Shown: positions 1-64,000 of the stretch, in pieces
Numbering within the stretch: position 1 is the stretch's first letter
Layout of the letters: the number at the start of each line of letters is the position of its first letter
NCBI GenBank assembly: GCA_977020255.1
Contig: CDROCS010006906.1
Location: 1 to 64,000 of the forward strand
Length of the DNA: 64,000 nt
Direction of reading: 5' to 3'
DNA from: Obrimoposthia wandeli
Lineage: Eukaryota
The notes under the pieces: generated by a model
Told to the model about the DNA's origin: nothing
Seen by the model: the letters and a program-made list of their open reading frames with translations, nothing else
The model's database searches: none
Translations under genes and position numbers: made by a program

Positions 1-3000
1 TTACTTATTAATCATAATTTTAATGATTGCAGTCAATAAATTGACTTGTAAACATAATATAATTTGCATATTTTCAATTTAATATATTGTAAGTTATTAC
101 TATAATATTACATTACATAAAAAGTAATTGATAGTTTACTATCGTTTACAATAAATTTATATACATATATTCACTTTAATATGTTGTAAGTTATTACTTT
201 ATTATAATTTCAACAAAAACTAAATAGTTTACTTATTAAACATAAGTTTAATGTTTTGTACAATAAATTGACTTGTAAACATAATTTATTTTGAGAGCAA
301 TTTCAATTTAATATGTTGTGATTATTACTTTAATATAATTTACAACAAAAACTTTAAATAATTTACTTGTAAACTACAATATTTATTTGTTGTTGTATAT
401 ATTCAGTTTAAAATGTTGTAAATTAATACTTATTATAATTTACAACCAAATCTTTAGTATTTACTTATTAATCATAATTTTAATGATTTGATCAATAAAT
501 TGACTTGTAAACATAATATAATTTGCATATTTTCAAATTTAATATATTGTAAGTTATTACTATAATATTACATTACATAAAAATAATGTTGATAGTTTAC
601 TATCGTTTACAATAATTTATGCATATATTCACTTTAATATGTTGTAAGTTATTACTTTATTATAATTTCAACAAAAACTTCAAGTAAGTTTACTTATTAA
701 ACATAAAGTTTGTCTTTGTACAATAAATTGACTTGTAAACATAATTTATTTTGGTATATTTTCAATTTAATATGTTGTAAGTTATTACTTTAATATAATT
801 TACAACAAAAACTTCAAGTAATTTACTTGTAAACTACAATATTTATTTGTTGTTGTATATATTCACTTTAAAATGTTGTAAGTTATTACTTTAATATAAT
901 TTACAACAAAAACTTCAAGTAATTTACTTGTAAACTACAATATTTATTTGTTGTTGTATATATTCAGTTTAAAATGTTGTAAATTAATACTTTAATATAA
1001 TTTTACAACCAAATCTTCAAGTAATTACTTATTAATCATAATTTTAATGATTTGATCAATAAATTGACTTGTAAACATAATATAATTTGCATATTTTCAA
1101 TTTAATATATTGTAAGTTATTACTATAATATTACATTACATATAAAAGTAATTGATAGTTTACTATCGTTTACAATAAATTTATGCATATATTCACTTTA
1201 AATTGTTGTAAGTTATTACTTTATTATAACTTCAACAAAAACTTCAAGTAGTTTACTTATTAAACATAAGTTTAATGTTTTGTACAATAAATTGACTTGT
1301 AAACATAATTTATTTTGATATATTTTCAATTTAATATGTTGTAAGTTATTACTTTAATATAATTTACAACAAAAACTTCAAGTAATTTACTTGTAAACTA
1401 CAATATTTATTTGTTGTTGTATATATTCAGTTTAAAATGTTGTAAGTTAATACTTTAATATAATTTACAACCAAATCTTCAAGTAATTTACTTATTAATC
1501 ATAATTTTAATGATTTGATCAATAAATTGACTTGTAAACATAATATAATTTGCATATTTTCAATTTAATATATTGTAAGTTAATACTGTAATATTTCATT
1601 ACATAAAAAGTAATTCATAGTTTACTATCGTTTACAATAAATTGACTTGTAAACATAATATATTTATGCATATATTCACTTTAAAATGTTGTAAGTTATT
1701 ACTTTAATATAATTTTCAACAAAAACTTCAAGTAGTTTACTTATTAAACATAAGTTTAATGTTTTGTACAATAAATTGTAAACATAATTTATTTTGGTAT
1801 ATTTTCAATTTAATATGTTGTAAGTTATTACTTTAATATAATTTACAACAAAAACTTCAAGTAATTTACTTGTAAACTACAATATTTATTTGTTGTTGCA
1901 TATATTCAGTTTAAAATGTTGTAAGTTAATACTTTAATATAATTTACAACCAAATCTTCAAGTAATTTACTTATTAATCATAATTTTAATGATTTGATCA
2001 ATAAATTGACTTGTAAACATAATATAATTTGCATATTTTCAATTTAATATATTGTAAGTTATTACTATAATATTACATTACATAAAAAAAGTAATTGATA
2101 GTTTACTATCGTTTACAATAAATTGACTTGTAAACATAATATATTTATGCATATATTCACTTTAATATGTTGTAAGTTATTACTTTATTATAATTTTCAA
2201 CAAAAACTTCAAGTAGTTTACTTATTAAACATAAGTTTAATGTTTTGTACAATAAATTGACTTGTAAACATAATATATTTATGCATATATTCACTTTAAA
2301 ATGTTGTAAGTTATTACTTTAATATAATTTTCAACAATAACTTCAAGTAGTTTACTTATTAATCATAATATTAATGATTTGATCAATAAATTGACTTGTA
2401 AACATAATATAATTTGCATATTTTCAATTTAATATATTGTAAGTTAATACTGTAATATTTCATTACATAAAAAAGTAATTCATAGTTTACTATCGTTTAC
2501 AATAAATTGACTTGTAAACATAATATATTTATGCATATATTCACTTTAAAATGTTGTAAGTTATTACTTTAATATAATTTTCAACAAAAACTTCAAGTAG
2601 TTTACTTATTAAACATAAGTTTAATGTTTTGTATAATAAATTGACTTGTAAACATAATTTCTTTTGGTATATTTTCAATTTAATATGTTGTAAGTTATTA
2701 CTTTAATATAATTTACAACCAAATCTTCAAGTAATTTACTTATTAATCATAATTTTAATGATTTGATCAATAAATTGACTTGTAAACATAATATAATTTG
2801 CATATTTTCAATTTAATATATTGTAAGTTATTACTATAATATTACATTACATAAAAAAGTAATTGATAGTTTACTATCGTTTACAATAAATTTATGCATA
2901 TATTCACTTTAAATTGTTGTAAGTTATTACTTTATTATAACTTCAACAAAAACTTCAAGTAGTTTACTTATTAAACATAAGTTTAATGTTTTGTACAATA

Positions 3001-6000
3001 AATTGACTTGTAAACATAATTTATTTTGGTATATTTTCAATTTAATATGTTGTAAGTTATTACTTTTTATATAATTTACAACAAAAACTTCAAGTAATTT
3101 ACTTATTAATCATAATTTTAATGATTTGATCAATAAATTGACTAAACATAATATAATTTGCATATTTTCACCTCATTATATTGTTTAATACTGTAAGTGT
3201 ATACTATCGTTTACAATAAATTGACTTGTAAACATAATATTTTATGCATATATACTTTAAATGTAAGTATTACTTCAACAACTTCAAGTAGTTTACTTAT
3301 TAAACATAAGTTTAATGTTTTGTACAATAAATTGTAAACATAATTTATTTTGGTATATTTTTCAATTTAATATGTTGTAAGTTATTACAATATAATTTTA
3401 CAACAAAAACTTTAAGTAAAAAACTTCAAATATTAACTTGTAAACTACAATATTTATTTGTTGTTGTATATATTCAGTTTAAAATGTTGTAAGTTAATAC
3501 TTTAATATAATTTACAACCAAATCTTCAAGTAATTTACTTATTAATCATAATTTTAATGATTTGATCAATAAATTGACTTGTAAACATAATATAATTTGC
3601 ATATTTTCAATTTAATATATTGTAAGTTAATACTGTAATATTTCATTACATAAAAAGTAATTCATAGTTTACTATCGTTTACAATAAATTGACTTGTAAA
3701 CATAATATATTTATGCATATATTCACTTTAAAATGTTGTAAGTTATTACTTTAATATAATTTTCAACAAAAACTTCAAGTAGTTTACTTATTAAACATAA
3801 GTTTAATGTTTTGTATAATAAATTGACTTGTAAACATAATTTATTTTGGTATATTTTCAATTTAATATGTTGTAAAATATTACTTTAATATAATTTTCAA
3901 CAAAAACTTCAAGTAGTTTACTTATTAAACATAAGTTTAATGTTTTGTACAATAAATTGTAAACATAATTTATTTTGGTATATTTTCAATTTAATATGTT
4001 GTAAGTTATTACTTTAATATAATTTACTACAAAAACTTCAAGTAATTTACTTGTAAACTACAATATTTATTTGTTGTTGCATATATTCAGTTTAAAATGT
4101 TGTAAGTTAATACTTTAATATAATTTACAACCAAATCTTCAAGTAATTTACTTATTAATCATAATTTTAATGATTTGATCAATAAATTGACTTGTAAACA
4201 TAATATAATTTGCATATTTTCAATTTAATATATTGTAAGTTATTACTATAATATTACATTACATAAAAAAGTAATTGATAGTTTACTATCGTTTACAATA
4301 AATTTATGCATATATTCACTTTAATATGTTGTAAGTTATTACTTTATTATAATTTCAACAAAAACTTCAAGTAGTTTACTTATTAAACATAAGTTTAATG
4401 TTTTGTACAATAAATTGACTTGTAAACATAATTTATTTTGGTATATTTTCAATTTAATATGTTGTAAGTTATTACTTTAATATAATTTACAACAAAAACT
4501 TCAAGTAATTTACTTGTAAACTACAATATTTATTTGTTGTTGTATATATTCACTTTAAAATGTTGTAAGTTATTACTTTAATATAATTTACAACAAAAAC
4601 TTCAAGTAATTTACTTGTAAACTACAATATTTATTTGTTGTTGTATATATTCAGTTTAAAATGTTGTAAATTAATACTTTAATATAATTTACAACCAAAT
4701 CTTCAAGTAATTTACTTATTAATCATAATTTTAATGATTTGATCAATAAATTGACTTGTAAACATAATATAATTTGCATATTTTCAATTTAATATATTGT
4801 AAGTTATTACTATAATATTACATTACATAAAAAAGTAATTGATAGTTTACTATCGTTTACAATAAATTTATGCATATATTCACTTTAATATGTTGTAAGT
4901 TATTACTTTATTATAACTTCAACAAAAACTTCAAGTAGTTTACTTATTAAACATAAGTTTAATGTTTTGTACAATAAATTGACTTGTAAACATAATTTAT
5001 TTTGGAATATTTTCAATTTAATATGTTGTAAGTTATTACTTTAATATAATTTACAACAAAAACTTCAAGTAATTTACTTGTAAACTACAATATTTATTTG
5101 TTGTTGTATATATTCAGTTTAAAATGTTGTAAATTAATACTTTAATATAATTTACAACCAAATCTTCAAGTAATTTACTTATTAATCATAATTTTAATGA
5201 TTTGATCAATAAATTGACTTGTAAACATAATATAATTTGCATATTTTCAATTTAATATATTGTAAGTTAATACTGTAATATTTCATTACATAAAAAGTAA
5301 TTCATAGTTTACTATCGTTTACAATAAATTGACTTGTAAACATAATATATTTATGCATATATTCACTTTAAAATGTTGTAAGTTATTACTTTAATATAAT
5401 TTTCAACAAAAACTTCAAGTAGTTTACTTATTAAACATAAGTTTAATGTTTTGTACAATAAATTGTAAACATAATTTATTTTGGTATATTTTCAATTTAA
5501 TATGTTGTAAGTTATTACTTTAATATAATTTACAACAAAAACTTCAAGTAATTTACTTGTAAACTACAATATTTATTTGTTGTTGCATATATTCAGTTTA
5601 AAATGTTGTAAGTTAATACTTTAATATAATTTACAACCAAATCTTCAAGTAATTTACTTATTAATCATAATTTTAATGATTTGATCAATAAATTGACTTG
5701 TAAACATAATATAATTTGCATATTTTCAATTTAATATATTGTAAGTTATTACTATAATATTACATTACATAAAAAAAGTAATTGATAGTTTACTATCGTT
5801 TACAATAAATTGACTTGTAAACATAATATATTTATGCATATATTCACTTTAATATGTTGTAAGTTATTACTTTATTATAATTTTCAACAAAAACTTCAAG
5901 TAGTTTACTTATTAAACATAAGTTTAATGTTTTGTACAATAAATTGACTTGTAAACATAATATATTTATGCATATATTCACTTTAAAATGTTGTAAGTTA

Positions 6001-9000
6001 TTACTTTAATATAATTTTCAACAAAAACTTCAAGTAGTTTACTTATTAATCATAATATTAATGATTTGATCAATAAATTGACTTGTAAACATAATATAAT
6101 TTGCATATTTTCAATTTAATATATTGTAAGTTAATACTGTAATATTTCATTACATAAAAAAGTAATTCATAGTTTACTATCGTTTACAATAAATTGACTT
6201 GTAAACATAATATATTTATGCATATATTCACTTTAAAATGTTGTAAGTTATTACTTTAATATAATTTTCAACAAAAACTTCAAGTAGTTTACTTATTAAA
6301 CATAAGTTTAATGTTTTGTATAATAAATTGACTTGTAAACATAATTTATTTTGGTATATTTTCAATTTAATATGTTGTAAGTTATTACTTTAATATAATT
6401 TACAACAAAAACTTCAAATATTTATTTTGTAATTTACTTGTAAACTACAATATTTATTTGTTGTTGTATATATTCAGTTTAAAATGTTGTAAGTTAATAC
6501 TTTAATATAATTTACAACCAAATCTTCAAGTAATTTACTTATTAATCATAATTTTAATGATTTGATCAATAAATTGACTTGTAAACATAATATAATTTGC
6601 ATATTTTCAATTTAATATATTGTAAGTTATTACTATAATATTACATTACATAAAAAAGTAATTGATAGTTTACTATCGTTTACAATAAATTTATGCATAT
6701 ATTCACTTTAATATGTTGTAAGTTATTACTTTATTATAATTTCAACAAAAACTTCAAGTAGTTTACTTATTAAACATAAGTTTAATGTTTTGTACAATAA
6801 ATTGACTTGTAAACATAATTTATTTTGGTATATTTTCAATTTAATATGTTGTAAGTTATTACTTTAATATAATTTACAACAAAAACTTCAAGTAATTTAC
6901 TTGTAAACTACAATATTTATTTGTTGTTGTATATATTCAGTTTAAAATGTTGTAAGTTAATACTTTAATATAATTTACAACCAAATCTTCAAGTAATTTA
7001 CTTATTAATCATAATTTTAATGATTTGATCAATAAATTGACTTGTAAACATAATATAATTTGCATATTTTCAATTTAATATATTGTAAGTTAATACTATA
7101 ATATTACATTACATAAAAAAGTAATTGATAGTTTACTATCGTTTACAATAAATTTATAATATATTTATGCATATATTCACTTTAATATGTTGTAAGTTAT
7201 TACTTTATTATAATTTCAACAAAAACTTCAAGTAGTTTACTTATTAAACATAAGTTTAATGTTTTGTACAATAAATTGACTTGTAAACATAATTTATTTT
7301 GGTATATTTTCAATTTAATATGTTGTAAGTTATTACTTTAATATAATTTTCAACAAAACTTCAAGTAAACTTCAAGTAATTTACTTGTAAACTACAATAT
7401 TTATTTGTTGTTGTATATATTCAGTTTAAAATGTTGTAAATTAATACTTTAATATAATTTACAACTAAAACTTCAAGTAATTACTTATTAATCATAATTT
7501 TAATGATTTGATCAATAAATTGACTTGTAAACATAATATAATTTGCATATTTTCAATTTAATATATTGTAAGTTATTACTATAATATTACATTACATAAA
7601 AAAGTAATTGATAGTTTACTATCGTTTACAATAAATTGATTTGTAAACATAATATGCATATATTCACTTTAAATTGTTGTAAGTTATTACTTTATTATAA
7701 CTTCAACAAAAACTTCAAGTAGTTTACTTATTAAACATAAGTTTAATGTTTTGTACAATAAATTGACTTGTAAACATAATTTATTTTGGAATATTTTCAA
7801 TTTAATATGTTGTAAGTTATTACTTTAATATAATTTACAACAAAAACTTCAAGTAATTTACTTGTAAACTACAATATTTATTTGTTGTTGTATATATTCA
7901 GTTTAAAATGTTGTAAATTAATACTTTAATATAATTTACAACCAAATCTTCAAGTAATTTACTTATTAATCATAATTTTAATGATTTGATCAATAAATTG
8001 ACTTGTAAACATAATATAATTTGCATATTTTCAATTTAATATATTGTAAGTTAAAAACTGTAATATTTCATTACATAAAAAGTAATTCATAGTTTACTAT
8101 CGTTTACAATAAATTGACTTGTAAACATAATATATTTATGCATATATTCACTTTAAAATGTTGTAAGTTATTACTTTAATATAATTTTCAACAAAAACTT
8201 CAAGTAGTTTACTTATTAAACATAAGTTTAATGTTTTGTACAATAAATTGTAAACATAATTTATTTTGGTATATTTTCAATTTAATATGTTGTAAGTTAT
8301 TACTTTAATATAATTTACTACAAAAACTTCAAGTAATTTACTTGTAAACTACAATATTTATTTGTTGTTGCATATATTCAGTTTAAAATGTTGTAAATTA
8401 ATACTTTAATATAATTTACAACCAAATCTTCAAGTAATTTACTTATTAATCATAATTTTAATGATTTGATCAATAAATTGACTTGTAAACATAATATAAT
8501 TTGCATATTTTCAATTTAATATATTGTAAGTTAATACTGTAATATTTCATTACATAAAAAGTAATTCATAGTTTACTATCGTTTACAATAAATTGACTTG
8601 TAAACATAATATATTTATGCATATATTCACTTTAAAATGTTGTAAGTTATTACTTTAATATAATTTTCAACAAAAACTTCAAGTAGTTTACTTATTAAAC
8701 ATAAGTTTAATGTTTTGTATAATAAATTGACTTGTAAACATAATTTATTTTGGTATATTTTCAATTTAATATGTTGTAAGTTATTACTTTAATATAATTT
8801 ACAACAAAAACTTCAAGTAATTTACTTGTAAACTACAATATTTATTTGTTGTTGTATATATTCAGTTTAAAATGTTGTAAATTAATACTTTAATATAATT
8901 TACAACCAAATCTTCAAGTAATTTACTTATTAATCATAATTTTAATGATTTGATCAATAAATTGACTTGTAAACATAATATAATTTGCATATTTTCAATT

Positions 9001-10571
9001 TAATATATTGTAAGTTATTACTATAATATTACATTACATAAAAAAGTAATTGATAGTTTACTATCGTTTACAATAAATTTATGCATATATTCACTTTAAA
9101 TTGTTGTAAGTTATTACTTTATTATAACTTCAACAAAAACTTCAAGTAGTTTACTTATTAAACATAAGTTTAATGTTTTGTACAATAAATTGACTTGTAA
9201 ACATAATTTATTTTGGAATATTTTCAATTTAATATGTTGTAAGTTATTACTTTAATATAATTTACAACAAAAACTTCAAGTAATTTACTTGTAAACTACA
9301 ATATTTATTTGTTGTTGTATATATTCAGTTTAAAATGTTGTAAATTAATACTTTAATATAATTTACAACCAAATCTTCAAGTAATTTACTTATTAATCAT
9401 AATTTTAATGATTTGATCAATAAATTGACTTGTAAACATAATATAATTTGCATATTTTCAATTTAATATATTGTAAGTTAAAAACTGTAATATTTCATTA
9501 CATAAAAAGTAATTCATAGTTTACTATCGTTTACAATAAATTGACTTGTAAACATAATATATTTATGCATATATTCACTTTAAAATGTTATAAGTTATTA
9601 CTTTAATATAATTTTCAACAAAAACTTCAAGTAGTTTACTTATTAAACATAAGTTTAATGTTTTGTACAATAAATTGTAAACATAATTTATTTTGGTATA
9701 TTTTCAATTTAATATGTTGTAAGTTATTACTTTAATATAATTTACTACAAAAACTTCAAGTAATTTACTTGTAAACTACAATATTTATTTGTTGTTGCAT
9801 ATATTCAGTTTAAAATGTTGTAAGTTAATACTTTAATATAATTTACAACCAAATCTTCAAGTAATTTACTTATTAATCATAATTTTAATGATTTGATCAA
9901 TAAATTGACTTGTAAACATAATATAATTTGCATATTTTCAATTTAATATATTGTAAGTTAATACTGTAATATTTCATTACATAAAAAGTAATTCATAGTT
10001 TACTATCGTTTACAATAAATTGACTTGTAAATATAATATATTTATGCATATATTCACTTTAAAATGTTGTAAGTTATTACTTTAATATAATTTTCAACAA
10101 AAACTTCAAGTAGTTTACTTATTAAACATAAGTTTAATGTTTTGTACAATAAATTGACTTGTAAACATAATTTATTTTGGTATATTTTCAATTTAATATG
10201 TTGTAAGTTATTACTTTAATATAATTTACAACAAAAACTTCAAGTAATTTACTTGTAAACTACAATATTTATTTGTTGTTGTATATATTCAGTTTAAAAT
10301 GTTGTAAGTTAATACTTTAATATAATTTACAACCAAATCTTCAAGTAGTTTACTTATTAATCATAATGTATTAATGATTTGATCAATAAATTGACTTGTA
10401 AACATAATATAATTTGCATATTTTCAATTTAATATATTGTAAGTTATTACTATAATATTACATTATATACATTATAAAAAGTAATTGATAGTTTACTATC
10501 GTTTACAATAAATTGACTTGTAAACATAATATATTTATGCATATATTCACTTTAATATGTTGTAAGTTATT
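1..10571. repeat. AT-rich higher-order satellite array (open at window start)
   Basis: Four related monomers share the core acttgtaaac...tgttgtaagtt.ttact: A ~116 bp (ends gtttactatcgtttac), B ~134 bp (ends aaacataagtttaatgttttgtac), C ~98 bp, D ~137 bp (ends aatcataattttaatgatttgatc). The usual order ABCD gives ~485 bp, with variants of ~385 and 564 bp. The array stops abruptly near 10571. Confidence 0.98.
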
Positions 10572-10627
10572 AGAATTTGTGTTCTTGTATTCAATGATTA
10601 ACTTTTATTAAACTATTATATAACATT

Positions 10628-11225
10628 GACACTCTTATTTTTAAAATTACATTCATTTGCTAAACCCGCTTACTTGTATTGAAATTCATACTATCAATCA
10701 CTTGCTCGTCATACTTGCATTCAATCTAACTATAATTTATTCAACAAAAACTCTATTTTAATTTACTTATAGTCTAAATTACACTTGCATTCAATCAAAC
10801 TATCGACACTCTTATTTTTAAAATTACATTCACTTGCTAAACCCACTTACTTGTATTGAAATTCATACTATCAATCACTTGCTCGTCATACTTGCATTCA
10901 ATCTAACTATAATTTATTCAACAAAAACTCTATTTTAATTTACTTATAGTCTAAATTACACTTGCATTCAATCAAACTATCGACACTCTTATTTTTAAAA
11001 TTACATTCACTTGCTAAACCTACTTACTTGTATTGAAATTCATACTATCAATCACTTGCTCGTCATACTCGCATTCAATCTAACTATAATTTATTCAACA
11101 AAAACTCTATTTTAATTTACTTATAGTCTAAATTACACTTGCATTCAATAAAACTATCGACACTCTTATTTTAAAATTACATTCACTTGCTAAGACTCTT
11201 ACTTGTAAATGACATTCATACTTGC
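10628..11225. repeat. 177-bp tandem repeat, ~3.4 copies
   Basis: gacactcttattt starts at 10628, 10805, 10982 and 11159 (period 177). The first three copies are near-identical; the fourth is partial and diverged. Confidence 0.95.
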
Positions 11226-11560
11226 ATGCATAATTTTATTCATTTACATTCATTCTACCTCTCATTTTATTCAAACTCTCATTCAAATATTCAAATAAAT
11301 TAATATTTTTACTAATTTTCTATTAATTCCGTTGTAACTTAGTCGTTGAAACGAAAAGAATGTATAAAGAATGGACTTTCTTACTTTGTAAATGTTATTC
11401 ACTTAAGTTTGATGATGATATTATGAAATTACATAATAAATGTGTATAATTTTGTATTATTCTCTGACTTCTTTCTTATTTTATTTTTTATTTTAATATA
11501 TAATTGAAGTTATTTAAAGAAATTTTATCATAATTCTATAAATGTGAAAGCCTAGAAAAA

Positions 11561-11724
11561 ACTTTGATCTAAATTTCACATAAAATAGTATGTATGTGAT
11601 TACGTAATGCATTCATTAACTTATAAGAGTGAACTTTAGCCTAAATTTTCACATAGAATAGTGTGTGTATGATTACGTCATACATTCTTAATTGGTAAGT
11701 GTGAACTTTATCCTAAATTTTCAT
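11561..11724. repeat. 72-bp tandem repeat, ~2.3 copies
   Basis: acttt..cctaaattt(t)ca starts at 11561, 11633 and 11705. The full units carry gattacgtaat and gattacgtcat. Confidence 0.85.
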
Positions 11725-11728
11725 TATG

Positions 11729-12096
11729 GACTAGATCACAAAAAAGAAGGGTGGAGACTAAGCCACTTGATCCTTTGAATTAGTGGTTAGCCAAAAATAA
11801 GGGTGGAGACTAGATCACAAAAAAGAATGGTGGAGACTAGATCACTAAAAGAAGGGTGGAGACTAAGCCACTTGACCCTTTGAATTAGTGGTTAACCAAA
11901 AATAAGGGTGGAGACTAGACCACAAAAAGAAGGGTGGAGACTAGATCACTAAAAGAAGGGTGGAGACTAAGCCAATTGACCCTTTCATAGTGATATATCT
12001 CAAAAAGAAGGGTGGAGACTAAGCCACTTGACCCTTTGAATTATGGACAACCATAGATTATAGCCAAAAGAAGGGTGGAGTCTAGATCACTTGACC
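11729..12096 (+). repeat. GA-rich minisatellite with fixed anchor aagggtggagact and 26/52-bp modules
   Basis: Anchor at 11747, 11799, 11826 (aatggt variant), 11852, 11904, 11930, 11956, 12008 and 12071 (gagtct variant). Spacings are 52, 27, 26, 52, 26, 26, 52, 63. Confidence 0.95.
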
Positions 12097-12289
12097 CCTC
12101 CCCTCCCCTCCCCGCCTCCCGCCTCCTCCTAAAGGGTGTCATACCATAAGGGTGTCTTGCCATACCATAAGGGTATATGTTGGGTCACCGAAGGTGAGGC
12201 AACATATACTCTTATGGTGTGGCGAGACATCCTTATGGTATGTCACCCTTTAGGGGGGGGCGGTCAAGTGGTCTAGACTCCATCCTTCT
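12069..12289 (+). other. Nested long inverted repeat (fold-back hairpin)
   Basis: Inner stem 12128-12189 pairs with 12193-12254 (62 bp, 55 Watson-Crick pairs, loop GAA at 12190-12192). Outer stem 12069-12096 pairs with 12262-12289 (28 bp, 26 Watson-Crick pairs). An asymmetric C-rich/G-run bulge separates the two stems. Confidence 0.97.
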
Positions 12290-12572
12290 ACCTACTCATG
12301 CAGTTCAATAAGTTCCATTTGGTAATCATCAGAACAGTCTTCCACTGCCAAATCAAAAGGGTGAGCAAATAATTTGAGTTGCATTTTATTTTGTCTAAAA
12401 TCAGGAAATCTATTTGTAAACTCGGCACACAGCTTTTGTACACCTGGGAAAAAAGTTGGGCTTAAATTAAAGCGATGAAAAGTATATGGCCAAATTTAAA
12501 ACTGTAAAATTAACCTTACTGTGGAGAAACAAATTCAAATCCTGCGGAAGGTAAAAAATAAATTTTGTTAGT

Positions 12573-12637
12573 GAGGGCCGCACTAACTTGCATAGAGGGC
12601 CGCATGTGGCCCGCGGGCCGCTTGTTGCGCACCCCTG
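12573..12637 (+). mobile_element. hAT/Charlie-type MITE right end (fragment)
   Basis: gggccgcatgtggcccgcgggccgc...gttgcgcacccctg is followed by atctagag, matching the Charlie subterminal palindrome, the CCCCTG terminus and the NTCTAGAN target preference. No left end was found. Confidence 0.7.
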
Positions 12638-12689
12638 ATCTAGAGCGTTATAAAAGGTTCTAGCCAAACTTCACAACAGCACCCATCGC

Positions 12690-13493
12690 TTATTATCCTT
12701 TCTTTTGTCAATTTTTCTGTGAATCCTAGCTTCACCTTTCATAATCAAGGTATCATATTTGGTAAAAACAACTTTTTGGAATTTTCCTAAATATTGAAGC
12801 TCAACACTTTCCAACTTGAAAATTCCAATTTCATCACCAAAAGCCATGCAACCAGTAGCAATTGTCACATCTCATACTTTATTTGAGTATTGTAGCCATA
12901 TCCTGATGCTTTTACTGTACAAATATAAAGATGTAACTTCAGCTGATTCAAAAAAGCTGTTAATGCTCACCTTCTGCATCTTCAGAAATAATTAGAAAAG
13001 GAAGTTTATGTTGGTGGATAAACTCTAAAACTTGAATAAAGTTTGAATATTAGATTTTTCTTTCCTGATAACAAAATGTTCGAGTATTGAAATCCACAAT
13101 TGGCATCTTTGTTTATTGATAATGTATGATGAGATACAGTAGCAATTAAACTTCAACCCCTCAATAACTTCTAGTTTTTCCATTCTCAACAGTAATTGTG
13201 CCATATTTACCCGCTTCCTTCATTCCGTCCTGAATAATATCACCAATGTTATTATTCCTATTAGCAGATATCGTGACAACTTGTGAAATCTCTTCCGGGT
13301 TTGTAGTTCGTCTTGGCAGAAATTTTAGACTTTTATCAACATTGTCCAACATATCCATCATAGTAACATCTTGGACTAAGTTTGCACTCATATTCTGAAA
13401 TGTCTTTCAATTTATTATCTTCGACCACTGTCACATCTGCTAATACATCTACTCTAACATAGTTGAACAAGCTTCAACATTAAATTTTACATA
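12690..13493 (-). pseudogene. HSPD1: Decayed, intron-less, 3'-truncated HSP60 (chaperonin Cpn60/GroEL family) pseudogene
   Basis: Collinear minus-strand fragments read VKFNVEACSTML, VDVLADVTV, QNMSANLVQDV, TTNPEEISQVVTISAN..IGDIIQDGMKEAGKYGTITVENGKT, KLPFLIISEDAEGE, TVKASGYG, and IATGCMAFGDE...LGKFQKVVFTKYDTLIMKGE. These match HSP60 motifs, with frameshifts, stops and deletions. Confidence 0.9.
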
Positions 13494-14272
13494 ATTATCA
13501 TAACATAAGCTTCCAACGACAGATATCGGTACTCGTGGAAGCACCACTCTGCTGCTACCATTGGCATTAATTTTATTTATAAACAACAATCCTTACTCAC
13601 AATCATACCTAATTTCACGTACATAAAAACATTAATTACTGGCTAATTATACCATTACAGATTACACAAAATATTGTGTAGACAATCACATGAAACAAAG
13701 TACTGTAATGTGCAAAAAAAGAAATGGTCTCTGATTAACCCATTTAAATGAATTCATGGTTAAACAAAATTTGATTATACCAATTAAATACCAACATTAA
13801 TACAAGTGTTAAAATTTTAACATCGTAAATCATCAAAAATAATTTTCTTTAATTTATATAATTTCATTGATTCATACTTTCATCTTTTCTCAAAAATATG
13901 ACGACTAAAGATACAATTTTCACCTTAAGACGATTAAAAAGCAACATAATATGAGCAGCAAAGTCATTTTGGAAAATCTGTTAAATTATGCAACTACTGA
14001 CAGTTGAAAGTAGATAATGAAATGAAAACAAAATTCCACCGATCCTAATTAGTAATAATTGATCAGAATTGAACAGTAGCAGTAATGGTAAGGTTAAGAA
14101 TGTCGTATTAACAATCTGCAAATCAAGTGAATCATTATTATCATTAGAAGACCAAGAAGGATCATAAGTAAAAGTAGCACAGGAAGCACGCCAGGAAGCT
14201 AACTTAGCAGTCCTTATGTACATGTACACAGCAGCGCACACAAAATGACATCCAGGAGGGGATGGTGATCGG

Positions 14273-14476
14273 TCAGCTGGTCTTGTTGCTCTTGCTGGAG
14301 TTAGAGCGTAGCAGCGAATTACTGGAGCTGCCGGCCGGGGAGTTGCCACCGACAGGGGTCTTGGGAGTAGCAGAGTCAGACTTCTTGACGGCACTGTTTG
14401 AGACTGCGACTCCTCCGTTGCCCTTGGACACAGTAACCGGGGTCTCAGGTGGCTGTGTGAATGGTGGGTGGGGACG
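14273..14476 (-). CDS. PPP2R5: Probable terminal B56 exon, Ser/Pro/Gly-rich tail ([10 protein letters not shown]...[13 protein letters not shown])
   Basis: Acceptor gtgtctcag in phase 0. GC content and C/G-ending codon use resemble the other exons. There is no family homology to confirm it, so this is the least certain exon. Confidence 0.65.
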   Translation of the reverse strand, partial: RPHPPFTQPPETPVTVSKGNGGVAVSNSAVKKSDSATPKTPVGGNSPAGSSSNSLLRSNSSKSNKTS

Positions 14477-17400
14477 CTGAGACACTCCATAACCACTCAA
14501 TAGACAGCATCAGAATACTTAAAGGTCTTCTAAAAATCGAGTCACAAATTCAAATAACAAATCGAAAGCAGCTGCCAATTTATTTGGTTAATGACGAATT
14601 TTATTACATTTGTATTACAATTTTCAACACAAAACAGCTTCTCAGCCAGTAAAAATATATTTCTGTACTCAATTTCAGACTCTTCGAGTAGTGTAATAAA
14701 TTCGCTATGATTATTTAATTTTTCTTTTACATGAACTATCTAAAAACATTGGTAAAGAGTTAGATCTTGTCAAAATGTACATTTCATTGACATTATCAAA
14801 TCTTCTAGTCGCTATGTTATAACAGGCCTCGGCATATTCAATTTTCTTCAGTTTATTGTCGGTCGTCACGGACAGGTCTTCCGTTCTTGGCTAATCACAT
14901 GGATTTGAAATACATTATAATATAATTAATAAATATTAGTTTATGTGTACGGGATATATAAATACAAAGGAGTTTCCAACAATTAATGATTTGTGTGTCT
15001 GCGTGCTACACACACATGGAGACTATACCCAGAAATTTAGGGCAATGAGATGTGAATGTCTATCATATTCTAGGGGAGTAGCAAATCATTGAATTCCTAT
15101 ACTTTATAAATAAAATTATTGACCATTGTAAGATAAACGATTTCTACTTGTAGTACTACATAAGCAAATTGTGTTAATTCCTAAAAATTGAAGTTATTGT
15201 AACAATAAAACTTTCGAATTAAACAATTATGGGTATAACTTTCAATTATCTTTCCCACTGAAATCTCTTATATCTTTATTTAAGTTTTAAAATCATGGTA
15301 GACAAATCGTCAAGTGCAAAGCATGGTCAAGTAAGAAGCGTAGTGAATTTTTATAGACAAGAAGCTCCTGGTGTAGCAAAAATGATCAATTTTAAAGAAG
15401 AAATCAAAGGAGGTTAAACGTTTACCTGCTAAATAGGATAACTACATGTTTTATTGATTCTTTTGTTGACTTCAAGCTTTCAAATTACTTTTTGCGTACC
15501 AAATAGATGTGTTTTTGAAGAACACATTATACGACTTATGTAATCAGAAGCCGGAAATATCCTACCGACAATATTTGCTTACAAAATCTCCTGTATACAG
15601 GTGTAAATATAAATTGGTTTGTAGAATCTAACTCTTTTGAATTATGTCTACAGTAGAAAACATAACTAAACGTGTTGTACAGAAAAAGAAAACATAATTA
15701 AAACTTTAAGAAATATTTTAACTTGATTGTATAATCTCACTTATTTATTGGATGTTGCGCAATACAGTCAGCATATTTTCAGATATTTTCATTTTACGTC
15801 AGAACTGGTGATGGGTTTTCATTTTTAAATGGGATATTTTTAATTTTAAATATAGATTTATTAAATATTATTGTTACACTTAAAATAAACGATGTTTTCA
15901 TCGTAAAACTGTAAAATTTTCGAATGTTAGTAAGAACAAAAGTTAAATTTCACTTTTTATAACACCGAAAAGATGTATTATTTTTTGTGTAAAAATAGAA
16001 TAGCAGAAAATATTTTAGAATAAAGCAAATCTGAGTATTTGTAGCATTATTCAATATGAATATTATTATTTTCATTTATTATCAAAAAAAATCGGTTTAT
16101 GAAAAAGATTAATTTAACTTTCGATAAATAAACCTCAAACTCAACAAAATAATCTACCGTGCTTTTCCAGAATTTAGATGAAATTTTATAAAAAAATATA
16201 TGCGTATTATATATTTAAAAAGATTATTTATTTGTAAATTTTAAAACATTTAGCTAAAAAGTAGTAATTTAAAATATTATATGGTTAATAACCATTGGTT
16301 ATACAACTAGAAAATGCGAGTAACTTTAATAATTAAAAAACTATACATTAAAAAACTTTTTTAAAATAATTAATTGAATGCTTGTCAGGCGACTATTGAT
16401 TTGTTATTATATGAATTTTTAATACAAATAATAAGGTCCTAAAGAAGTTACAGATCATTCTTTACGACGAAACATTTATCATTGTTGGATCGAGACAGCA
16501 TAACATTTGATTTTTTTTAAGAAACATCAAGAACAAGGCAAGTTTTTCACTGTTAATTGCTTTGCTTCGATGGATTTAGAAATGAGTCTGATATATAGAG
16601 TGCTAAAGAAGATAAAAGAAGAAAAGCCCCTTTCACAAAAAAATAGAACAGAACTAAGAAAGTCAAATTACTGGTTAAAAACACAAGAGAACGTATTGGT
16701 GCATCACAGACAAAGATGGCGAGTAAGTTTGGAATCAGCCAACAATACGTTCAAAAGATTCTCAATAAGTCAACTTGTAATACTACAAAAGAATGTCTGT
16801 TCCCAAGAGGAATAAAATAAAAAACAGCGAATCAAAAATTAATGTAGCATACTGAAAAAGATGGATGACGAGTCATATTTCAGCTTAAATGGTGGCGGAT
16901 GAAGTGCTAATAGAGGATTTTAAAAACAAAAAATTATGCTCTCATAATATTCGTTTCAAGGAAAGAGGGAAGTTTCCTCCTCGTGTTTTAGTGTGGTTAG
17001 CAATTGCAGAATATGGTTTGGTAAGTCGACTCTTCATGGATAATGGATAAATGACAGATGACATCAGCATCTGTTCTAACTTTAATTTTAACATTTGACA
17101 TGATCGAGCAACAGCTCATTACATGAAGTGTACCACTGATTTTTCTGAAAGAGATAAAATTAGTTTTGTGACACATAAAGACAATCCCCAAAAGGTTCCT
17201 GAACTTCGACCAATAGAGCACTTATAGTCGATTCTTAAGGCAAAAGCGTATGAAAATAGTTGGATAGCCAAAGACAAGAAGCAGCTAATTAGAAGAATAA
17301 GAAGGGAACTTAAAGATGCAGATAAAGCTGTTGTCCAACAAAGGATGTCAAATGTTAAAATTAAAGTTAGAACCGATGCTGATCAAGGAATTGTTAGTAT

Positions 17401-20400
17401 TTTAAATAAGCATACAAAATTTTATCATAGTTTTGTTTACTTTCTTAAAAATGTTTTTCAAAATATATGTTTTGATGGTTTTTTTCAATGTTCGAAGTTT
17501 GTCGCATTTTCTAGTTAAAAAAAAGTTTCAGTCCAACATAGATAAATGCTTCATCGTAAAAATGTAATGTAACTTCTTAAAAACTTAATGAATTATATTA
17601 AAAATGTATATGATACCAAATCAATAGTCACCTGATAAGCATACAAATAGTTATTTTAAAAAAATTTGTATGCATAGTTTTTTAATTTATTAAAGTTTGT
17701 CACATTTTCTAGTTGTAAGACCATTAAATCCTAGGAATAAAATAAGGTTCCCACCAAAGTAAATCAGTCATTATTTGCTGGCGAACTTATAGATGACCAC
17801 TGCATCAACATGAACTCAGCTACTCCCAAAATATCCATGTATACTTTAAACATAAATTAAGTAAAATGATCAATTAAAACGAAATGACTAAAACTACATG
17901 AAATTAAATATATTAAAAAATGTAATCACGTGCTTTTAAGCTTTTATTATCAACGAGATTTTGCGGTTAGTTTACTTTTTATGGTACAAATCTGGAAAAG
18001 TTCCTATTTTGCTTTGACTATTGCCACAACCGTTTAAAAATAAACATATGTGTAATACTTTACCAGACTTAGTGACCCTAAAATGACACAAACAAATTTA
18101 TGAGATTATTTCTCTACTGTTTATCTTTACCGCCGGTATAGGCGGGAAAATATTCACCTGTGGAGAAGACCATTTGCCGGAGTTAGCAATGGTGGGGTTA
18201 ATGATGGCACCGATGTTGCCTATGTCACCGGACTCTACAACCAGCTTCTGGTAGAGCGGATGTCTCCTAGCAACCGAATCGACGTGCTGCCACCACTCCT
18301 GGTGTCGCTGGATAGAGTCTAACTCTCTGTCGACAAGAAGGAACATTACAGAGCGTTATCTCATTCACAGTTATGTCGCATTCTTTCTGTCAAAATAGCG
18401 TATGTCCCCAATTGTGATTGTTGACGAACTTAAATTAGATTCAAAGTTTGTCAATGTCACTTGTGAAATATAGCTATTTTCGGGAATAATAGACAATGCA
18501 TAGACATATTCAAATAATCAATATTTCGACTATTATATGTTAAAGATTTTTAACATGAATAAATTATTTTTTAATAATCCGGTTATCTGTCAATTTTTTG
18601 CCAATTACTCAAATAATAGCTAGGCACTAAAAACCATACGAGAAGTTCGATACATTACACGTGATTATTATTATTTTTCTATAGGAGTGAATTAAAAATA
18701 AAAAACGAACGATACTAACTTATTCAAAATTCTCTATTGTGCGTAAAAAGCTCAATACGAATCAACGTTTATTTTTAAAGTGCGTGCTCGTAAGTTTTTT
18801 GATTTTGACATTACAATTGGACTTTTAGGTATTTTAAAATAAATATTAATTGATTTATAAATTAGTATAAAATAACAATTTCTTGAAATGTAGAATTCAC
18901 TAGTATATGTTATGAAAAATTGGCTAATTTACAGGTATGTTCTACTAAAAATATTTATTTTAAAAATTAGCGTAAATTGACGACTTGTTTTTGATATTTT
19001 GGGTTTATTTATATTTTAAGTTTTTGAAGGTATCGGAATTGGATTTTAATAATGAAAATATATTAACTAACTGTAGTCATATAGAAGATCAATTACAGGG
19101 AATATTTTTATCGGAAGATTACAGAATTGGCAGGAACTGGAAAGTGTAGGATGTTGTTTACCGGAGATGCATAAGCTAATCTTAAGCAAATCAAAGAAAT
19201 CACCGCCAAAGCAAAGTAAAGTTCGCAGGAATATGATTTGATAAAGAGGTACGTTGTGAGAGGGACCGACCAATCCCAAAGCCTCTATGTTCACAATGGA
19301 GCTCATCAGGCTTGTGAACATGGTGGGTAGGGGAGAACACTAACGGGAGATAAAGTTAGTTTGTTCATAGAGTATTGTAGAAATTGTTGGCTGAAACGAA
19401 CACGAACGAAAAAGGCATTGTTGAGAATCCTATCTGGTCAGACTTTAAGGAGCCGTTTTCAAGTTGATTTTATCGACATACATTGAAAAGGAAATATATA
19501 CAATTTAGTATATATATTTACTACATTTGGAGCACCTTATGTTTTAGAAAGTGAAAATGGACGGGAGTCTGCAGCAAGTGTAATTACAGAGTTGAAGTTG
19601 ATGTGGCCTAATCTGAATATTGTACTCGGGAAACCACAGCCCCACAAAGTCAGGGCAGTCTTGATAGAGCAAAACAGAGACGTAGAAGAGATGTTTCAGT
19701 GCTGGTTAAATAAAAATGGCTCCACCAGTGGTCTGTTGGTATTAAACTTGTTCTGTTGCAAAAGAACTCTTCTATGTTTCAGCTGTTTTGTCATCACATG
19801 ATCAAGATAAAGAATGCTAGAGAAACTGTGTTAACTGGATAGAAAAGAGCTGCAGAACAAATGAAGAGGGCTTCAGAAAAATTGTTCTTATTAGCTGATA
19901 TCAATAACACAGTTTTAGTTTTCATCTCTCACTACGATCGTACCAAACAGATCATAGTAATTCACTTCTCTTTGTGGCAAATTTGATATCAAACTCAGCA
20001 GAAACCAATTTCCCATTTCAAATTGCCCAATTCCGTGCATTATGTCCTCAAAATCATTGCGAGAGGTCGCAAAGGCAGCTAACAACGGCCACGGTCAAGG
20101 ATTCTTCCGTTGCAACTGTACTGGCAGTTGTATGTCCCACAGGTGAACTTGTAAAATAACAACCTAATGTGCAATATCCACTGTCATGTAAAGGGTAAAA
20201 GTGTAAAAAAAAAAATTTTTTTTCAAGGTGTTGATTTTAGAAATATTGATATCTATTCCCTACGTTGATTTTTCCCAATTCCAAGAAACAATGTGTCCTT
20301 TTAAAAAATTTACAATAAAATATTATAAAACTCTCCAAAGTATAAGTTTTAAATTACACAAAGGTAATGTTCAAGTCTTGAACTTCAAGAACATACATGA

Positions 20401-23400
20401 AAAACTCAAATTTCCAATAAACACAAATATCAAAACTAAATTTACGTCAATTTACACTTATTTATAACAACAACGAAATATTTTTAATAGAGTATATCTT
20501 TAAATTAGTCAATTTTTCAAAACCCATACAGGTGAATTTAAAATTGAAAGAAAAAGTTATTTTATACGAATTTATAAATAAATTATTATCTTTTAAAAAA
20601 TACCTAAAAGTTCAATTGTAATGTAAAAATGAAAAAGTACGCACTTTAAAAACGAACGCCAATATATCTGTTTCGTATTTCACTCAAATGCAATTATCCG
20701 TATTGCACACGACATACATAAAATAGCTTAAAATCCTACAATATCCAGGATTTTTTCGACACAAATTCCATGAGAAATTGATCCGACCTTTTCAATAAAA
20801 CGTAACAATAAAAAGTTTAAATATTGATACATTGTAATCAATTGTCAGTAAATCGAGTTAACATAGGGACAGGCATTATCATTATTGTAAATTAATCACA
20901 CTGGCTCAGCTACTAATAAGGTCTGGTTGGCCGATTCGAAATTTGAAGCTGTCAGTCGTATGCGTATGTGCGTTTGTGCAGTTGTTTAGACAAGTGGTCA
21001 TTGAGAATTGTGACTGCAGACGTATGGGGTGCCTGTTTGGGATATATAATAGCCAGAAGATTGTTTCAGTTGATATTGGATATGTGGAGAAATGAAGTGG
21101 ATGTTAAGTTGCATAGATTTTGACGAACAATGTAATATTTCCTTTGAATAGTGAATGAGATGATGTTGAGTTCGAGGCTTTTGGTGTATCGAGAGAATAA
21201 TGCAAAGTTGTGTTATTTGAAATCATGTTCAAATAATCTCGAATTTGAAAACCTTTGCTTGGTAGAATGACGGATTAGCGTTGTCTAGAGAACATTTACT
21301 TTATGTCGTTTTCCTTTTTGCTGGGGCCACTTACAGTCAAAATAGTAAAGTTGTATCATTGTGTTTTACAAATTCATTTAGTTTGGTATGTTTTCTTGCT
21401 TTTTTTCAAGAATTACCTAAAGAAAGCGTTCAGAAGTGTTTAGAATACTGTATAGAATAGTATACGGCATACAAAAGTATTTCATATTAAAATTATTTTG
21501 TTTTAATTGTTAGCATGTAAAGTTTAATTTTATTTCAATTGACCAAATTAGATGGCACACTCGAAATCCAAGCCAAAGATCGACCTGATGGACGTGTCTG
21601 TCAAAATCCAATAAGAGTCTCTTCTTGACACGTTACAAAACATACGTGCTGGAGAAACGTAATTGGACTAGTTTAAGCCGTTGCGGGCTACAGTAATTAT
21701 GTTGGTCAATATCAGTATTGTTTGATCTTTCATCTGGCAAAACTATGCTGCCATTTGTATCGACCAGATTTGTGGAGCCTCTCGTATATAAGAGACGGAG
21801 AGAGGCTCGATGTTTTGAAAAGTGTTTATGTGATTTTAGTTCAATACAAAGTTTGAGGATTTTTTGTTTAATATGCCGAAGAAGCCGCTAAAACAAGATC
21901 TGCTACAAAATCTTAACTATTTATAAACCTGTTCTATATTATATTAGCATTATGACACAATGATACAAGACGTCCCAAATGAATAAATAAATTTTGTTTA
22001 ATAATAGTTATTAAAAATAACAGTTACTGAAATGCACCAATAAACGCATTAACTCATAGGAAACAGTTTTGTAGTTTGAGGGAAATTGTTTATCCCAGTA
22101 GCAACTTTTCCCACCGTTTATAAATTTAATGTTTATCAGTTTCAAGAGTAAATCAAGGAACATTTGAAATTTAAGTTTTGCTTATAAATATTCAATGTTA
22201 TCTCCTCTATTCAATCCCAAAACTGTCAAACTGATTCTGTAATTCAATCCTTGTACCATAAAATCCGAGTTTATTCTGTGTTAATTTCAAATCCCTGTCG
22301 GCCTCTGAATGAGTAGTAGGATACGTTTCTCACATAATGGGCTTCACATAATAATCGATCGTACACAGAACACATCACAGAGAGTCACTGTCCCTCTTCT
22401 AATTTGACCAACTTTGACCAACCAGCCACAGGTCAAAATGGTATGAGAGCGAAGAGAAACCGAAGAGCACGAATGTATAATACTGGGTGTATTATCTATG
22501 GAATTAGTCAGGGAAAATGAAACACACATTGAGTATATGAACCATTATTTTCTAGCCATCCTGTGCACTGACATAAGTGGTCTTGTCACCAAACTTATAA
22601 ACATAGGCATTGTCTCGTGTGTAGCTGTTTTCAGAAGAGCTCGGATAACATTGACAGTTCATGAAAATTTTATCTTTAATTTACATTGAACTACTCTGGT
22701 AAAGATTTTTTTAATGCTTCAGTTGGATTACAATGCAGTATCTTTGCCGAGTGATCAATAAGTCACTTGGGGTAACTAAAACCCATTTATGATAAATAAA
22801 TAACCTAACAAGACTTAAATTATGTCCTCTACGAGACTAGACTAATTGCTGTTGATCAAAAATTGGTGTATGGTTAGCTTGTGGCATTGACAAATGTCTA
22901 GTAGTGGTGGGAAGAGTGATGGGGATGGATAAGCAGAGTTAGGAGAGCGGGTTGAAGAGAGAACAAAGCAGGACAGTTGACCGGAAGCTGTAGCAAGAGT
23001 TGTAGACTCGCTGAACTTTCTGACTGACACTGGAAAAATGTGTTTTGGACAGTGACAGACAAGCAATATTCCAGACTCCCTTCCCCCATTATGGAGCCGA
23101 TATAAGGTTGGGTCACAAGACAGAACGGCCAATCGGGAGTCTAGTGAATATGAATTATTCCTCAAGCAGTTCTGTAAACTTCAATAAAGTTGTAGAACAT
23201 AAAATCTATTAAATCGGAACACTCTTTTATATTACGAAAAAATGTGATGTAATAGTAATATAGAACTCACACATACAAAATCAATCACACACCACATCTA
23301 AGATAAATGTACAAGAACTTTGAGGATATTACTTTTGACGCAAATACAATAGTCTAATGAAATCGTTATAACTTTTAGCGTAAAAGTTCAAGATTGGATT

Positions 23401-26400
23401 TAAAAAATTAATTACTCTTTAAATTAGGAATAAAAATTGAGTGGCCTCGAACTTATTCTATATAGAGCGGCCAGATTGGCATTGGAACTGAAGAAAAGAG
23501 ATAGTATAACACACTCACTATTTTTAGTTAAACTGAAGACCTTTAATAAGACCACTTAATATGTGACCCGTTGCTCCCTTCGCTGACATTGATATATTTC
23601 ATGTTACAAAATCTAAATAAGCAAGTTAGATATTTTAAAGAATTCATCATTTATATAAAGAAAATTGACTCTCAACTAGCAGCTCTACTTGATCACTGTT
23701 AATGCTTGTTGTACAAAAATAAAATCTCGTGCAAAAAAAATATTCAAAAAGAGCTTGTAATAAATTGAATTTCATCGACTTGATTTCATTTTGTATTTTT
23801 TTAACTATCTTATTTCAACATTTAAAACAAATTTAATACGATTTTAATAGGAAGGTCTAGTGGACCGTCTTTGGTAAACAGAACCGTGGGATGGACTTTT
23901 TAAAATATTCTAAATTGTGGTATAAAACTAGCTGTTTACGTTTATTGAAAATATTTACGTCACAAAAATTGCAGGTCATCAAGTTCATGTATAAGAGATC
24001 CAGTAAAACAATGTTTGGGTGTACCTTTGAATAATATGTTATCAAACATAAAATTGAAATGAATATTATTTCATAAATCACAGCGAACAAGAATGTCAAA
24101 CAACTTAAAATTATGCTGTAAAAGAATCAAAAACTTTAAAATCAAAAATGCTTTGAATCAATGACAAATTCTACATTTCTCTGTAACTTTTCTATAACAA
24201 AATTTTAAGACAAATAATATCTTACATTTGACAATTTCGTTTAAAAAAGTTTCTTCCTTTTGACAAGGCTCAGTCGTAATTATGTAATTTTTGTATGATT
24301 AGCTCAAAATTGTTTATAAACATGAAATATGTACTAAAAGTACATAACATACAATATAGAACTCCAAAATTCACACGAGAATGCAAAAATCAGATTACAA
24401 TGTGTGGTAAGTTTGGATATAAAATTTTTAATGAAAATACGTTTTTCTAAAAATTAACTATTTAACTAATTTACTCTTCGAGCCGAAACTAAATGGCCAG
24501 ATATCACTGCGATGAGACATTTTTTAACTAGAAAACTATCAGAAAAATTTATATAGAAGAAATATAAATGAACTTCAACTTGAACGTGCTGCAATTATGT
24601 ACTACACGTGATAATTTTCAATGATGTGTGTATGTGTTTCCAGCTGATGACAAATTTGACAGAGTGGCAAAAATATCACACACTATAAAAATACTGAATG
24701 TTGTGTCGACAAAGTCCACACTAGAAAACAAATTGCCTCGCTTTAACCGCATATTTGTTCTGGAAATAGAATATCTTAATAGTCGTCTCGATTCGTGAAG
24801 AGGTGGCTTCAGTTGTTGGCTGAAGTATGATCTTACAATGTACTAAATTATTTTAAAAAAATTAACGCCTGTATGGATAAGTTAAGAGATGCAGGGAAAA
24901 CAAATCGATGGTAAGAGTTAAACAAGCACAATTAAAGCATTATTTACTAGTCTTCGAAATAAGCAGAGACCGAGGAACGATTTTAGAATAGAGGGGAGTA
25001 AAATACAAATGACATCTACATTAATTTTTAAATAGAGGCCTACCTCTCCTGCCCTCCCCTATTCATTGAATCCTGTGAAGTCTCTGATGTAGTTATAATT
25101 GAAAGAGAGCAGCATGATATATGTTAAAATTCACCTTCATTTTCGTAACACAAAAAATGTGACAATTAAAATTGAGCAAAATTATATTTCGAAAAGAAAT
25201 AAAGTAGCATTGAATTTTTAATAAGTATTATTCAAGACGAGAAAGATATATTTTACTACAGGCAAAACAGATATTTGAAGGACCTTTTCAAGGAAAAGTC
25301 AATATGAACTTAAACTACTGAAATTACTGTTGTAACATTAACATTATTTCAAAGAGACTAAGAAGTTGTGTTACAAAGTATTTATCCACTTTATTTAACT
25401 TTATCTCACTATAAATTATACATTTTGCCACTCCATGTCATAATATTTCATTACTCCATCTATTTAGCATTGTAATTAGACCATTAGACCATTAAAACTA
25501 CAATTAATAGTAACATTGCAATTGTCTATTTTCTCCTCCCATTTCTGTTGGAGATTTACATATCCACTAATCATCGTTGCAACTTCTAAGTTCGCAACTC
25601 TGCTGTTATCGCAGATCCGTCCGCGATGGTATTGCTTTTCCATCGTCTAAGTCATTTCAATTGAAAATGATTGACTTCGCCATCCACCACCATCGACGAT
25701 CAGCTCTATGCGATGGGGAATATAAAACTCCGGTCTATTACCATCTTGGCCAGTTTTTGATCGTCGGTTTAAGACTAAGTTATTCCATACTTTACAAATA
25801 TCTTCAAAATTGTTATTTCCGAAACTCTCAGCGCACCATATTTATCTAAAACCACTGCCACTTTTATAACAAGATTTTCCTTAGTTTTTACGGATTCACA
25901 CAAATACTTATTTGTGTTATCTTTGGTTAATGTTTCTAATTTTTCCAAATTCTTCTGAAGCCTTTTCATGTAGGTTTAAAAGATGGGATGGGAGATACGA
26001 TTTACACCTTCTTCACTTTGTAGATATGTTTCATATTGTGAATGATTTTAATGTGTTTGAAAAATCCCAAATATCATTCCATAAACGTGCCTAAACTATT
26101 GTTCGAGAAAGCCTATCATTAAAAATTATTATAGCTTTTATACCTTTGCTCATACAATGGGGTGTTCCACAGCTCGTAATATATGCCTTGAAAGTAGTTG
26201 ATAATTAGTTGAATATTGCTCCATATTGGAGTGTAATGAAGTGGGATAAAGCACATATTCAGACTCGCATGGCTACACTACAGCACACAAACGCAATTTT
26301 GTAAACTCCGGCTGCGCCCTAATTTCAAAACGTCTTCGTGTCAGAAGGTTAACGCCAATTTTGTGAATAACAAACTATTCTTGATGTTTATAAAGTAAAA

Positions 26401-29400
26401 ATTATGTTTACTTCAACAACAAGTTTGCTAATATTAATTCAAACTAGTTATGATATAAAATTGTTCAGTTGTATATTGATGTTATTACTTTGATGAGCGT
26501 TAATTTAATTAAATATGTTTAGTATTAAAATATTATGTATATTTGTTTCTTTTTCATATGAAACAGTTTGTGGAAGGGATGGAAAATATCAAAGCAAAAG
26601 TTAATTTGTAGAGCGAAATCTATGTAAACTATTTTTATATTATTGGCAAAAATAATAAAGACAAACACTATTTGTGCCTCCCTTTGGTAGAGTATCATGT
26701 GGAAAAAGATGTACTTGGCAGTTTTGAAGAGCCACATGAAAATACAGATGGAAGAGCGGTATCCTGAAGGAAACGGCTTATTTATGCATGACCAAACTAT
26801 CTGAATACATTAGTATTTTATCCCAGAAAATACTTAGCAAGTAGAAAATAGATGGAAACGTGAAAATATAACAACAAAACAGCAGCTCAATTCTGCAGTC
26901 ATTTATTATTGTAATCATGATGCTGATATACATGAAACCCTTAGAAAAATGATCGAATCAATGCCTAGTAGAAGTATATATATCTTTCAAGTGGGCCTCA
27001 GTTGATTGGATAAAAATCAACATTTTAAATGTGTATCTATTTATTTCGCTATTATTGTCTAAAATGAACAATGTAATTATAAATATCATCTATATGCCTT
27101 TCAAAAACACTCACTTCTGTTTATCTTGCTTGAACTTGGCGGTGCAGTCGTCAAAGAGCTTCAGATCGATATCCATCATAAACTTCATAGCATTCGACAC
27201 TAGACTGTGGATGTTTCTGAAGGAAGTAAGTTGATAAGACAAATCTAGATAGCAGACAAAAATTCAAAACAATTTCTTGAAAAATTAAAAATTACTTGAA
27301 GTTCTAAAATTAAAAAAAGTTTAAATAACGTGAAAAAAATATTGAAATTTTCCAATGTCTGATTCAATTTCGATCGTGCTCGAAGTGTTGTAGTGCGATT
27401 TTATGTACAAAGTAGTTGAATTTATAAAACCTTTTTCAATTAATGTTAAATATATAATTCATAATATCAATAAAGATAAATCACAAACTTGAAAAAGAAA
27501 AATGTCACGTCATTTTAAATAAGAACAGGAAAATAAAGATGTAGGAAAGGTTGAAAAGCATTTGAAGAACTAATTAATTGGATGATTGGGCTGATTATTA
27601 ATTATATAATTGGATGGTCTACGTTTTAATGAGAAGGAAAGAAATTAAACTTCAAATACTTTTTATAAAAATTATCAGTGCTATTATTTAATAAAGAATA
27701 AGCTAAATATTTTGTGCTCCCATTAATTTATGCTAAGAATTTAAAATAAAAGTTATTTAATAATTTGAATTTTCAGGTTTTTAAATCCTTAAGTCAATAA
27801 AAGAATGTGCTCAGAGTTGTTTGAATTTGCAGTTGCATGTCGATAAAAAAGAGAGTGAAAGATCAAGTATTCCTCTATATATTTGGACTGTTTTTATCAG
27901 TGGTCTAACTCAAACCAACAAAAAAGTTCAAATACCACCGAGAGTGGCGTGGTTGAACATATTCAGAGAAACAATGAAAATAAACGGACAAAAGAACAAA
28001 TTAAGCATGCCGAGACAACTCTCGATCAATACAGGATACGAACTTTTGCTACATTAATTATTACTATTCCTCACAAGCTCAATCACATGCCCGCATTTAT
28101 TAGAACAATACAGCTGCAAACTCCTGGTAAAAAGGAAGCCCAATCGTCAAAAAAGCGACTGTGGTGTTATTGATACAAAAGACATTTAGTGAAGATTTTC
28201 AGCCCTGACACGAATTCGAGTAGCATTAAATTTACTATCCCCATATATTTCCGGTTTCAAATTCGACAGATTTCCACGAGTGTTACTCGGCAAGGAAATC
28301 AGGTGGGATTCCGAGAACGAACAATAGGATAATTGAAGTCAAAATGCACTTGTCATTTACTGTTATTAAGTTGTTGATTTGATATGTTGAATTTGACTGA
28401 ACTCCAACAGGCGTTTATTTAAAGAAAGTTGTAAATTTGCGGGAAAAAATAACGTTGCTATTCCGTGTTAATATTATTTATATGATCAGCCAAAAATCAT
28501 CAAAGAATTAAGAAACTTAATTTAAGACAATTTTAATTATTTTATGATATTTATAATAGAAATGTTTTTTCGAAATGGTCAAAGATATTTATTGATTATT
28601 TATCAAAAGAGTAAAGCAAATCTTATTTTTTATTCTAGATAACGCTCCAGTTCATTTACCAGGAGTTGAATGTTCCAAATTCTAGAATCCAATCTTTTAT
28701 TCCGGGACAATTCGATCTTTTAAACAGCGGCAGTAAAATAGTCTCAATCAAACATTTTTTATGCATCTTAAGAATAATATATTCAGTATGCAGACTTGAC
28801 CAAGATATGACACTCCGCTTCAGCTCCTAAAGTAATAGAAGCATGGCATAAAGAAACCAATGATCATCGGTAAAGCTGTTTTGAAAGATAAATGAAAAAC
28901 TCTCAAAACGACTAAACAGACTTACAAGAAAAACTTCAAGAATTCGAGCAAGAATAAAATGATTTTCCTCCGTATGATCATTCTGAAACCGACGTTGTGG
29001 ATTTTATTCAAACTACTGTGTTGTGCAAACATAGAGGTTAAAGTGAAGATACCAAAGAAAAATTCAGATGAATCCAGAGTGGAAAGTTTTTTTAATGATT
29101 TACACAGAAAATATAAGTTTAACTTCTAGCGTCAGATATGAACTGTTAAAAGAAAAGACAATTACTAAATTTAACTATGCTGGACTTTGCAATAAAGAAT
29201 AAAAATTAACTTGTAAAAAAGAATATTATTGTTACTATTATATTGTGTGTTTTCCTTATATAGAGTACATATTACATTGATCACTACATTTTTATTATTG
29301 TCTTACATTTTATTTAAATACCAAGAAATTTAACTATAAATAAGTATTATTTTTCATTATTATTTATTAAAAAAACTAAACAATTTATTTTAAAAAAAAT

Positions 29401-32400
29401 GAAGTTATTTTTTGCGACTTGAACTAAAAAGAGCTGTGATAAACTACTAATTCCTAGATTTTATTCGGCAAATTAATAATGATATTTCTATTTATCATTT
29501 GAGTGATAAATCTAAGATCTGTAGGGAGATGAGAGATGAACTATAGTGGCTACTCCTTCAACGGTCAGCCCGAGATTTTAACAAAACTGAAAGATTAGTT
29601 TTTCAGCTAGTATAACATACTTGCTTATCAAGTTACAATGAAAATAGTTAAAAGCTAGAATTAAATAAAAATACGTTTTAATTAAAAATAACAATTAAGA
29701 AATTCATAAATTTTGTGAAAAACCCTAATTAAATATTTAAGTTAAGATTAAAATCCATATGTGAGAGCTGGGAACAATCTCCTCTAACAAAAAAGGAATG
29801 AAGCGGAAAGATTATCTCATTAAAACGAGAATCCCAATAACAGAGAATTTTGTTAGAAAGTGTCAAAATTTGAAAGATTAGTCTGGCCAAAGGAAAACTT
29901 AATTATAAATGTACCCAAGTCAAATCTGACTATCTAATGTAGTTCCCAGTGTCTATCGAGATTTTGATGATTTTTATAGTTTCATTGAAAATTATTGTTC
30001 AAGAAATTATAAGGTATAATTTAATAGGAATACATTTTCATTAAATACAACAATTTGAACACAATAAATATGCGATGAATTTTGGTAGATAATTAAAATA
30101 ATTTGTTGTCATATATAATATAAACAGTGTCAAAGTTAAACAGTTTCAATAGACTCGAGACTACCTACACAAACCCGAAGATAACTTCAAGGACTGCTTC
30201 CTTGAATTGCAGCGATCAAGCTTTGAAATAAGATATATAAATTGTCGGGGAATGAAAATCTCATACGTGTTTTATCAGTTTCCTCATCTCGTTTTAAAAA
30301 ATTCAAACATAAAAGTAAGTTTATTTTAGTTTATCCTGAACAGTCAATTAAATATATATGTTGTATTGAAATAAATGGATCCACAAATGCTTTGATTTTT
30401 CCTAATGGATGAATCCATTTTAAAGGTTGAGAACTGCTGCTTTTCTGATTGCAACACTATTTACATTTTATAAATTTAGTACGAATCATATTAAGTTAAA
30501 ATTTAGGTGTTTAAATACTCAAAATTAGAACTAAAAAAGTTTGGTTAAATTTTGTTTCAAACAAAGATAAAACAACATTTATTTTCAACAGCAGGGTGAA
30601 GTTTACTAGATTCTACTAAGAACAACCATTTATAGTCAAACACTAGCAGTACGTACAACATCTTACGCGTTCAAAGGTCAATATTACCATAAAATTTCCT
30701 GTTAAATACACATATTGACCATTGTATTATGCGTACTTGGATAAGGTACAATGAGTACATCAATTCAATACAATATCAAATGATCTAATGTTCATTAAAA
30801 TAGAGAATTCGTTAAGTCTCATTAATATTTTTAATTGATTTAATATCTTATCTCTTTCTCGATCAATATTTTAAAGTACATGAGCTTTAGTTTCATATTG
30901 TAATTTTCATTATCTTATTAGCCTAACGAACTATTAACATTCTGTTTAAAAATCAATGCAAAAGTTCAAAGTATTGTTTTGTACATTAAAAAACCTGAAA
31001 CAGAAACATTATAATAACGGAATATTTGGAACAGTTCCGAATTTATGTTCAAAATCTTGACCCTGTTCCTTCATCATCAGTTCAATTCTGTGTGGGAATT
31101 GAGTTACAGCATTGCTACATTCATCCGAAGAATTTGTCCCTCACACAATTCAATCACTCTTTGCTTCAGCTGAGGGATAGTTGTTGGTGAATCATGATGG
31201 AATATTCGACCTCTAAGTGAGCACCAAAACAAATAGTCTAGGAGTTCTAGCTGGCCAGTTGATTTACACTCTCGAAATGATTTGATCAACACCGAATGTT
31301 TCTTTCAGATAAGCACGAATGTTGTGGGAACCCATCTCATTTCTCATTCTCAACAAGATTGGTCTTACGTGAGCAGCATATGTGAATAATTTTCTCCATC
31401 AATGGTGGTGTCTGAAAACGTGAGAGTGAACAGGGATCTTTAATTAGACTGTTATCGCGCTTCTATTGCCCGATGGTGGCTGTTAGTGAATTGTTACCGG
31501 AGTAGTAACATATTAGCATTTTATTCCTCATATCCAAATCCATACTTTTGGCAAACAAATTTAATTGTGCCACTCAGAAGAAATTTTAGAAAATTATACA
31601 ACATGGCTAGAGAACCAGAAGAACAAATTTTTATTAAAAATTACATTACTTTTGAGACAATCTCAACTTTGAATTTAATTAATATTATATGATAGAGTAA
31701 TAATATATGTCAAAGTTAGTGAGAACTTAATTTATAGAAAAATCCTATTAATACTATTTGATTTACTATTCTTATATTTAAAATTAAGGTACAATTTTTA
31801 ACTTACCGCAATATCAATTTTATAAAAGCAATAATATAAATTATATTTTGCAAAATATAAAACGATAAATAATGGTTTGGTAAAACATTGTGATATTCAT
31901 AAAATGTAGGGTTCAAAATTCGTTATGTTTCCTTATTTATTCGAATGTGGATGGATTATGTAGATAAATATTATGAGGTGCAAATATTTTCCGGTGGTGT
32001 AATCGTGATTTAATTTCAAAATGTAGCAAACCACACAGTACAGTAGAAATCCACATCCGAAAACATAAATGTCAATTTCTTCATTACAAACTACATACGG
32101 TTTTCATTGAAAAACAAAATTTTAAAATAATTTAAAATAAAATTTAATTTATTTATCGAGTTCAACAATTTTACTCATCACTAAAATTATCCAACAACAT
32201 ACCCGGGGATTCACCAAAACATCATCAACACCATCCATAACACACGCCTTTTTAAATCCGTTGATAATACTCGCTAGATTTGAGTTAATAGAATTTACAA
32301 TCGACTCAAATTATTCCACAACATTCTTTTCATATAGTCTGTGTTGGTATATTAATGATACCGAATAATAATCTATTTCTACCATTCATGTTTGCTATTT

Positions 32401-35400
32401 TATTTAAAACTCCTGTTAAACGAAATATGCAAATAGTTAAAGTATTCCTCAAATAAAAACCGTCTCTCTATTAACACAAAGCTCGGTATATTCAACTATC
32501 TTTAGTTTCTTTTCGGCCGTATATGAATTTATTTAGTTCAAGGTTAATAAAAATTGATTTAATATAACAAATATAATAATTAATGTATACTAATTTTATT
32601 TTGTGTGTCCAGGCTGTATAAAATTAAAAGTAATTTCAAAATGTATGATGATTTGTGAGTGTGCAGGCTTAACCCGGAAATTTAGGATTATCCAAATTAT
32701 AAATGTATGATGTTGATAGATTTTCTCTGGTGCAGAACACTAGATATTATTAGAAATAAAAAGTAGATTAACGCAAGCTTCTTAACAATTATCAATGAAA
32801 ATAATTTTCGATGTATTTATATTTTTTGAATTTTGAACATATTCCAAATTAAAGCTGGGTCGTAAATGTTATCAAATACAGTTGACCCACTTGTTCCAGT
32901 GTTGCTTGGCTAGGCACAGGGCAGGAAGTGTGTAGGGTAGGATAATGTCAATGTTCTTGATGAAAAGCGCCTGGATATGGCTGTTTTGCCACAAATACAG
33001 AGCTCGTTCCGATACCTGTGAGTTATAGAAAGCGATCTCAAATGTATTCTTTTGTACCATTAAGAGCACCACACATTTAAAACAAAAATAGTCAATCATT
33101 GTTGAGGAAAGAGCTTACTTTTATACTTTCATATAGATTGCTATTTCCCTGAAATTATGTACATATATGCATTTTTATAATTTGCAAATAATCCTTTTTG
33201 CTCTAACGTTTTTGCAATATGAATTTACTTTGCAACGATTGTAACCTACCTCAATGGACAACCAACTTGTTTTGTTTAGATTCATAAATGGGTGCAAGAA
33301 ATCCCCTTATTATCTGGACAGCAATGGAAACGCAATGAAGTGGGCAAATAAAAGGTCATTACATCATTAAATCCAAATTGAAAAACCTATTTGAAATAAT
33401 TGATTAATAAAACCGTCGGAAACTAAAGGGATTTTCAGAATAAAATGCAAAATTGTCAGCTAATTTGTTGATTAATTTTTCTAAGCAGATTGATACAATC
33501 TAATTTAGGTAGTGAATAGAAGTATCCATATCAGAAATTGAGAATATAAATAAATTACTCCAATGTATGCGCTTTAAGACAAATCTTTCAAATAAATCAC
33601 GCAATCTTATCATCTCTAAATTTCCGTTTCATGAAAAGCAATTTCAAAATAATAAATATTCAATTCATATCTTCAGCTGCGCTATAAACTTGGGAGAACT
33701 CAATTGAAATTATTGAGTTTCTACAATCTGATATTACTTCATTTTTAGGAAATATGTATTGTACGTAACACAACTTTAAAATCACATAAAATATATTTAC
33801 CATGGATATTCCTTCTGAAAAGTTGAATGTTTTGTTTTATTACATAAATTTGTAAAGAGAAAATGGTTCAGAAATTTTTACAATGAATAATGATGCAGAA
33901 GAACTGTTACAATTTCAAAAAACAACTTATGATCAATAGTATTTTTAAAGAAATCAACTCAAAACTTAAGGAGGAAGAATTACAATTCTACTGGCTCTGA
34001 TATTTTATATGCGGGCTGTTCTAACTGAATCTCAATCTGAGTAGTATGAATAATATAAACCACTGTTTGTAATATGGGAAGGAATTATTATTAACTTTTT
34101 TAAAATCATTTTTCACATGAATTAAATTATCTCTCAAAAGTGACGGTCAATAATAAATAGCCAAAATAATTTAAAAATCAAGTCTTTCATGAAATTGATT
34201 TCTGATGGAATAAAAGATAATTTTCTCGTAAAAAAATATAAAAGCAGACTGGAAAATTTGAAATATAAACTGAAATACTAGACAAAAGACTGAAGATTTT
34301 TTTTTCTTAAATCACACAAGCGAACATGTGAATTTTGAAAAAATCTGTATATATCTAATGAAAAAAGAATTATTTAGAAAAATTAAAATAATGATATATA
34401 AAGACAGATAATATTTGATAATGTCATTTATAAGAAAAATCAAAGACAAAATTGAATAAAGTTATCAATTAACACTTGTTTAAAATGTTTTCACATGATT
34501 ATTAAGATATCTTTAAATACATTACCTTGATTAGAAGAATAACATGACCTTGCACAAAATAGTGACTTTATTTTCGTTCCTCGAGCTCTTATCTGAAAAT
34601 ACTTCTAAGGGAACACTCAATTCCCTTAGGGAGAGTTAGGCAGCCTGAACCTATTTTGAAGACCTTTCTATTGAAAAAAATGACTCAAAATTTGACTTAA
34701 TTGACTGTTAAATAACCTGTTGAGATTTGATATTATCGGGTTATGAAATGTTTCAACAAAAAAACTGGATTTTAATACTCAAACCCAGATGTTTTCCTGA
34801 TATGTTGAAGTCGATTTGATCAAGGACATAATATATGATCCAGATGCAAAGTTTGAAAAGAATCTGAAATTATTGTATTCTCCATTAGACATTGTTTTAA
34901 AATAAAGTATGCAAGCAGTTTAGGAAAAAACATTACAGTATACCAACAGTTTTGTCACTACACCCTTGAATAAGCACATTTAATAAACTGCATCAAAAAA
35001 TGAATTATTAACTCGATTTTTTGAGAGTTTATAAAGTAAATAATCACTCGGTAAATAAATCCACAGAGTTTAAATAAAGTATTCATTTTATAAAAAGATA
35101 ACTAACCTGAAAATGTTGAGAACCTATGCATCTGGCCAGCTGTATAGAGATTGGTTTAATGATTGGGCGTACTGTGTCAGAGAATCCAAGCTCCAGTACC
35201 TCCTCAAGCTCGTTGAGGAAGAGGATCTCCTTCAAACTGACAGTCTTCGGCCAGAACTTTAAGAGACCTTCTAAGACAACCTACACGAAAGTTATAGGTT
35301 CAGATACGTCTTTATGTGACTTTAGAAAATGAATTAAATTGCAAGATATAAAATCTGGGGATTTAGGTTGGAATTACTAAAGATGTATCACTTAGATTAA

Positions 35401-38400
35401 TTCTGTTAAAGTACTATATAATCCAGAAAAATATGTGAACAGCTTTCATATAGATTTGACACAAATGTGGCTCTTTTCTGTCTGCATAACAAAGGTTGGG
35501 AAGAGTACATTTATGTTTATATAGATCTACCACAGATTGATGTACATTCCCATACCTAAAGATGCCAAGCTGTGACATCTCAAGTACCAAAATATCCAAT
35601 ACTGACCACCTTTCTCGATAGAGTGGCCGACCTTATGTCTAACGAGAACACACAAGCAAGTGGCGGAAGAAAGTGTGAAAATGTCAACCACAGTCACATG
35701 ACCAACGTGACATTTACCAGCGACTCAAGGTCGAGAAAAAGTTGGGTCGTCATTTCAAGAACCGTCTGCTATCAGACGATTTTATCCCCATCTCCGTCCA
35801 TATGCTCGTTTCCCTAAAGTACTCTGTGTTCTATAGAAATTGGATGCAGCTATAAAGCGTTGTTGAAAAGAGAAGATGGACAATATTTACCAAGTAAACA
35901 ATAGAGACAAACACCATGGTAAGAGACAATAGACAATACAGTGAAATTAAATCTATATAGCATTGATAAAGATTGACAATAATAATAAAGGAACTCGGTG
36001 AAAGCAGAAATGAAGGGAAAACAACTAGAAGTTGGTATGTCTTACAAAATGATAGAAGAGTACTTAACAAATTTGAAAATACAAGATTTAATGACAATTT
36101 TCCAATCTAAATTAAATATCAGCAACAGTTTAAGAAGACGCCGATCAAATATTGCTAAATGTTTTATTTTCATAAATAAAAGCTAATTTAATTTTATATA
36201 ATTAATTAATTTTAATAAAATTAGACTGAAATATGTAAAAGAAATTTGTTTAATTTCAAAATATATTTTACGAACTAAATTAAAAAAATTTCAGAATTTC
36301 CTGTTGAAAAATAGACAACTTTAGAGAAAAAATTTTAGAAAAAAAATTGAAATTTTTTAAAATTATTTTCATTAATTTTTTTCCTCTAAGTAATATACAA
36401 ATAAACATTACAAATCAGGAAATTCAAGAAGTTTGATAACTTCAGTTAGAAATGGTTTGTGCTCTTAGGTAGGTAATACTGCAAGGAAGTTAGCCCTTTC
36501 GGTACCTGGATCAGAAGAAACCAAAGGTTCATTAGTCAAATTAGTGGTAGTTTTAATTAAAGGGTTTTTAAACCATTTTATATTACTTCCCGAATCAAAA
36601 TATTGATTATGTTAAACTTAGTTATTGGTATTTTTTAGATAGGTGTTTAAAAATATACCTTATTAAAATTAATGTAAATTTCTTTTTTAGACTTAATCAA
36701 GATTCTATAATTTTACAGCATATCTTAATTAAAAAATTGTTCATATTAGAGCCTAATTATTTTGAATACTAGAAACAATGTAAAACATATGTTCAATAAA
36801 GGTTTGACGATAACTATTAATTTTTTTTAAATTTTAGCCATCTTCAGACTCACTGCTCAGTGGGTACATTAATTATTAGTCTCCAATCAGTCTTTGATAC
36901 ATTAAAACACAAAAATAATAATATAGTCCTTGGATCAAAGCTTGTTCACGAAGTTTGTAGGATGCTTGAAGCTCTTGATTACTCATAATTAAAGATACAT
37001 GTGAGGCATGCTACCATAATATAGGCTAAAAGATTTTAAAGAACTTTTAGGAACAAAAGACTTTACGACATAAATTTCTCGAACAATAACATAGAAGGAT
37101 CACATTAAATTTTAAAAGAGTTTGCTTCCAATGTCGCTTAGTGTTTGCTTAGAGCACAATAATTGTACGATTAAAATTATCAAATTGCAAGCTGTGCGGG
37201 AAAAATGTAGGAAATCTTGTAAAAACTGGAATGCAGATTCTTTTACACCGGCTAATCAATCATATTCACTACGACATTCACTATGCATCAATCTTGCCAT
37301 ATCTATCCCCAAAGATTATTGATGAGATTTAAATCAGGAAAATTCGCAAAAAATATCATTACATGATTAAAATTATTTTTGTACGATCAGAACTCACAGA
37401 AGTGTTATTATATCTTACTTTTCTGTGCAGACTAAATGAGCAATGAACGTCTTTTCAAAAAGGTTTTCGTTTTGGTGAAACTATTACAACAGTTTTATAA
37501 TCTTTTAAAATATTGTCACACATGATTCTGATATTGTTTCAAACGAAATAAATCTTCCGTCAACAGTTTAAATTCCACACTCTATTTATTAATGCTTCCT
37601 TTTGTCACTTTTAAAACGTCCTGAAAATTGAGTTTTTCGTTCAGCATTTGGGATTATAATAATTATGAAAGACATTTCAAATCAGTCGATTTCGTTTATT
37701 TAGGTATTACTAATTCGAGCAAAAGTTTTATTTCAATAATAATGGAAAAAGGGAAACGCTTTTGAGTTATTTAAATACATAAATCATAACAATTCATAAC
37801 TTCTTTATTCTTATCAATACACCTGACTTATCTCAACGATGATGTCAGGTAATGTACGGATTTGGAATTATTTGTACTTTGTTTTTGTTAATGATTAATA
37901 GTGATTCATATGATGAAAAGTTATGAAACAAAAACATAAATGTTTCTCGAAGGGGTTGTGAGCCCATTATATTCAAGGACGGAAATGAAAAAAAACTTAA
38001 GAATATTATTATTATAATTTAAAAAAACATCAAAATTCTTTATATGTTTATAGTGATTCTGGAGGTTAATATACTTTCCTTTTCCTATTTCTTCTAGTAT
38101 AATTATGCATGGTTTAAATTCTTTCAGCAGTTGTCTCTGGAAGTCAAGAACTATGTATATGCGGATGTGGTCTAAACTAAATAAACTTCATTCAGGAGTA
38201 TTTTAATCATTTTAATCATTATTATCAAAATTATCATTATATTCATAAAATTTGAGTTTGAATGAAATATAAGATAGCTTGATTATCTATTTTAAAAAAA
38301 TATGTTTATCCTAAAAAGACTAAGAAAGTTAAAAAATTAAAGTCTAACACGAAACTTTAACTTTTTGAAAAATAATATCACCGTTCATTTTATGTATCAT

Positions 38401-41400
38401 CGTTAGAGTGAGTAATTTTTATATAATAAAAAATACAGGTTACATCACATACAATACCTTCTTTGTGTGTGACTGTATGGGTTTATCTTAATATCACTGA
38501 TGATTTGAGGTATCATCGTTGATTTGAAAATTTGCATGCCTTAACCTATATTAAGTTTATTCAGTTTTATAATTTTATTTTTAATTTTATATAGCTGATG
38601 CACAACTTTGACAAGTATAATTGTTGAGTAGAGTCGAACTATATACACAATCACACATGCTTTAAACATCCAAGCACTTTAAAGTGCATAAACTTTCCGC
38701 CTGATTGGTCAAATTGAAATCATATTTGAAACTTAACTAATTAAACAACAATTAGTTATCGAAGGTAATAAATATTAGATTTATTAGATAATAGCACTCT
38801 ATTAAATAGATTATTTCAACAACATCGTCGTTGTAGGTAACAAGCCACTAACAGTCAAATCCCAATACAACGAAACCCTCGGTATAAGGATCACCGCTTT
38901 GGGAGTAAAGTTAGTTTACTGAAGTGTTGTAAAACTTAGATAATGCGAGTGACAAATGAGAAAAAAGGTTTTAGTTATCTAAAAGTTATCTGCAATTACA
39001 CTAGCCTGGTAAATAAGTCTGGCAAAAAACGTGGCATCCTTCAAAGTAAATGTGTGATTACGCAACAGCTCAAATATTAAACTGGGCCAGGAATCTAAAA
39101 TAAGCAGACAATAATTTCTGCAACTCAGCCTTTCACTTATCATTCTATTGAATTTCAAATGAAATCTCGATATGAAATATCACGAAACGATTGGCTCAGT
39201 CCATTGAATTTCGTTATATTATTTGAATTATTTGAACACTGTACTTAAATATTAGGTGATTATTTTATCTGATTCTGAATCATTATGTTTCAGGAAAACA
39301 AACTTGAATATCAGTCTGGCTTTAATTGTATGCTCTGTATTTTTGAATTCTTTATATTTCGTTTTATCGAAGTGGAAATCACAAATCTTCTTCAAATTTA
39401 CTAAATATTCCCAAAAATAATTGGCTGGAATATTGTAAAAATATCAGTTCTCCTATAAACAAATAAAAAGAACGATTAAATTTTGATATTATTATATTAA
39501 TTAAATATTGTATTTTTCAAAGTTATATAAATTTTTACATTAAAATTTTGAAATGAAATAAAATCTACTTAATGTAGTCATTTTCGTGTAAAGTAAGTCG
39601 ATAAAAAGAACCCTCAAAAATTATTGAAGATGAAACAATTGTCTAGAAATACTTATTTTTAATCAATAGTAATTAATAATTTCAATTTTAAAAACGTGGT
39701 TACTTTTATTACAGTGTTAACTTAAACAAACAAATCATGATAGAAAAATACTAATAACTTTTAAATATAATGAATACGGAGAGCAAAAATGTTGCTGACG
39801 AAGTTGTTTAAAATCCAATGTTAGACTTTTAATATAATGTGTTAATATATAATTATCGTTTTTAATAATATAAATGAGAAAATAATGTTTTATCTATATA
39901 TATTTGTTTTCTATTATAAAAGTAAATACATCGATATTTTAGATGTTTACCACAATAGCGATTTTTTAGTTACGACCTTCTTTTGTGGATTTTAGTAGAT
40001 AGTACTATAAGTTATAATGTATGCTTATTGGTTTATTGATGCTGACAGGCAATCGAGAATCTATTCCCTAGTATACCTAATATGCAAATTCATAAACTCA
40101 TCAAATAAAATCACAACAAAAAATGCTATAATCTTTATGTTTCTATCTTCAAGAACTCCTCTTGTTGAAATTAATTATTTAATATAGTCTTAATTGTTCA
40201 AGAAGACTAAACACAAATTTAGTTCCAATACCAGCAATATTTTTCCGAAAAATTGAAGTAATGAGATGGTGATAGTTTTAATTTAGTTGAATATCAATTC
40301 ACAATTCAGTTATGGTTCTTGTTGAAATTTGGAATTAAGAAAATATATCGATTAATTCAATCGTAAATTGTCATACAAGTTTAAAAATATTTTCAAAACT
40401 TTTACATTTGTGAAAAAGAATATTGTTGCAAGATTTGAGCACTTTGTCAAGCACCTATTTGCTTTTCAGAGTTCTAAATATCGAGGCTGTGAGATTTGAA
40501 TTTTAGCAACAAAAAGAGAGCATATCATATATAAAAAAATCTCAAATAACAAATAGAGTGATGGAATATTTGAAATTTAGGCTCCGAATCTTTACAGCAA
40601 TATTTAAAGATTCGAGAAGCAGCCGAAGACATTAGTATTCAGAAAATATTACGAAGAAAAATGTAAAACGGGAAGCACTTCTAAGTAATAAATCATAGAA
40701 TTATTAGATATTAGCGCTATATTAAAGTTTTTATTGTTAATTAACTAAAATCAAACAAACATATTTGATTTGATAAAATAATATGTCATACAAAGTAAAA
40801 TGGATTTAATAAAACTAAAATTTAAGACAAAAAATTTGAAAAATTTCAAATAAATCGAGAAGAAAGAAATGTATTCAGCCTTTGCACCGAAGGTTTACAA
40901 CATGCTGCTTCAGAAATTAAAGAGTCATAGATAAATAAGAATATTGCAGCTGTTTGATATGTGCGCTTTAAATACATATCCACCTATGTATTAAATAGAA
41001 CAACGAATTTCTGATATGTTAAATATTTTATCTTAGAGGTTTACAATGACGAAACATTTTTGTAGTATGGGATGAAAACAATTGATAAAGATCCGTATGA
41101 CCCCGAAATTAAAGAAGCTATAATGTTACAAATATAATTTTCCATGTTTAACTTAGCTGTATTTACGCTGATTCTCACAGATTCGTAGTAAATGTGAAAT
41201 CCAATATCCATTCCAATGGAATGCTGAGGAATCAACCTAGCAGCAGCATATTTAATTAGTGGAATAATGCAAATATATCGTGAAGAAGAGAATCGATAAC
41301 TGCTCATATTGATCAACCACTAATGTGATAGACAGAAAACTCGTGTTTGCAGCAGGTTACAACAACAAAGATGTGGTACAAATGATATTTTACACCATTG

Positions 41401-44400
41401 ATAAACATGGTCTCAGGAAGAAATTATAGGGTTAAGGGTTAGTGAATGATTTGAGGGAGAAGTTGAGCGAGAAACGGAAAGAGAAGCTACGATCTCTGGG
41501 GAAGAAGATGACATAAAGAGAGGAGATAGGGATAGGGAATAAGAATATTAAAGAGGAAGAGAGATTGACAGTAAGGCGAGAAAACCAAATCCCCAGTGCT
41601 AATTAGAAGAGAATTCTTTGTCAATATTTGAATACGTGCTGGCAGAGAGTATGGTGGTTAAGCCCTGCTTAAGGACGACTTAGTTGATTTGGCAGTTAAT
41701 TGACAGTACCAAGACGCTTTAAAAATTCTCCGCTCTTCACTAGGAACATGTGCATTGCACCTAAATAACAATATTTCTGGGAAATATTTAGGGCTAACGA
41801 TGTCCATACTGATAAGAATATTATGGCTAAATCGCTACATATGGAGTCAAGTAATTCAGTGACATAGAAATTGCGAGGAAAGTCCAGAGAAAAGTAACAA
41901 AACAATAAGACAATTCTCAGGTTATAAATAAGTATGGTTAATACACAAAACAGTTGGGGATTTTTTTAGTCATATGGGAAATTCCAAAATATAGCGAACA
42001 GAAATCTTTTTAGTATTTTCTGCAATGTTAGGATGCAAATTGTTCCATATGAATTGTAACAAATCATGAGTAAAAAAAAATTTTTTATACGAATAATTAC
42101 AAAATTTCAGAGTTTAAAATTTCAATAACAAAAACAACGCTATGCAAATTATTTAAATACCCCCAAATAAAGCTAACAAACATAAATTATTCATATTTTT
42201 ACCATCTTAATGAGTACATTTCTTAAAACGTCTTGAAAAGCAAAAGTGGCGATTGTGCACATTTCCACTGAGATTCCAGTGAAATAATATCTTTCAATTC
42301 TTGAATGGTTTTGATCAATGTTGGTCAACCATTGTCTTAAGATGTCTTCAAGTCCAAGGAGACAGATCTTCTGGACCACTTCTCCCTAGCCATCGTCCAT
42401 AAAAGATCATGTCTGAAAAATCTCTTTCTGCGCCTGTGAAATGTTTAGGGGCATCCTCTTCTTGATCTAATGATCAGTCAATGTTGGAATAAAACAACTC
42501 TGTAACATGCCCAGATTGTCGGCTCCGTTGACAATAACCTAAATCACTACAAAAAGGCCTCGTTTGAAAGTAAATCATTGCTCAAGTAATCGCAAGTAAA
42601 CATACTATATATTTAATATGCGCAATTATAGTTACATTACATCAACATTCATCAACCATAGCATTCTCTAAACCGGTGTCTTCTGAATTCTTCAACATTA
42701 TTACAAATTCTTACTGCCAGTGACAAACTATTATAAACCGTACGGGCATACAGTAAACGCTGATATAACAAAATCACTTACTCAGTTCATTGAGTTTCTT
42801 TATATCGGGTTGGTATTATCATCATTTCTTCTCAAATTAGTAGAACGTGGAATTTCAATTTCATTGTCACTTCTTCTAAAGCATACACGAGTTTTTCTAA
42901 AACGTCAATTATTTTTCTTTCGTCTTTATTTTAGGTAGAATTATTTCGAATTTAAAATATTATTTAATTGCTTATTAATTGAATTGATTTAGAGATTTCT
43001 TAACAACTTTAATGGCAGTAAAACAGACATAAATTTGGGCAAAACTTCTATTCGAATACTTATTATAGGCAAGCTGGATAAAGTTTTGTACACAAAATGA
43101 CGACTAGATAAAAGAGATTGTTCGTATTTTTGTGAGATAATCTCTGAGAAAAAGCTCTACTACAAATTGTCTTGTGCTATCCCAGTAATTCAAAGATAAT
43201 AACGAAACCCAAAAAATACAATAGAAAAGACAAAATATCAATTAATTCTGTTTTGAAATCTGAAACATCTTCGTCTTGTTATCTCGACTGTTGACAGCGC
43301 TAAAGTTGGTGTAACACCAATTAATTAGTCTGACACAGTCAGAAGAAAGGTATGTGTATTTGTTGTGTATAGAACACTAGTAGCAGCAAAGATCTGAAAA
43401 CCGGCACCACTGGCAGCAATGATAGCTGAGTTTGTGAGGCTACCAAGAAGACTCTCCATGACAACACTATTGTGTAGAAATAACAACATCGCGCGTGCAT
43501 ACTGACTACTATTAGGCTGTACGTCTGTCATAAAAGAAATACCGAATGTACAGCTGTGAGCAACAAATTCCAATATCCCTGACCTTCAAACTATTCGGAT
43601 TACAGATCCCTGGAGATTATTTTCTCCATATTGGAGGAGCGGAACTTTTTAGAACCAAAACAAAACACTTGTGATGCATATTATAGCTGAATGGTCAAAT
43701 AATTTAACAACAGAACAGCGATTTTATAATCGTTCACATTCATTATAAAGCTCCCAATTCAATTATAAGAAAGACTGGTAATGTAACGAAAGTTGCGGTT
43801 TCATAATAATTCACGTTAACATTCCGTACAAATTAAAAGAAACTTTAAATGTACTTAATATAAAAATAGTTGTATTTTCAATAACTGTTGAATTCTATAA
43901 CCAAAGGAAGTTATCGAACGGGATATCACAGATCTTCATATTTAAAAAATATTCTTTAAAACATTTGTTAGGAACAATATTAAAATATTAACTTCCAAAA
44001 ATATTATCAGAGATATAAATAAATCACATTATTTAAATTCATATTAAAAATATTTCTTAAATGTTACGTCGTTATAGGTTTCACAAAATACAATGTATAA
44101 ACAATTTTTAACCAGAAAAAACGTCTTAAGTCACTTTGATGTTAAGCAAAGTTGATGTAATTTAAAAACTCTCAAAAATCACTAAGGATGGAAAAATTAA
44201 CAATAAATACTCATTAAATAATGAAAAAGTTTTTTTTTAAAATGGAGTTACACAAATAAGTGTCAAAATTTCTTTTAAAATAATGATTAGCAAAAATTTT
44301 ATAAAAGTCTGTTATTGTCACCTTCGATAAGTTCCCTTGTTAGTTCTAAACTTGTCATTTGAATTTCGTAATAAGGACCTTCTACTAAAGAAAATGTATA

Positions 44401-47400
44401 TAATTTCATATTAAATAGAGTCAAACTTCTTAAGCCAGTCAAGCCGATTTTACCGTAATTTTTAAAATATCTATTCGATAAATGAGGTCAAATAATCCAT
44501 TACAGTTGACCAGGTATTTCAAGATATGCCCGATGCTTCCTCTGGAGATGAACATGGCGACTACTAATTAGCGAACCGATGCTGCGACATATTTACAGGT
44601 GCAATAAAGCAGTCTCATCTGGTGAAAATATACTCAACCTTTCTATGAGTGATTTGGATAGATTCATTGATCTTAAATATGCACGTGGGACATTGAGCAA
44701 CACGGGACCACCTGATCGAGGCCCTTGGAATACAAAATGGAATCGTGACATTTCCCCAAATTCTGTGTTTCGTGATAAATTTGTCTCAATCTTAACTCAT
44801 TTTCGCTCTGATGGAGAGTGTATAACAAATCTATTCTGACATCTGATACATGGCCCGAAGTGCTACAAGTCACACGAATTTTGTCTGTTGACGAACTGTT
44901 GTAGCTTTATTCAATATAACTCAAACAAACCATATAAATTAATTTACTCTCATTATCTACAACACTTCTAAGTATTTATGTTTTGATTACTCATATTTAA
45001 GAAAAGATAACAGTCTTCCGATTAATGAACCATTAGCTCATTACACGGTGAAAAACTTAACTGATGATAATGTTCTCTCATCAATATCAGTTGGGAATTT
45101 TTTGAGTCAAATAAATATTTCCTACCACAGTACTTGATGGAAAAAATATTCTTCTTTATTCATCATCAAAAGTCTTTTCATCAATTCGAACTTATCTCGT
45201 CACTAACATTACGTCATATTACCATAACTGACGACAACACAATATAGCCGGGCACTCACACGCAAACCCACACACTTGCACTGTAAAGTGCAACAAATCT
45301 TCGGCATCCAATTGGCCAATTTGAAACTACTAATAAGCAATCAATTATCAACATTACTTTTTGACAAATAGCCGTGACTTACACATTCTTCCGAGTTTGG
45401 CCCTACAAGGTTAATAGGACCAGATTTATTGAAATTGTCAGCTCATTGATAAGGAATCAGCCAGTTTTTTAATAACCCTAAACAGACGCTCTTCACTGTT
45501 TAAGTTTATAAAAAAACAAAGTGTAAGTCGATTGTTTGAACAAAATTACTAGATTGTACACAACACAGCGTACTTGTAAATTCTGACCCGTATATGCTTT
45601 CTACAATGTCCTTAACATGGTGGCCATAAATATATACGCATGGATTGTATACAAGGAAACACTAAGCATCAACATCACACGGCAAAGTATCATGTTGGCT
45701 CTTTTTGAGAAATTTTGCAGATCAGGAGGCATGACAGCACATGGCAACAATTCAGGCTCCTCGTCCAATAGACTAAAGCGACGACATTTTTTGAATTAAA
45801 AATAGCTAGAATGTTTATAATGATATTTACAGATAATATATTTCTATGATAAAAATCGATTTAAAATGTAATAAAAGAAAACCAGTGAATCCGGCATTGA
45901 GGTGTTAACAAACTTTGAAATACACTGATTTTATCTAAAATAAATGAAAATTTCTTACCGAAATTATGAGGTATATCTGATAGTGACAATGTCAATGTGC
46001 CTATGATGAAATACTTACGACTTTGAGGAGGGCTTTGTCCTTTTTGATGAACTCTGTGACACAGTAGGCTAATGGGGGCTGAAAGACGGCCAGGGATTTG
46101 ACTTTGTGCAGAGGCAAGAGGACACGCCGTAGGAAGACTTTGTGTTCCTCTTTCAGAGGCACCTGGAACCCGTTTATGATGCTGCACGAGGATGATCGCG
46201 GAGTGTTGACCTTATCCAGTGCTTGTGGGTGTTGAAATGGGAGGAAGCGGATGTGTAAGGTTTTAAATGCTCTATTTAGTGAATGTGTAATAGGCAAAAT
46301 ACTGCAAATCTCAAATTAAGAAGTGTAAAAATCAACTAAAGAACAATTTGACTTGAAAGAGCTCTAAATATTCTACTAGACTGTGAATAATGTTTGATCT
46401 GATTTCTTTAGTATACTAATTACAAAGAAAGTGTTGACTGATGAATCATGATGAGCAATTAAAAATAGAGAGTTGAGAGAGAAGACAAAATTAGCCGTAT
46501 GAATTTTATTGTGGAGAAAAGGAATATGATGAGATATCAAAGATGTCAAGAAAAGACAAAGTCAGGCAGAAGACAAAAGAGATAGTGTGGATTAGTATTC
46601 CTGATAAGATATGGATGGGGGTGTTTGAAATATTGAGTACTGCATCGTTTTCCATTGACTGATCAAGNNNNNNNNNNNNNNNNNNNNNNNNNNNNNNNNN
46701 NNNNNNNNNNNNNNNNNNNNNNNNNNNNNNNNNNNNNNNNNNNNNNNNNNNNNNNNNNNNNNNNNNNNNNNNNNNNNNNNNNNNNNNNNNNNNNNNNNNN
46801 NNNNNNNNNNNNNNNNNNNNNNNNNNNNNNNNNNNNNNNNNNNNNNNNNNNNNNNNNNNNNNNNNNNNNNNNNNNNNNNNNNNNNNNNNNNNNNNNNNNA
46901 ACACTCAATATTCACCTGCCCAATATCTCCAACAATTCGTTTGTGCCCTTGAAATTCTCGTCTTCGTAGATTTGTCTAAATGCAAAGGAAAATAAAAAAA
47001 TTTAACAGATGCAAAGCCAATAACGGGACAGCACACACCTAATTATAGAGGTAGGGAGTACTCTTTCTGGAGTCTTGAAGTAGCATTATCAGCATCTAAC
47101 AACTTCCCAACAACTACGGGAGAAGGTGAGGGGAAAGTGTGGTGTCGCGAGAAAAATTGAACACAACCAAAGATAATTACATCGATTGTACTCTGAAGTT
47201 TGCATACACATAATTTCTTTAACAATAAACCAAGATAAAATAAACACAATGGGTCGCTTTGAAATTTTAACGTTGTAATCTGATGAATGGAATTATCGCA
47301 AATTCTACTCGCTGATTTTGTGGCATAAACATTGATAACCAATTATCGATTTTGTCTCACAATCGAACAGTGACAAAGTGCTCTAAATTTTAGAGCACTT

Positions 47401-50055
47401 ATAAAACTTTCATCCTTTTTTTAAATAATTTTTAAAAACTTTATTGTTTTAAATTTATTTATAAATAAATATTTTCTCAGATAAATTTTATTTTTGAACA
47501 TAATAGTTTAATAATCAAAACACAAATTGTTATTTTATTTTGGCTTTTGTTTATATATTTTACATGTTATTGTATAATGTATTGTGTAGTTAAATCCAAG
47601 ATGGTGTGAAGAACGATATATTCAAATTCTGCCGTTTTAGGGATTGTCGAATATTAAAACAAACATCCAACAACATATTGTATATTTTTTATTATATTAT
47701 GTATGTAAAATTTAATCTAAATAAAAAAATTATAAAACAATAAAATTTTTAATTAAATCAAACAGGACTAAAACTGTAAGGTCCTTTATGAGCATGGAAT
47801 CTGTGGTTTGAACTGGGTGAAGACATGAAACTGCAGCTCCGGTATCGACTAAACATTTTATATTATTTTTGGATAAATAAATATTATTTACGGAGCACCG
47901 CAAGGAATAAGGCGTTTCTGTGATGACTAGACGCCTGAAAGTTTAAATCTTGTTTCCATTGGCATTTATCTCCGTTTTCCAATACTTTGCATTTCGTAGC
48001 TCGTTCTTTAAACTTTGTGTGGTACCAACAAAACTTCGTAACTCTATCTGTATTGGGGATTATATAATTGTTATCATACTTAGACATTAATAGGAGTAAA
48101 TTATTGAACAATTTCGTACAACCGCAGTATTTATATCGCCTGGGGTTTAACTAAACTATTCGAAATTTTAATCTCAGTCGCATTGCCATACTTTTTAGCA
48201 TACCTCCTTGTCTCAAATTTTCGTTTATTAGGAATATATTTTCGGGTCATCTTTGCATCGAAATTCGAATCCATTGGAACAAAATATTACAATTTACAAC
48301 TTCTATTTATAGCGCATTAAACTCGGCCTCGTTGGTGGCAAAAATTCAATTTTCTGCTCACTGCAAGACACATAACCGCCTATAACCGGAGGCTTGGCTT
48401 AGTTAATCAATCACCCCATCCCACCATTGTCGACGCAACATAAACGCCGACAATCCCCCAAGACACCGCTCGTCTCCTCATGAATAGCTTAAGAGTACAT
48501 GAATAAACGTATCTTTCAGTCGCTAAAACCAGTCTCTGCAAATTTGATAAAGTCATCCTAACAAATTCAGAATTAACCTTAATAAAGAGGTAAATAAAGA
48601 GGATTTTGTGTAAAATTATATTTTAAATCCTCACGAAATGCTAAAATGTCTGACCGAAACAAAATTAATTAAAAATAACTAGTATATAACATGAATTGAG
48701 AATTTTACATGAGTTCGGCTTATAAACAAAAACTTAGGGTAAATTACTTTCTCTGCTATTCACACAATCGAATCAAATCAAACACTTAAAATATAGAGAT
48801 ATCCAACAATGAGACGTCCATCACGGACCATTTCTAACGACAGTCACATATACACTCACAGCAAATAACAACCGTACTCAAAATCACCCCTGAAGTGACG
48901 CCAACATAAAACTATATATCACGAATATAAAATTTATGGTTGTTTCAAATTTATATTCATTTCATCAATATTTACTCGTTATAAACCAATACAAAGCTTC
49001 GCACAACACTGGTAACTAAATAAATCTATTTTGATTATTTGTTACGTAGGTACTCTAATATATAAACATTGATTTCAAAATCATCTATTTATTCAAACAA
49101 ATTATATCCTTGGTACATGACTTTGAACTGAGAATCTTATGCACTGATTAATTTATTGAGCATTAATAATAATATTTGGAAATAAATGTATTTTATTTAA
49201 CATTATCAACAAAAATAATTTATTTAATATAGCATCAATATCTGATAACTTTATGATGTATTACTTCAAAGCGCTTTCTGTTTTCCATTATTCTTAATAA
49301 TTTCTGAATAGTAAACTCTAGGGTTGCTTTTTGAATTTTTCAGCATTTATACAGTTTTATGTATTCATCGGTAGTTTTTTGTAAAGATTTGAGGCATAAA
49401 TTTTAAATATTCTATCTGTTTGTATTTTGAACATTTCTTAATTAATATGCAGTCATCATCGTTTCTCCAAAGACTCGAGAAAATCATGTAAATATTTATG
49501 TTTTTGTGAGAGAATACATTTTTTGTTACGAAGTAGGACTTGGAATTCAATTCGGGCATTGATCGTAGCCAATAAATGATCACTTGTACAAGCACTTTTT
49601 TTAATTTGAAAATAATTCTGTTGGCTTTGTTTAACATTTTTGCAAGCGATTTAATTGATAAGCTGTAATATTAAACAATAAAGAATTTTGATAATCAAGT
49701 ATTGATGTAATGATCACGTGAAATTTCTTTGCAGTTATCTCAGTAGTTAGATATTTCTTATTAGATAAATGTTTCCAACTCACATAAACTATCCTCATTT
49801 ATTGATTTTGGTGTTACCATGTGGGACGTACCGAAAGAAGAAATAGTTGATTTGCTTGCGAATGAAGAAGCGCTGGTTGATCATCTTGCCGTAGACCCGA
49901 TGAATTATAGTTTTGAGATAGTCTCTCTCTCGAGGATCCTCGCTGTCGAAAAGATCCATGACGTAGCTTATAAAGGTATTCTCGATGTGTGGTCGAGCCA
50001 GGCTCGCATTGAACTCCGGGTGCTCAAGAAACCGCAGGAACACCTCGTACACATA
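14273..50055 (-). CDS. PPP2R5: PP2A regulatory subunit B'/B56 family gene, eight exons, 5' part missing (join complement 50055-49832, 46975-46916, 46181-46019, 35280-35107, 33015-32891, 27216-27115, 18326-18158, 14476-14273)
   Basis: All modelled introns are GT-AG and phases chain correctly (0/2/2/0/0/2/2/0). The exons sum to 1221 nt = 406 aa plus TGA. The product carries B56 hallmark motifs [50 protein letters not shown] and HWNK. Confidence 0.95.
14720..14880 (-). mobile_element. pogo-like transposase N-terminal DNA-binding remnant
   Basis: Minus frame reads [28 protein letters not shown], resembling the pogo BrkDBD pattern Y.A.FKLKVIEYAE..GNRAA.R.F.V.E. Confidence 0.55.
16304..17715 (+). 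mobile_element. Tc1/mariner-superfamily element with ~185-bp TIRs and TA TSD; dead transposase
   Basis: TA|caactagaaaatg at 16302-16304 and cattttctagttg|TA at 17715-17717. The arms align to about 16487 and 17532. An inner direct repeat of the end motif sits near 17498. Transposase remnants read [23 protein letters not shown] and [24 protein letters not shown]. Confidence 0.9.
18158..18326 (-). CDS. PPP2R5: B56 exon ([25 protein letters not shown]...KWSSPQ)
   Basis: Acceptor cttcttgtcgacag, donor gtgaat, 169 bp, phase 2 to 0. [19 protein letters not shown] aligns with the B56 C-terminal helix (EREEAW.KIE.LA..NPQY pattern). Confidence 0.85.
18765..20660 (+). mobile_element. Ginger/KRBA2-SCAND3-like integrase element remnant with long inverted arms
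   Basis: Plus-strand fragments: AHQACEHGG...CRNC (HHCC), [43 protein letters not shown], and a Cys-rich tail [19 protein letters not shown]. About 18765-19025 is a diverged reverse complement of about 20400-20660. Boundaries are approximate. Confidence 0.8.
22842..23165 (-). mobile_element. Probable non-LTR (Jockey/CR1-like) ORF2 3'-end remnant
   Basis: [17 protein letters not shown]...SLFP loosely matches the RR.VASL..FYR..HG.CS...SFFPRT..LWN tail of LINE ORF2. The match is weak. Confidence 0.35.
26690..27000 (+). mobile_element. Tc1-like transposase C-terminal remnant
   Basis: [27 protein letters not shown], then [11 protein letters not shown]...[11 protein letters not shown], match the Tc1 IFMQD and SMPRR motifs. 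Confidence 0.65.
27115..27216 (-). CDS. PPP2R5: B56 exon ([34 protein letters not shown]), absent from the ORF track in this frame
   Basis: Acceptor cttccttcag, donor gtgagt, 102 bp, phase 2 to 2. Confidence 0.94.
28600..29050 (+). mobile_element. pogo/Tigger transposase remnant
   Basis: ILDNAPVH at 28632-28655 and a downstream VIEAW; frames are disrupted. Confidence 0.5.
31060..31440 (-). mobile_element. mariner-like (maT/rosa-type) transposase remnant
   Basis: AYLKETFG...IISR..NWPARTP, then LDYLFW...[18 protein letters not shown], match WPPRSPDLTPLDFFLWG..K..VY...P.TI.ELK. Confidence 0.75.
32190..32530 (-). mobile_element. Internally deleted pogo-like remnant
   Basis: N-terminal [14 protein letters not shown] near 32500 and C-terminal [17 protein letters not shown] near 32250. 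Confidence 0.55.
32891..33015 (-). CDS. PPP2R5: B56 exon ([18 protein letters not shown]...LAKQHWN-K)
   Basis: Acceptor actcacag, donor gtgggt, 125 bp, phase 0 to 2. Confidence 0.93.
35107..35280 (-). CDS. PPP2R5: B56 exon ([30 protein letters not shown]...[10 protein letters not shown]), absent from the ORF track in this frame
   Basis: Acceptor ttcgtgtag, donor gttagt, 174 bp, phase 0 to 0. Confidence 0.95.
35400..36100 (-). mobile_element. Probable L2/CR1 LINE remnant
   Basis: [13 protein letters not shown] resembles the L.LN..KT.LL.F motif after the RT domain. The sequence is highly decayed. Confidence 0.35.
40500..40700 (+). mobile_element. L2/CR1 LINE 3'-end remnant, same family as 51650-51855
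   Basis: It shares gaatatttgaa.ttta.gctccgaatctttaca and the downstream tail with the copy near 51690, which reads APNLYNKLP...EKFKKQLK. Confidence 0.6.
42190..42560 (-). mobile_element. mariner-like (maT/rosa-type) transposase remnant
   Basis: [16 protein letters not shown] and [16 protein letters not shown] match GRWIGRGGP..WPPRSPDLTP with a deletion. Confidence 0.65.
44560..45414 (+). mobile_element. piggyBac-like transposase remnant
   Basis: [13 protein letters not shown]...WNTKWNRDI...[15 protein letters not shown] and LSVDELL (~44880) match piggyBac motifs. The right end reads ...ctacaagg|TTAA at 45411-45414. Confidence 0.7.
46019..46181 (-). CDS. PPP2R5: B56 exon ([30 protein letters not shown]...KDKALLKV)
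   Basis: Acceptor ctcgtgcag, donor gtaagt, 163 bp, phase 2 to 0. Confidence 0.95.
46668..46899. other. Assembly gap (232 N)
   Basis: Run of N. The four ORF-track entries spanning it are artefacts. Confidence 1.
46916..46975 (-). CDS. PPP2R5: B56 60-bp exon ([20 protein letters not shown]), absent from the ORF track
   Basis: Acceptor tttgcatttag, donor gtgaat, phase 2 to 2. It lies 16 bp from the N gap. Confidence 0.93.
47043..47342 (-). mobile_element. CR1/L2 LINE 3'-end remnant
   Basis: FFSR...PSPVVV...NATSRL resembles FFS.RVV..WN.LP..VV.A....FK.RL. Confidence 0.45.
47800..48400 (-). mobile_element. Ty3/Gypsy gag-protease remnant
   Basis: [15 protein letters not shown] matches the CWYH..FG..A.KC gag motif. 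It is followed by [12 protein letters not shown] (aspartic protease DTGA) at about 47820-47858. Confidence 0.8.
48602..49101 (+). repeat. Left arm of ~500-bp inverted repeat pair flanking a B56 exon
   Basis: Reverse complement of 50389-51205 once the MITE is removed. For example, aaccgtactcaaaatcacccctgaa.tgacgccaacataaaactatatatcacgaatataa matches its mirror at about 50575-50640. The core is roughly 85-90% identical by eye. Confidence 0.93.
49832..50055 (-). CDS. PPP2R5: B56 exon ([11 protein letters not shown]...[21 protein letters not shown]...[10 protein letters not shown])
   Basis: Acceptor ttgtgcag, donor gtacgt, 224 bp, phase 0 to 2. Confidence 0.95.
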
Positions 50056-50388
50056 CTGCACAAGAACAATCCTCAATATCAGAGAAGAGATATGTAAAAT
50101 ATAGTTAAACTAAATGAGGGAAAAAGGGAAACAAAAAAGTTTTCATAAATTTTAAAATGTATCAACCATATTTGTTTGTAAGAAAATCCAACTTCTAATT
50201 TTTAGCAGATTTTATGCATATCACTTTCAACATTCTTTATACAGTATTATTTTGAGTCTGGAAACTTTTTAAATGATTATAATTTATAAACGACAAAATA
50301 TTTATTTCTAAATATTATTAATAATGCTCAATAACTATTCAGCGCATGGAATAATTGGTTCAACGTCATAGAAAAATAAAGTAGTTAC

Positions 50389-51205
50389 TTTGTTTGAATA
50401 ATAAGATCATTTTGAAATCAATGTTTTTTATAATAAAGTACCTACGTAACAAAAAATCAAATATATATTTATTTATCTACCAGTTTTGTGCGAAACTTTG
50501 TGTTGATTCATAACTTGAGTAAATATTGATCTTTTTCATCGATAAATGTGAATATAAATTTGAAACAACCATAAATATTATATTCGTGATATATAGTTTT
50601 ATGTTGGCGTCATTTCAGGGGTGATTTTGAGTACGGTTGTTATTTGCTGAGAGTGTATATGTAATTGTGTCGATAGAAATGGTCCTTGATGGACGTCTAA
50701 TTGTTGGATATCTCTATATTTTAAGTGTCTGATTTGATTCTATTATGTGAATAGATGAGAAAGTAATTTACCCTAATTTTTTATTTATAAACCGAACTCA
50801 TGTAAAATTTGCAGATCAAATATCATGGTATCATAGACCAGGAGTTCCCAAACATTTTACCGCGGAACCTTTGGTATTATTTAAAAAATATTGGAAGCCC
50901 TACCTATTTAAAAATACTTAAAATCATAAAGTGAAAAATGAATAAAAAATTTAAAGTTAAACTAATGAAGAATTTATTAAGTAGTTATAGTGGGCCTATG
51001 CCCTGGTAAGTAGAGGCGAGTAGCGTTAATGCCAATTTAGTAAATTTATTTTTATTAAATGTCGGCTTGAGAAACCCCTGATTTTGTCTACGGAATCTTC
51101 TTTGGAAACTCCTGCCATAGACTAATTATTTACAATGAAATATGGTTAGGTCAGATATTTTAGCATGTCATGTGAGGATTTGAAAATATTATTTTACACT
51201 AAATC
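50389..51205 (-). repeat. Right arm of the inverted repeat pair, interrupted by a hAT MITE
   Basis: Mirror alignment to 48602-49101 holds on both sides of the 50839-51114 insertion. Confidence 0.9.
50839..51114. mobile_element. hAT-family MITE, 276 bp
   Basis: TIRs caggagttcccaaac and tttggaaactcctg, with an 8-bp TSD tcatagac (50831-50838) / ccatagac (51115-51122). Confidence 0.9.
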
Positions 51206-51649
51206 TGGACGTGTAACAAAACTATCAATCCCAGCAATTAGATGAACAATGATGAGCAAGCAGTCAATGTGATTGAAAATTATGATAAACGATAACCAGC
51301 TCACTGGACATGATTTCTCTTTATTTTGCCTTAATTAAGCATAATATATTGCCCACATGTTCATCAAATAAATCGATATTTCTCCCAAAAGTCCTATGTG
51401 GAAAACGTTAAATTTGTTTGTGTTTTAGCAGAGTTCAACACATGACAGTTTCAGCCACTGAAAGTGAATAAAACATAACTTGTTACAGCGATTTGACTAC
51501 CGATAAATGCTATAATTGAATTCAAGATTTTACTTATTTTCTAAAAAGGTAATCTCTCACAAAACCCCAAATCTTTATTTGATTATTTCGTGTCTGATGC
51601 AGAGAGCATGTATATGAATCTTAGGAGCAACGATGATGACAGCAGATTA

Positions 51650-51855
51650 ATTAAGAAATGATAAAATAACAAACAGAGTAATAGAATATTTGAAGTTTAC
51701 GCTCCGAATCTTTACAACAAACTACCGAAGAGACTGTAATAATATAGAAAAATTCAAAAAGCAACTGAAAAGTTTACAAATCAAAAAATATTAAGAAGAG
51801 AAATGGAAAATATAGAACGCGTTTTAGTAACAAATCATGGATACATTAGATATTA
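51650..51855 (+). mobile_element. L2/CR1 LINE 3'-end remnant
   Basis: APNLYNKLPKRL and, after a frameshift, IEKFKKQLK. Confidence 0.6.
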
Positions 51856-54139
51856 GGGTTATATTAGGTATATTATTGTTATTATATTATTAATGCTACA
51901 AAATTTTCAAATTGTACTATAACATTATTAATGCAGTTGAAAGCGGAAAACATAAGTTGATTATGACAATAACGTGTGAGTTCTGCAGTGGGTTTAAATC
52001 GATAATTGTTCCGCCAATTTTTGGAGCTTTTTGAAGCAATGAAACAATGCAAATATTCAGTCTGATATGTTGTGGCCAATATCAGGGTGACTACTAATGT
52101 CTCTCCACTGGGTGACATGCGTTCCAACAATTGTCTTCACACTGAAATCAAAATATCGATCAAGAAACCAAAATGTAGATGTTTAGAATCCAGTAAAATG
52201 CAAATTTAATTTGTAACCTGTGAAATATTAGACTTTGTATTTTGAACACAACAATATAGCCTACAGTTTTATTCCCTAAAATAATCAGTACCATAAACCT
52301 TTGAAAATGTTATTTTATTAAATTTTAATTTTTTGTTAGAATTTATTTATATTTAAATTACATCGTCCCATTTTTAAAACCCTTAAAAAAAGAGCTCGAT
52401 TGTGGACATGTCATGGAAAGTATTTTTCTAGATTTCAAAACATTTCGTACTCAACAACAGGGATACAAATAATCATGGTTGAACAGCAGTTAAATGATAT
52501 TTCCAGCAATTCTTTGATGACAGAAGCAAGTTTTGAACATGCCGATTAATATCGTGCCAATGAGTTTATCATAGACTATTGGACGAAAACATGCTTTGCA
52601 AAAAAACAGCTAAGCAAGACAAGAATCATCGAGACAAACAACCAGACAGAGATAGACAAGAAGAAGCAAGCAGTAAGCTGCTCTTTAGCGTATATGAATA
52701 TCTTATTTGTGTTGTGTTTAACTGCCCTACACACCTTTAAGAACTGGTTTACCATATACTCGGGTTGTTTTACTTTCCGTTTTCTAGTATTCGACACTAC
52801 AAAAAACTCCCTGGATCTTTTGTATCTCAAACTGAAAAAGATGAAAATGTTGACTTGAAAAACTCTACCGAGTCTATGAATATAGTGAAAACTGGACATG
52901 ACAACTAGAAAGTGTTGAACCAAATGTTTGATGGGGAATAACACACCAAACATATATAGAAACTTCAACAATCTGAGAGGTTTTCTCAAAACGACATAGA
53001 AATGATTCTGAGAGATGAGGCTCAAAAATTAGCTAGTTCAGCAAAGCCTTAAACGCTAGGGCGAAAACCACTGACACAAATTTTATTCCTGATGATATCT
53101 TCCCAAACTCAAAGCTTCCAGCACAGACAAAAAGCTTGAACGATATCTAGACTCGCTATTATTTTTGTGGCTGGGAAACGAGTAGAGATATTGTCATTTT
53201 AATTTTTCATTTCAATTTTAATTCATTTAAAAGTTCAAATTATCTTCAGAAATAAGAATTCCATAGTTACCAAGTACTACTTTAAGTGTTTTAATTTTAT
53301 TTTTGAGGGCTCTTCATGAATCTGACATCGGTTTTGCTTCATCGCGTCTATATTTAAGTTCAAACAAGTTCGAATGTTACCCTGATGCCGAAATAAAATC
53401 TGTCCTAAGCGGCAACTCACACTAGAATCATCGGTAGCGGTGCCGACGTACTCACAAATATATAATTGTAAGTACGACGTACAATAATCAGTAACACATG
53501 TTCTACCAGTTGAAATATTAAAAGGCACTCAAACAGGTAATACCAATGTATTCTAACGGGAACGAACCCCTAGTTACTCAATTGAAAATTGAAGAGAATG
53601 GAGAAACCCTTCCAGTAACACTTCATTTAAACTAAGACTCCAGTTTTGACAAGACAAATTAAAGTTATAATTTATATAAATCGAGGTCATGCAAAAAATT
53701 CGCTTTTGTAAAAATTATTATGTCGCTTTCTGTTGCAAAACAAATAACAAAATAAATTTGGTCGAATAAATTTACTATTTTACTGTATAAAAATTAGTGA
53801 TTAAATTTTTTAAAAATTAGTGATTCAATTTTTAAAAAATATTATTACTAAGTTTTAAAGCCACAAAGATATTGTAAGTTGCAGTATCAGTGTTATTATT
53901 TCCAAAACATACTTTTCAATGTTTTATCGATTACAATCGTTCAAATTCACATTTAAGTATAAATAACGGGTATAAAATTATTAATAGAAAATTAAAATAA
54001 TATTATAAATTATGTTTCATTTGTTAATCACAAGATACTCATTGCCAAAAAAACTCATTCGCCCCTAAGGATAATATGTTTACTAAACAGTGTAAACAAC
54101 ATAAAAACAATAAATAAAAGATTGCTAATAATGTGTATG

Positions 54140-54823
54140 GCCATCAGGAGGTTAATAAAGAGATCGTGCTGGCCAAGGTAACAATGCAATCTTGTGTGTC
54201 TGAAAGGTTATTCTTGCAACACGACTCATATGTCGTCCTGCCTTGTCGCGTGTTGAAAAATTAAATGGTTTTCGTGAACAATATTATTATTTCTTCTACA
54301 TATTGCTCAGCATTAAGATTCCCATTATTGCAATCGTCGCCCTTCCTTCATACTAGTAACTTCCCCAAATCATCACACTTCTGTCGCTGTATTGATCGTG
54401 CTCAGCAATACAACGCTCAAAAAATCTCTGCTGGCAAGCTTTTCCATAATTTTTATCTATCATAAATCGTGATTCACCAGACCACATCACTCCCTTCCAG
54501 AAATATTTTGGTATTGTTATAAAATTTTCGCCCCATTGTAGACTTGTAGACGGAGAGCTTTGTGTTGAAAACATAATTCGTTGAAGTGGTCTGTAGCTCT
54601 TGTATCCACAACATAGGGCTCTTCTATAAGCTGTTCTTATTGAGCAAGGAAGTTGGTTACCTGGATAATTGCTCCTTATTATTCGTGGAAACGATGAAAA
54701 CGATTTTTTAAAACATAAATTATAAATCTCTTGTCGTTTAGCTTTGTTCCTTCGTGTGGTCCGTCGTTTCTTAGTTTTATGTTGACATTTCTCTTCACCA
54801 TTTTCGAACTGTATTTCGATCAC
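54140..54823 (-). mobile_element. Tc1 transposase remnant
   Basis: ORF 54353-54823 contains FWKGVMWSGESRF (W..V.WSDESRF) and SVMIWG; downstream LLPWPARS (WPARSPDLNPIE). Confidence 0.85.
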
Positions 54824-56620
54824 ATTCTATTTTTCTGGAAATTATACTGATTGGCAATACAGCTTTTAACATGGTAATTATTTGTCCCTTGTCGAATTCA
54901 CTTAAAATCATGATGATTTGCACACTAGAACAAAAAAAGTAATAATGTTTAATGAGAAATTACTAAAACCTCGCATCGATACATTAAAATCTATAATAAT
55001 TAGTATGATTGATAAACAATACCATGGTATATCAACAAAAGATTATATTGCTTTTTTAAAGTGGGTGACATTTTTGGCGCTGAGTCTATATATAAAATTG
55101 GATTTCATATTATTTACAAAATAATTAGAACAAAACTGCACAAATAGATTCCAGATAGAAAATGAATCAATAACCCATTTAAAAAACTACATTGGTACCT
55201 CATCTAAAATAAAAGGTACCTAGGCTAATTAAGATTGTAGGAGCTTTTTGTTATGGAACTAATACCAAGAAACCGCGGAGGAGGTCATTTTTGACAAGTT
55301 TAATGGAGTTATATGTATTTTAAGCTGAAACAATATTGTCGGTGGTACCCCCAGTGCGGCATCGGATCTAATTTGAATCCTGTGAATATTAGATGTAACT
55401 TTTTAATCTGCTAAACCACAATTAAACCGTCAAAATAGCAATATACAGTTAGAAAATCTTAACACAAATAATTTACCACATTGATTTCACTATTAAAATC
55501 GGTAACATTAAGTTCCAGAATATTGAAGTCATCAAAAGTCTGCAATTAAGCGAATTCGCTCGCCCTTTAATACCAGATATGTCAAAAAATCAAATTCACC
55601 GCAATCAAAAAATGAATTAGCACAATATATTTTGCACGGAAACGGTACTTTGTTGAGCATCTTTGAGATTATTTTCATCCACTTTGTTCGGACTTTCTGT
55701 TTTTTCATTGTTGCTTCAAGCATTTTTGTTTGTGGCAACATTCCAGCCTTTAACAATAACAGTAGCACAAACTTGGGGCCCTACTGCCGTTGCTCACAAA
55801 TACAATAGAATGATGCTGATTCTGCAAACCGAGACAACACGCGACATCAAACACATTAAGTGCTACAGTTCTGGGAAACAAACAAAAATAACTTTCTGGC
55901 ACCAGATAACGTAGGCGATTAAAAAGATCAAAAGGAATTCTTCAATAGATCCCTCTGAGATTTTAAAAAAATGTCAGATTTTTATAATATTTTCAAATTT
56001 ATTTCTCTCCATCTTGGTAAGCTAAGATTTTCCACTCTATATTTATTATTTATATATAGCATTAAAATCTGGTTTATTAAATTTATGTATCCCAAAACCA
56101 TTAATTTTCATTTAGTTTATTCGTAAAAATAATATTAAAAATATATTTATACTATTCACTTACTTTGTTTAAATAATAACAATTAATATATAACTTATAA
56201 TAATTATTATAATGAGTTTTCTTGTCTAAAGAATCGTTAGAAAATATATCAACAATTTGGCAAATTATAAAAGAAGGACTAGAGAAAGTTTTGGCGCAAT
56301 CGACAATCTTAAAAAATTTAATGAGAATTTTGCTAAATTCCAAATTGTTCAACGATGGAAAAGCTTAAATATCAAATGTAAGAAAGTTAGTATCAAAATT
56401 TTATGCGCTGAGTTGAGTGATCTGTAAAGTTTTTTAGTTTTCTTATATAAGCAAAGAGCATTGTTATGTTTATTATAAAGTCTAATGCAGTTGATGGATA
56501 AAATGAAAGAATGCATGAATTTGAAAAAAGGTTCTAACAAACCCTTCGGTAACATTAAAATTACTGGTGTGTGGTTAACAACATAAGATAAACAATATTA
56601 TAAAAACCAAATTGCATGTA

Positions 56621-57583
56621 TCATATTTTCAGGACCATAGGTCGAATTGCTAATTTTCGACTAAAATCGAGAAAAAAGTCTTAGATAAGTCTATCTGGAC
56701 TATAGGTCAACTTAAATATGACATAATACATTATTAAATAACAATATGTAATACCAATAAATGTTTATTAAATATATAAAATGAATACTTCCAAAGTCAA
56801 TGTATATTTAATCGGATTCAAACCCATCAAAAGACGAAACTTCCACATCACTATGGAATAAGTCAGCTATAGATTGTGGTAGCTTATTTTCATCGTATGT
56901 AGCTTCATCATTTGAAGCTGGGATCTCCAGCTTGTCGATGATTTCTGATTTTATAAAACCATTGACGATTACACGCTCAGATATCGCATTCCACGAGTCT
57001 TCTATCCATTGTACGACTGTTGCATATGAAGTTCCCATTGTTTACGTTACCTGGTCTTGAAAGCTTTGTTAACGGATATATCTAGGGGTTGAAGTATTTT
57101 CATAAGTCCTCCGGGAATAACTGTTGGTATGGTCCCCGTTGCATTGATACGATCTTTGTTTATTTTACTTATATGCGCCGTCATGGAATCCAAAACTAAT
57201 AAGCTTTTCTGCTCATAGAAAAAACCACCAAGTCTTTTAGAAAAGCAACTACGCAATCAAAAGTCAAATACGTAATTGTCCATCCAATCCCTATCATTGT
57301 TGTGTATGACAACACTGGACAATTTTTTTTCTTTTATCGCTGTTTTGCGTTTTAAAATTATCATTGGTGGTAGCTTTTTTAGGCCAACACTACGGTAAAA
57401 CTAGATTTTTCATGACCTGTAATTAATAAAGGATTGTTCATTCAATAACGTGTAAAAGGGATTAGAAGAGATTACGCAACCTAATAATTCGGTGTTTCTC
57501 AAGTTTTCTGAATCTAATCTGAGATAGGTCTATCCGGACTATAGGTCGAACAAAAACCCAGACCTATGGTTCCGAAAATACGG
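56621..57583 (-). mobile_element. Internally deleted pogo/Tigger-family element with TIRs and TA TSD
   Basis: TA|tcatattttcaggaccataggtc and gacctatggttccgaaaatacgg|TA. The DDE remnant reads LLVLDSMTAH...IPGGLMKILQPLDISVNKAFK, then WIEDSWNAISERVIVNGFIK. Confidence 0.9.
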
Positions 57584-58935
57584 TAGAATGGAATATTGTA
57601 CTAGAAAGGATGCAGCCTTAAAAAACACCCATATAAACAAAATGAAATGTTAAAAGCTGATGAACCGAATTCAAGTAAATGTTCAATTATAATAGCGAAT
57701 CAAGTTCAATAAGTCTATGAGTTTAAGACAATCCATGCAGCTAAACGAGTACAAAAAGATTCTTATCGACAGTTAAAGCGTTAAATGTGAGTAAAACACT
57801 CCAGTAAAGCATTCCTTGCTGGTCAAAGTGCAGTATAAAATTGTCTAGAAAGTTAGTACTCTTTTGTCCCGAGTTGTATCCACCCCAATTTATAAACCCC
57901 ATCATTTAATTAATTTGAAATTTAATTTAACTGAATTGCATATTATAGTTAAATACAATGTATAGTCCGTTTCATAATTTTACACAGGTGGCATTTTTAT
58001 AGTAAAATATATCTAAAATGATAATATATGAAATTAAAGATGAAATATATAACAATAAAATGTACTTTATTAATAATTTATGAAGATATCTTGAAGAATA
58101 TTAAAATAATTATTTTCAAAATTATGTGCACATCAAAATTCCCAAATAAATTTAGGTAGAAATGTAGATATTTTAATGCAATTTTGAATTATATGTTTAG
58201 TTTTTCCTTAGTTTAATTAATTAAAATAAATACAATATAGAAAGTCACCAGGATTAATAATTTGGGGTGACCTTTTTCTTATCGGAATCCTAACATATCA
58301 AATAACTTCTGGAACACTGAAGTCATCTAATTATATTCAAAAAATGATTAAACAACATGTTCCTTACGATAACTGTCTTGTGCATATTTTCGTGCTCTAT
58401 AGACTTTTTAAGATTCATGTTATAGTACTTTTAAATAATATAAATTATGATTTCAATTGCGGAGAAGTATAATCATGAAAAGGACTATAATAATAATTCA
58501 TTGCATTATTTGATTAAAAATTTTGTTAAAGAGATTTATTAAGAAGCTGAAGCTATTTATGATCAATAATTATTAACTATGACAAATCTTAAAGGGTATT
58601 TTATTCCGAAATCGCAAAGTTGATCGTAGATCCCAGAAATGGATATCAATTGCATTAAAAAATGATTTCAGAAATCTGTTAATATCTAGAAAAACAACAC
58701 TTACAAAGTGAAAACGAATCAAACCTAGGAGATTTTCTTGGCGCTTCATTGGATGTATTCAGGAACTTGGATTTAGATTGATATGAACATTTTGATGATT
58801 TGTAAATGAATGGTTAAAACTATCTGAAGCTTCCATTAATGGTTTCGTAAATGTTTTGTTATTTAATTATTAATTTAATAACATTAATTAATATTATTTA
58901 AATTTTACTGTATTTAAATTTTTTGTCTCCATTTT

Positions 58936-59005
58936 CTTCTACAAATCGAGGCAAATAAGTACATCATAAGCTTCTACAAATCGAGGCAAATGAGTACATC
59001 ATAAG
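58936..59005. repeat. 35-bp tandem duplication, 2 copies
   Basis: cttctacaaatcgaggcaaat(a/g)agtacatcataag twice, with one mismatch. Confidence 0.9.
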
Positions 59006-62000
59006 CACCTCATTCTTCAAAATTAGGATATTCTTTCCAACCTAATTTCCAGACTAACAAACGCTTTCTTTGGTAATTCGATTGAAAGGTGAGAAAATTG
59101 TTGCTTCAAGAGACAATAACTGAGCAGTTCCCTGTCGTCAGACTAAAGAGGCACGGTTAGAGCTACAAAGCCATGAAGATAGGGTGACAGAAATCAGATG
59201 AAGTAACGCCGAGAATTGTTGTGAGGAGTCATGACAACTCGGGTCTCTGGGACACAGTGAAATATGTCGACCATAAAGACGTTCAACACACCACTCTACA
59301 ATGTCTGGCTGTTTTCACTTTATTGTCAGCCAACAATAAAGACACAGCTTGTTGAGAAGATGGAAATTTGTAACGAAATCCACTATTTGTCTCCAGGGTT
59401 ACTGCAAGACGCACTAGGCAGCCTTGATGAACTGTGGTATAGATTTAGTGGTTCACAGCAAGGACAAATATAACTCCATTCGACCTCAACCTGATTTGAA
59501 AGGGAGATAATAGTATGATTGCTATGGTAATGCTCTTATGTGGAATTGCCAGTTCAATGGCGACAAAACGACTTTTATATGACTTTCTCACATTTGCTAG
59601 TTAATGTATTCAAATTTGTGTATAGTAATAAACACTATTTTCAGTTACATAAAGAATTCAAAATCCTATAGTTTCTTTATTTATTAACTACAAAGTAAAT
59701 ATCATCACAAAACATTGTTGTCCTCTTCATTCTGACAATTTCTACTATTTTTCAAATCAGTCGAAGAACTTTAATGTTTTATACTAGCTAAGATCGTTCC
59801 ATAAACGATATAAATGGCAATAAAAACTTAATTCCTACATTGAGGTGAAATGAACAATGGCATTTAAGTAAAGGTTCACTTTGTCTATACCTACAGTAGA
59901 AGCTATCAGTTACAGCTATTGTCTATGTTATCCCGGCAATATTTTATGCAAATTTTGGGTCTTTTTTGTACTTTACTCTTAGTCATTATTCCATTTTTTT
60001 GAGAAAAATTATCCTATGCAATTCAACCGATGATTGCCAGTTCCAGACACGCAAGAATGAAAAGTTAATGTCAAATTGAAAGCTAATTTGAGATTTTGCT
60101 TCTTTTGAAGTTTGTAGGTGATATTAATTATTTTGTACAACTATACTTATAATCTGATAATCTTTCCATTTATAAATACTTTTGAATAATCAATATAGTA
60201 ATTTTGTAACACATCTTTTAAATTAATATTTTTATAGCACTTCACAGAGTTTTAATAATATTCAGGAGTAAATTCAAGCCCATGTCAAAAATATATTCAT
60301 TCTTATCCAGTAAGTCCTGATATGCTTCTTTTAGATGTAGAGAAACACTAAGTATGAGGTAATTTTGTTAATGTTATGTTATAGAACGGCCTTTAGACTG
60401 CATTTAAATTTAATAGTATGAAAGAGATCTTGAATATCACAACAGTAAAACCCAAAGTAAAACCCAACTTGCCAACTAAACATTCGAATCGCCTCCAAAT
60501 TATTTATCACACAGCTGCAATATTAGTATTTCAACTACAGAAAAAAGATGTCAAAACAACATATCTTAGAATTTCATTGACTTCGAATAAAAGCTAAATT
60601 TGAATTTAAAAGTCTCCTTATTATTGAAAAATAAACAATAAGTGATCAGAAAACATTTGAAAATTAAAATTATATGACATTGAGAGTTGAAAAACAAATT
60701 TTAAAAGCATCGATTAAGAAACAGCAACAAAACGATTTTGGAATATTTTTATGAAAAAGATTATAAAAATAATGAACCATTGTACCAAGAATAAGACAAT
60801 ATATATAAAAACGTATAAAACAATGCTGGATACTTGCCTATTTAATAAATATTATGAATAGTTCTTTTATGAAAGTTTGATGTAGCTTTGAGTAATGGTA
60901 CATATATATATATATATATTAATTTAAAATGTATTTAAATTTAAATATATATCTTATATTAGTTCAAATGAGATTACGATTACAAAATTTTTTAAAATGA
61001 AGGAAATGGCAAGTTCACATTAGGCAGCATCTACGAATCAAAAGGCAAGCGGTCAGAAATTATGTGTTTAAAGATATAGAAAATAAATACAAAAGAGGTT
61101 CAAAGTATGAATTAATCTTGGCAGTTTAGAAAAATAAGTTATACGTCTGTTGGCTACATTCACGTCGGAAATATGCCGTAAAAAACAAAATAAGGTTTAA
61201 CCAATACTATGTTACCACAACATAGGATGAAAACGTCTGTAATTCAATTTCAAAGAGAATATACAAATAAATGTAAAAAGTTGTTGGATCTACTACTTTT
61301 ATTGCTTTTGATTAAAAATACTTTAAAATATACAATGGATAATATTTTAACACACCTACAGAAAACGATTTTATATAAAATTTTAAGAAATATAATAATG
61401 TTTTTTCAATTTTTTATCGTTGTGTTACACTGATATCAATACATTTGTCAAGAAAAATTCGTAATGCAAAACAGTATGCTAATATTGTACATACGCAGCT
61501 ATTTGACCATTTTTATGATTAGGGGACAGTAAGAGCAACTTCAACTTACCTATCCATCAATAAGATCTTAATCGTGTCTTACATACACTGCAAAATTCGT
61601 TTTATCATGACTTGTTATAAAGAAAGAATTTTTTCGAGCAACATTGCATATAAGGTGTAAGAGCTAAAGCGTAATTATACACAACCAAAAAAACTATATA
61701 CGAGAACAAATATTTTGTTCTAAAACAACAATTATACAAAGGTTTCAGTTGTAAATATAGCTTATATCAAGACTTATACATTTATCGAGCTGATTACCAA
61801 TACTCTGAACCCTTTTTATGTGAAATTGTCGTTTGTAGCACTTTTGACGGTTTCTTCATAGAAAAAAAGTATTTAGATTCCCGTTTAGGGTAAGGGTTGA
61901 GAGGCTCAAATGTGTCTCATATTCAGTCAAAACTTTGTGCATCATCTTTCTGTCAACCATTAACGATCTTGCTTTTATCTTCTGCTTATTAAAATTGTGT

Positions 62001-64000
62001 TATGTCAGTTGGAAATCCCAAATTACATCGGTTTGAAGAGGCTTTGTGAAAATAAGTATGTTGAAGTTGCTGAACGATTTTTATTTTGTCAATGTTGAGC
62101 TAAAGTAAAATTCAAATGTTTCATTTCAAATACACCTGCAAAAATACAAAAAATCACCTTTATTTGAGAAATAAATAAGACAATGAAAGTCAGGCATCTT
62201 AAAGATTTTAATCGAAGAAATAATACCCTATTTTCCAGTTATATGCATCTAAACTTTACAATAAGTTACTATGTGAAGTAAAAAAGTGTAAAAATATAGA
62301 AGAACTCAGAAGACACATCAAAACTTTCCACTTTAGCAAATACTACAGTTATTTACACAAAGTTGCTGCGTCTTTGAAAAGTAATTCTAACACTTCTTAA
62401 GAAAGTGATATGTTAAATATATTTTTGTTATGTTATGAGCTTGGAAAAATCTTCCATTGTTAGGCATAAATCTAACCAGAATCATGTGAATCTCCCTGTG
62501 AAAATCAACTAACTACAATGCAGTTAGCCACACTAGGAGATAGCTGAAATTTTGGAGGTTTAATTAGGATATCGTCAGCAGCCCAGTAATATTAATTGAC
62601 AGTTAAAAGCGGCCAACAGTTGCAACAGTTGGAAGGCAGTTGAAATCGCGATAATGTAGCGCCTATTCGACCGGGAATTGTCTTCTTCAAAGACCATCAA
62701 GACTGTAAAGGGAATAATTTGGTATTGTTAAATAGGCTGGATGAGATATTTTTCAGAACAGCAGTCAGCCATCTGCCTGATGAGAACAACAATCAGATGA
62801 GCATAGCATCGTTTGCTGGCTGTTTGAGGGATTATGGTAAACTGTCTAGTTACAATCGACTACAACCATGTACAGAAGTTACTCCGGATATAGCAGTAAC
62901 TAAACTGTGATTATAGCAGTATCTGGGATTAAACTCGTACTTGACATTAATTGAAAAAGATTTAGTTCACATTTTTATATCGATGTTCAACGATATTTTC
63001 ATTTTAAATTATTTTAAAATTTTCGAATAATTTAGTTTAGAAATGTTGTGTTAAATGCAAAATCGACATGACATTTTTCAACCCAAATGAAAAGCTCCGG
63101 GTCTTTTATTTTTGACAAGTTTAATGGAGTTATATGTATTTTAAGCTGAAACTATATTGTCGGAATAAGGGTAATTATCTTTAACTAAAAATTTTGCTTA
63201 CCTAAGGAGTTCCTTAACTTTTAACCAACGTCTGTTTCAACAACAAATAAACAATTCCTTAGCTAACAGAATATTTCACTTTACAAAATGTTTAATAAAA
63301 AATTAATTCAAATGAAATCTAGTTAAATGACAAACCTAAAATTGTCTAGCTTATTTCAAAGTCTCATTCTAAAATATTTCATAACTAAAGATTATAGTTC
63401 TATTTACGTTGAAATGACTACATATTTTAGACAATTTGTATTTTCTATTCATTTTAAATGAACTTATTATGGCTTGTTAAACAATATAGCACGGTTCTCC
63501 TAGTTCTTTTTTTAATAACTGTCACATTATCAAAATTTAGGGTCCGATTTATATATTAGAGTTTCAAGTTTTAGGCATAATTTTAGGTTTATTAAGTGTC
63601 AAAAATAAAGCGAGTAGTATATCTGGTAGTGCGTGGATTTTTGGGGAATTGTTTTGACTTACAACATAGAAATGCAAATTGAATGATTATACGTTAAACA
63701 ATCAGAAAATTAATCTAAGTATACTTGTGACAAGCACAAAGTAAACGGGATCTAACATTTAGTGGATAAATGTTTCTGTAATCAGGTAAAGAGCAAAGTG
63801 TGGAAGTTGAAAAGATACATGAACAGTTCAGTATAATCTTGTGTTCAGCAGCTATCAATTATGTGCACTGTAAATAGCAGATGAAACTGAAAAGACATCA
63901 TCCAAGATTTAGTTCAGTATGCTTCTGACACATCAAAAGCAATTCAACATAATCTCTCACAAGTATCATTTTACTATCGTTTTCCATCATAAATGTTACA

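Follow-up and report, generated by a model that had tools for sequence, protein, structure and literature searches.

A palindrome-capped motif block beside a satellite array in Obrimoposthia wandeli: a candidate foldback-type transposon remnant within a composite junction

The foldback element Tetris carries tandem repeats inside its inverted-repeat arms, and these repeats went on to form satellite arrays (PMC4079207). In Galileo, the number of repeats differs between the arms of one copy, and a role as secondary transposase-binding sites has been suggested for them (PMC3573991). Helitrons are recognized by a 5' TC, a 3' CTRR and a 16-20-nt palindrome ~11 bp from the 3' end, with insertion between A and T without duplication, and Helentrons by subterminal inverted repeats of 12-15 bp, a 5-10-bp palindrome located 8-35 bp from the 3' end, T-runs at the ends and a TT target (PMC4067079).

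Here, we compare with these systems a stretch of 64,000 nucleotides from Obrimoposthia wandeli (assembly GCA_977020255.1, contig CDROCS010006906.1, positions 1 to 64,000; hereafter the window). The original prediction was that tandem repeats of shrinking period, closed by a large hairpin, form a single functional unit between a satellite and a gene. Tandem Repeats Finder and folding confirm that the predicted repeats and hairpin exist (Table 1). The locus is the junction of a satellite array with a heap of dead mobile elements, a composite built over time, and the situation is ordinary. Its only coherent unit is the 561-bp block at 11729-12289, made up of the motif array and the palindrome. 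By its architecture, this block is a candidate foldback-type DNA transposon that has decayed and lacks coding sequence, or else one end of such an element, a reading to which we give about an even chance.

Table 1. Features of the window, in order of position.
Feature	Positions	Strand	GC	Basis or remark
AT-rich satellite	1-10572	.	0.17	Tandem Repeats Finder
177-bp minisatellite	10573-11222	+	0.27	~3.7 copies, including a degenerate partial first copy
Non-repetitive AT-rich spacer	11223-11559	.	0.21	
72-bp minisatellite	11560-11723	+	0.27	2.3 copies, 82% matches (Tandem Repeats Finder)
Motif array	11729-12068	+	0.40	repeats the terminal motif of the palindrome
Near-perfect 221-bp palindrome	12069-12289	.	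0.54	
9 nt, ACCTACTCA	12290-12298	.		outside both the palindrome and the hAT homology (alignment with the related hAT copy L019)
hAT remnant, FAM200/ZBED5 type	12299-12638	-		relatives, domains, terminal inverted repeat
Intronless, frame-shifted mitochondrial HSP60 pseudogene	12700-13590	-		confirmed for residues ~145-372
Putative last B56 (PP2A regulatory subunit) coding exon with stop codon	14273-14500	-		ORF
N run	46668-46899			

Long snap-back inverted repeats, a feature of foldback elements, are present. The arms of the palindrome (12069-12189 and 12193-12289) are separated by 3 nt at the centre, and the predicted fold reaches -92 kcal/mol, compared with -33 ± 3.5 kcal/mol in shuffled sequences (z = -17). 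Folding thus predicts that a single strand would snap back; that the block was once mobile and bound protein we infer. The arms agree at 86 of 99 aligned positions (87%); their substitutions comprise 8 transitions and 5 transversions, and a single 24-nt indel lies in a C-rich tract, a microsatellite. The palindrome is strong, and it is old rather than freshly made. From the outside inwards, the arms consist of a 28-nt terminal motif, the C-rich tract, sub-repeats of 16-21 bp with AAGGGTG, and the 3-nt centre. The tract (12095-12129) places G-runs on the minus strand and is 24 nt longer in the left arm. No mirror symmetry extends past 12289, where the sequence passes from ...CCTTCT to ACCTAC. 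The whole of 11729-12289 lacks coding capacity (longest ORF, 46 aa). A short, non-coding and nearly perfect palindrome that would give a long hairpin if transcribed also resembles palindromic MITEs and long-hairpin RNA loci; unlike palindromic MITEs, it has no target-site duplication and no copy within the window.

What ties the palindrome to the array on its left is a 20-28-nt motif, common to the 26/52 array and the palindrome ends. Both arms end in it (AGAAGGGTGGAG.CTAGA.CAC, core AAGGGTG), and the array holds seven copies (AGAAGGGTGGAGACTA(GATCAC/AGCCAC)), all on the plus strand. Nine copies of the terminal motif were found where 0 are expected: eight on the plus strand left of the centre and one inverted to its right. 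The AAGGGTR cores follow suit, with 11 on the plus strand in the left part and three on the minus strand in the right arm, where one terminal motif copy and two inner copies are inverted. Of the AAGGRTR heptamers in the window, 14 of 27 fall within 541 bp, with opposite orientations on the two sides of the centre (12191). Tandem Repeats Finder calls the array at 11729-12041 with a best-scoring period of 104 bp (91% matches, compared with 67% at period 26 and 62% at period 52). The 104-bp unit comprises one 52-bp and two 26-bp sub-units; there are 2.8 copies, followed by two variant units of 52 and 63 bp.

Motif-bearing sub-repeats are a further foldback feature, but their distribution here is extremely asymmetric, and so are the arms (~460 bp versus 97 bp), which counts against the foldback reading. 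If that reading is correct, the left arm would have expanded through tandem duplication of the terminal motif. By analogy with Foldback, Galileo and Tetris, the repeated motifs would act as extra transposase-binding sites, and the arms would gain and lose repeats independently. We know of no autonomous partner or transposase for the element.

A 561-bp block between satellite and gene that combines densely arrayed copies of one oriented motif with four G-runs in a minus-strand tract might also be expected of a functional non-coding element: a chromatin boundary or insulator, as the original prediction had considered, a replication origin, or a long-hairpin RNA locus giving rise to small RNAs. 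The palindrome does score against several Rfam microRNA-precursor models, all of them far below the gathering threshold (MIR839, 75 bits against a threshold of 200; mir-3688, 43.5 against 84; MIR169_6, 35 against 54; mir-3117, 31 against 80). The models come from unrelated species, and scores of this kind are what any long hairpin generically produces. Neither Rfam, at its gathering thresholds, nor a tRNA scan returned a match. Broken transposons and a pseudogene surround the block, and no sequence feature requires a function; we regard a functional element as highly improbable.

The likeness to known foldback elements is one of architecture. Tetris of Drosophila virilis and its deletion derivative DAIBAM are similarly non-coding, with snap-back arms (PMC4079207), and their arm tandem repeats share a stretch with the terminal domain, vary in number between arms and alleles, and lie in heterochromatic surroundings beside satellite arrays. 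However, Tetris arms are as long as 1.7 kb and contain 220-bp repeats; the units here measure 26/52/104 bp, and the shorter arm has just 97 nt. A further difference is that Tetris has target-site duplications of 8-10 bp and many copies, whereas no duplication was found here and no copy occurs in the window. Finally, the Tetris satellite demonstrably consists of the element's own repeats, whereas the 134-bp satellite at this locus lacks significant similarity to the element. In Drosophila Foldback and Galileo (P superfamily), the terminal motif likewise runs in direct repeats along one arm and in the opposite orientation in the other (PMC3573991, PMC3688188), the arms expand and contract independently, and the repeats have been assigned a possible secondary role in transposase binding. 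Unlike these elements, the block is associated with no THAP/P-type or MULE-type transposase and has no target-site duplication.

The 8-10-bp target-site duplication of foldback elements was not found: there is no direct repeat of ACCTACTCA or neighbouring bases at 11729, 11745, 12069 or 10573, and no second copy of ACCTACTCA at any cassette boundary. Decay or secondary rearrangement could have erased a duplication. The nine nucleotides themselves may be junction filler or the tip of the element. The reading frame of the hAT breaks off 3-10 nt away from the end of the palindrome. The surviving transposase piece spans 56 codons (12295-12462) and ends in ELIELHE and a stop, whereas its relatives run ~100 residues further. 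There are 88 relatives of this fragment, and the long ones carry zf-C2H2_12, DUF4371 and Dimer_Tnp_hAT; PF27073 adjoins the homologue in the related copy L019. Membership of hAT is indicated by this domain set, read through the relatives, and by a short terminal inverted repeat (CAGGGGTG... at 12637). The full 5' terminal inverted repeat is CAGGGGTGCGCAA (12637-12625), accompanied by GCGGCCC subterminal repeats. Because this end motif (CAGGGGTG plus GCGGCCC repeats) differs from that of the palindrome block, the hAT is a distinct element. Its second end and 8-bp duplication were not found because it is truncated. On the foldback reading, either the element alone or a larger block with the element at its end would have landed in or become joined to the hAT copy, breaking the transposase frame.

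The palindrome could instead be a repair scar. Here, a minisatellite of the motif (~11729-12189) would have existed beforehand, and the palindrome would have arisen as an inverted duplication where a rearrangement broke the sequence: after a double-strand break near 12190, snap-back synthesis would have copied ~100-120 nt of the left side in reverse, and the new end would have been joined, through 9 nt of filler, to a disrupted hAT copy. The motif array is one-sided, a target-site duplication is absent, the junction falls inside the transposase reading frame with 9 unassignable nt between, and the spacer at the centre is a tight 3 nt, all as such a scar would have it. The arms also share a derived base absent from the array copies: position 13 of the motif is T in both (GAGTCTAGA) and A in 7 of 7 array copies, so the arms are each other's closest kin; this kinship also speaks for the foldback reading. 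However, the inverted copy ends exactly at the first base of the conserved motif core (AGAAGG), which would require a coincidence of about 1 in 10-25 if synthesis stopped at an arbitrary point; arms diverged by 13% would make the event old; and the left motif array would still need a separate explanation. We consider a repair scar unlikely, though it deserves some weight.

Further to the right lies the decayed HSP60 pseudogene, which we read as a retro-pseudogene and which is cut off near the hAT end. The three are nested in the order HSP60 pseudogene, hAT, palindrome block, with the hAT cutting the pseudogene at the earlier stage. ORFs of the pseudogene match solved structures (E = 5e-12 and E = 3.5e-4), a Pfam scan of its short ORFs was blank, and HSP60 identity was not confirmed for the 12643-12738 piece. 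The missing parts of the hAT and of HSP60 are absent from 10573-12289, including a six-frame translation of 11180-11760. The predicted gene territory to the right holds up, with Pfam B56 matches on the minus strand at 49795-50076 and 46001-46297 and B56 C-terminal motifs at ~32.9 and ~27.2 kb. The ORF at 14273-14500 has no Pfam match; it is plausibly the last B56 exon, with its stop codon at 14273, an assignment made by inference downstream of the confirmed B56 exons.

So, is the whole cassette one unit? This part of the original prediction survives only for the 26/52 array and the palindrome, which have the motif in common, and finds no support for the other tiers. No significant similarity was detected among the satellite, the 177-bp array, the 72-bp array and the motif block. 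Identity between copies ranges from 82-86% (72-bp array) and 87% (palindrome arms) to 96% (104-bp unit) and 96-98% (177-bp array), which argues for separate histories of the repeat blocks. The last block is far richer in GC than the first (0.54 versus 0.17), as predicted, but the rise is not monotonic (0.17, 0.27, 0.21, 0.27, 0.40 and 0.54 from the satellite through the 177-bp array, spacer, 72-bp array and 26/52 array to the palindrome). Nor do the periods shrink throughout: with the true period of 104 bp, the series 177, 72, 104 does not strictly descend. The order had been thought hard to explain by independent events, but three arrays descend by chance in 1 of 6 cases.

Three further tracts lie between the satellite and the motif block. 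Tandem Repeats Finder calls the 177-bp array at 10628-11222 (3.4 copies, 96% matches); the partial first copy (10573-10627) and the last copy (78% identical) are degenerate, and the array is G-poor (33 G versus 125 C). The spacer has no coding potential. The 72-bp array is the most diverged of the arrays, and every unit contains the short palindrome GTATGAttacgTCATAC. We read all three tracts as unrelated minisatellites or fragments of the same dead-element heap, up to whose edge the 134-bp satellite would have amplified.

The satellite consists of a 134-bp monomer, a ~484-bp higher-order unit and a ~3.7-kb super-repeat (Tandem Repeats Finder). Its left end lies beyond the window and its right edge is abrupt at 10572. 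The final higher-order copy is 94-96.5% identical to copies all along the array, so the satellite does not decay towards its edge; it is a young, homogeneous array. The 134-bp monomer is shorter than the adjoining 177-bp unit. A patch seemingly shared by the satellite and the 177-bp repeat (TTCAACAAAAACT...TTTACTTAT) was noted by eye, but kinship is not demonstrable. Their local alignment scores 42, compared with 25 ± 3.3 in simple shuffles, but 2 of 500 dinucleotide-preserving shuffles scored as high, and 41 was obtained with an unrelated AT-rich segment at 36.0 kb. When a profile was built from 48 satellite monomers, nhmmer matched it to the 177-bp repeat at only E = 1.4.

This bears on whether everything from beyond the left edge of the window to 12289 might be one giant element, either foldback (Tetris-like) or Helentron-derived (HINE-like), with the satellite as its expanded internal tandem repeats and the palindrome as its conserved terminus. 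The expansion of repeats into satellites is documented for Helentron/HINE and foldback elements (PMC12628747, PMC4079207), the satellite edge is sharp and undecayed, and the missing hAT and HSP60 parts do not occur in 10573-12289, as would be expected had one insertion of at least 12.3 kb entered the hAT. However, none of the cassette repeats is significantly similar to the satellite monomer (E = 1.4; score 42 versus 41 for the control), the repeat blocks are of unequal age, the hallmarks of Helitrons and Helentrons are absent, and no Rep/helicase Pfam match occurs among the scanned ORFs of at least 90 aa. A giant element is, in our view, rather improbable.

Palindromes and satellites are familiar trouble spots for assemblers, and a collapsed satellite contig could have been mis-joined to a unique contig at 10572, and possibly at 12289. 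A satellite 94-96% homogeneous up to a knife-sharp edge would fit such an artefact, as would breakpoints at 12289-12299 that cut a reading frame. Against this, neither an N gap nor an evident break in the sequence is seen, the degenerate partial 177-bp unit directly after the satellite looks like a natural old array edge, and the continuity of the motif between array and palindrome is internally consistent. A mis-join appears very improbable.

One version of the original prediction placed a Helitron- or Helentron-derived element here. The part that stands is the last ~560 bp, which can be read as a mobile-element end or remnant with a hairpin-forming terminus. The Helitron/Helentron version does not, as the palindrome is 221 bp long, flush with the boundary and followed by ACCTAC, and the structural hallmarks are lacking. 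There are no T-runs and no TT at 12289/12290, a short subterminal palindrome of Helentron size (5-10 bp) is absent, and a 5' end would lie in or beyond the satellite. Central tandem repeats and a microsatellite, which Helentrons have, are present (the 177-, 72- and 26/52-bp arrays and the C-rich tract), though these are not specific to the family. The resemblance to Helentron-derived HINE and DINE-1 (PMC4067079) and to oyster Helentron-borne satellite repeats (PMC8268682, PMC12628747) lies in a tandem-repeat block followed by hairpin-forming sequence near one end and in an association with satellites and heterochromatin.

The locus could also have been the integrated end of a linear extrachromosomal replicon, as had been proposed, but this has no support. 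Features of linear-replicon or viral hairpin telomeres (poxvirus/parvovirus type) were not found: the palindrome is not mirrored past 12289, and its neighbours are the satellite and the hAT and HSP60 remnants rather than replicon or viral genes. No Rep/helicase match, and no domain of a virus or replicon, came from a Pfam scan that covered window ORFs of at least 90 aa other than a spurious 171-aa ORF (13981-14496) and three ORFs across the N run. Plasmid and phage BLAST searches gave no match, and viral contigs gave none or chance matches of 17-21 nt only. A second copy of the block was detected neither within the 64-kb window (blastn) nor in two scans of prokaryote genome contigs, and the 18 loci returned from metagenomes all matched by chance, over 19-39 nt. 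Three ORFs used as queries in word searches (that of the hairpin, one recurring in the satellite and the 171-aa ORF near the cassette) retrieved nothing, and an exact look-up of ten ATG-started window ORFs retrieved none from the collection.

Could the cassette nevertheless represent an undescribed foldback-like or hairpin-dependent family, in which the palindrome-capped block is the terminus, internal repeats seed AT-rich satellites and the block caps arrays genome-wide? We think this doubtful. Were it true, the same cassette would mark other satellite-to-unique junctions; only its discovery at other array ends in a genome-wide search would justify treating the tiered cassette as an undescribed system. 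The origin of satellites beside transposons is already documented for Tetris, Galileo and Helentron-derived repeats, and this locus offers no new mechanism. Should the foldback reading hold, the block would be one more transposon remnant at a satellite boundary, helpful for repeat annotation here and mildly relevant to the origin of satellites beside transposons.

All of the features described in the original prediction are present where it placed them, as Tandem Repeats Finder, folding and alignment confirm. The main satellite has a sharp edge: homogeneity is 94-96.5% through to the last unit and does not fall toward the array end. A roughly 3.7-kb super-repeat lies above its 484-bp higher-order unit (window 1-10572), and the copies at 1711 and 5398 are each 96.5% identical to the last unit. 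From left to right, GC content is 0.17, 0.27, 0.21, 0.27, 0.40 and 0.54 in the satellite, 177-bp array, AT-rich spacer, 72-bp array, last array and palindrome. The arrays exist as described, but the tiering is less convincing on closer inspection: the shrinking period holds only in part, as the real last period is 104 bp and the 177-bp array is preceded by a satellite with a smaller unit, the 134-bp monomer, and three arrays have a 1 in 6 chance of falling in descending order.

Repeat arrays, palindrome and right-flank remnants
Feature	Position	Strand	Description	Method
Main satellite	up to 10572		monomer of 134 bp; higher-order unit of roughly 484 bp	Tandem Repeats Finder
177-bp array	10628-11222		3.4 copies, 96% matches	Tandem Repeats Finder
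72-bp array	11560-11723		2.3 copies, 82% matches	Tandem Repeats Finder
Last array	11729-12041		periods 26 (67% matches), 52 (62%), 104 (91%, best score)	Tandem Repeats Finder
Palindrome	12069-12289		221 bp	
hAT transposase piece	12295-12462	minus	56 residues, ...FAHPFDLAVEDCSDDYQMELIELHE*	
hAT 5' terminal repeat	12637-12625	minus	CAGGGGTGCGCAA	
Mitochondrial HSP60 pseudogene	12700-13590	minus	intronless, frame-shifted, residues of about 145-372 verified	

As single-stranded DNA, the palindrome folds at -92 kcal/mol, compared with -33 +/- 3.5 in shuffles (z = -17). Its arms have a 3-nt gap between them and are identical at 86 of 99 aligned positions, differing also by one 24-nt indel within a C-rich tract. 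In the left arm this tract (12095-12129) consists of CCCCT repeats and is 24 nt longer than its right-arm counterpart; the four G-runs on its minus strand could form a G-quadruplex.

Judged by shared motifs, kinship among the tiers is confined to the last array and the palindrome. The window holds nine copies of the 20-nt motif AAGGGTGGAGACTAGATCAC (≤3 mismatches) where 0 are expected, and every copy lies within 11747-12287, eight on the plus strand and the ninth, which forms the palindrome's right end, on the minus strand. The palindrome ends are AGAAGGGTGGAGTCTAGATCACTTGACC and its inverted partner, and the same sequence opens every 26-bp and 52-bp unit. The AAGGRTR core is no more frequent in the 64 kb than expected overall (27 occurrences), and 14 of these fall in that 541-bp stretch, 11 on the plus strand before the centre (position 12191) and three on the minus strand after it. 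At motif position 13, both arms carry T (GAGTCTAGA), so they are each other's nearest relatives, whereas all seven array copies carry A, and the array was therefore amplified from a slightly different copy.

No such link joins the other tiers. With blastn, the stretch 10572-13700 gave no match in the window beyond the cassette (the tiers from 10573 to 12289), and pairwise local alignments among satellite, 177-bp unit, 72-bp unit, spacer, array and palindrome stayed at shuffle level, except satellite versus 177-bp unit. That kinship was dropped: profile nhmmer gave E = 1.4, and the alignment score of 42 was equalled by 2 of 500 dinucleotide-preserving shuffles, with an unrelated natural piece reaching 41. 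Copy identities are unequal (177-bp copies 96-98%, 72-bp copies 82-86%, 104-bp units 96%, palindrome arms 87%), which favours separate histories. We find no support for one functional tiered system, and read the 177-bp array, 72-bp array and spacer as unrelated minisatellites sharing one heap.

Dead elements in minus-strand orientation are piled up in the right flank. Because Pfam gave no decision on the 56-residue piece, an exhaustive HMMER search was applied; it returned 88 relatives, the long ones bearing zf-C2H2_12, DUF4371 and Dimer_Tnp_hAT, and on this homology the piece derives from a hAT transposase. Its relatives run on (...ELIELQADMDTK...) ~100 residues past the window copy's stop, and its homologue at L019, a locus with a related hAT copy, adjoins a FAM200-ZBED5 RNase-like ORF. 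DNA homology to L019 is 78% and ends at about 12299; the nine nucleotides ACCTACTCA (12290-12298) are assignable to neither hAT nor the directly adjoining palindrome. Subterminal GCGGCCC repeats accompany the hAT 5' terminal repeat; this end motif is unlike that of the cassette, so the two are different elements. The subterminal region (12575-12625) holds three GGGCCGC/GCGGCCC repeats and the palindrome GGCCCGCGGGCC, probably binding sites of the hAT's own transposase. The second hAT end is absent from the window. The HSP60 pseudogene, right of the hAT end and just downstream of B56, is truncated beside the hAT terminal repeat and lacks its last ~200 codons; neither this missing part nor that of the hAT is present in 11180-11760. 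HSP60 and the FAM200/ZBED5-type hAT indicate an animal whose genome is AT-rich (about 30% GC); the window does not look human.

The 561-bp block of last array and palindrome (11729-12289) snaps back, repeats an oriented motif, has no coding capacity and is nested in the broken hAT. The leading explanation, at about even odds, is a non-coding transposon of the foldback type, whole or as one of its ends, that has since decayed. By analogy with known families, the motif would be a transposase-binding site and the block would once have been mobile. In Tetris, the arms contain tandem repeats that have a segment in common with the terminal domain, and satellite arrays arose from these repeats (PMC4079207); in Galileo, repeat number is unequal between the two arms of a single copy, and the repeats are proposed to be secondary binding sites (PMC3573991). 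Against the foldback reading count the extreme arm asymmetry, the lack of a detectable target-site duplication, and the failure to find further cassette copies in the window or in viral, metagenome and prokaryote contigs. A snap-back repair scar, in which a break was repaired by copying ~100 nt in reverse from a motif array already in place and the end joined to the broken hAT via 9 nt of filler, would account for the array's one-sidedness, the missing duplication and a breakpoint within a reading frame, but demands a reverse copy ending exactly where the motif core starts; we consider it unlikely.

A giant Tetris-like or Helentron-like element comprising the whole block, satellite included, is distinctly unlikely: it agrees with the abrupt end of the satellite and with the parts that the hAT and HSP60 remnants have lost, but satellite-cassette similarity is not demonstrable, the ORFs scanned gave no Pfam Rep/helicase match, and the hallmarks that PMC4067079 gives for Helitrons and Helentrons are absent at 12289. 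For the last 561 bp, and for no other part, the mobile-element terminus of the original prediction is the best reading, though not in its Helitron/Helentron form. Its alternative of a linear-replicon end has no support: the symmetry ends at 12289, the ORFs scanned include no replicon genes, and plasmids, phages and viral contigs yielded no match. That the block is a functional boundary, origin or hairpin-RNA locus is hardly credible, the last also facing Rfam microRNA matches well under threshold, and mis-assembly at the locus is very improbable.

Elsewhere in the window, B56 exons were confirmed at 49.8 and 46.1 kb and C-terminal motifs at 32.9 and 27.2 kb; a putative exon plausibly ends at 14273. 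The exon at 49795-50076 (minus) is flanked by ~500-bp inverted repeats (48692-49192 and 50295-50818, 90-96% complementary), with a second pair at 49291-49565 and 51501-51797. These are probably two opposed transposon copies, and the arrangement could affect splicing of the exon. A run of 232 N lies within the gene region (46668-46899). Terminal inverted repeats of 110-190 nt (18796-18956 with 20476-20636; 16275-16462 with 17558-17744) bound two elements of about 1.5-1.8 kb, probably decayed DNA transposons, whose inner ORFs have no Pfam match. By eye, the 156-aa ORF at 54353-54823 (minus) is similar to Tc1/mariner transposases in their C-terminal region (...WSGESRF...VMIWG..); it likewise has no Pfam match.

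The block at 11729-12289 might mark an element family that caps and seeds satellite arrays; we consider this quite improbable.

Follow-up and report, generated by a model that had tools for sequence, protein, structure and literature searches.

What is the fold-back at positions 12069–12289 of the 64-kb window (the whole stretch of DNA analyzed here), and why do its mismatches lean toward one strand? This fold-back is the top short-loop hairpin of the window, with a score of 44; the runner-up scores 19, and the maximum among 100 shuffles is 10. It is real and non-random. The reading that we favor, to which we assign a probability of roughly 0.4, is that a large mobile element carrying repeats has its subterminal fold here, the element end being most likely that of a Gypsy-type LTR and the fold forming in plus-strand RNA. 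The features on which the argument draws are listed in Table 1.

Table 1. Features of the hairpin, the repeat block to its left, and the junction to its right
Feature	Positions	Strand	Remarks
Satellite, 17% GC	1–10570		Four monomer classes (96–134 bp); 463–480 bp higher-order repeat; extends beyond the window
177-bp repeat, 3.4 copies, 96% match	10628–11222		Minus strand carries AAG(A/G)GT(G/A)
72-bp repeat, 2.3 copies	11560–11723		From repeat analysis
Array of short (26–27 bp) and long (52–63 bp) units	11729–12068	+	Purine tract and AAGGGT core; last unit onward forms the hairpin's left arm
Left (5′) arm, 121 nt	12069–12189	+	Array's last unit (12069–12094), bulge (12095–12118), three direct AAGGGT-core repeats
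Four-tract G-quadruplex motif	12095–12120	−	Pattern match; same position as the plus-strand hairpin's bulge
GAA loop	12190–12192	+	Closed by C12189-G12193; 5-bp apical stem below a 2×2 G:G internal loop
Right (3′) arm, 97 nt	12193–12289	+	Paired throughout; three of four reversed AAGGGT cores broken
9-nt tail ending in CA	12290–12298	+	Candidate element terminus, abutting the hAT relic; reads TG on the minus strand
hAT relic, interrupted neighbor	12299–12637	−	Terminal-repeat-like end at 12637; GTF2IRD2-like transposase fragment 12299–12444

A pair-by-pair listing bears out the preliminary description of the fold-back, including its cGAAg loop, the mismatch counts of its stems, and the lack of any A·C pair. 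The two separate stems drawn there, however, are better described as a single 97-pair stem with a 24-nt C-rich bulge, in which 12069–12094 pairs with 12264–12289 and 12119–12189 with 12193–12263. The stem comprises 86 Watson-Crick, eight G·T, two G:G, and one T:T pair. Four G·T pairs lie in the 62-bp inner stem (12172/12210, 12163/12219, 12158/12224, and 12152/12230), together with the T:T (12139/12243) and both G:G mismatches (12183–4/12198–9), and two lie in the 28-bp outer stem (12075/12283 and 12087/12271). The remaining two, which raise the G·T count from six to eight, fall in the G-run/C-tract, where the register was picked for best pairing. A TA dinucleotide stands on either side of 12132–12250. 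The G-quadruplex motif opposite the bulge is the sole four-tract instance in the window.

As proposed earlier, the minus-strand fold is the less stable. The predicted RNA energy is −169.9 kcal/mol on the plus strand (z −18.9) versus −142.1 on the minus strand, and the DNA energy −88.9 versus −78.3, with 0 of 200 shuffles equally stable on each strand in both cases. The apex has the same energy on both strands in the folding model; C-GNA-G is an extra-stable DNA loop. The preliminary description also invoked read-through from a neighboring B56 gene. Exons of this gene are indeed present on the minus strand, but the nearest verified one is ∼14.8 kb away, so read-through has little bearing on the fold.

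The earlier proposal that all six transitions form plus-strand G·T pairs beyond what strand neutrality would give holds against an in-window control. Seven other inverted-repeat alignments in the window contain G·T 57 times and A·C 53 times, besides 144 mismatches of other kinds. Relative to these, a G·T/A·C ratio of 6/0 gives a one-sided Fisher p of 0.023 and a ratio of 8/0 a p of 0.0069, both post hoc and from small numbers; the probability of at least six G·T among seven mismatches, with the apical G:G excluded, is 7 × 10⁻⁴, and among nine, with G:G included, 5.7 × 10⁻³, again post hoc. We rejected an element-wide mutation bias as the source. Among 80 satellite monomers, minor alleles show no strand bias, with C>T plus A>G counted five times versus four for G>A plus T>C, and the corresponding counts in the 177-bp repeat are two versus one, so that, on these small numbers, a block-wide mutation bias is not evident. 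Pure neutral decay is likewise an unlikely source of the wobbles, and on balance we think that their bias reflects selection rather than mutation. G·U asymmetry has been described as a mark of the strand on which a structured RNA is read (PMC1892782).

A second asymmetry, absent from the preliminary description, lies between the arms. The outer left arm is the final unit of the 26/52-bp array, which with this unit extends to 12097, and the inner left arm consists of three further AAGGGT-core repeats of 17, 21, and 22 nt. An A>T change common to both outer arms is absent from all eight array units, which indicates that this left arm served as the template for the right one. With the array repeats as outgroup, the changed base lies in the right arm at all five mismatches that can be polarized (two-sided p of 1/16, calculated by hand): C>T at 12210, 12230, and 12283, A>G at 12219, and A>T at 12243. 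The four other mismatches away from the apex have no assignable polarity. All four AAGGGT cores of the left arm are intact. Counted more widely, forward cores carry G>A in 0 of 12 cases and reversed cores C>T in four of eight (p = 0.014), a comparison that leaves out one C-tract match of nine and in which three of the four C>T changes are the hairpin's own. Together with the in-window control, the confinement of polarizable changes to the right arm supports a single-stranded fold of the plus strand, as the preliminary description had proposed.

Under the favored reading, the element's own repeat array would have given rise to the hairpin by inverted copying. Afterwards the 5′ arm would have retained the intact AAGGGT motif, and drift in the 3′ arm would have been almost confined to changes that still pair as G·U. 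Drift of this kind is what single-stranded use of the plus strand would predict. The long units of the array form small plus-strand stem-loops (three of the four were folded, with z of −2.8 for two and −1.7 for one), and wobble-type variants occur within these as well, for example C>T at 11771.

The same asymmetry would fit a hairpin-RNA or miRNA-like locus, transcribed on the plus strand from the AT-rich region, in which a conserved 5′ arm gives rise to small RNAs and the 3′ arm persists as a G·U-paired passenger. The 21- and 22-nt repeats begin with U and have positions 2–7 in common, the conservation of one arm and wobble drift of the other are as such a locus would have them, and a TATA-like site lies at 11537. 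Endogenous Drosophila hpRNAs are comparable hairpin RNAs. As in the present hairpin, one arm of G:U hairpin RNAs carries wobble-keeping changes that break the DNA repeat but leave the RNA duplex intact; in plants, such hairpins silence yet avoid self-silencing (PMC9263138). The arms here, however, match only the element's own array. No Rfam family reaches its gathering score, and the three sub-threshold matches are driven by the hairpin itself, including MIR169_6 (35.1 vs 54 bits) and mir-3117 (30.8 vs 80); the likeness to miR169, a plant family, was rejected. The locus also sits at a rearrangement junction, its arm strings have no match in the literature searched, and its 3-nt loop is short for a pre-miRNA. 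We regard an RNA locus of this kind as distinctly improbable, although it is compatible with a position at the end of an element.

Leftward from the hairpin, the array is followed by the 72-bp repeat, an AT-rich stretch, the 177-bp repeat, and the satellite. The motif AAG(A/G)GT(G/A) has 18 matches in 10600–12298 and 18 in the remaining 51.7 kb, with none in the satellite; on the strength of this common motif, 10600–12298 is held together as one unit. Satellite and 177-bp repeat show weak homology in a 55-column alignment with a score of 42, reached by 0 of 300 shuffles, in one of 90 comparisons. It is probable that everything from the satellite to the junction is one element, of which we infer the satellite to be a part; the satellite would then have expanded from the element's internal repeats. 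Further candidate likenesses are to gypsy insulators, En/Spm subterminal repeats, geminivirus iterons, baculovirus hrs, and EBV oriP. As separate observations, the two 72-bp repeats contain palindromes at 11600–11607 and 11675–11680, presumably CRE/ATF-like, a label that would suit an enhancer; and the satellite copies are 96%–100% identical, with indel-rich stretches near 200–700 and 3050–3500 that resemble long-read errors.

On its right side the block abuts the relic of a hAT transposon. The preliminary description had found neither a Rep nor a transposase frame linked to the hairpin; there is no Rep frame among those scanned, but transposase sequence lies directly beside it. The fragment is 58%–76% identical to GTF2IRD2-like transposases (seven of eight candidates), and we take the end at 12637 to be a Charlie/SPIN-type terminal repeat. 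In all seven relatives Gln follows ELIEL, whereas the window reads ELIELH (CAT) and then breaks off, so that the hAT frame is severed inside the codon for a conserved Gln. None of the remaining transposase sequence lies in the 64-kb window. The relic is an interrupted neighbor and not the mover. The sequence across the junction is CTACTCA followed by TGCAG. Because the hAT match ends after a shared CA, the foreign block begins with TG on the minus strand, that is, it ends with CA on the plus strand. The simplest junction, 12298/12299, lies 9 nt past the stem and needs no additional host change; an alternative two bases further in is possible if one host base has mutated. This junction supports the earlier suggestion that the fold marks the end of an element, and the hairpin probably lies at that end. 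The construction of the arms from the upstream array motif, the truncation of the hAT relic by the block, and the LTR-like CA end are all new relative to that description.

The terminal 14-mer of the block (12286–12299) has a one-edit direct copy on the plus strand 1 kb inside, at 11253–11265, a kind of partner found for five of 605 control 14-mers. This near copy may mark an earlier end, or else a templated tail. It would suit a templated repair insertion, and to that extent it counts against an LTR. In a one-off repair event, a broken plus strand would have folded back at the GAA mini-hairpin and copied its left arm except for 24 nt of the C-tract, then acquired a short templated tail and been joined to the hAT relic; the wobbles would then be mispairs introduced by the polymerase as it made the new arm, or due to chance. 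Such an event accounts in one step for both the right-arm position of the changes and their G·T pairing, and the window holds a single copy of the hairpin. It requires nine errors in the copying of ∼90 bases, a much higher rate than polymerases usually show, and sits poorly with the wobble-type variants in the array's own stem-loops and with the improbability of pure neutral decay. We consider a repair origin unlikely; if the hairpin does prove to be single-copy, it would be a repair scar of little interest.

The favored reading instead has a large tandem-repeat-carrying element inserted into the hAT relic and ending at 12298. Most likely, this would be the 3′ (R/U5) end of a plus-oriented Gypsy-type LTR, and the hairpin would fold in RNA transcribed from the element. 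TG…CA is the established LTR terminus, and the CA at 12297–12298 agrees with it, a signal of two bases. Giant Gypsy elements with tandem repeats are known from planarians (PMC6431247), and the 3′ UTR repeats of plant Ogre elements grow into satellites (PMC7004042). An LTR 3′ end owes its place as the leading class to the CA end and these two precedents. With the giant Gypsy LTR elements of Dugesiidae, Burro and GYPSM1, the block shares a probable host group, repeats within a large element, and the CA end; the description of those elements consulted here mentions no long LTR hairpin (PMC6431247). The block also differs from them in that its repeat tract exceeds 10 kb and the window holds no ORF of the element. 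If the block is plus-oriented, its satellite, short repeats, and terminus follow in the same order as in Ogre/Tat elements, but these are a plant lineage in which the link to gag-pol has been demonstrated (PMC7004042).

Several searches bear on this assignment. No matching LTR start was found in 1–12298, the part of the block that lies inside the window, where TGAG on the plus strand is found solely at 292 and 12195; the sole purine tract followed by TG outside the array (11348) has a weak tract and only the TG in common with the block end. CA-then-TGG matches inside the repeats, judged by eye, do not read as tRNA primer sites. A 207-bp mini-LTR at 12076–12282, with a purine tract and TG…CA, was rejected because pairing runs seven bases beyond it. 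A Pfam scan of the 290 longest of 338 frames of at least 45 aa beyond position 10500 detected no reverse transcriptase, integrase, or Gag frame linked to the block; the scan also missed the hAT and HSP60 fragments and is accordingly of limited sensitivity. Two patterns had no match in GTDB genomes or in phage and plasmid records, which carries little weight because those collections are prokaryotic. Literature searches with array, arm, and satellite strings returned only unrelated human-gene papers, and further arm strings returned nothing; the repeat strings do not occur in the searched portions of the PMC6884822 supplement or in three searched files of PMC11410931.

Against the LTR class also stands the C-GAA-G loop, which suits DNA better than RNA. 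This apex would be at home in an element end with a single-stranded DNA phase, either Polinton/Maverick-like or belonging to an unclassified linear element. There, the 3′ end of the plus strand would fold into a GNA-capped hairpin, an initiator or integrase of the element would bind to the AAGGGT array, and across from the bulge a G-quadruplex can form on the other strand. Besides the loop, an oriented-site array adjoins a dyad carrying the same sites, and the opposite strand does bear the G4 motif. Maverick/Polinton ends carry (AGT)2//(ACT)2 or (AG)3//(CT)3 (PMC8097293), and CCTACT at 12291–12296 matches five of the six bases of (ACT)2, two bases inside the preferred junction; S. mediterranea has Polintons (PMC8532177). 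The match is inexact, however, and a junction at that point needs an additional Gln-to-His change in the hAT frame. The other terminal inverted repeat, a 6-bp duplication, and the core genes were not seen in the window, with no PolB or integrase among the 290 frames scanned, and the paper on the Maverick end motif says nothing of hairpins there (PMC8097293). We hold an end of this type to be unlikely; it would point to an unclassified element.

A more specific form of this idea is a giant satellite-carrying flatworm element, so far unclassified, that replicates via single-stranded DNA, has the oriented site array and the 97-bp GNA-capped dyad as its origin, and seeds large satellites as it spreads. 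The far arm of the dyad would have lost its sites and kept its pairing, with the G-quadruplex opposite, exactly over the bulge. Array-plus-dyad origins are familiar in DNA viruses and are not known from animal transposons; we consider this form quite unlikely. Whether the class is an LTR or a single-stranded DNA end, the arms divide the labor, one keeping the motif and the other the pairing. If it is an LTR end, a large flatworm retroelement would have a defined RNA structure that is apparently under selection, and the block would be an animal case of satellite growth from an element.

The other classes put forward in the preliminary description, a TA-flanked MITE, a parvovirus or densovirus terminus, and a Helitron or Helentron end, are taken together very unlikely. 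TA does flank 12132–12250 on both sides, as a MITE would have it, but pairing extends 13 bp past this boundary and then through the outer stem. TA is self-complementary and the pairing continues beyond it, so the apparent duplication is merely part of the palindrome. No 2–10 bp duplication surrounds the whole fold, and its left arm is an array unit. A triloop at the tip of a long terminal hairpin would suit a parvovirus; among the 290 longest frames beyond 10500, in a scan of limited sensitivity, there was no match to NS1, capsid, or Rep. Flip/flop inversion would moreover swap G·T and A·C in every round and so would not keep a wobble bias on one strand, which disfavors a parvovirus further.

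A Helitron 3′ end is CTRR, which is lacking here. Helentrons have a 3′ palindrome of 5–10 bp and TT flanks (PMC4067079). Like the HINE/DINE-1 Helentrons, the block is non-coding, has central tandem repeats, and carries a palindrome close to its 3′ end (9 nt here, 8–35 bp there), with a T directly after the block end; its palindrome, however, measures 97 bp, about ten times the Helentron size, and the TT flank is missing (PMC4067079). A search of the literature for a link between Helitrons and satellites found none.

An origin outside mobile elements would be either a long non-coding region of mitochondrial DNA copied to the nucleus or a displaced rDNA spacer, settings in which classes of repeats and hairpins on one strand are common. 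It is suggested by triclad mitochondrial non-coding regions, which reach 11 kb and contain tandem repeats and stem-loops (PMC4856072, PMC12870015, PMC10991399). Of 20 distinct published S. mediterranea primers, the four that were tested matched at best with 7–12 mismatches. ARAGORN in bacterial mode gave no tRNA match, and no rRNA match was found; nor does the satellite show strand-biased mutation. The array motif is absent from the part of the planarian 28S 3′ region that was compared, and a supposed likeness of the array unit to the 28S 3′ end was not borne out there. We judge both sources to be extremely improbable.

The DNA is ∼30% GC and carries a divergent, long-intron PP2A B56 gene on the minus strand (14276–50109), whose best named match, at 61%, is from a monogenean flatworm. 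Its exons were located at 49825–50061 (elsewhere bounded at 49798–50109), 46918–46980, 46016–46183, 35104–35280, 32890–33018, and 27114–27218 (elsewhere 27114–27263), with a candidate last exon at 14276–14509; the exon at 46183–46019 is 73% identical to the monogenean match. The host is thus likely to be a flatworm, probably a triclad. An assembly gap of 232 N (46668–46899) adjoins one exon. Inverted repeats of 500 bp (85%; 48701–49194 and 50295–50809) flank the exon at 49798–50109, and additional inverted matches lie at 48602/51205 and 49197/51893; this arrangement could favor exon skipping, back-splicing, or editing. Frames with DTG protease-like and CWYH Gag-like motifs in a B56 intron (47733–48150, minus strand) have no Pfam match and are presumably a Gypsy relic.

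Other decayed sequences are scattered through the window. A mitochondrial-type HSP60 fragment (13164–13560, minus strand; E ∼4 × 10⁻¹² to solved HSP60 chains) contains stops and an internal deletion; when HSP60 was searched for clues to the host lineage, 0 of 31 candidates exceeded the threshold. An element at 16275–17744, which looks to us Tc1/mariner-like, has long terminal inverted repeats, an HTH_3 frame, and an internal 39-bp inverted duplication (17063–17101/17345–17383). In another, at 18766–20658, the inverted repeats are 260 bp long and an integrase-like frame (∼19450–19750, no Pfam match) is broken; by eye we take this element to be Ginger/KRBA2-like. The minus strand also carries an HTH_23 fragment (54798–54959) and a DDE_1 transposase fragment (57050–57256; E = 1.5 × 10⁻⁷). 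A 56-bp direct repeat with 98% identity recurs 7.8 kb apart, at 55287–55342 and 63108–63163.

What the first reader, a model, noticed from the sequence alone, without database searches (positions are those of the whole stretch)
48602..51205. A frame-shifting B56 exon is enclosed by a ~500-bp inverted repeat pair
The arms (48602-49101 and 50389-51205) are mirror copies with matching ends, lying 730 bp and 333 bp from the 224-bp exon that encodes DSEDPRERD and HRVYGK. In the pre-mRNA they could form a long duplex looping out this exon. That geometry is known to promote back-splicing to circRNA, exon skipping and ADAR editing. Skipping 224 nt would shift the frame, giving a possible built-in off switch. 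Alternatively the arms are long TIRs, or two copies acting as a composite transposon around a host exon. A hAT MITE later inserted in one arm, so the pair predates it. No third copy was noticed in the window.
Basis: partly seen in the sequence, partly recalled or inferred. Interest (0 to 1): 0.7.

Follow-up and report, generated by a model that had tools for sequence, protein, structure and literature searches.

The report
Unique inverted duplication flanking a B56 exon
A 224-base exon of a PP2A-B56 gene sits between two about 600-base mirror-image copies of intron DNA found nowhere else in this 1.35-Gb genome; this layout is known to favour circular RNA and exon skipping, but here the copies look like a neutrally decaying accident and no RNA data could be reached.

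Summary
Arm A is 48602-49196. Arm A' is 50290-51205 and is interrupted by a 276-bp hAT MITE at 50839-51114. With the MITE removed, the arms are 88% identical over aligned bases. They flank the 224-nt minus-strand B56 exon (49832-50055), 635 nt beyond its donor and 234 nt before its acceptor.

The arm is not a high-copy repeat. In the 1.35-Gb assembly it matches only itself and its partner. It has no target-site duplication, terminal repeats, ORF, tRNA or Rfam match. Two other inverted pairs in the window are the ends of multi-copy long-TIR transposons. I therefore read A/A' as a locus-specific inverted duplication of intron DNA.

In the sense pre-mRNA, 522 of 604 A bases pair with A' in the predicted fold (net about -472 kcal/mol), and no competing partner exists in the window. 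The geometry does favour back-splicing and frame-shifting exon skipping.

Nothing shows selection for pairing. Mismatches are 51 transversions, 17 G.U and 13 A.C, with 18 gap events. One central tract is about 95% identical and remains unexplained.

The function is untested: a good candidate of a known kind.

The parts
48602..49196 (-). Arm A. It lies in the intron downstream of the exon (gene on the minus strand), 635 nt beyond the 5' splice site. It is one of only two copies in the genome.
   Evidence: alignment to A'. (no other genomic copy). (no ORF of 35 aa or more, no tRNA, no Rfam match).
48700..48750 (.). A piece of about 50 bp inside arm A (and its mirror at 50758-50810) that resembles the terminal about 45 bp of a small unrelated repeat family. 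This suggests the arm is ordinary composite intron DNA.
   Evidence: Eight genomic loci match only this piece, and their mutual homology ends at its right edge.
48739..48962 (.). Central tract of the arms with about 95% identity, against about 77% near the inner end. It may be a gene-conversion tract or a constrained duplex core. It holds the longest perfect complementary runs (36, 35, 29 and 26 bp).
   Evidence: 5 differences in 123 columns against 17% overall; post-hoc P = 7e-6.. No unusual self-fold.
49213..49774 (+). Repeat B, a copy of a high-copy repeat of about 560 bp. It lies 17 bp from arm A's inner end and 57 bp from the exon's donor site. By divergence it is older than the A/A' duplication.
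   Evidence: 6893 first-look candidates, about 72% identity. (family ends). (JC 0.16 to consensus).
49832..50055 (-). The enclosed 224-nt B56 (PP2A regulatory subunit) exon, covering Pfam positions about 110-185, with canonical splice sites. Skipping it shifts the reading frame.
50290..51205 (-). Arm A', the reverse complement of A. It lies in the upstream intron of about 14.5 kb, 234 nt before the 3' splice site, and is interrupted by the MITE.
50839..51114 (.). hAT-type MITE of 276 bp inserted in A' after the duplication. Its 8-bp TSD is 50831-50838 / 51115-51122.
   Evidence: (JC 0.059 to consensus, younger than the arm divergence of 0.072 per lineage).
51493..51934 (-). Repeat B', an inverted copy of the B family in the upstream intron. 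With B it forms a second, weak (69-75%) inverted pair around the exon.
46916..46975 (-). The next B56 exon (60 nt, ...[19 protein letters not shown]...). It would be the acceptor for an exon-skipping splice. An N run (46668-46899) begins 17 bp beyond its donor and was not filled.

Best explanation
A segment of about 600 bp of ordinary intron DNA of a B56 (PP2A regulatory subunit) gene was copied once, in inverted orientation, to the other side of a 224-nt exon. This is a locus-specific inverted duplication, not a pair of transposon copies. Since then the two copies have decayed much as neutral DNA does, and one was hit by a hAT MITE. Because both copies lie in the introns flanking one exon, the sense pre-mRNA can form an imperfect duplex of about 520 bp that loops out the exon with its splice sites. 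By the established mechanism of complementary-sequence-mediated exon circularization, this should raise the rate of back-splicing to a 224-nt circle and of frame-shifting exon skipping. It should also make the introns a target for dsRNA-binding enzymes. I take these RNA outcomes to be a tolerated by-product rather than a selected switch. Shown here: the structure, its uniqueness in the genome, the order of insertions, the predicted pairing, and the lack of wobble bias. Inferred: the duplication mechanism and all RNA outcomes.
For:: the 610-bp arm finds only itself and its partner (E = 8.7e-157) in 1.35 Gb. The other 8 hits cover only a piece of about 45 bp. One search repeats this for the inner 508 bp. 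The same tool recovers families at 72-77% identity, so sensitivity is adequate; the outer ends are sharp, with no TSD around either arm or around the whole unit, and no TIRs within an arm; no ORF, tRNA or Rfam match; the arm contains a terminal scrap of another repeat family, as expected for old intron DNA; the two other inverted pairs in the window are the ends of multi-copy long-TIR transposons (469 and 63 first-look candidates), which is what a TE pair looks like here; 51 transversions, 17 G.U and 13 A.C mismatches (P = 0.58) and 18 gap events, a neutral pattern; divergence ordering B (0.16) > A/A' (0.072 per lineage) > MITE (0.059); 522 of 604 A bases pair with A' in the MFE fold of the 2.7-kb sense RNA, with a net gain of about -472 kcal/mol; perfect runs of 36, 35, 29, 26 and 20 bp; no competing copy of A, A' or the MITE elsewhere in window 12.3-64 kb; an intact exon with canonical splice sites in correct order within an apparently intact gene. 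Mechanism from the literature: deleting flanking reverse-complementary matches abolishes both the circle and the skipped transcript in C. elegans zip-2 (PMC8330042). Sry and Alu pairs, and ADAR antagonism, are reviewed in PMC6769675.
Against: There are no RNA data, so no back-splice, skipping, editing or small-RNA evidence for or against. The central tract 48739-48962 is about 95% identical against about 77% at the inner end. Uniform neutral decay does not predict this, so it needs gene conversion or constraint. Sharp ends and a genome full of long-TIR DNA transposons leave room for a nearly extinct TE that hopped locally. The genome search scores only first-look candidates and skips very common words, so very diverged copies (below about 65-70%) could be missed. 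Age estimates rest on consensuses built from 9-11 copies that were chosen as best hits to the window copy.
Confidence: 0.6

Rival explanations
1. The arms are two copies of a very low-copy, now inactive, non-autonomous transposon. It inserted on both sides of the exon by local hopping, or the copies acted as a composite pair. Any RNA effect is again incidental.
For: Both copies share sharp outer ends. The genome carries several DNA-transposon families with long TIRs and many MITEs. Cut-and-paste elements often reinsert nearby (general knowledge).
Against: Only two copies exist in 1.35 Gb, whereas every real TE tested here had 63 to more than 6000 candidates. There is no TSD, no terminal inverted repeat and no coding remnant. 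The arm contains a scrap of another family rather than having that family's ends. A composite element cannot explain a host exon sitting in its correct gene order.
Confidence: 0.22
2. One reading: the inverted pair is a maintained regulatory device. Duplex formation in the pre-mRNA switches the gene between productive splicing and a circRNA or frame-shifted skipped product. ADAR or helicases would tune it.
For: The geometry is close to ideal. The partner is unique, there are no competitors, perfect runs reach 36 bp, the arms lie 234 and 635 nt from the splice sites, and the upstream intron is about 14.5 kb. The central tract is about 95% identical, unexpectedly well kept. Precedents include mouse Sry and conserved RCMs in zip-2 (PMC6769675, PMC8330042).
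Against: Mismatches show no excess of G.U over A.C, transversions dominate, there are 18 indel events, and a MITE sits inside one arm. The high-identity tract is equally explained by gene conversion between nearby inverted repeats. No expression or conservation data exist.
Confidence: 0.07
3. Assembly artefact: a fold-back or chimeric read produced a false local inverted duplication.
For: Long-read assemblies can contain palindromic artefacts (general knowledge).
Against: Artefactual palindromes are near-identical and symmetric about a point. These arms differ at about 12% of aligned bases with 18 indels. One arm carries a TSD-flanked MITE and the other abuts repeat B. They enclose 1.1 kb of asymmetric unique sequence with an intact exon.
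Confidence: 0.02

Closest known systems
Mouse Sry: a single exon flanked by a long locus-specific inverted repeat that drives circular transcripts (Capel 1993 and Dubin 1995, as summarised in PMC6769675)
   Same: A single exon lies between arms of a locus-specific inverted duplication rather than copies of a dispersed repeat. The arms lie in the sequence flanking the splice sites and can loop the exon out.
   Different: The Sry arms are described there as about 15,000 nt and almost perfectly complementary, and the circle is about 1.2 kb. Here the arms are about 600 nt at 88% identity and the exon is 224 nt. Circularization of Sry is shown experimentally; nothing is shown here.
Inverted Alu pairs (IRAlus) and other reverse-complementary matches flanking circRNA exons in human, mouse and C. 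elegans (PMC6769675; PMC8330042)
   Same: Complementary sequences sit in the two flanking introns in opposite orientation. Across-exon pairing is predicted to promote back-splicing and exon skipping. Such duplexes are ADAR substrates.
   Different: Those pairs are mostly copies of high-copy repeats with many possible competing partners. Here the arm has exactly one partner in the genome. The weaker B/B' pair around the same exon is the true analogue of an Alu pair.
Long-TIR non-autonomous DNA transposons of this same genome (window 16296-17723 and 18762-20658)
   Same: Inverted arms of 200-260 bp are separated by 1.0-1.4 kb, giving a similar look in a dot plot.
   Different: Those are multi-copy families whose whole length, interior included, recurs across the genome. 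The A/A' unit recurs nowhere, and its interior is a host exon.
Hairpin-RNA (hpRNA) endo-siRNA loci of Drosophila (general knowledge, not checked in a paper here)
   Same: Inverted duplication of several hundred bp is transcribed as one RNA that can fold into a long duplex.
   Different: hpRNA arms derive from, and target, other genes. Here the arms have no other copy to target, the duplex is only 88% matched, and it is intronic.

Membership tests
Exon flanked by intronic reverse-complementary sequences (circRNA-promoting architecture) | Complementary sequences in inverted orientation, one in each intron flanking the exon | tested here: met
   about 600-bp arms, 88% identical, 234 nt upstream and 635 nt downstream of the exon.
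Exon flanked by intronic reverse-complementary sequences (circRNA-promoting architecture) | Across-exon pairing is thermodynamically favoured and not out-competed by within-intron partners | tested here: met
   522 of 604 arm bases pair with the partner in the MFE fold; no other copy in window 12.3-64 kb; none in the genome. The last 0.5 kb of the upstream intron lies outside the window.
Exon flanked by intronic reverse-complementary sequences (circRNA-promoting architecture) | Enclosed exon has functional canonical splice sites | tested here: met
   ...ttgtgcag|TATGTG and TTTCG|gtacgt. The reading frame continues into exon 46916-46975.
Exon flanked by intronic reverse-complementary sequences (circRNA-promoting architecture) | A back-splice junction (and/or skipped transcript) is actually produced | not testable with these tools
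Transposable element with long TIRs / composite transposon | Multiple dispersed copies in the genome | tested here: not met
   only the two arms. Real TE families in the same window give 63 to 6893 candidates.
Transposable element with long TIRs / composite transposon | Target-site duplication at the ends of each arm or of the whole unit | tested here: not met
   the flanks are ...AAATAAAGAG|A...A'|TGGACGTGTA.... The inner flanks are ATTTAACATT and GTCGTTTATA, which share no direct repeat. A short TSD could have decayed at 12-13% divergence.
hAT-superfamily MITE (the insertion in arm A') | Short TIRs, 8-bp TSD, many non-coding copies | tested here: met
   CAGGGGTTCCCAAAC-type TIRs. The 8-bp TSD is perfect in three of the family copies examined and 7 of 8 in the window copy. 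There are at least 1432 candidates.
B56 / PP2A regulatory subunit B' (Pfam PF01603) | Match to the family profile above the curated cut-off, exons in collinear order | tested here: met
   exons on this contig cover profile positions 1-113, 110-185, 205-261, 256-321 and 313-364, all above the cut-off. supplies the 60-nt exon for positions about 185-205.
hpRNA / endo-siRNA-generating inverted repeat | Small RNAs of 21-22 nt mapping to both arms, and a trans target | not testable with these tools
   No small-RNA data could be reached. Searches show that no other genomic copy exists that could serve as a target.

The most novel reading that the evidence does not exclude
The inverted duplication is kept (its about 220-bp core held at about 95% identity by selection or conversion) as an Sry-like, non-transposon RNA device. 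It diverts transcripts of a divergent B56 paralog into a 224-nt circRNA or a frame-shifted skipped mRNA. This would give a dsRNA-sensitive (ADAR- or helicase-tunable) dosage control of a PP2A regulatory subunit.
Probability: 0.07. Interest if true: 0.6.

Novelty: new member of a known kind. Interest (0 to 1): 0.3.

Why it matters
Most known exon-flanking complementary pairs are copies of dispersed repeats. They have many alternative partners, which makes cause and effect hard to isolate. Here the arm has a single partner in the whole genome, encloses one short frame-shifting exon, and has no competitor. It is therefore a clean natural test case: deleting one arm, or a simple divergent-primer RT-PCR, would show how far one inverted duplication redirects splicing of a PP2A-B56 gene. 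As it stands it is a structural curiosity of a familiar kind with no evidence of function.

Tried and rejected
I did not try again, and read laying was unusable without run ids.

I therefore could not measure a genome-wide rate of non-TE inverted pairs.

3. Relatives in metagenome contigs. The best B56 matches to the exon peptide are only 49-62% identical, so there is no close relative and no orthologous introns.

4. Earlier scan notes held nothing on this locus. Entries labelled 'same genome' include bacteria, so I did not rely on them.

5. Long TIRs or a composite transposon: rejected on copy number and the lack of a TSD.

6. The idea that arm A is the 5' part of repeat B. Some B copies seemed to extend into A. 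The multiple alignment and a dedicated search place the family's 5' end at about 49213, and the apparent overlap is AT-rich noise.

7. A structured RNA or small-RNA gene inside the arms: no Rfam or tRNA hit, and fold z-scores are -0.85 and -0.5.

8. Selection for pairing, tested by wobble bias: negative.

9. The large protein searches were not used. Pfam already identifies the protein, and no tool remained to fetch genomic context of relatives.

10. The spliced protein model was not joined. Exons were handled one by one by reference, and the N run 46668-46899 was left as it is.
Full report
**Observation**

The repeat finder and BLAST both recover an inverted pair around the exon. A gapped alignment shows that the homology runs from 48602 to about 49196 on the left. 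On the right it runs from 51205 down to about 50290.

The right arm is interrupted by 284 bp: a 276-bp element (50839-51114) plus one copy of its 8-bp target duplication.
- With that insertion removed, the arms align with 523 matches, 71 mismatches and 39 gap columns. That is 88% identity over aligned bases.
- The arms therefore sit 635 nt beyond the donor and 234 nt before the acceptor.

The exon is 49832-50055 on the minus strand. It is 224 nt long, so skipping it shifts the frame.
- It has an AG acceptor and a GT donor and encodes ...[21 protein letters not shown]....
- The other two sense frames contain stops, so a 224-nt circle could not carry an endless reading frame.

**The gene**

A whole-genome six-frame search with Pfam B56 (PF01603) finds five B56 loci in the 1.35-Gb assembly. 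On this contig the exons are collinear on the minus strand:

| Exon coordinates | Pfam profile positions |
|---|---|
| 64539-64868 (just outside the window) | 1-113 |
| 49832-50055 | 110-185 |
| 46016-46186 | 205-261 |
| 35095-35292 | 256-321 |
| 32878-33030 | 313-364 |

- The missing positions, about 185-205, are a 60-nt exon at 46916-46975. It has canonical splice sites and a continuous frame.
- The enclosed exon is therefore the gene's own, in its proper place. The upstream intron is about 14.5 kb and the downstream intron is 2.86 kb.
- The N run 46668-46899, which begins 17 bp beyond the 60-nt exon's donor, was left untouched.
- The exon peptide is at most 62% identical to any B56 found in metagenome contigs, so this is a divergent paralog or lineage.

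The 610-bp arm matches only itself and its partner in the whole assembly (E = 8.7e-157). The eight other hits cover only about 45 bp, at 48700-48750. A second search with the inner 508 bp gives the same result. Its extra hits touch only the last about 50-90 bp, where repeat B begins.

The tool is sensitive enough for this conclusion, because it recovered every real repeat I tested:

| Sequence tested | First-look candidates | Identity |
|---|---|---|
| Repeat B (49213-49774) | 6893 | about 72% |
| MITE | 1432 | 80-86% |
| Element 16296-17723 | 469 | – |
| Element 18762-20658 | 63 | – |

The last two are the other inverted pairs in the window. Each is a multi-copy non-autonomous element whose whole length recurs, bounded by TIRs of 200-260 bp. 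That is what a transposon pair looks like in this genome, and A/A' does not look like that.

**What the arm is**

The arm has none of the marks of a mobile element or an RNA gene:
- There is no ORF of 35 aa or more, no tRNA and no Rfam match at E up to 0.1.
- There are no terminal inverted repeats.
- No target-site duplication surrounds either arm or the whole unit.
- The piece of about 45 bp that does recur is the terminal scrap of a small unrelated family. The mutual homology of those loci stops at its edge.

I conclude that the arm is ordinary, partly TE-derived intron DNA that was duplicated once, locally and in inverted orientation. The mechanism cannot be resolved from one genome. It could be a replication template switch or break repair.

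A nearly extinct transposon that hopped locally remains possible, at about one in five. The arms' differences, the MITE and the asymmetric interior exclude an assembly fold-back.

**Order of events**

Divergence from small family consensuses gives this order:
- Repeat B: about 0.16 substitutions per site.
- A/A': 0.144 pairwise, or 0.072 per lineage.
- MITE: 0.059.

These figures are rough. They come from 9-11 copies that were chosen as best hits.

The MITE is a genuine hAT type. It has CAGGGGTTCCCAAAC-type TIRs, and three of the family copies examined carry perfect 8-bp TSDs.

B lies only 17 bp from A's inner boundary. An apparent extension of B-family homology into A proved to be AT-rich noise.

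**Predicted RNA behaviour**

- In the minimum-free-energy fold of the 2.7-kb sense RNA, 522 of 604 A bases pair with A'.
- The arm-arm duplex gains about -472 kcal/mol over the arms folded alone.
- Perfect complementary runs reach 36, 35, 29, 26 and 20 bp.
- Neither A, A' nor the MITE has another copy in window 12.3-64 kb.
- The only additional pairing is B with B' (69-75%), which also spans the exon, and B with a fragment at 40520-40735.

Published experiments show that such flanking complementarity promotes both back-splicing and skipping of the enclosed exon. ADAR antagonises the process (PMC8330042; review PMC6769675, which also summarises the Sry precedent).

Whether the duplex forms in time is a kinetic question. 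A' is transcribed first, and A follows about 860 nt after the acceptor. This step is inference.

**Test for selection**

On the sense RNA the 81 mismatches in the slightly wider alignment comprise 51 transversions, 17 G.U and 13 A.C (binomial P = 0.58). There are also 18 gap events. This gives no sign that pairing is preserved.

The one irregularity is the identity profile. The tract 48739-48962 is about 95% identical, while the inner end is about 77%. Five differences in 123 columns gives a post-hoc P of 7e-6. Gene conversion between close inverted repeats would explain it, and so would a constrained duplex core. The tract has no unusual fold of its own.

**What could not be done**

- No close relative exists in the metagenome collection.

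As a result, none of the following could be tested: circRNA, skipping, editing, small RNAs, polymorphism and conservation.

**Verdict**

The structure is real, specific and unique in the genome, so it is not a chance meeting of common repeats. It belongs to a well-known kind, an exon flanked by complementary intron sequences. Mouse Sry is the nearest precedent for a non-transposon pair. The evidence favours a neutral local duplication whose RNA effects, if any, are by-products. The regulatory-switch reading is not excluded but has no support beyond geometry.

Noticed in passing
window 1-10500: A complex AT-rich satellite (17% GC) fills the first 10.5 kb, with nested unit spacings of about 101, 134, 250 and 463-480 bp. 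It is followed by 177-bp and about 52/104-bp arrays at 10625-12084.
   Followed up: no
window 16296-17723: A non-autonomous element of about 1.43 kb with TIRs of about 200 bp and at least 469 first-look genomic candidates. On contig C3832 eight copies recur every about 11 kb, so the element is embedded there in a large tandem repeat.
   Followed up: partly
window 18762-20658: A second long-TIR element (about 1.9 kb, TIRs of about 260 bp) with 63 first-look candidates. Its copies are patchy and rearranged.
   Followed up: partly
window 49213-49774, 51493-51934, 40520-40735: A repeat family of about 560 bp with at least 6893 first-look candidates at about 72% identity. Three copies lie in introns of this one gene. 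Its class was not determined (no poly-A, no clear TIR). The copy next to the exon ends 57 bp from the donor site and starts 17 bp from arm A's boundary, a proximity that may or may not be chance.
   Followed up: partly
window 48739-48962 and 50544-50771: The middle of the arm pair is much better conserved (about 95%) than its ends (about 77-85%). It could be a gene-conversion tract or a constraint; this is unresolved.
   Followed up: partly
window 46668-46899: A 232-base N run begins 17 bp beyond the donor of the 60-nt B56 exon (46916-46975).
   Followed up: no
window 54353-54823 (minus strand): A 156-aa ORF whose end (...WSGESRFMIDKNYG...SVMIWGSY) looks to me like a decayed Tc1/mariner transposase remnant. 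It lies in the upstream intron. This is recognition from memory and was not tested.
   Followed up: no
G000 contigs C1844, C407, C2676, C2743, C6906: The genome carries five B56 loci. The exon studied here is at most 62% identical to any B56 in the metagenome collection, so this copy is unusually divergent in a normally well-conserved region.
   Followed up: partly
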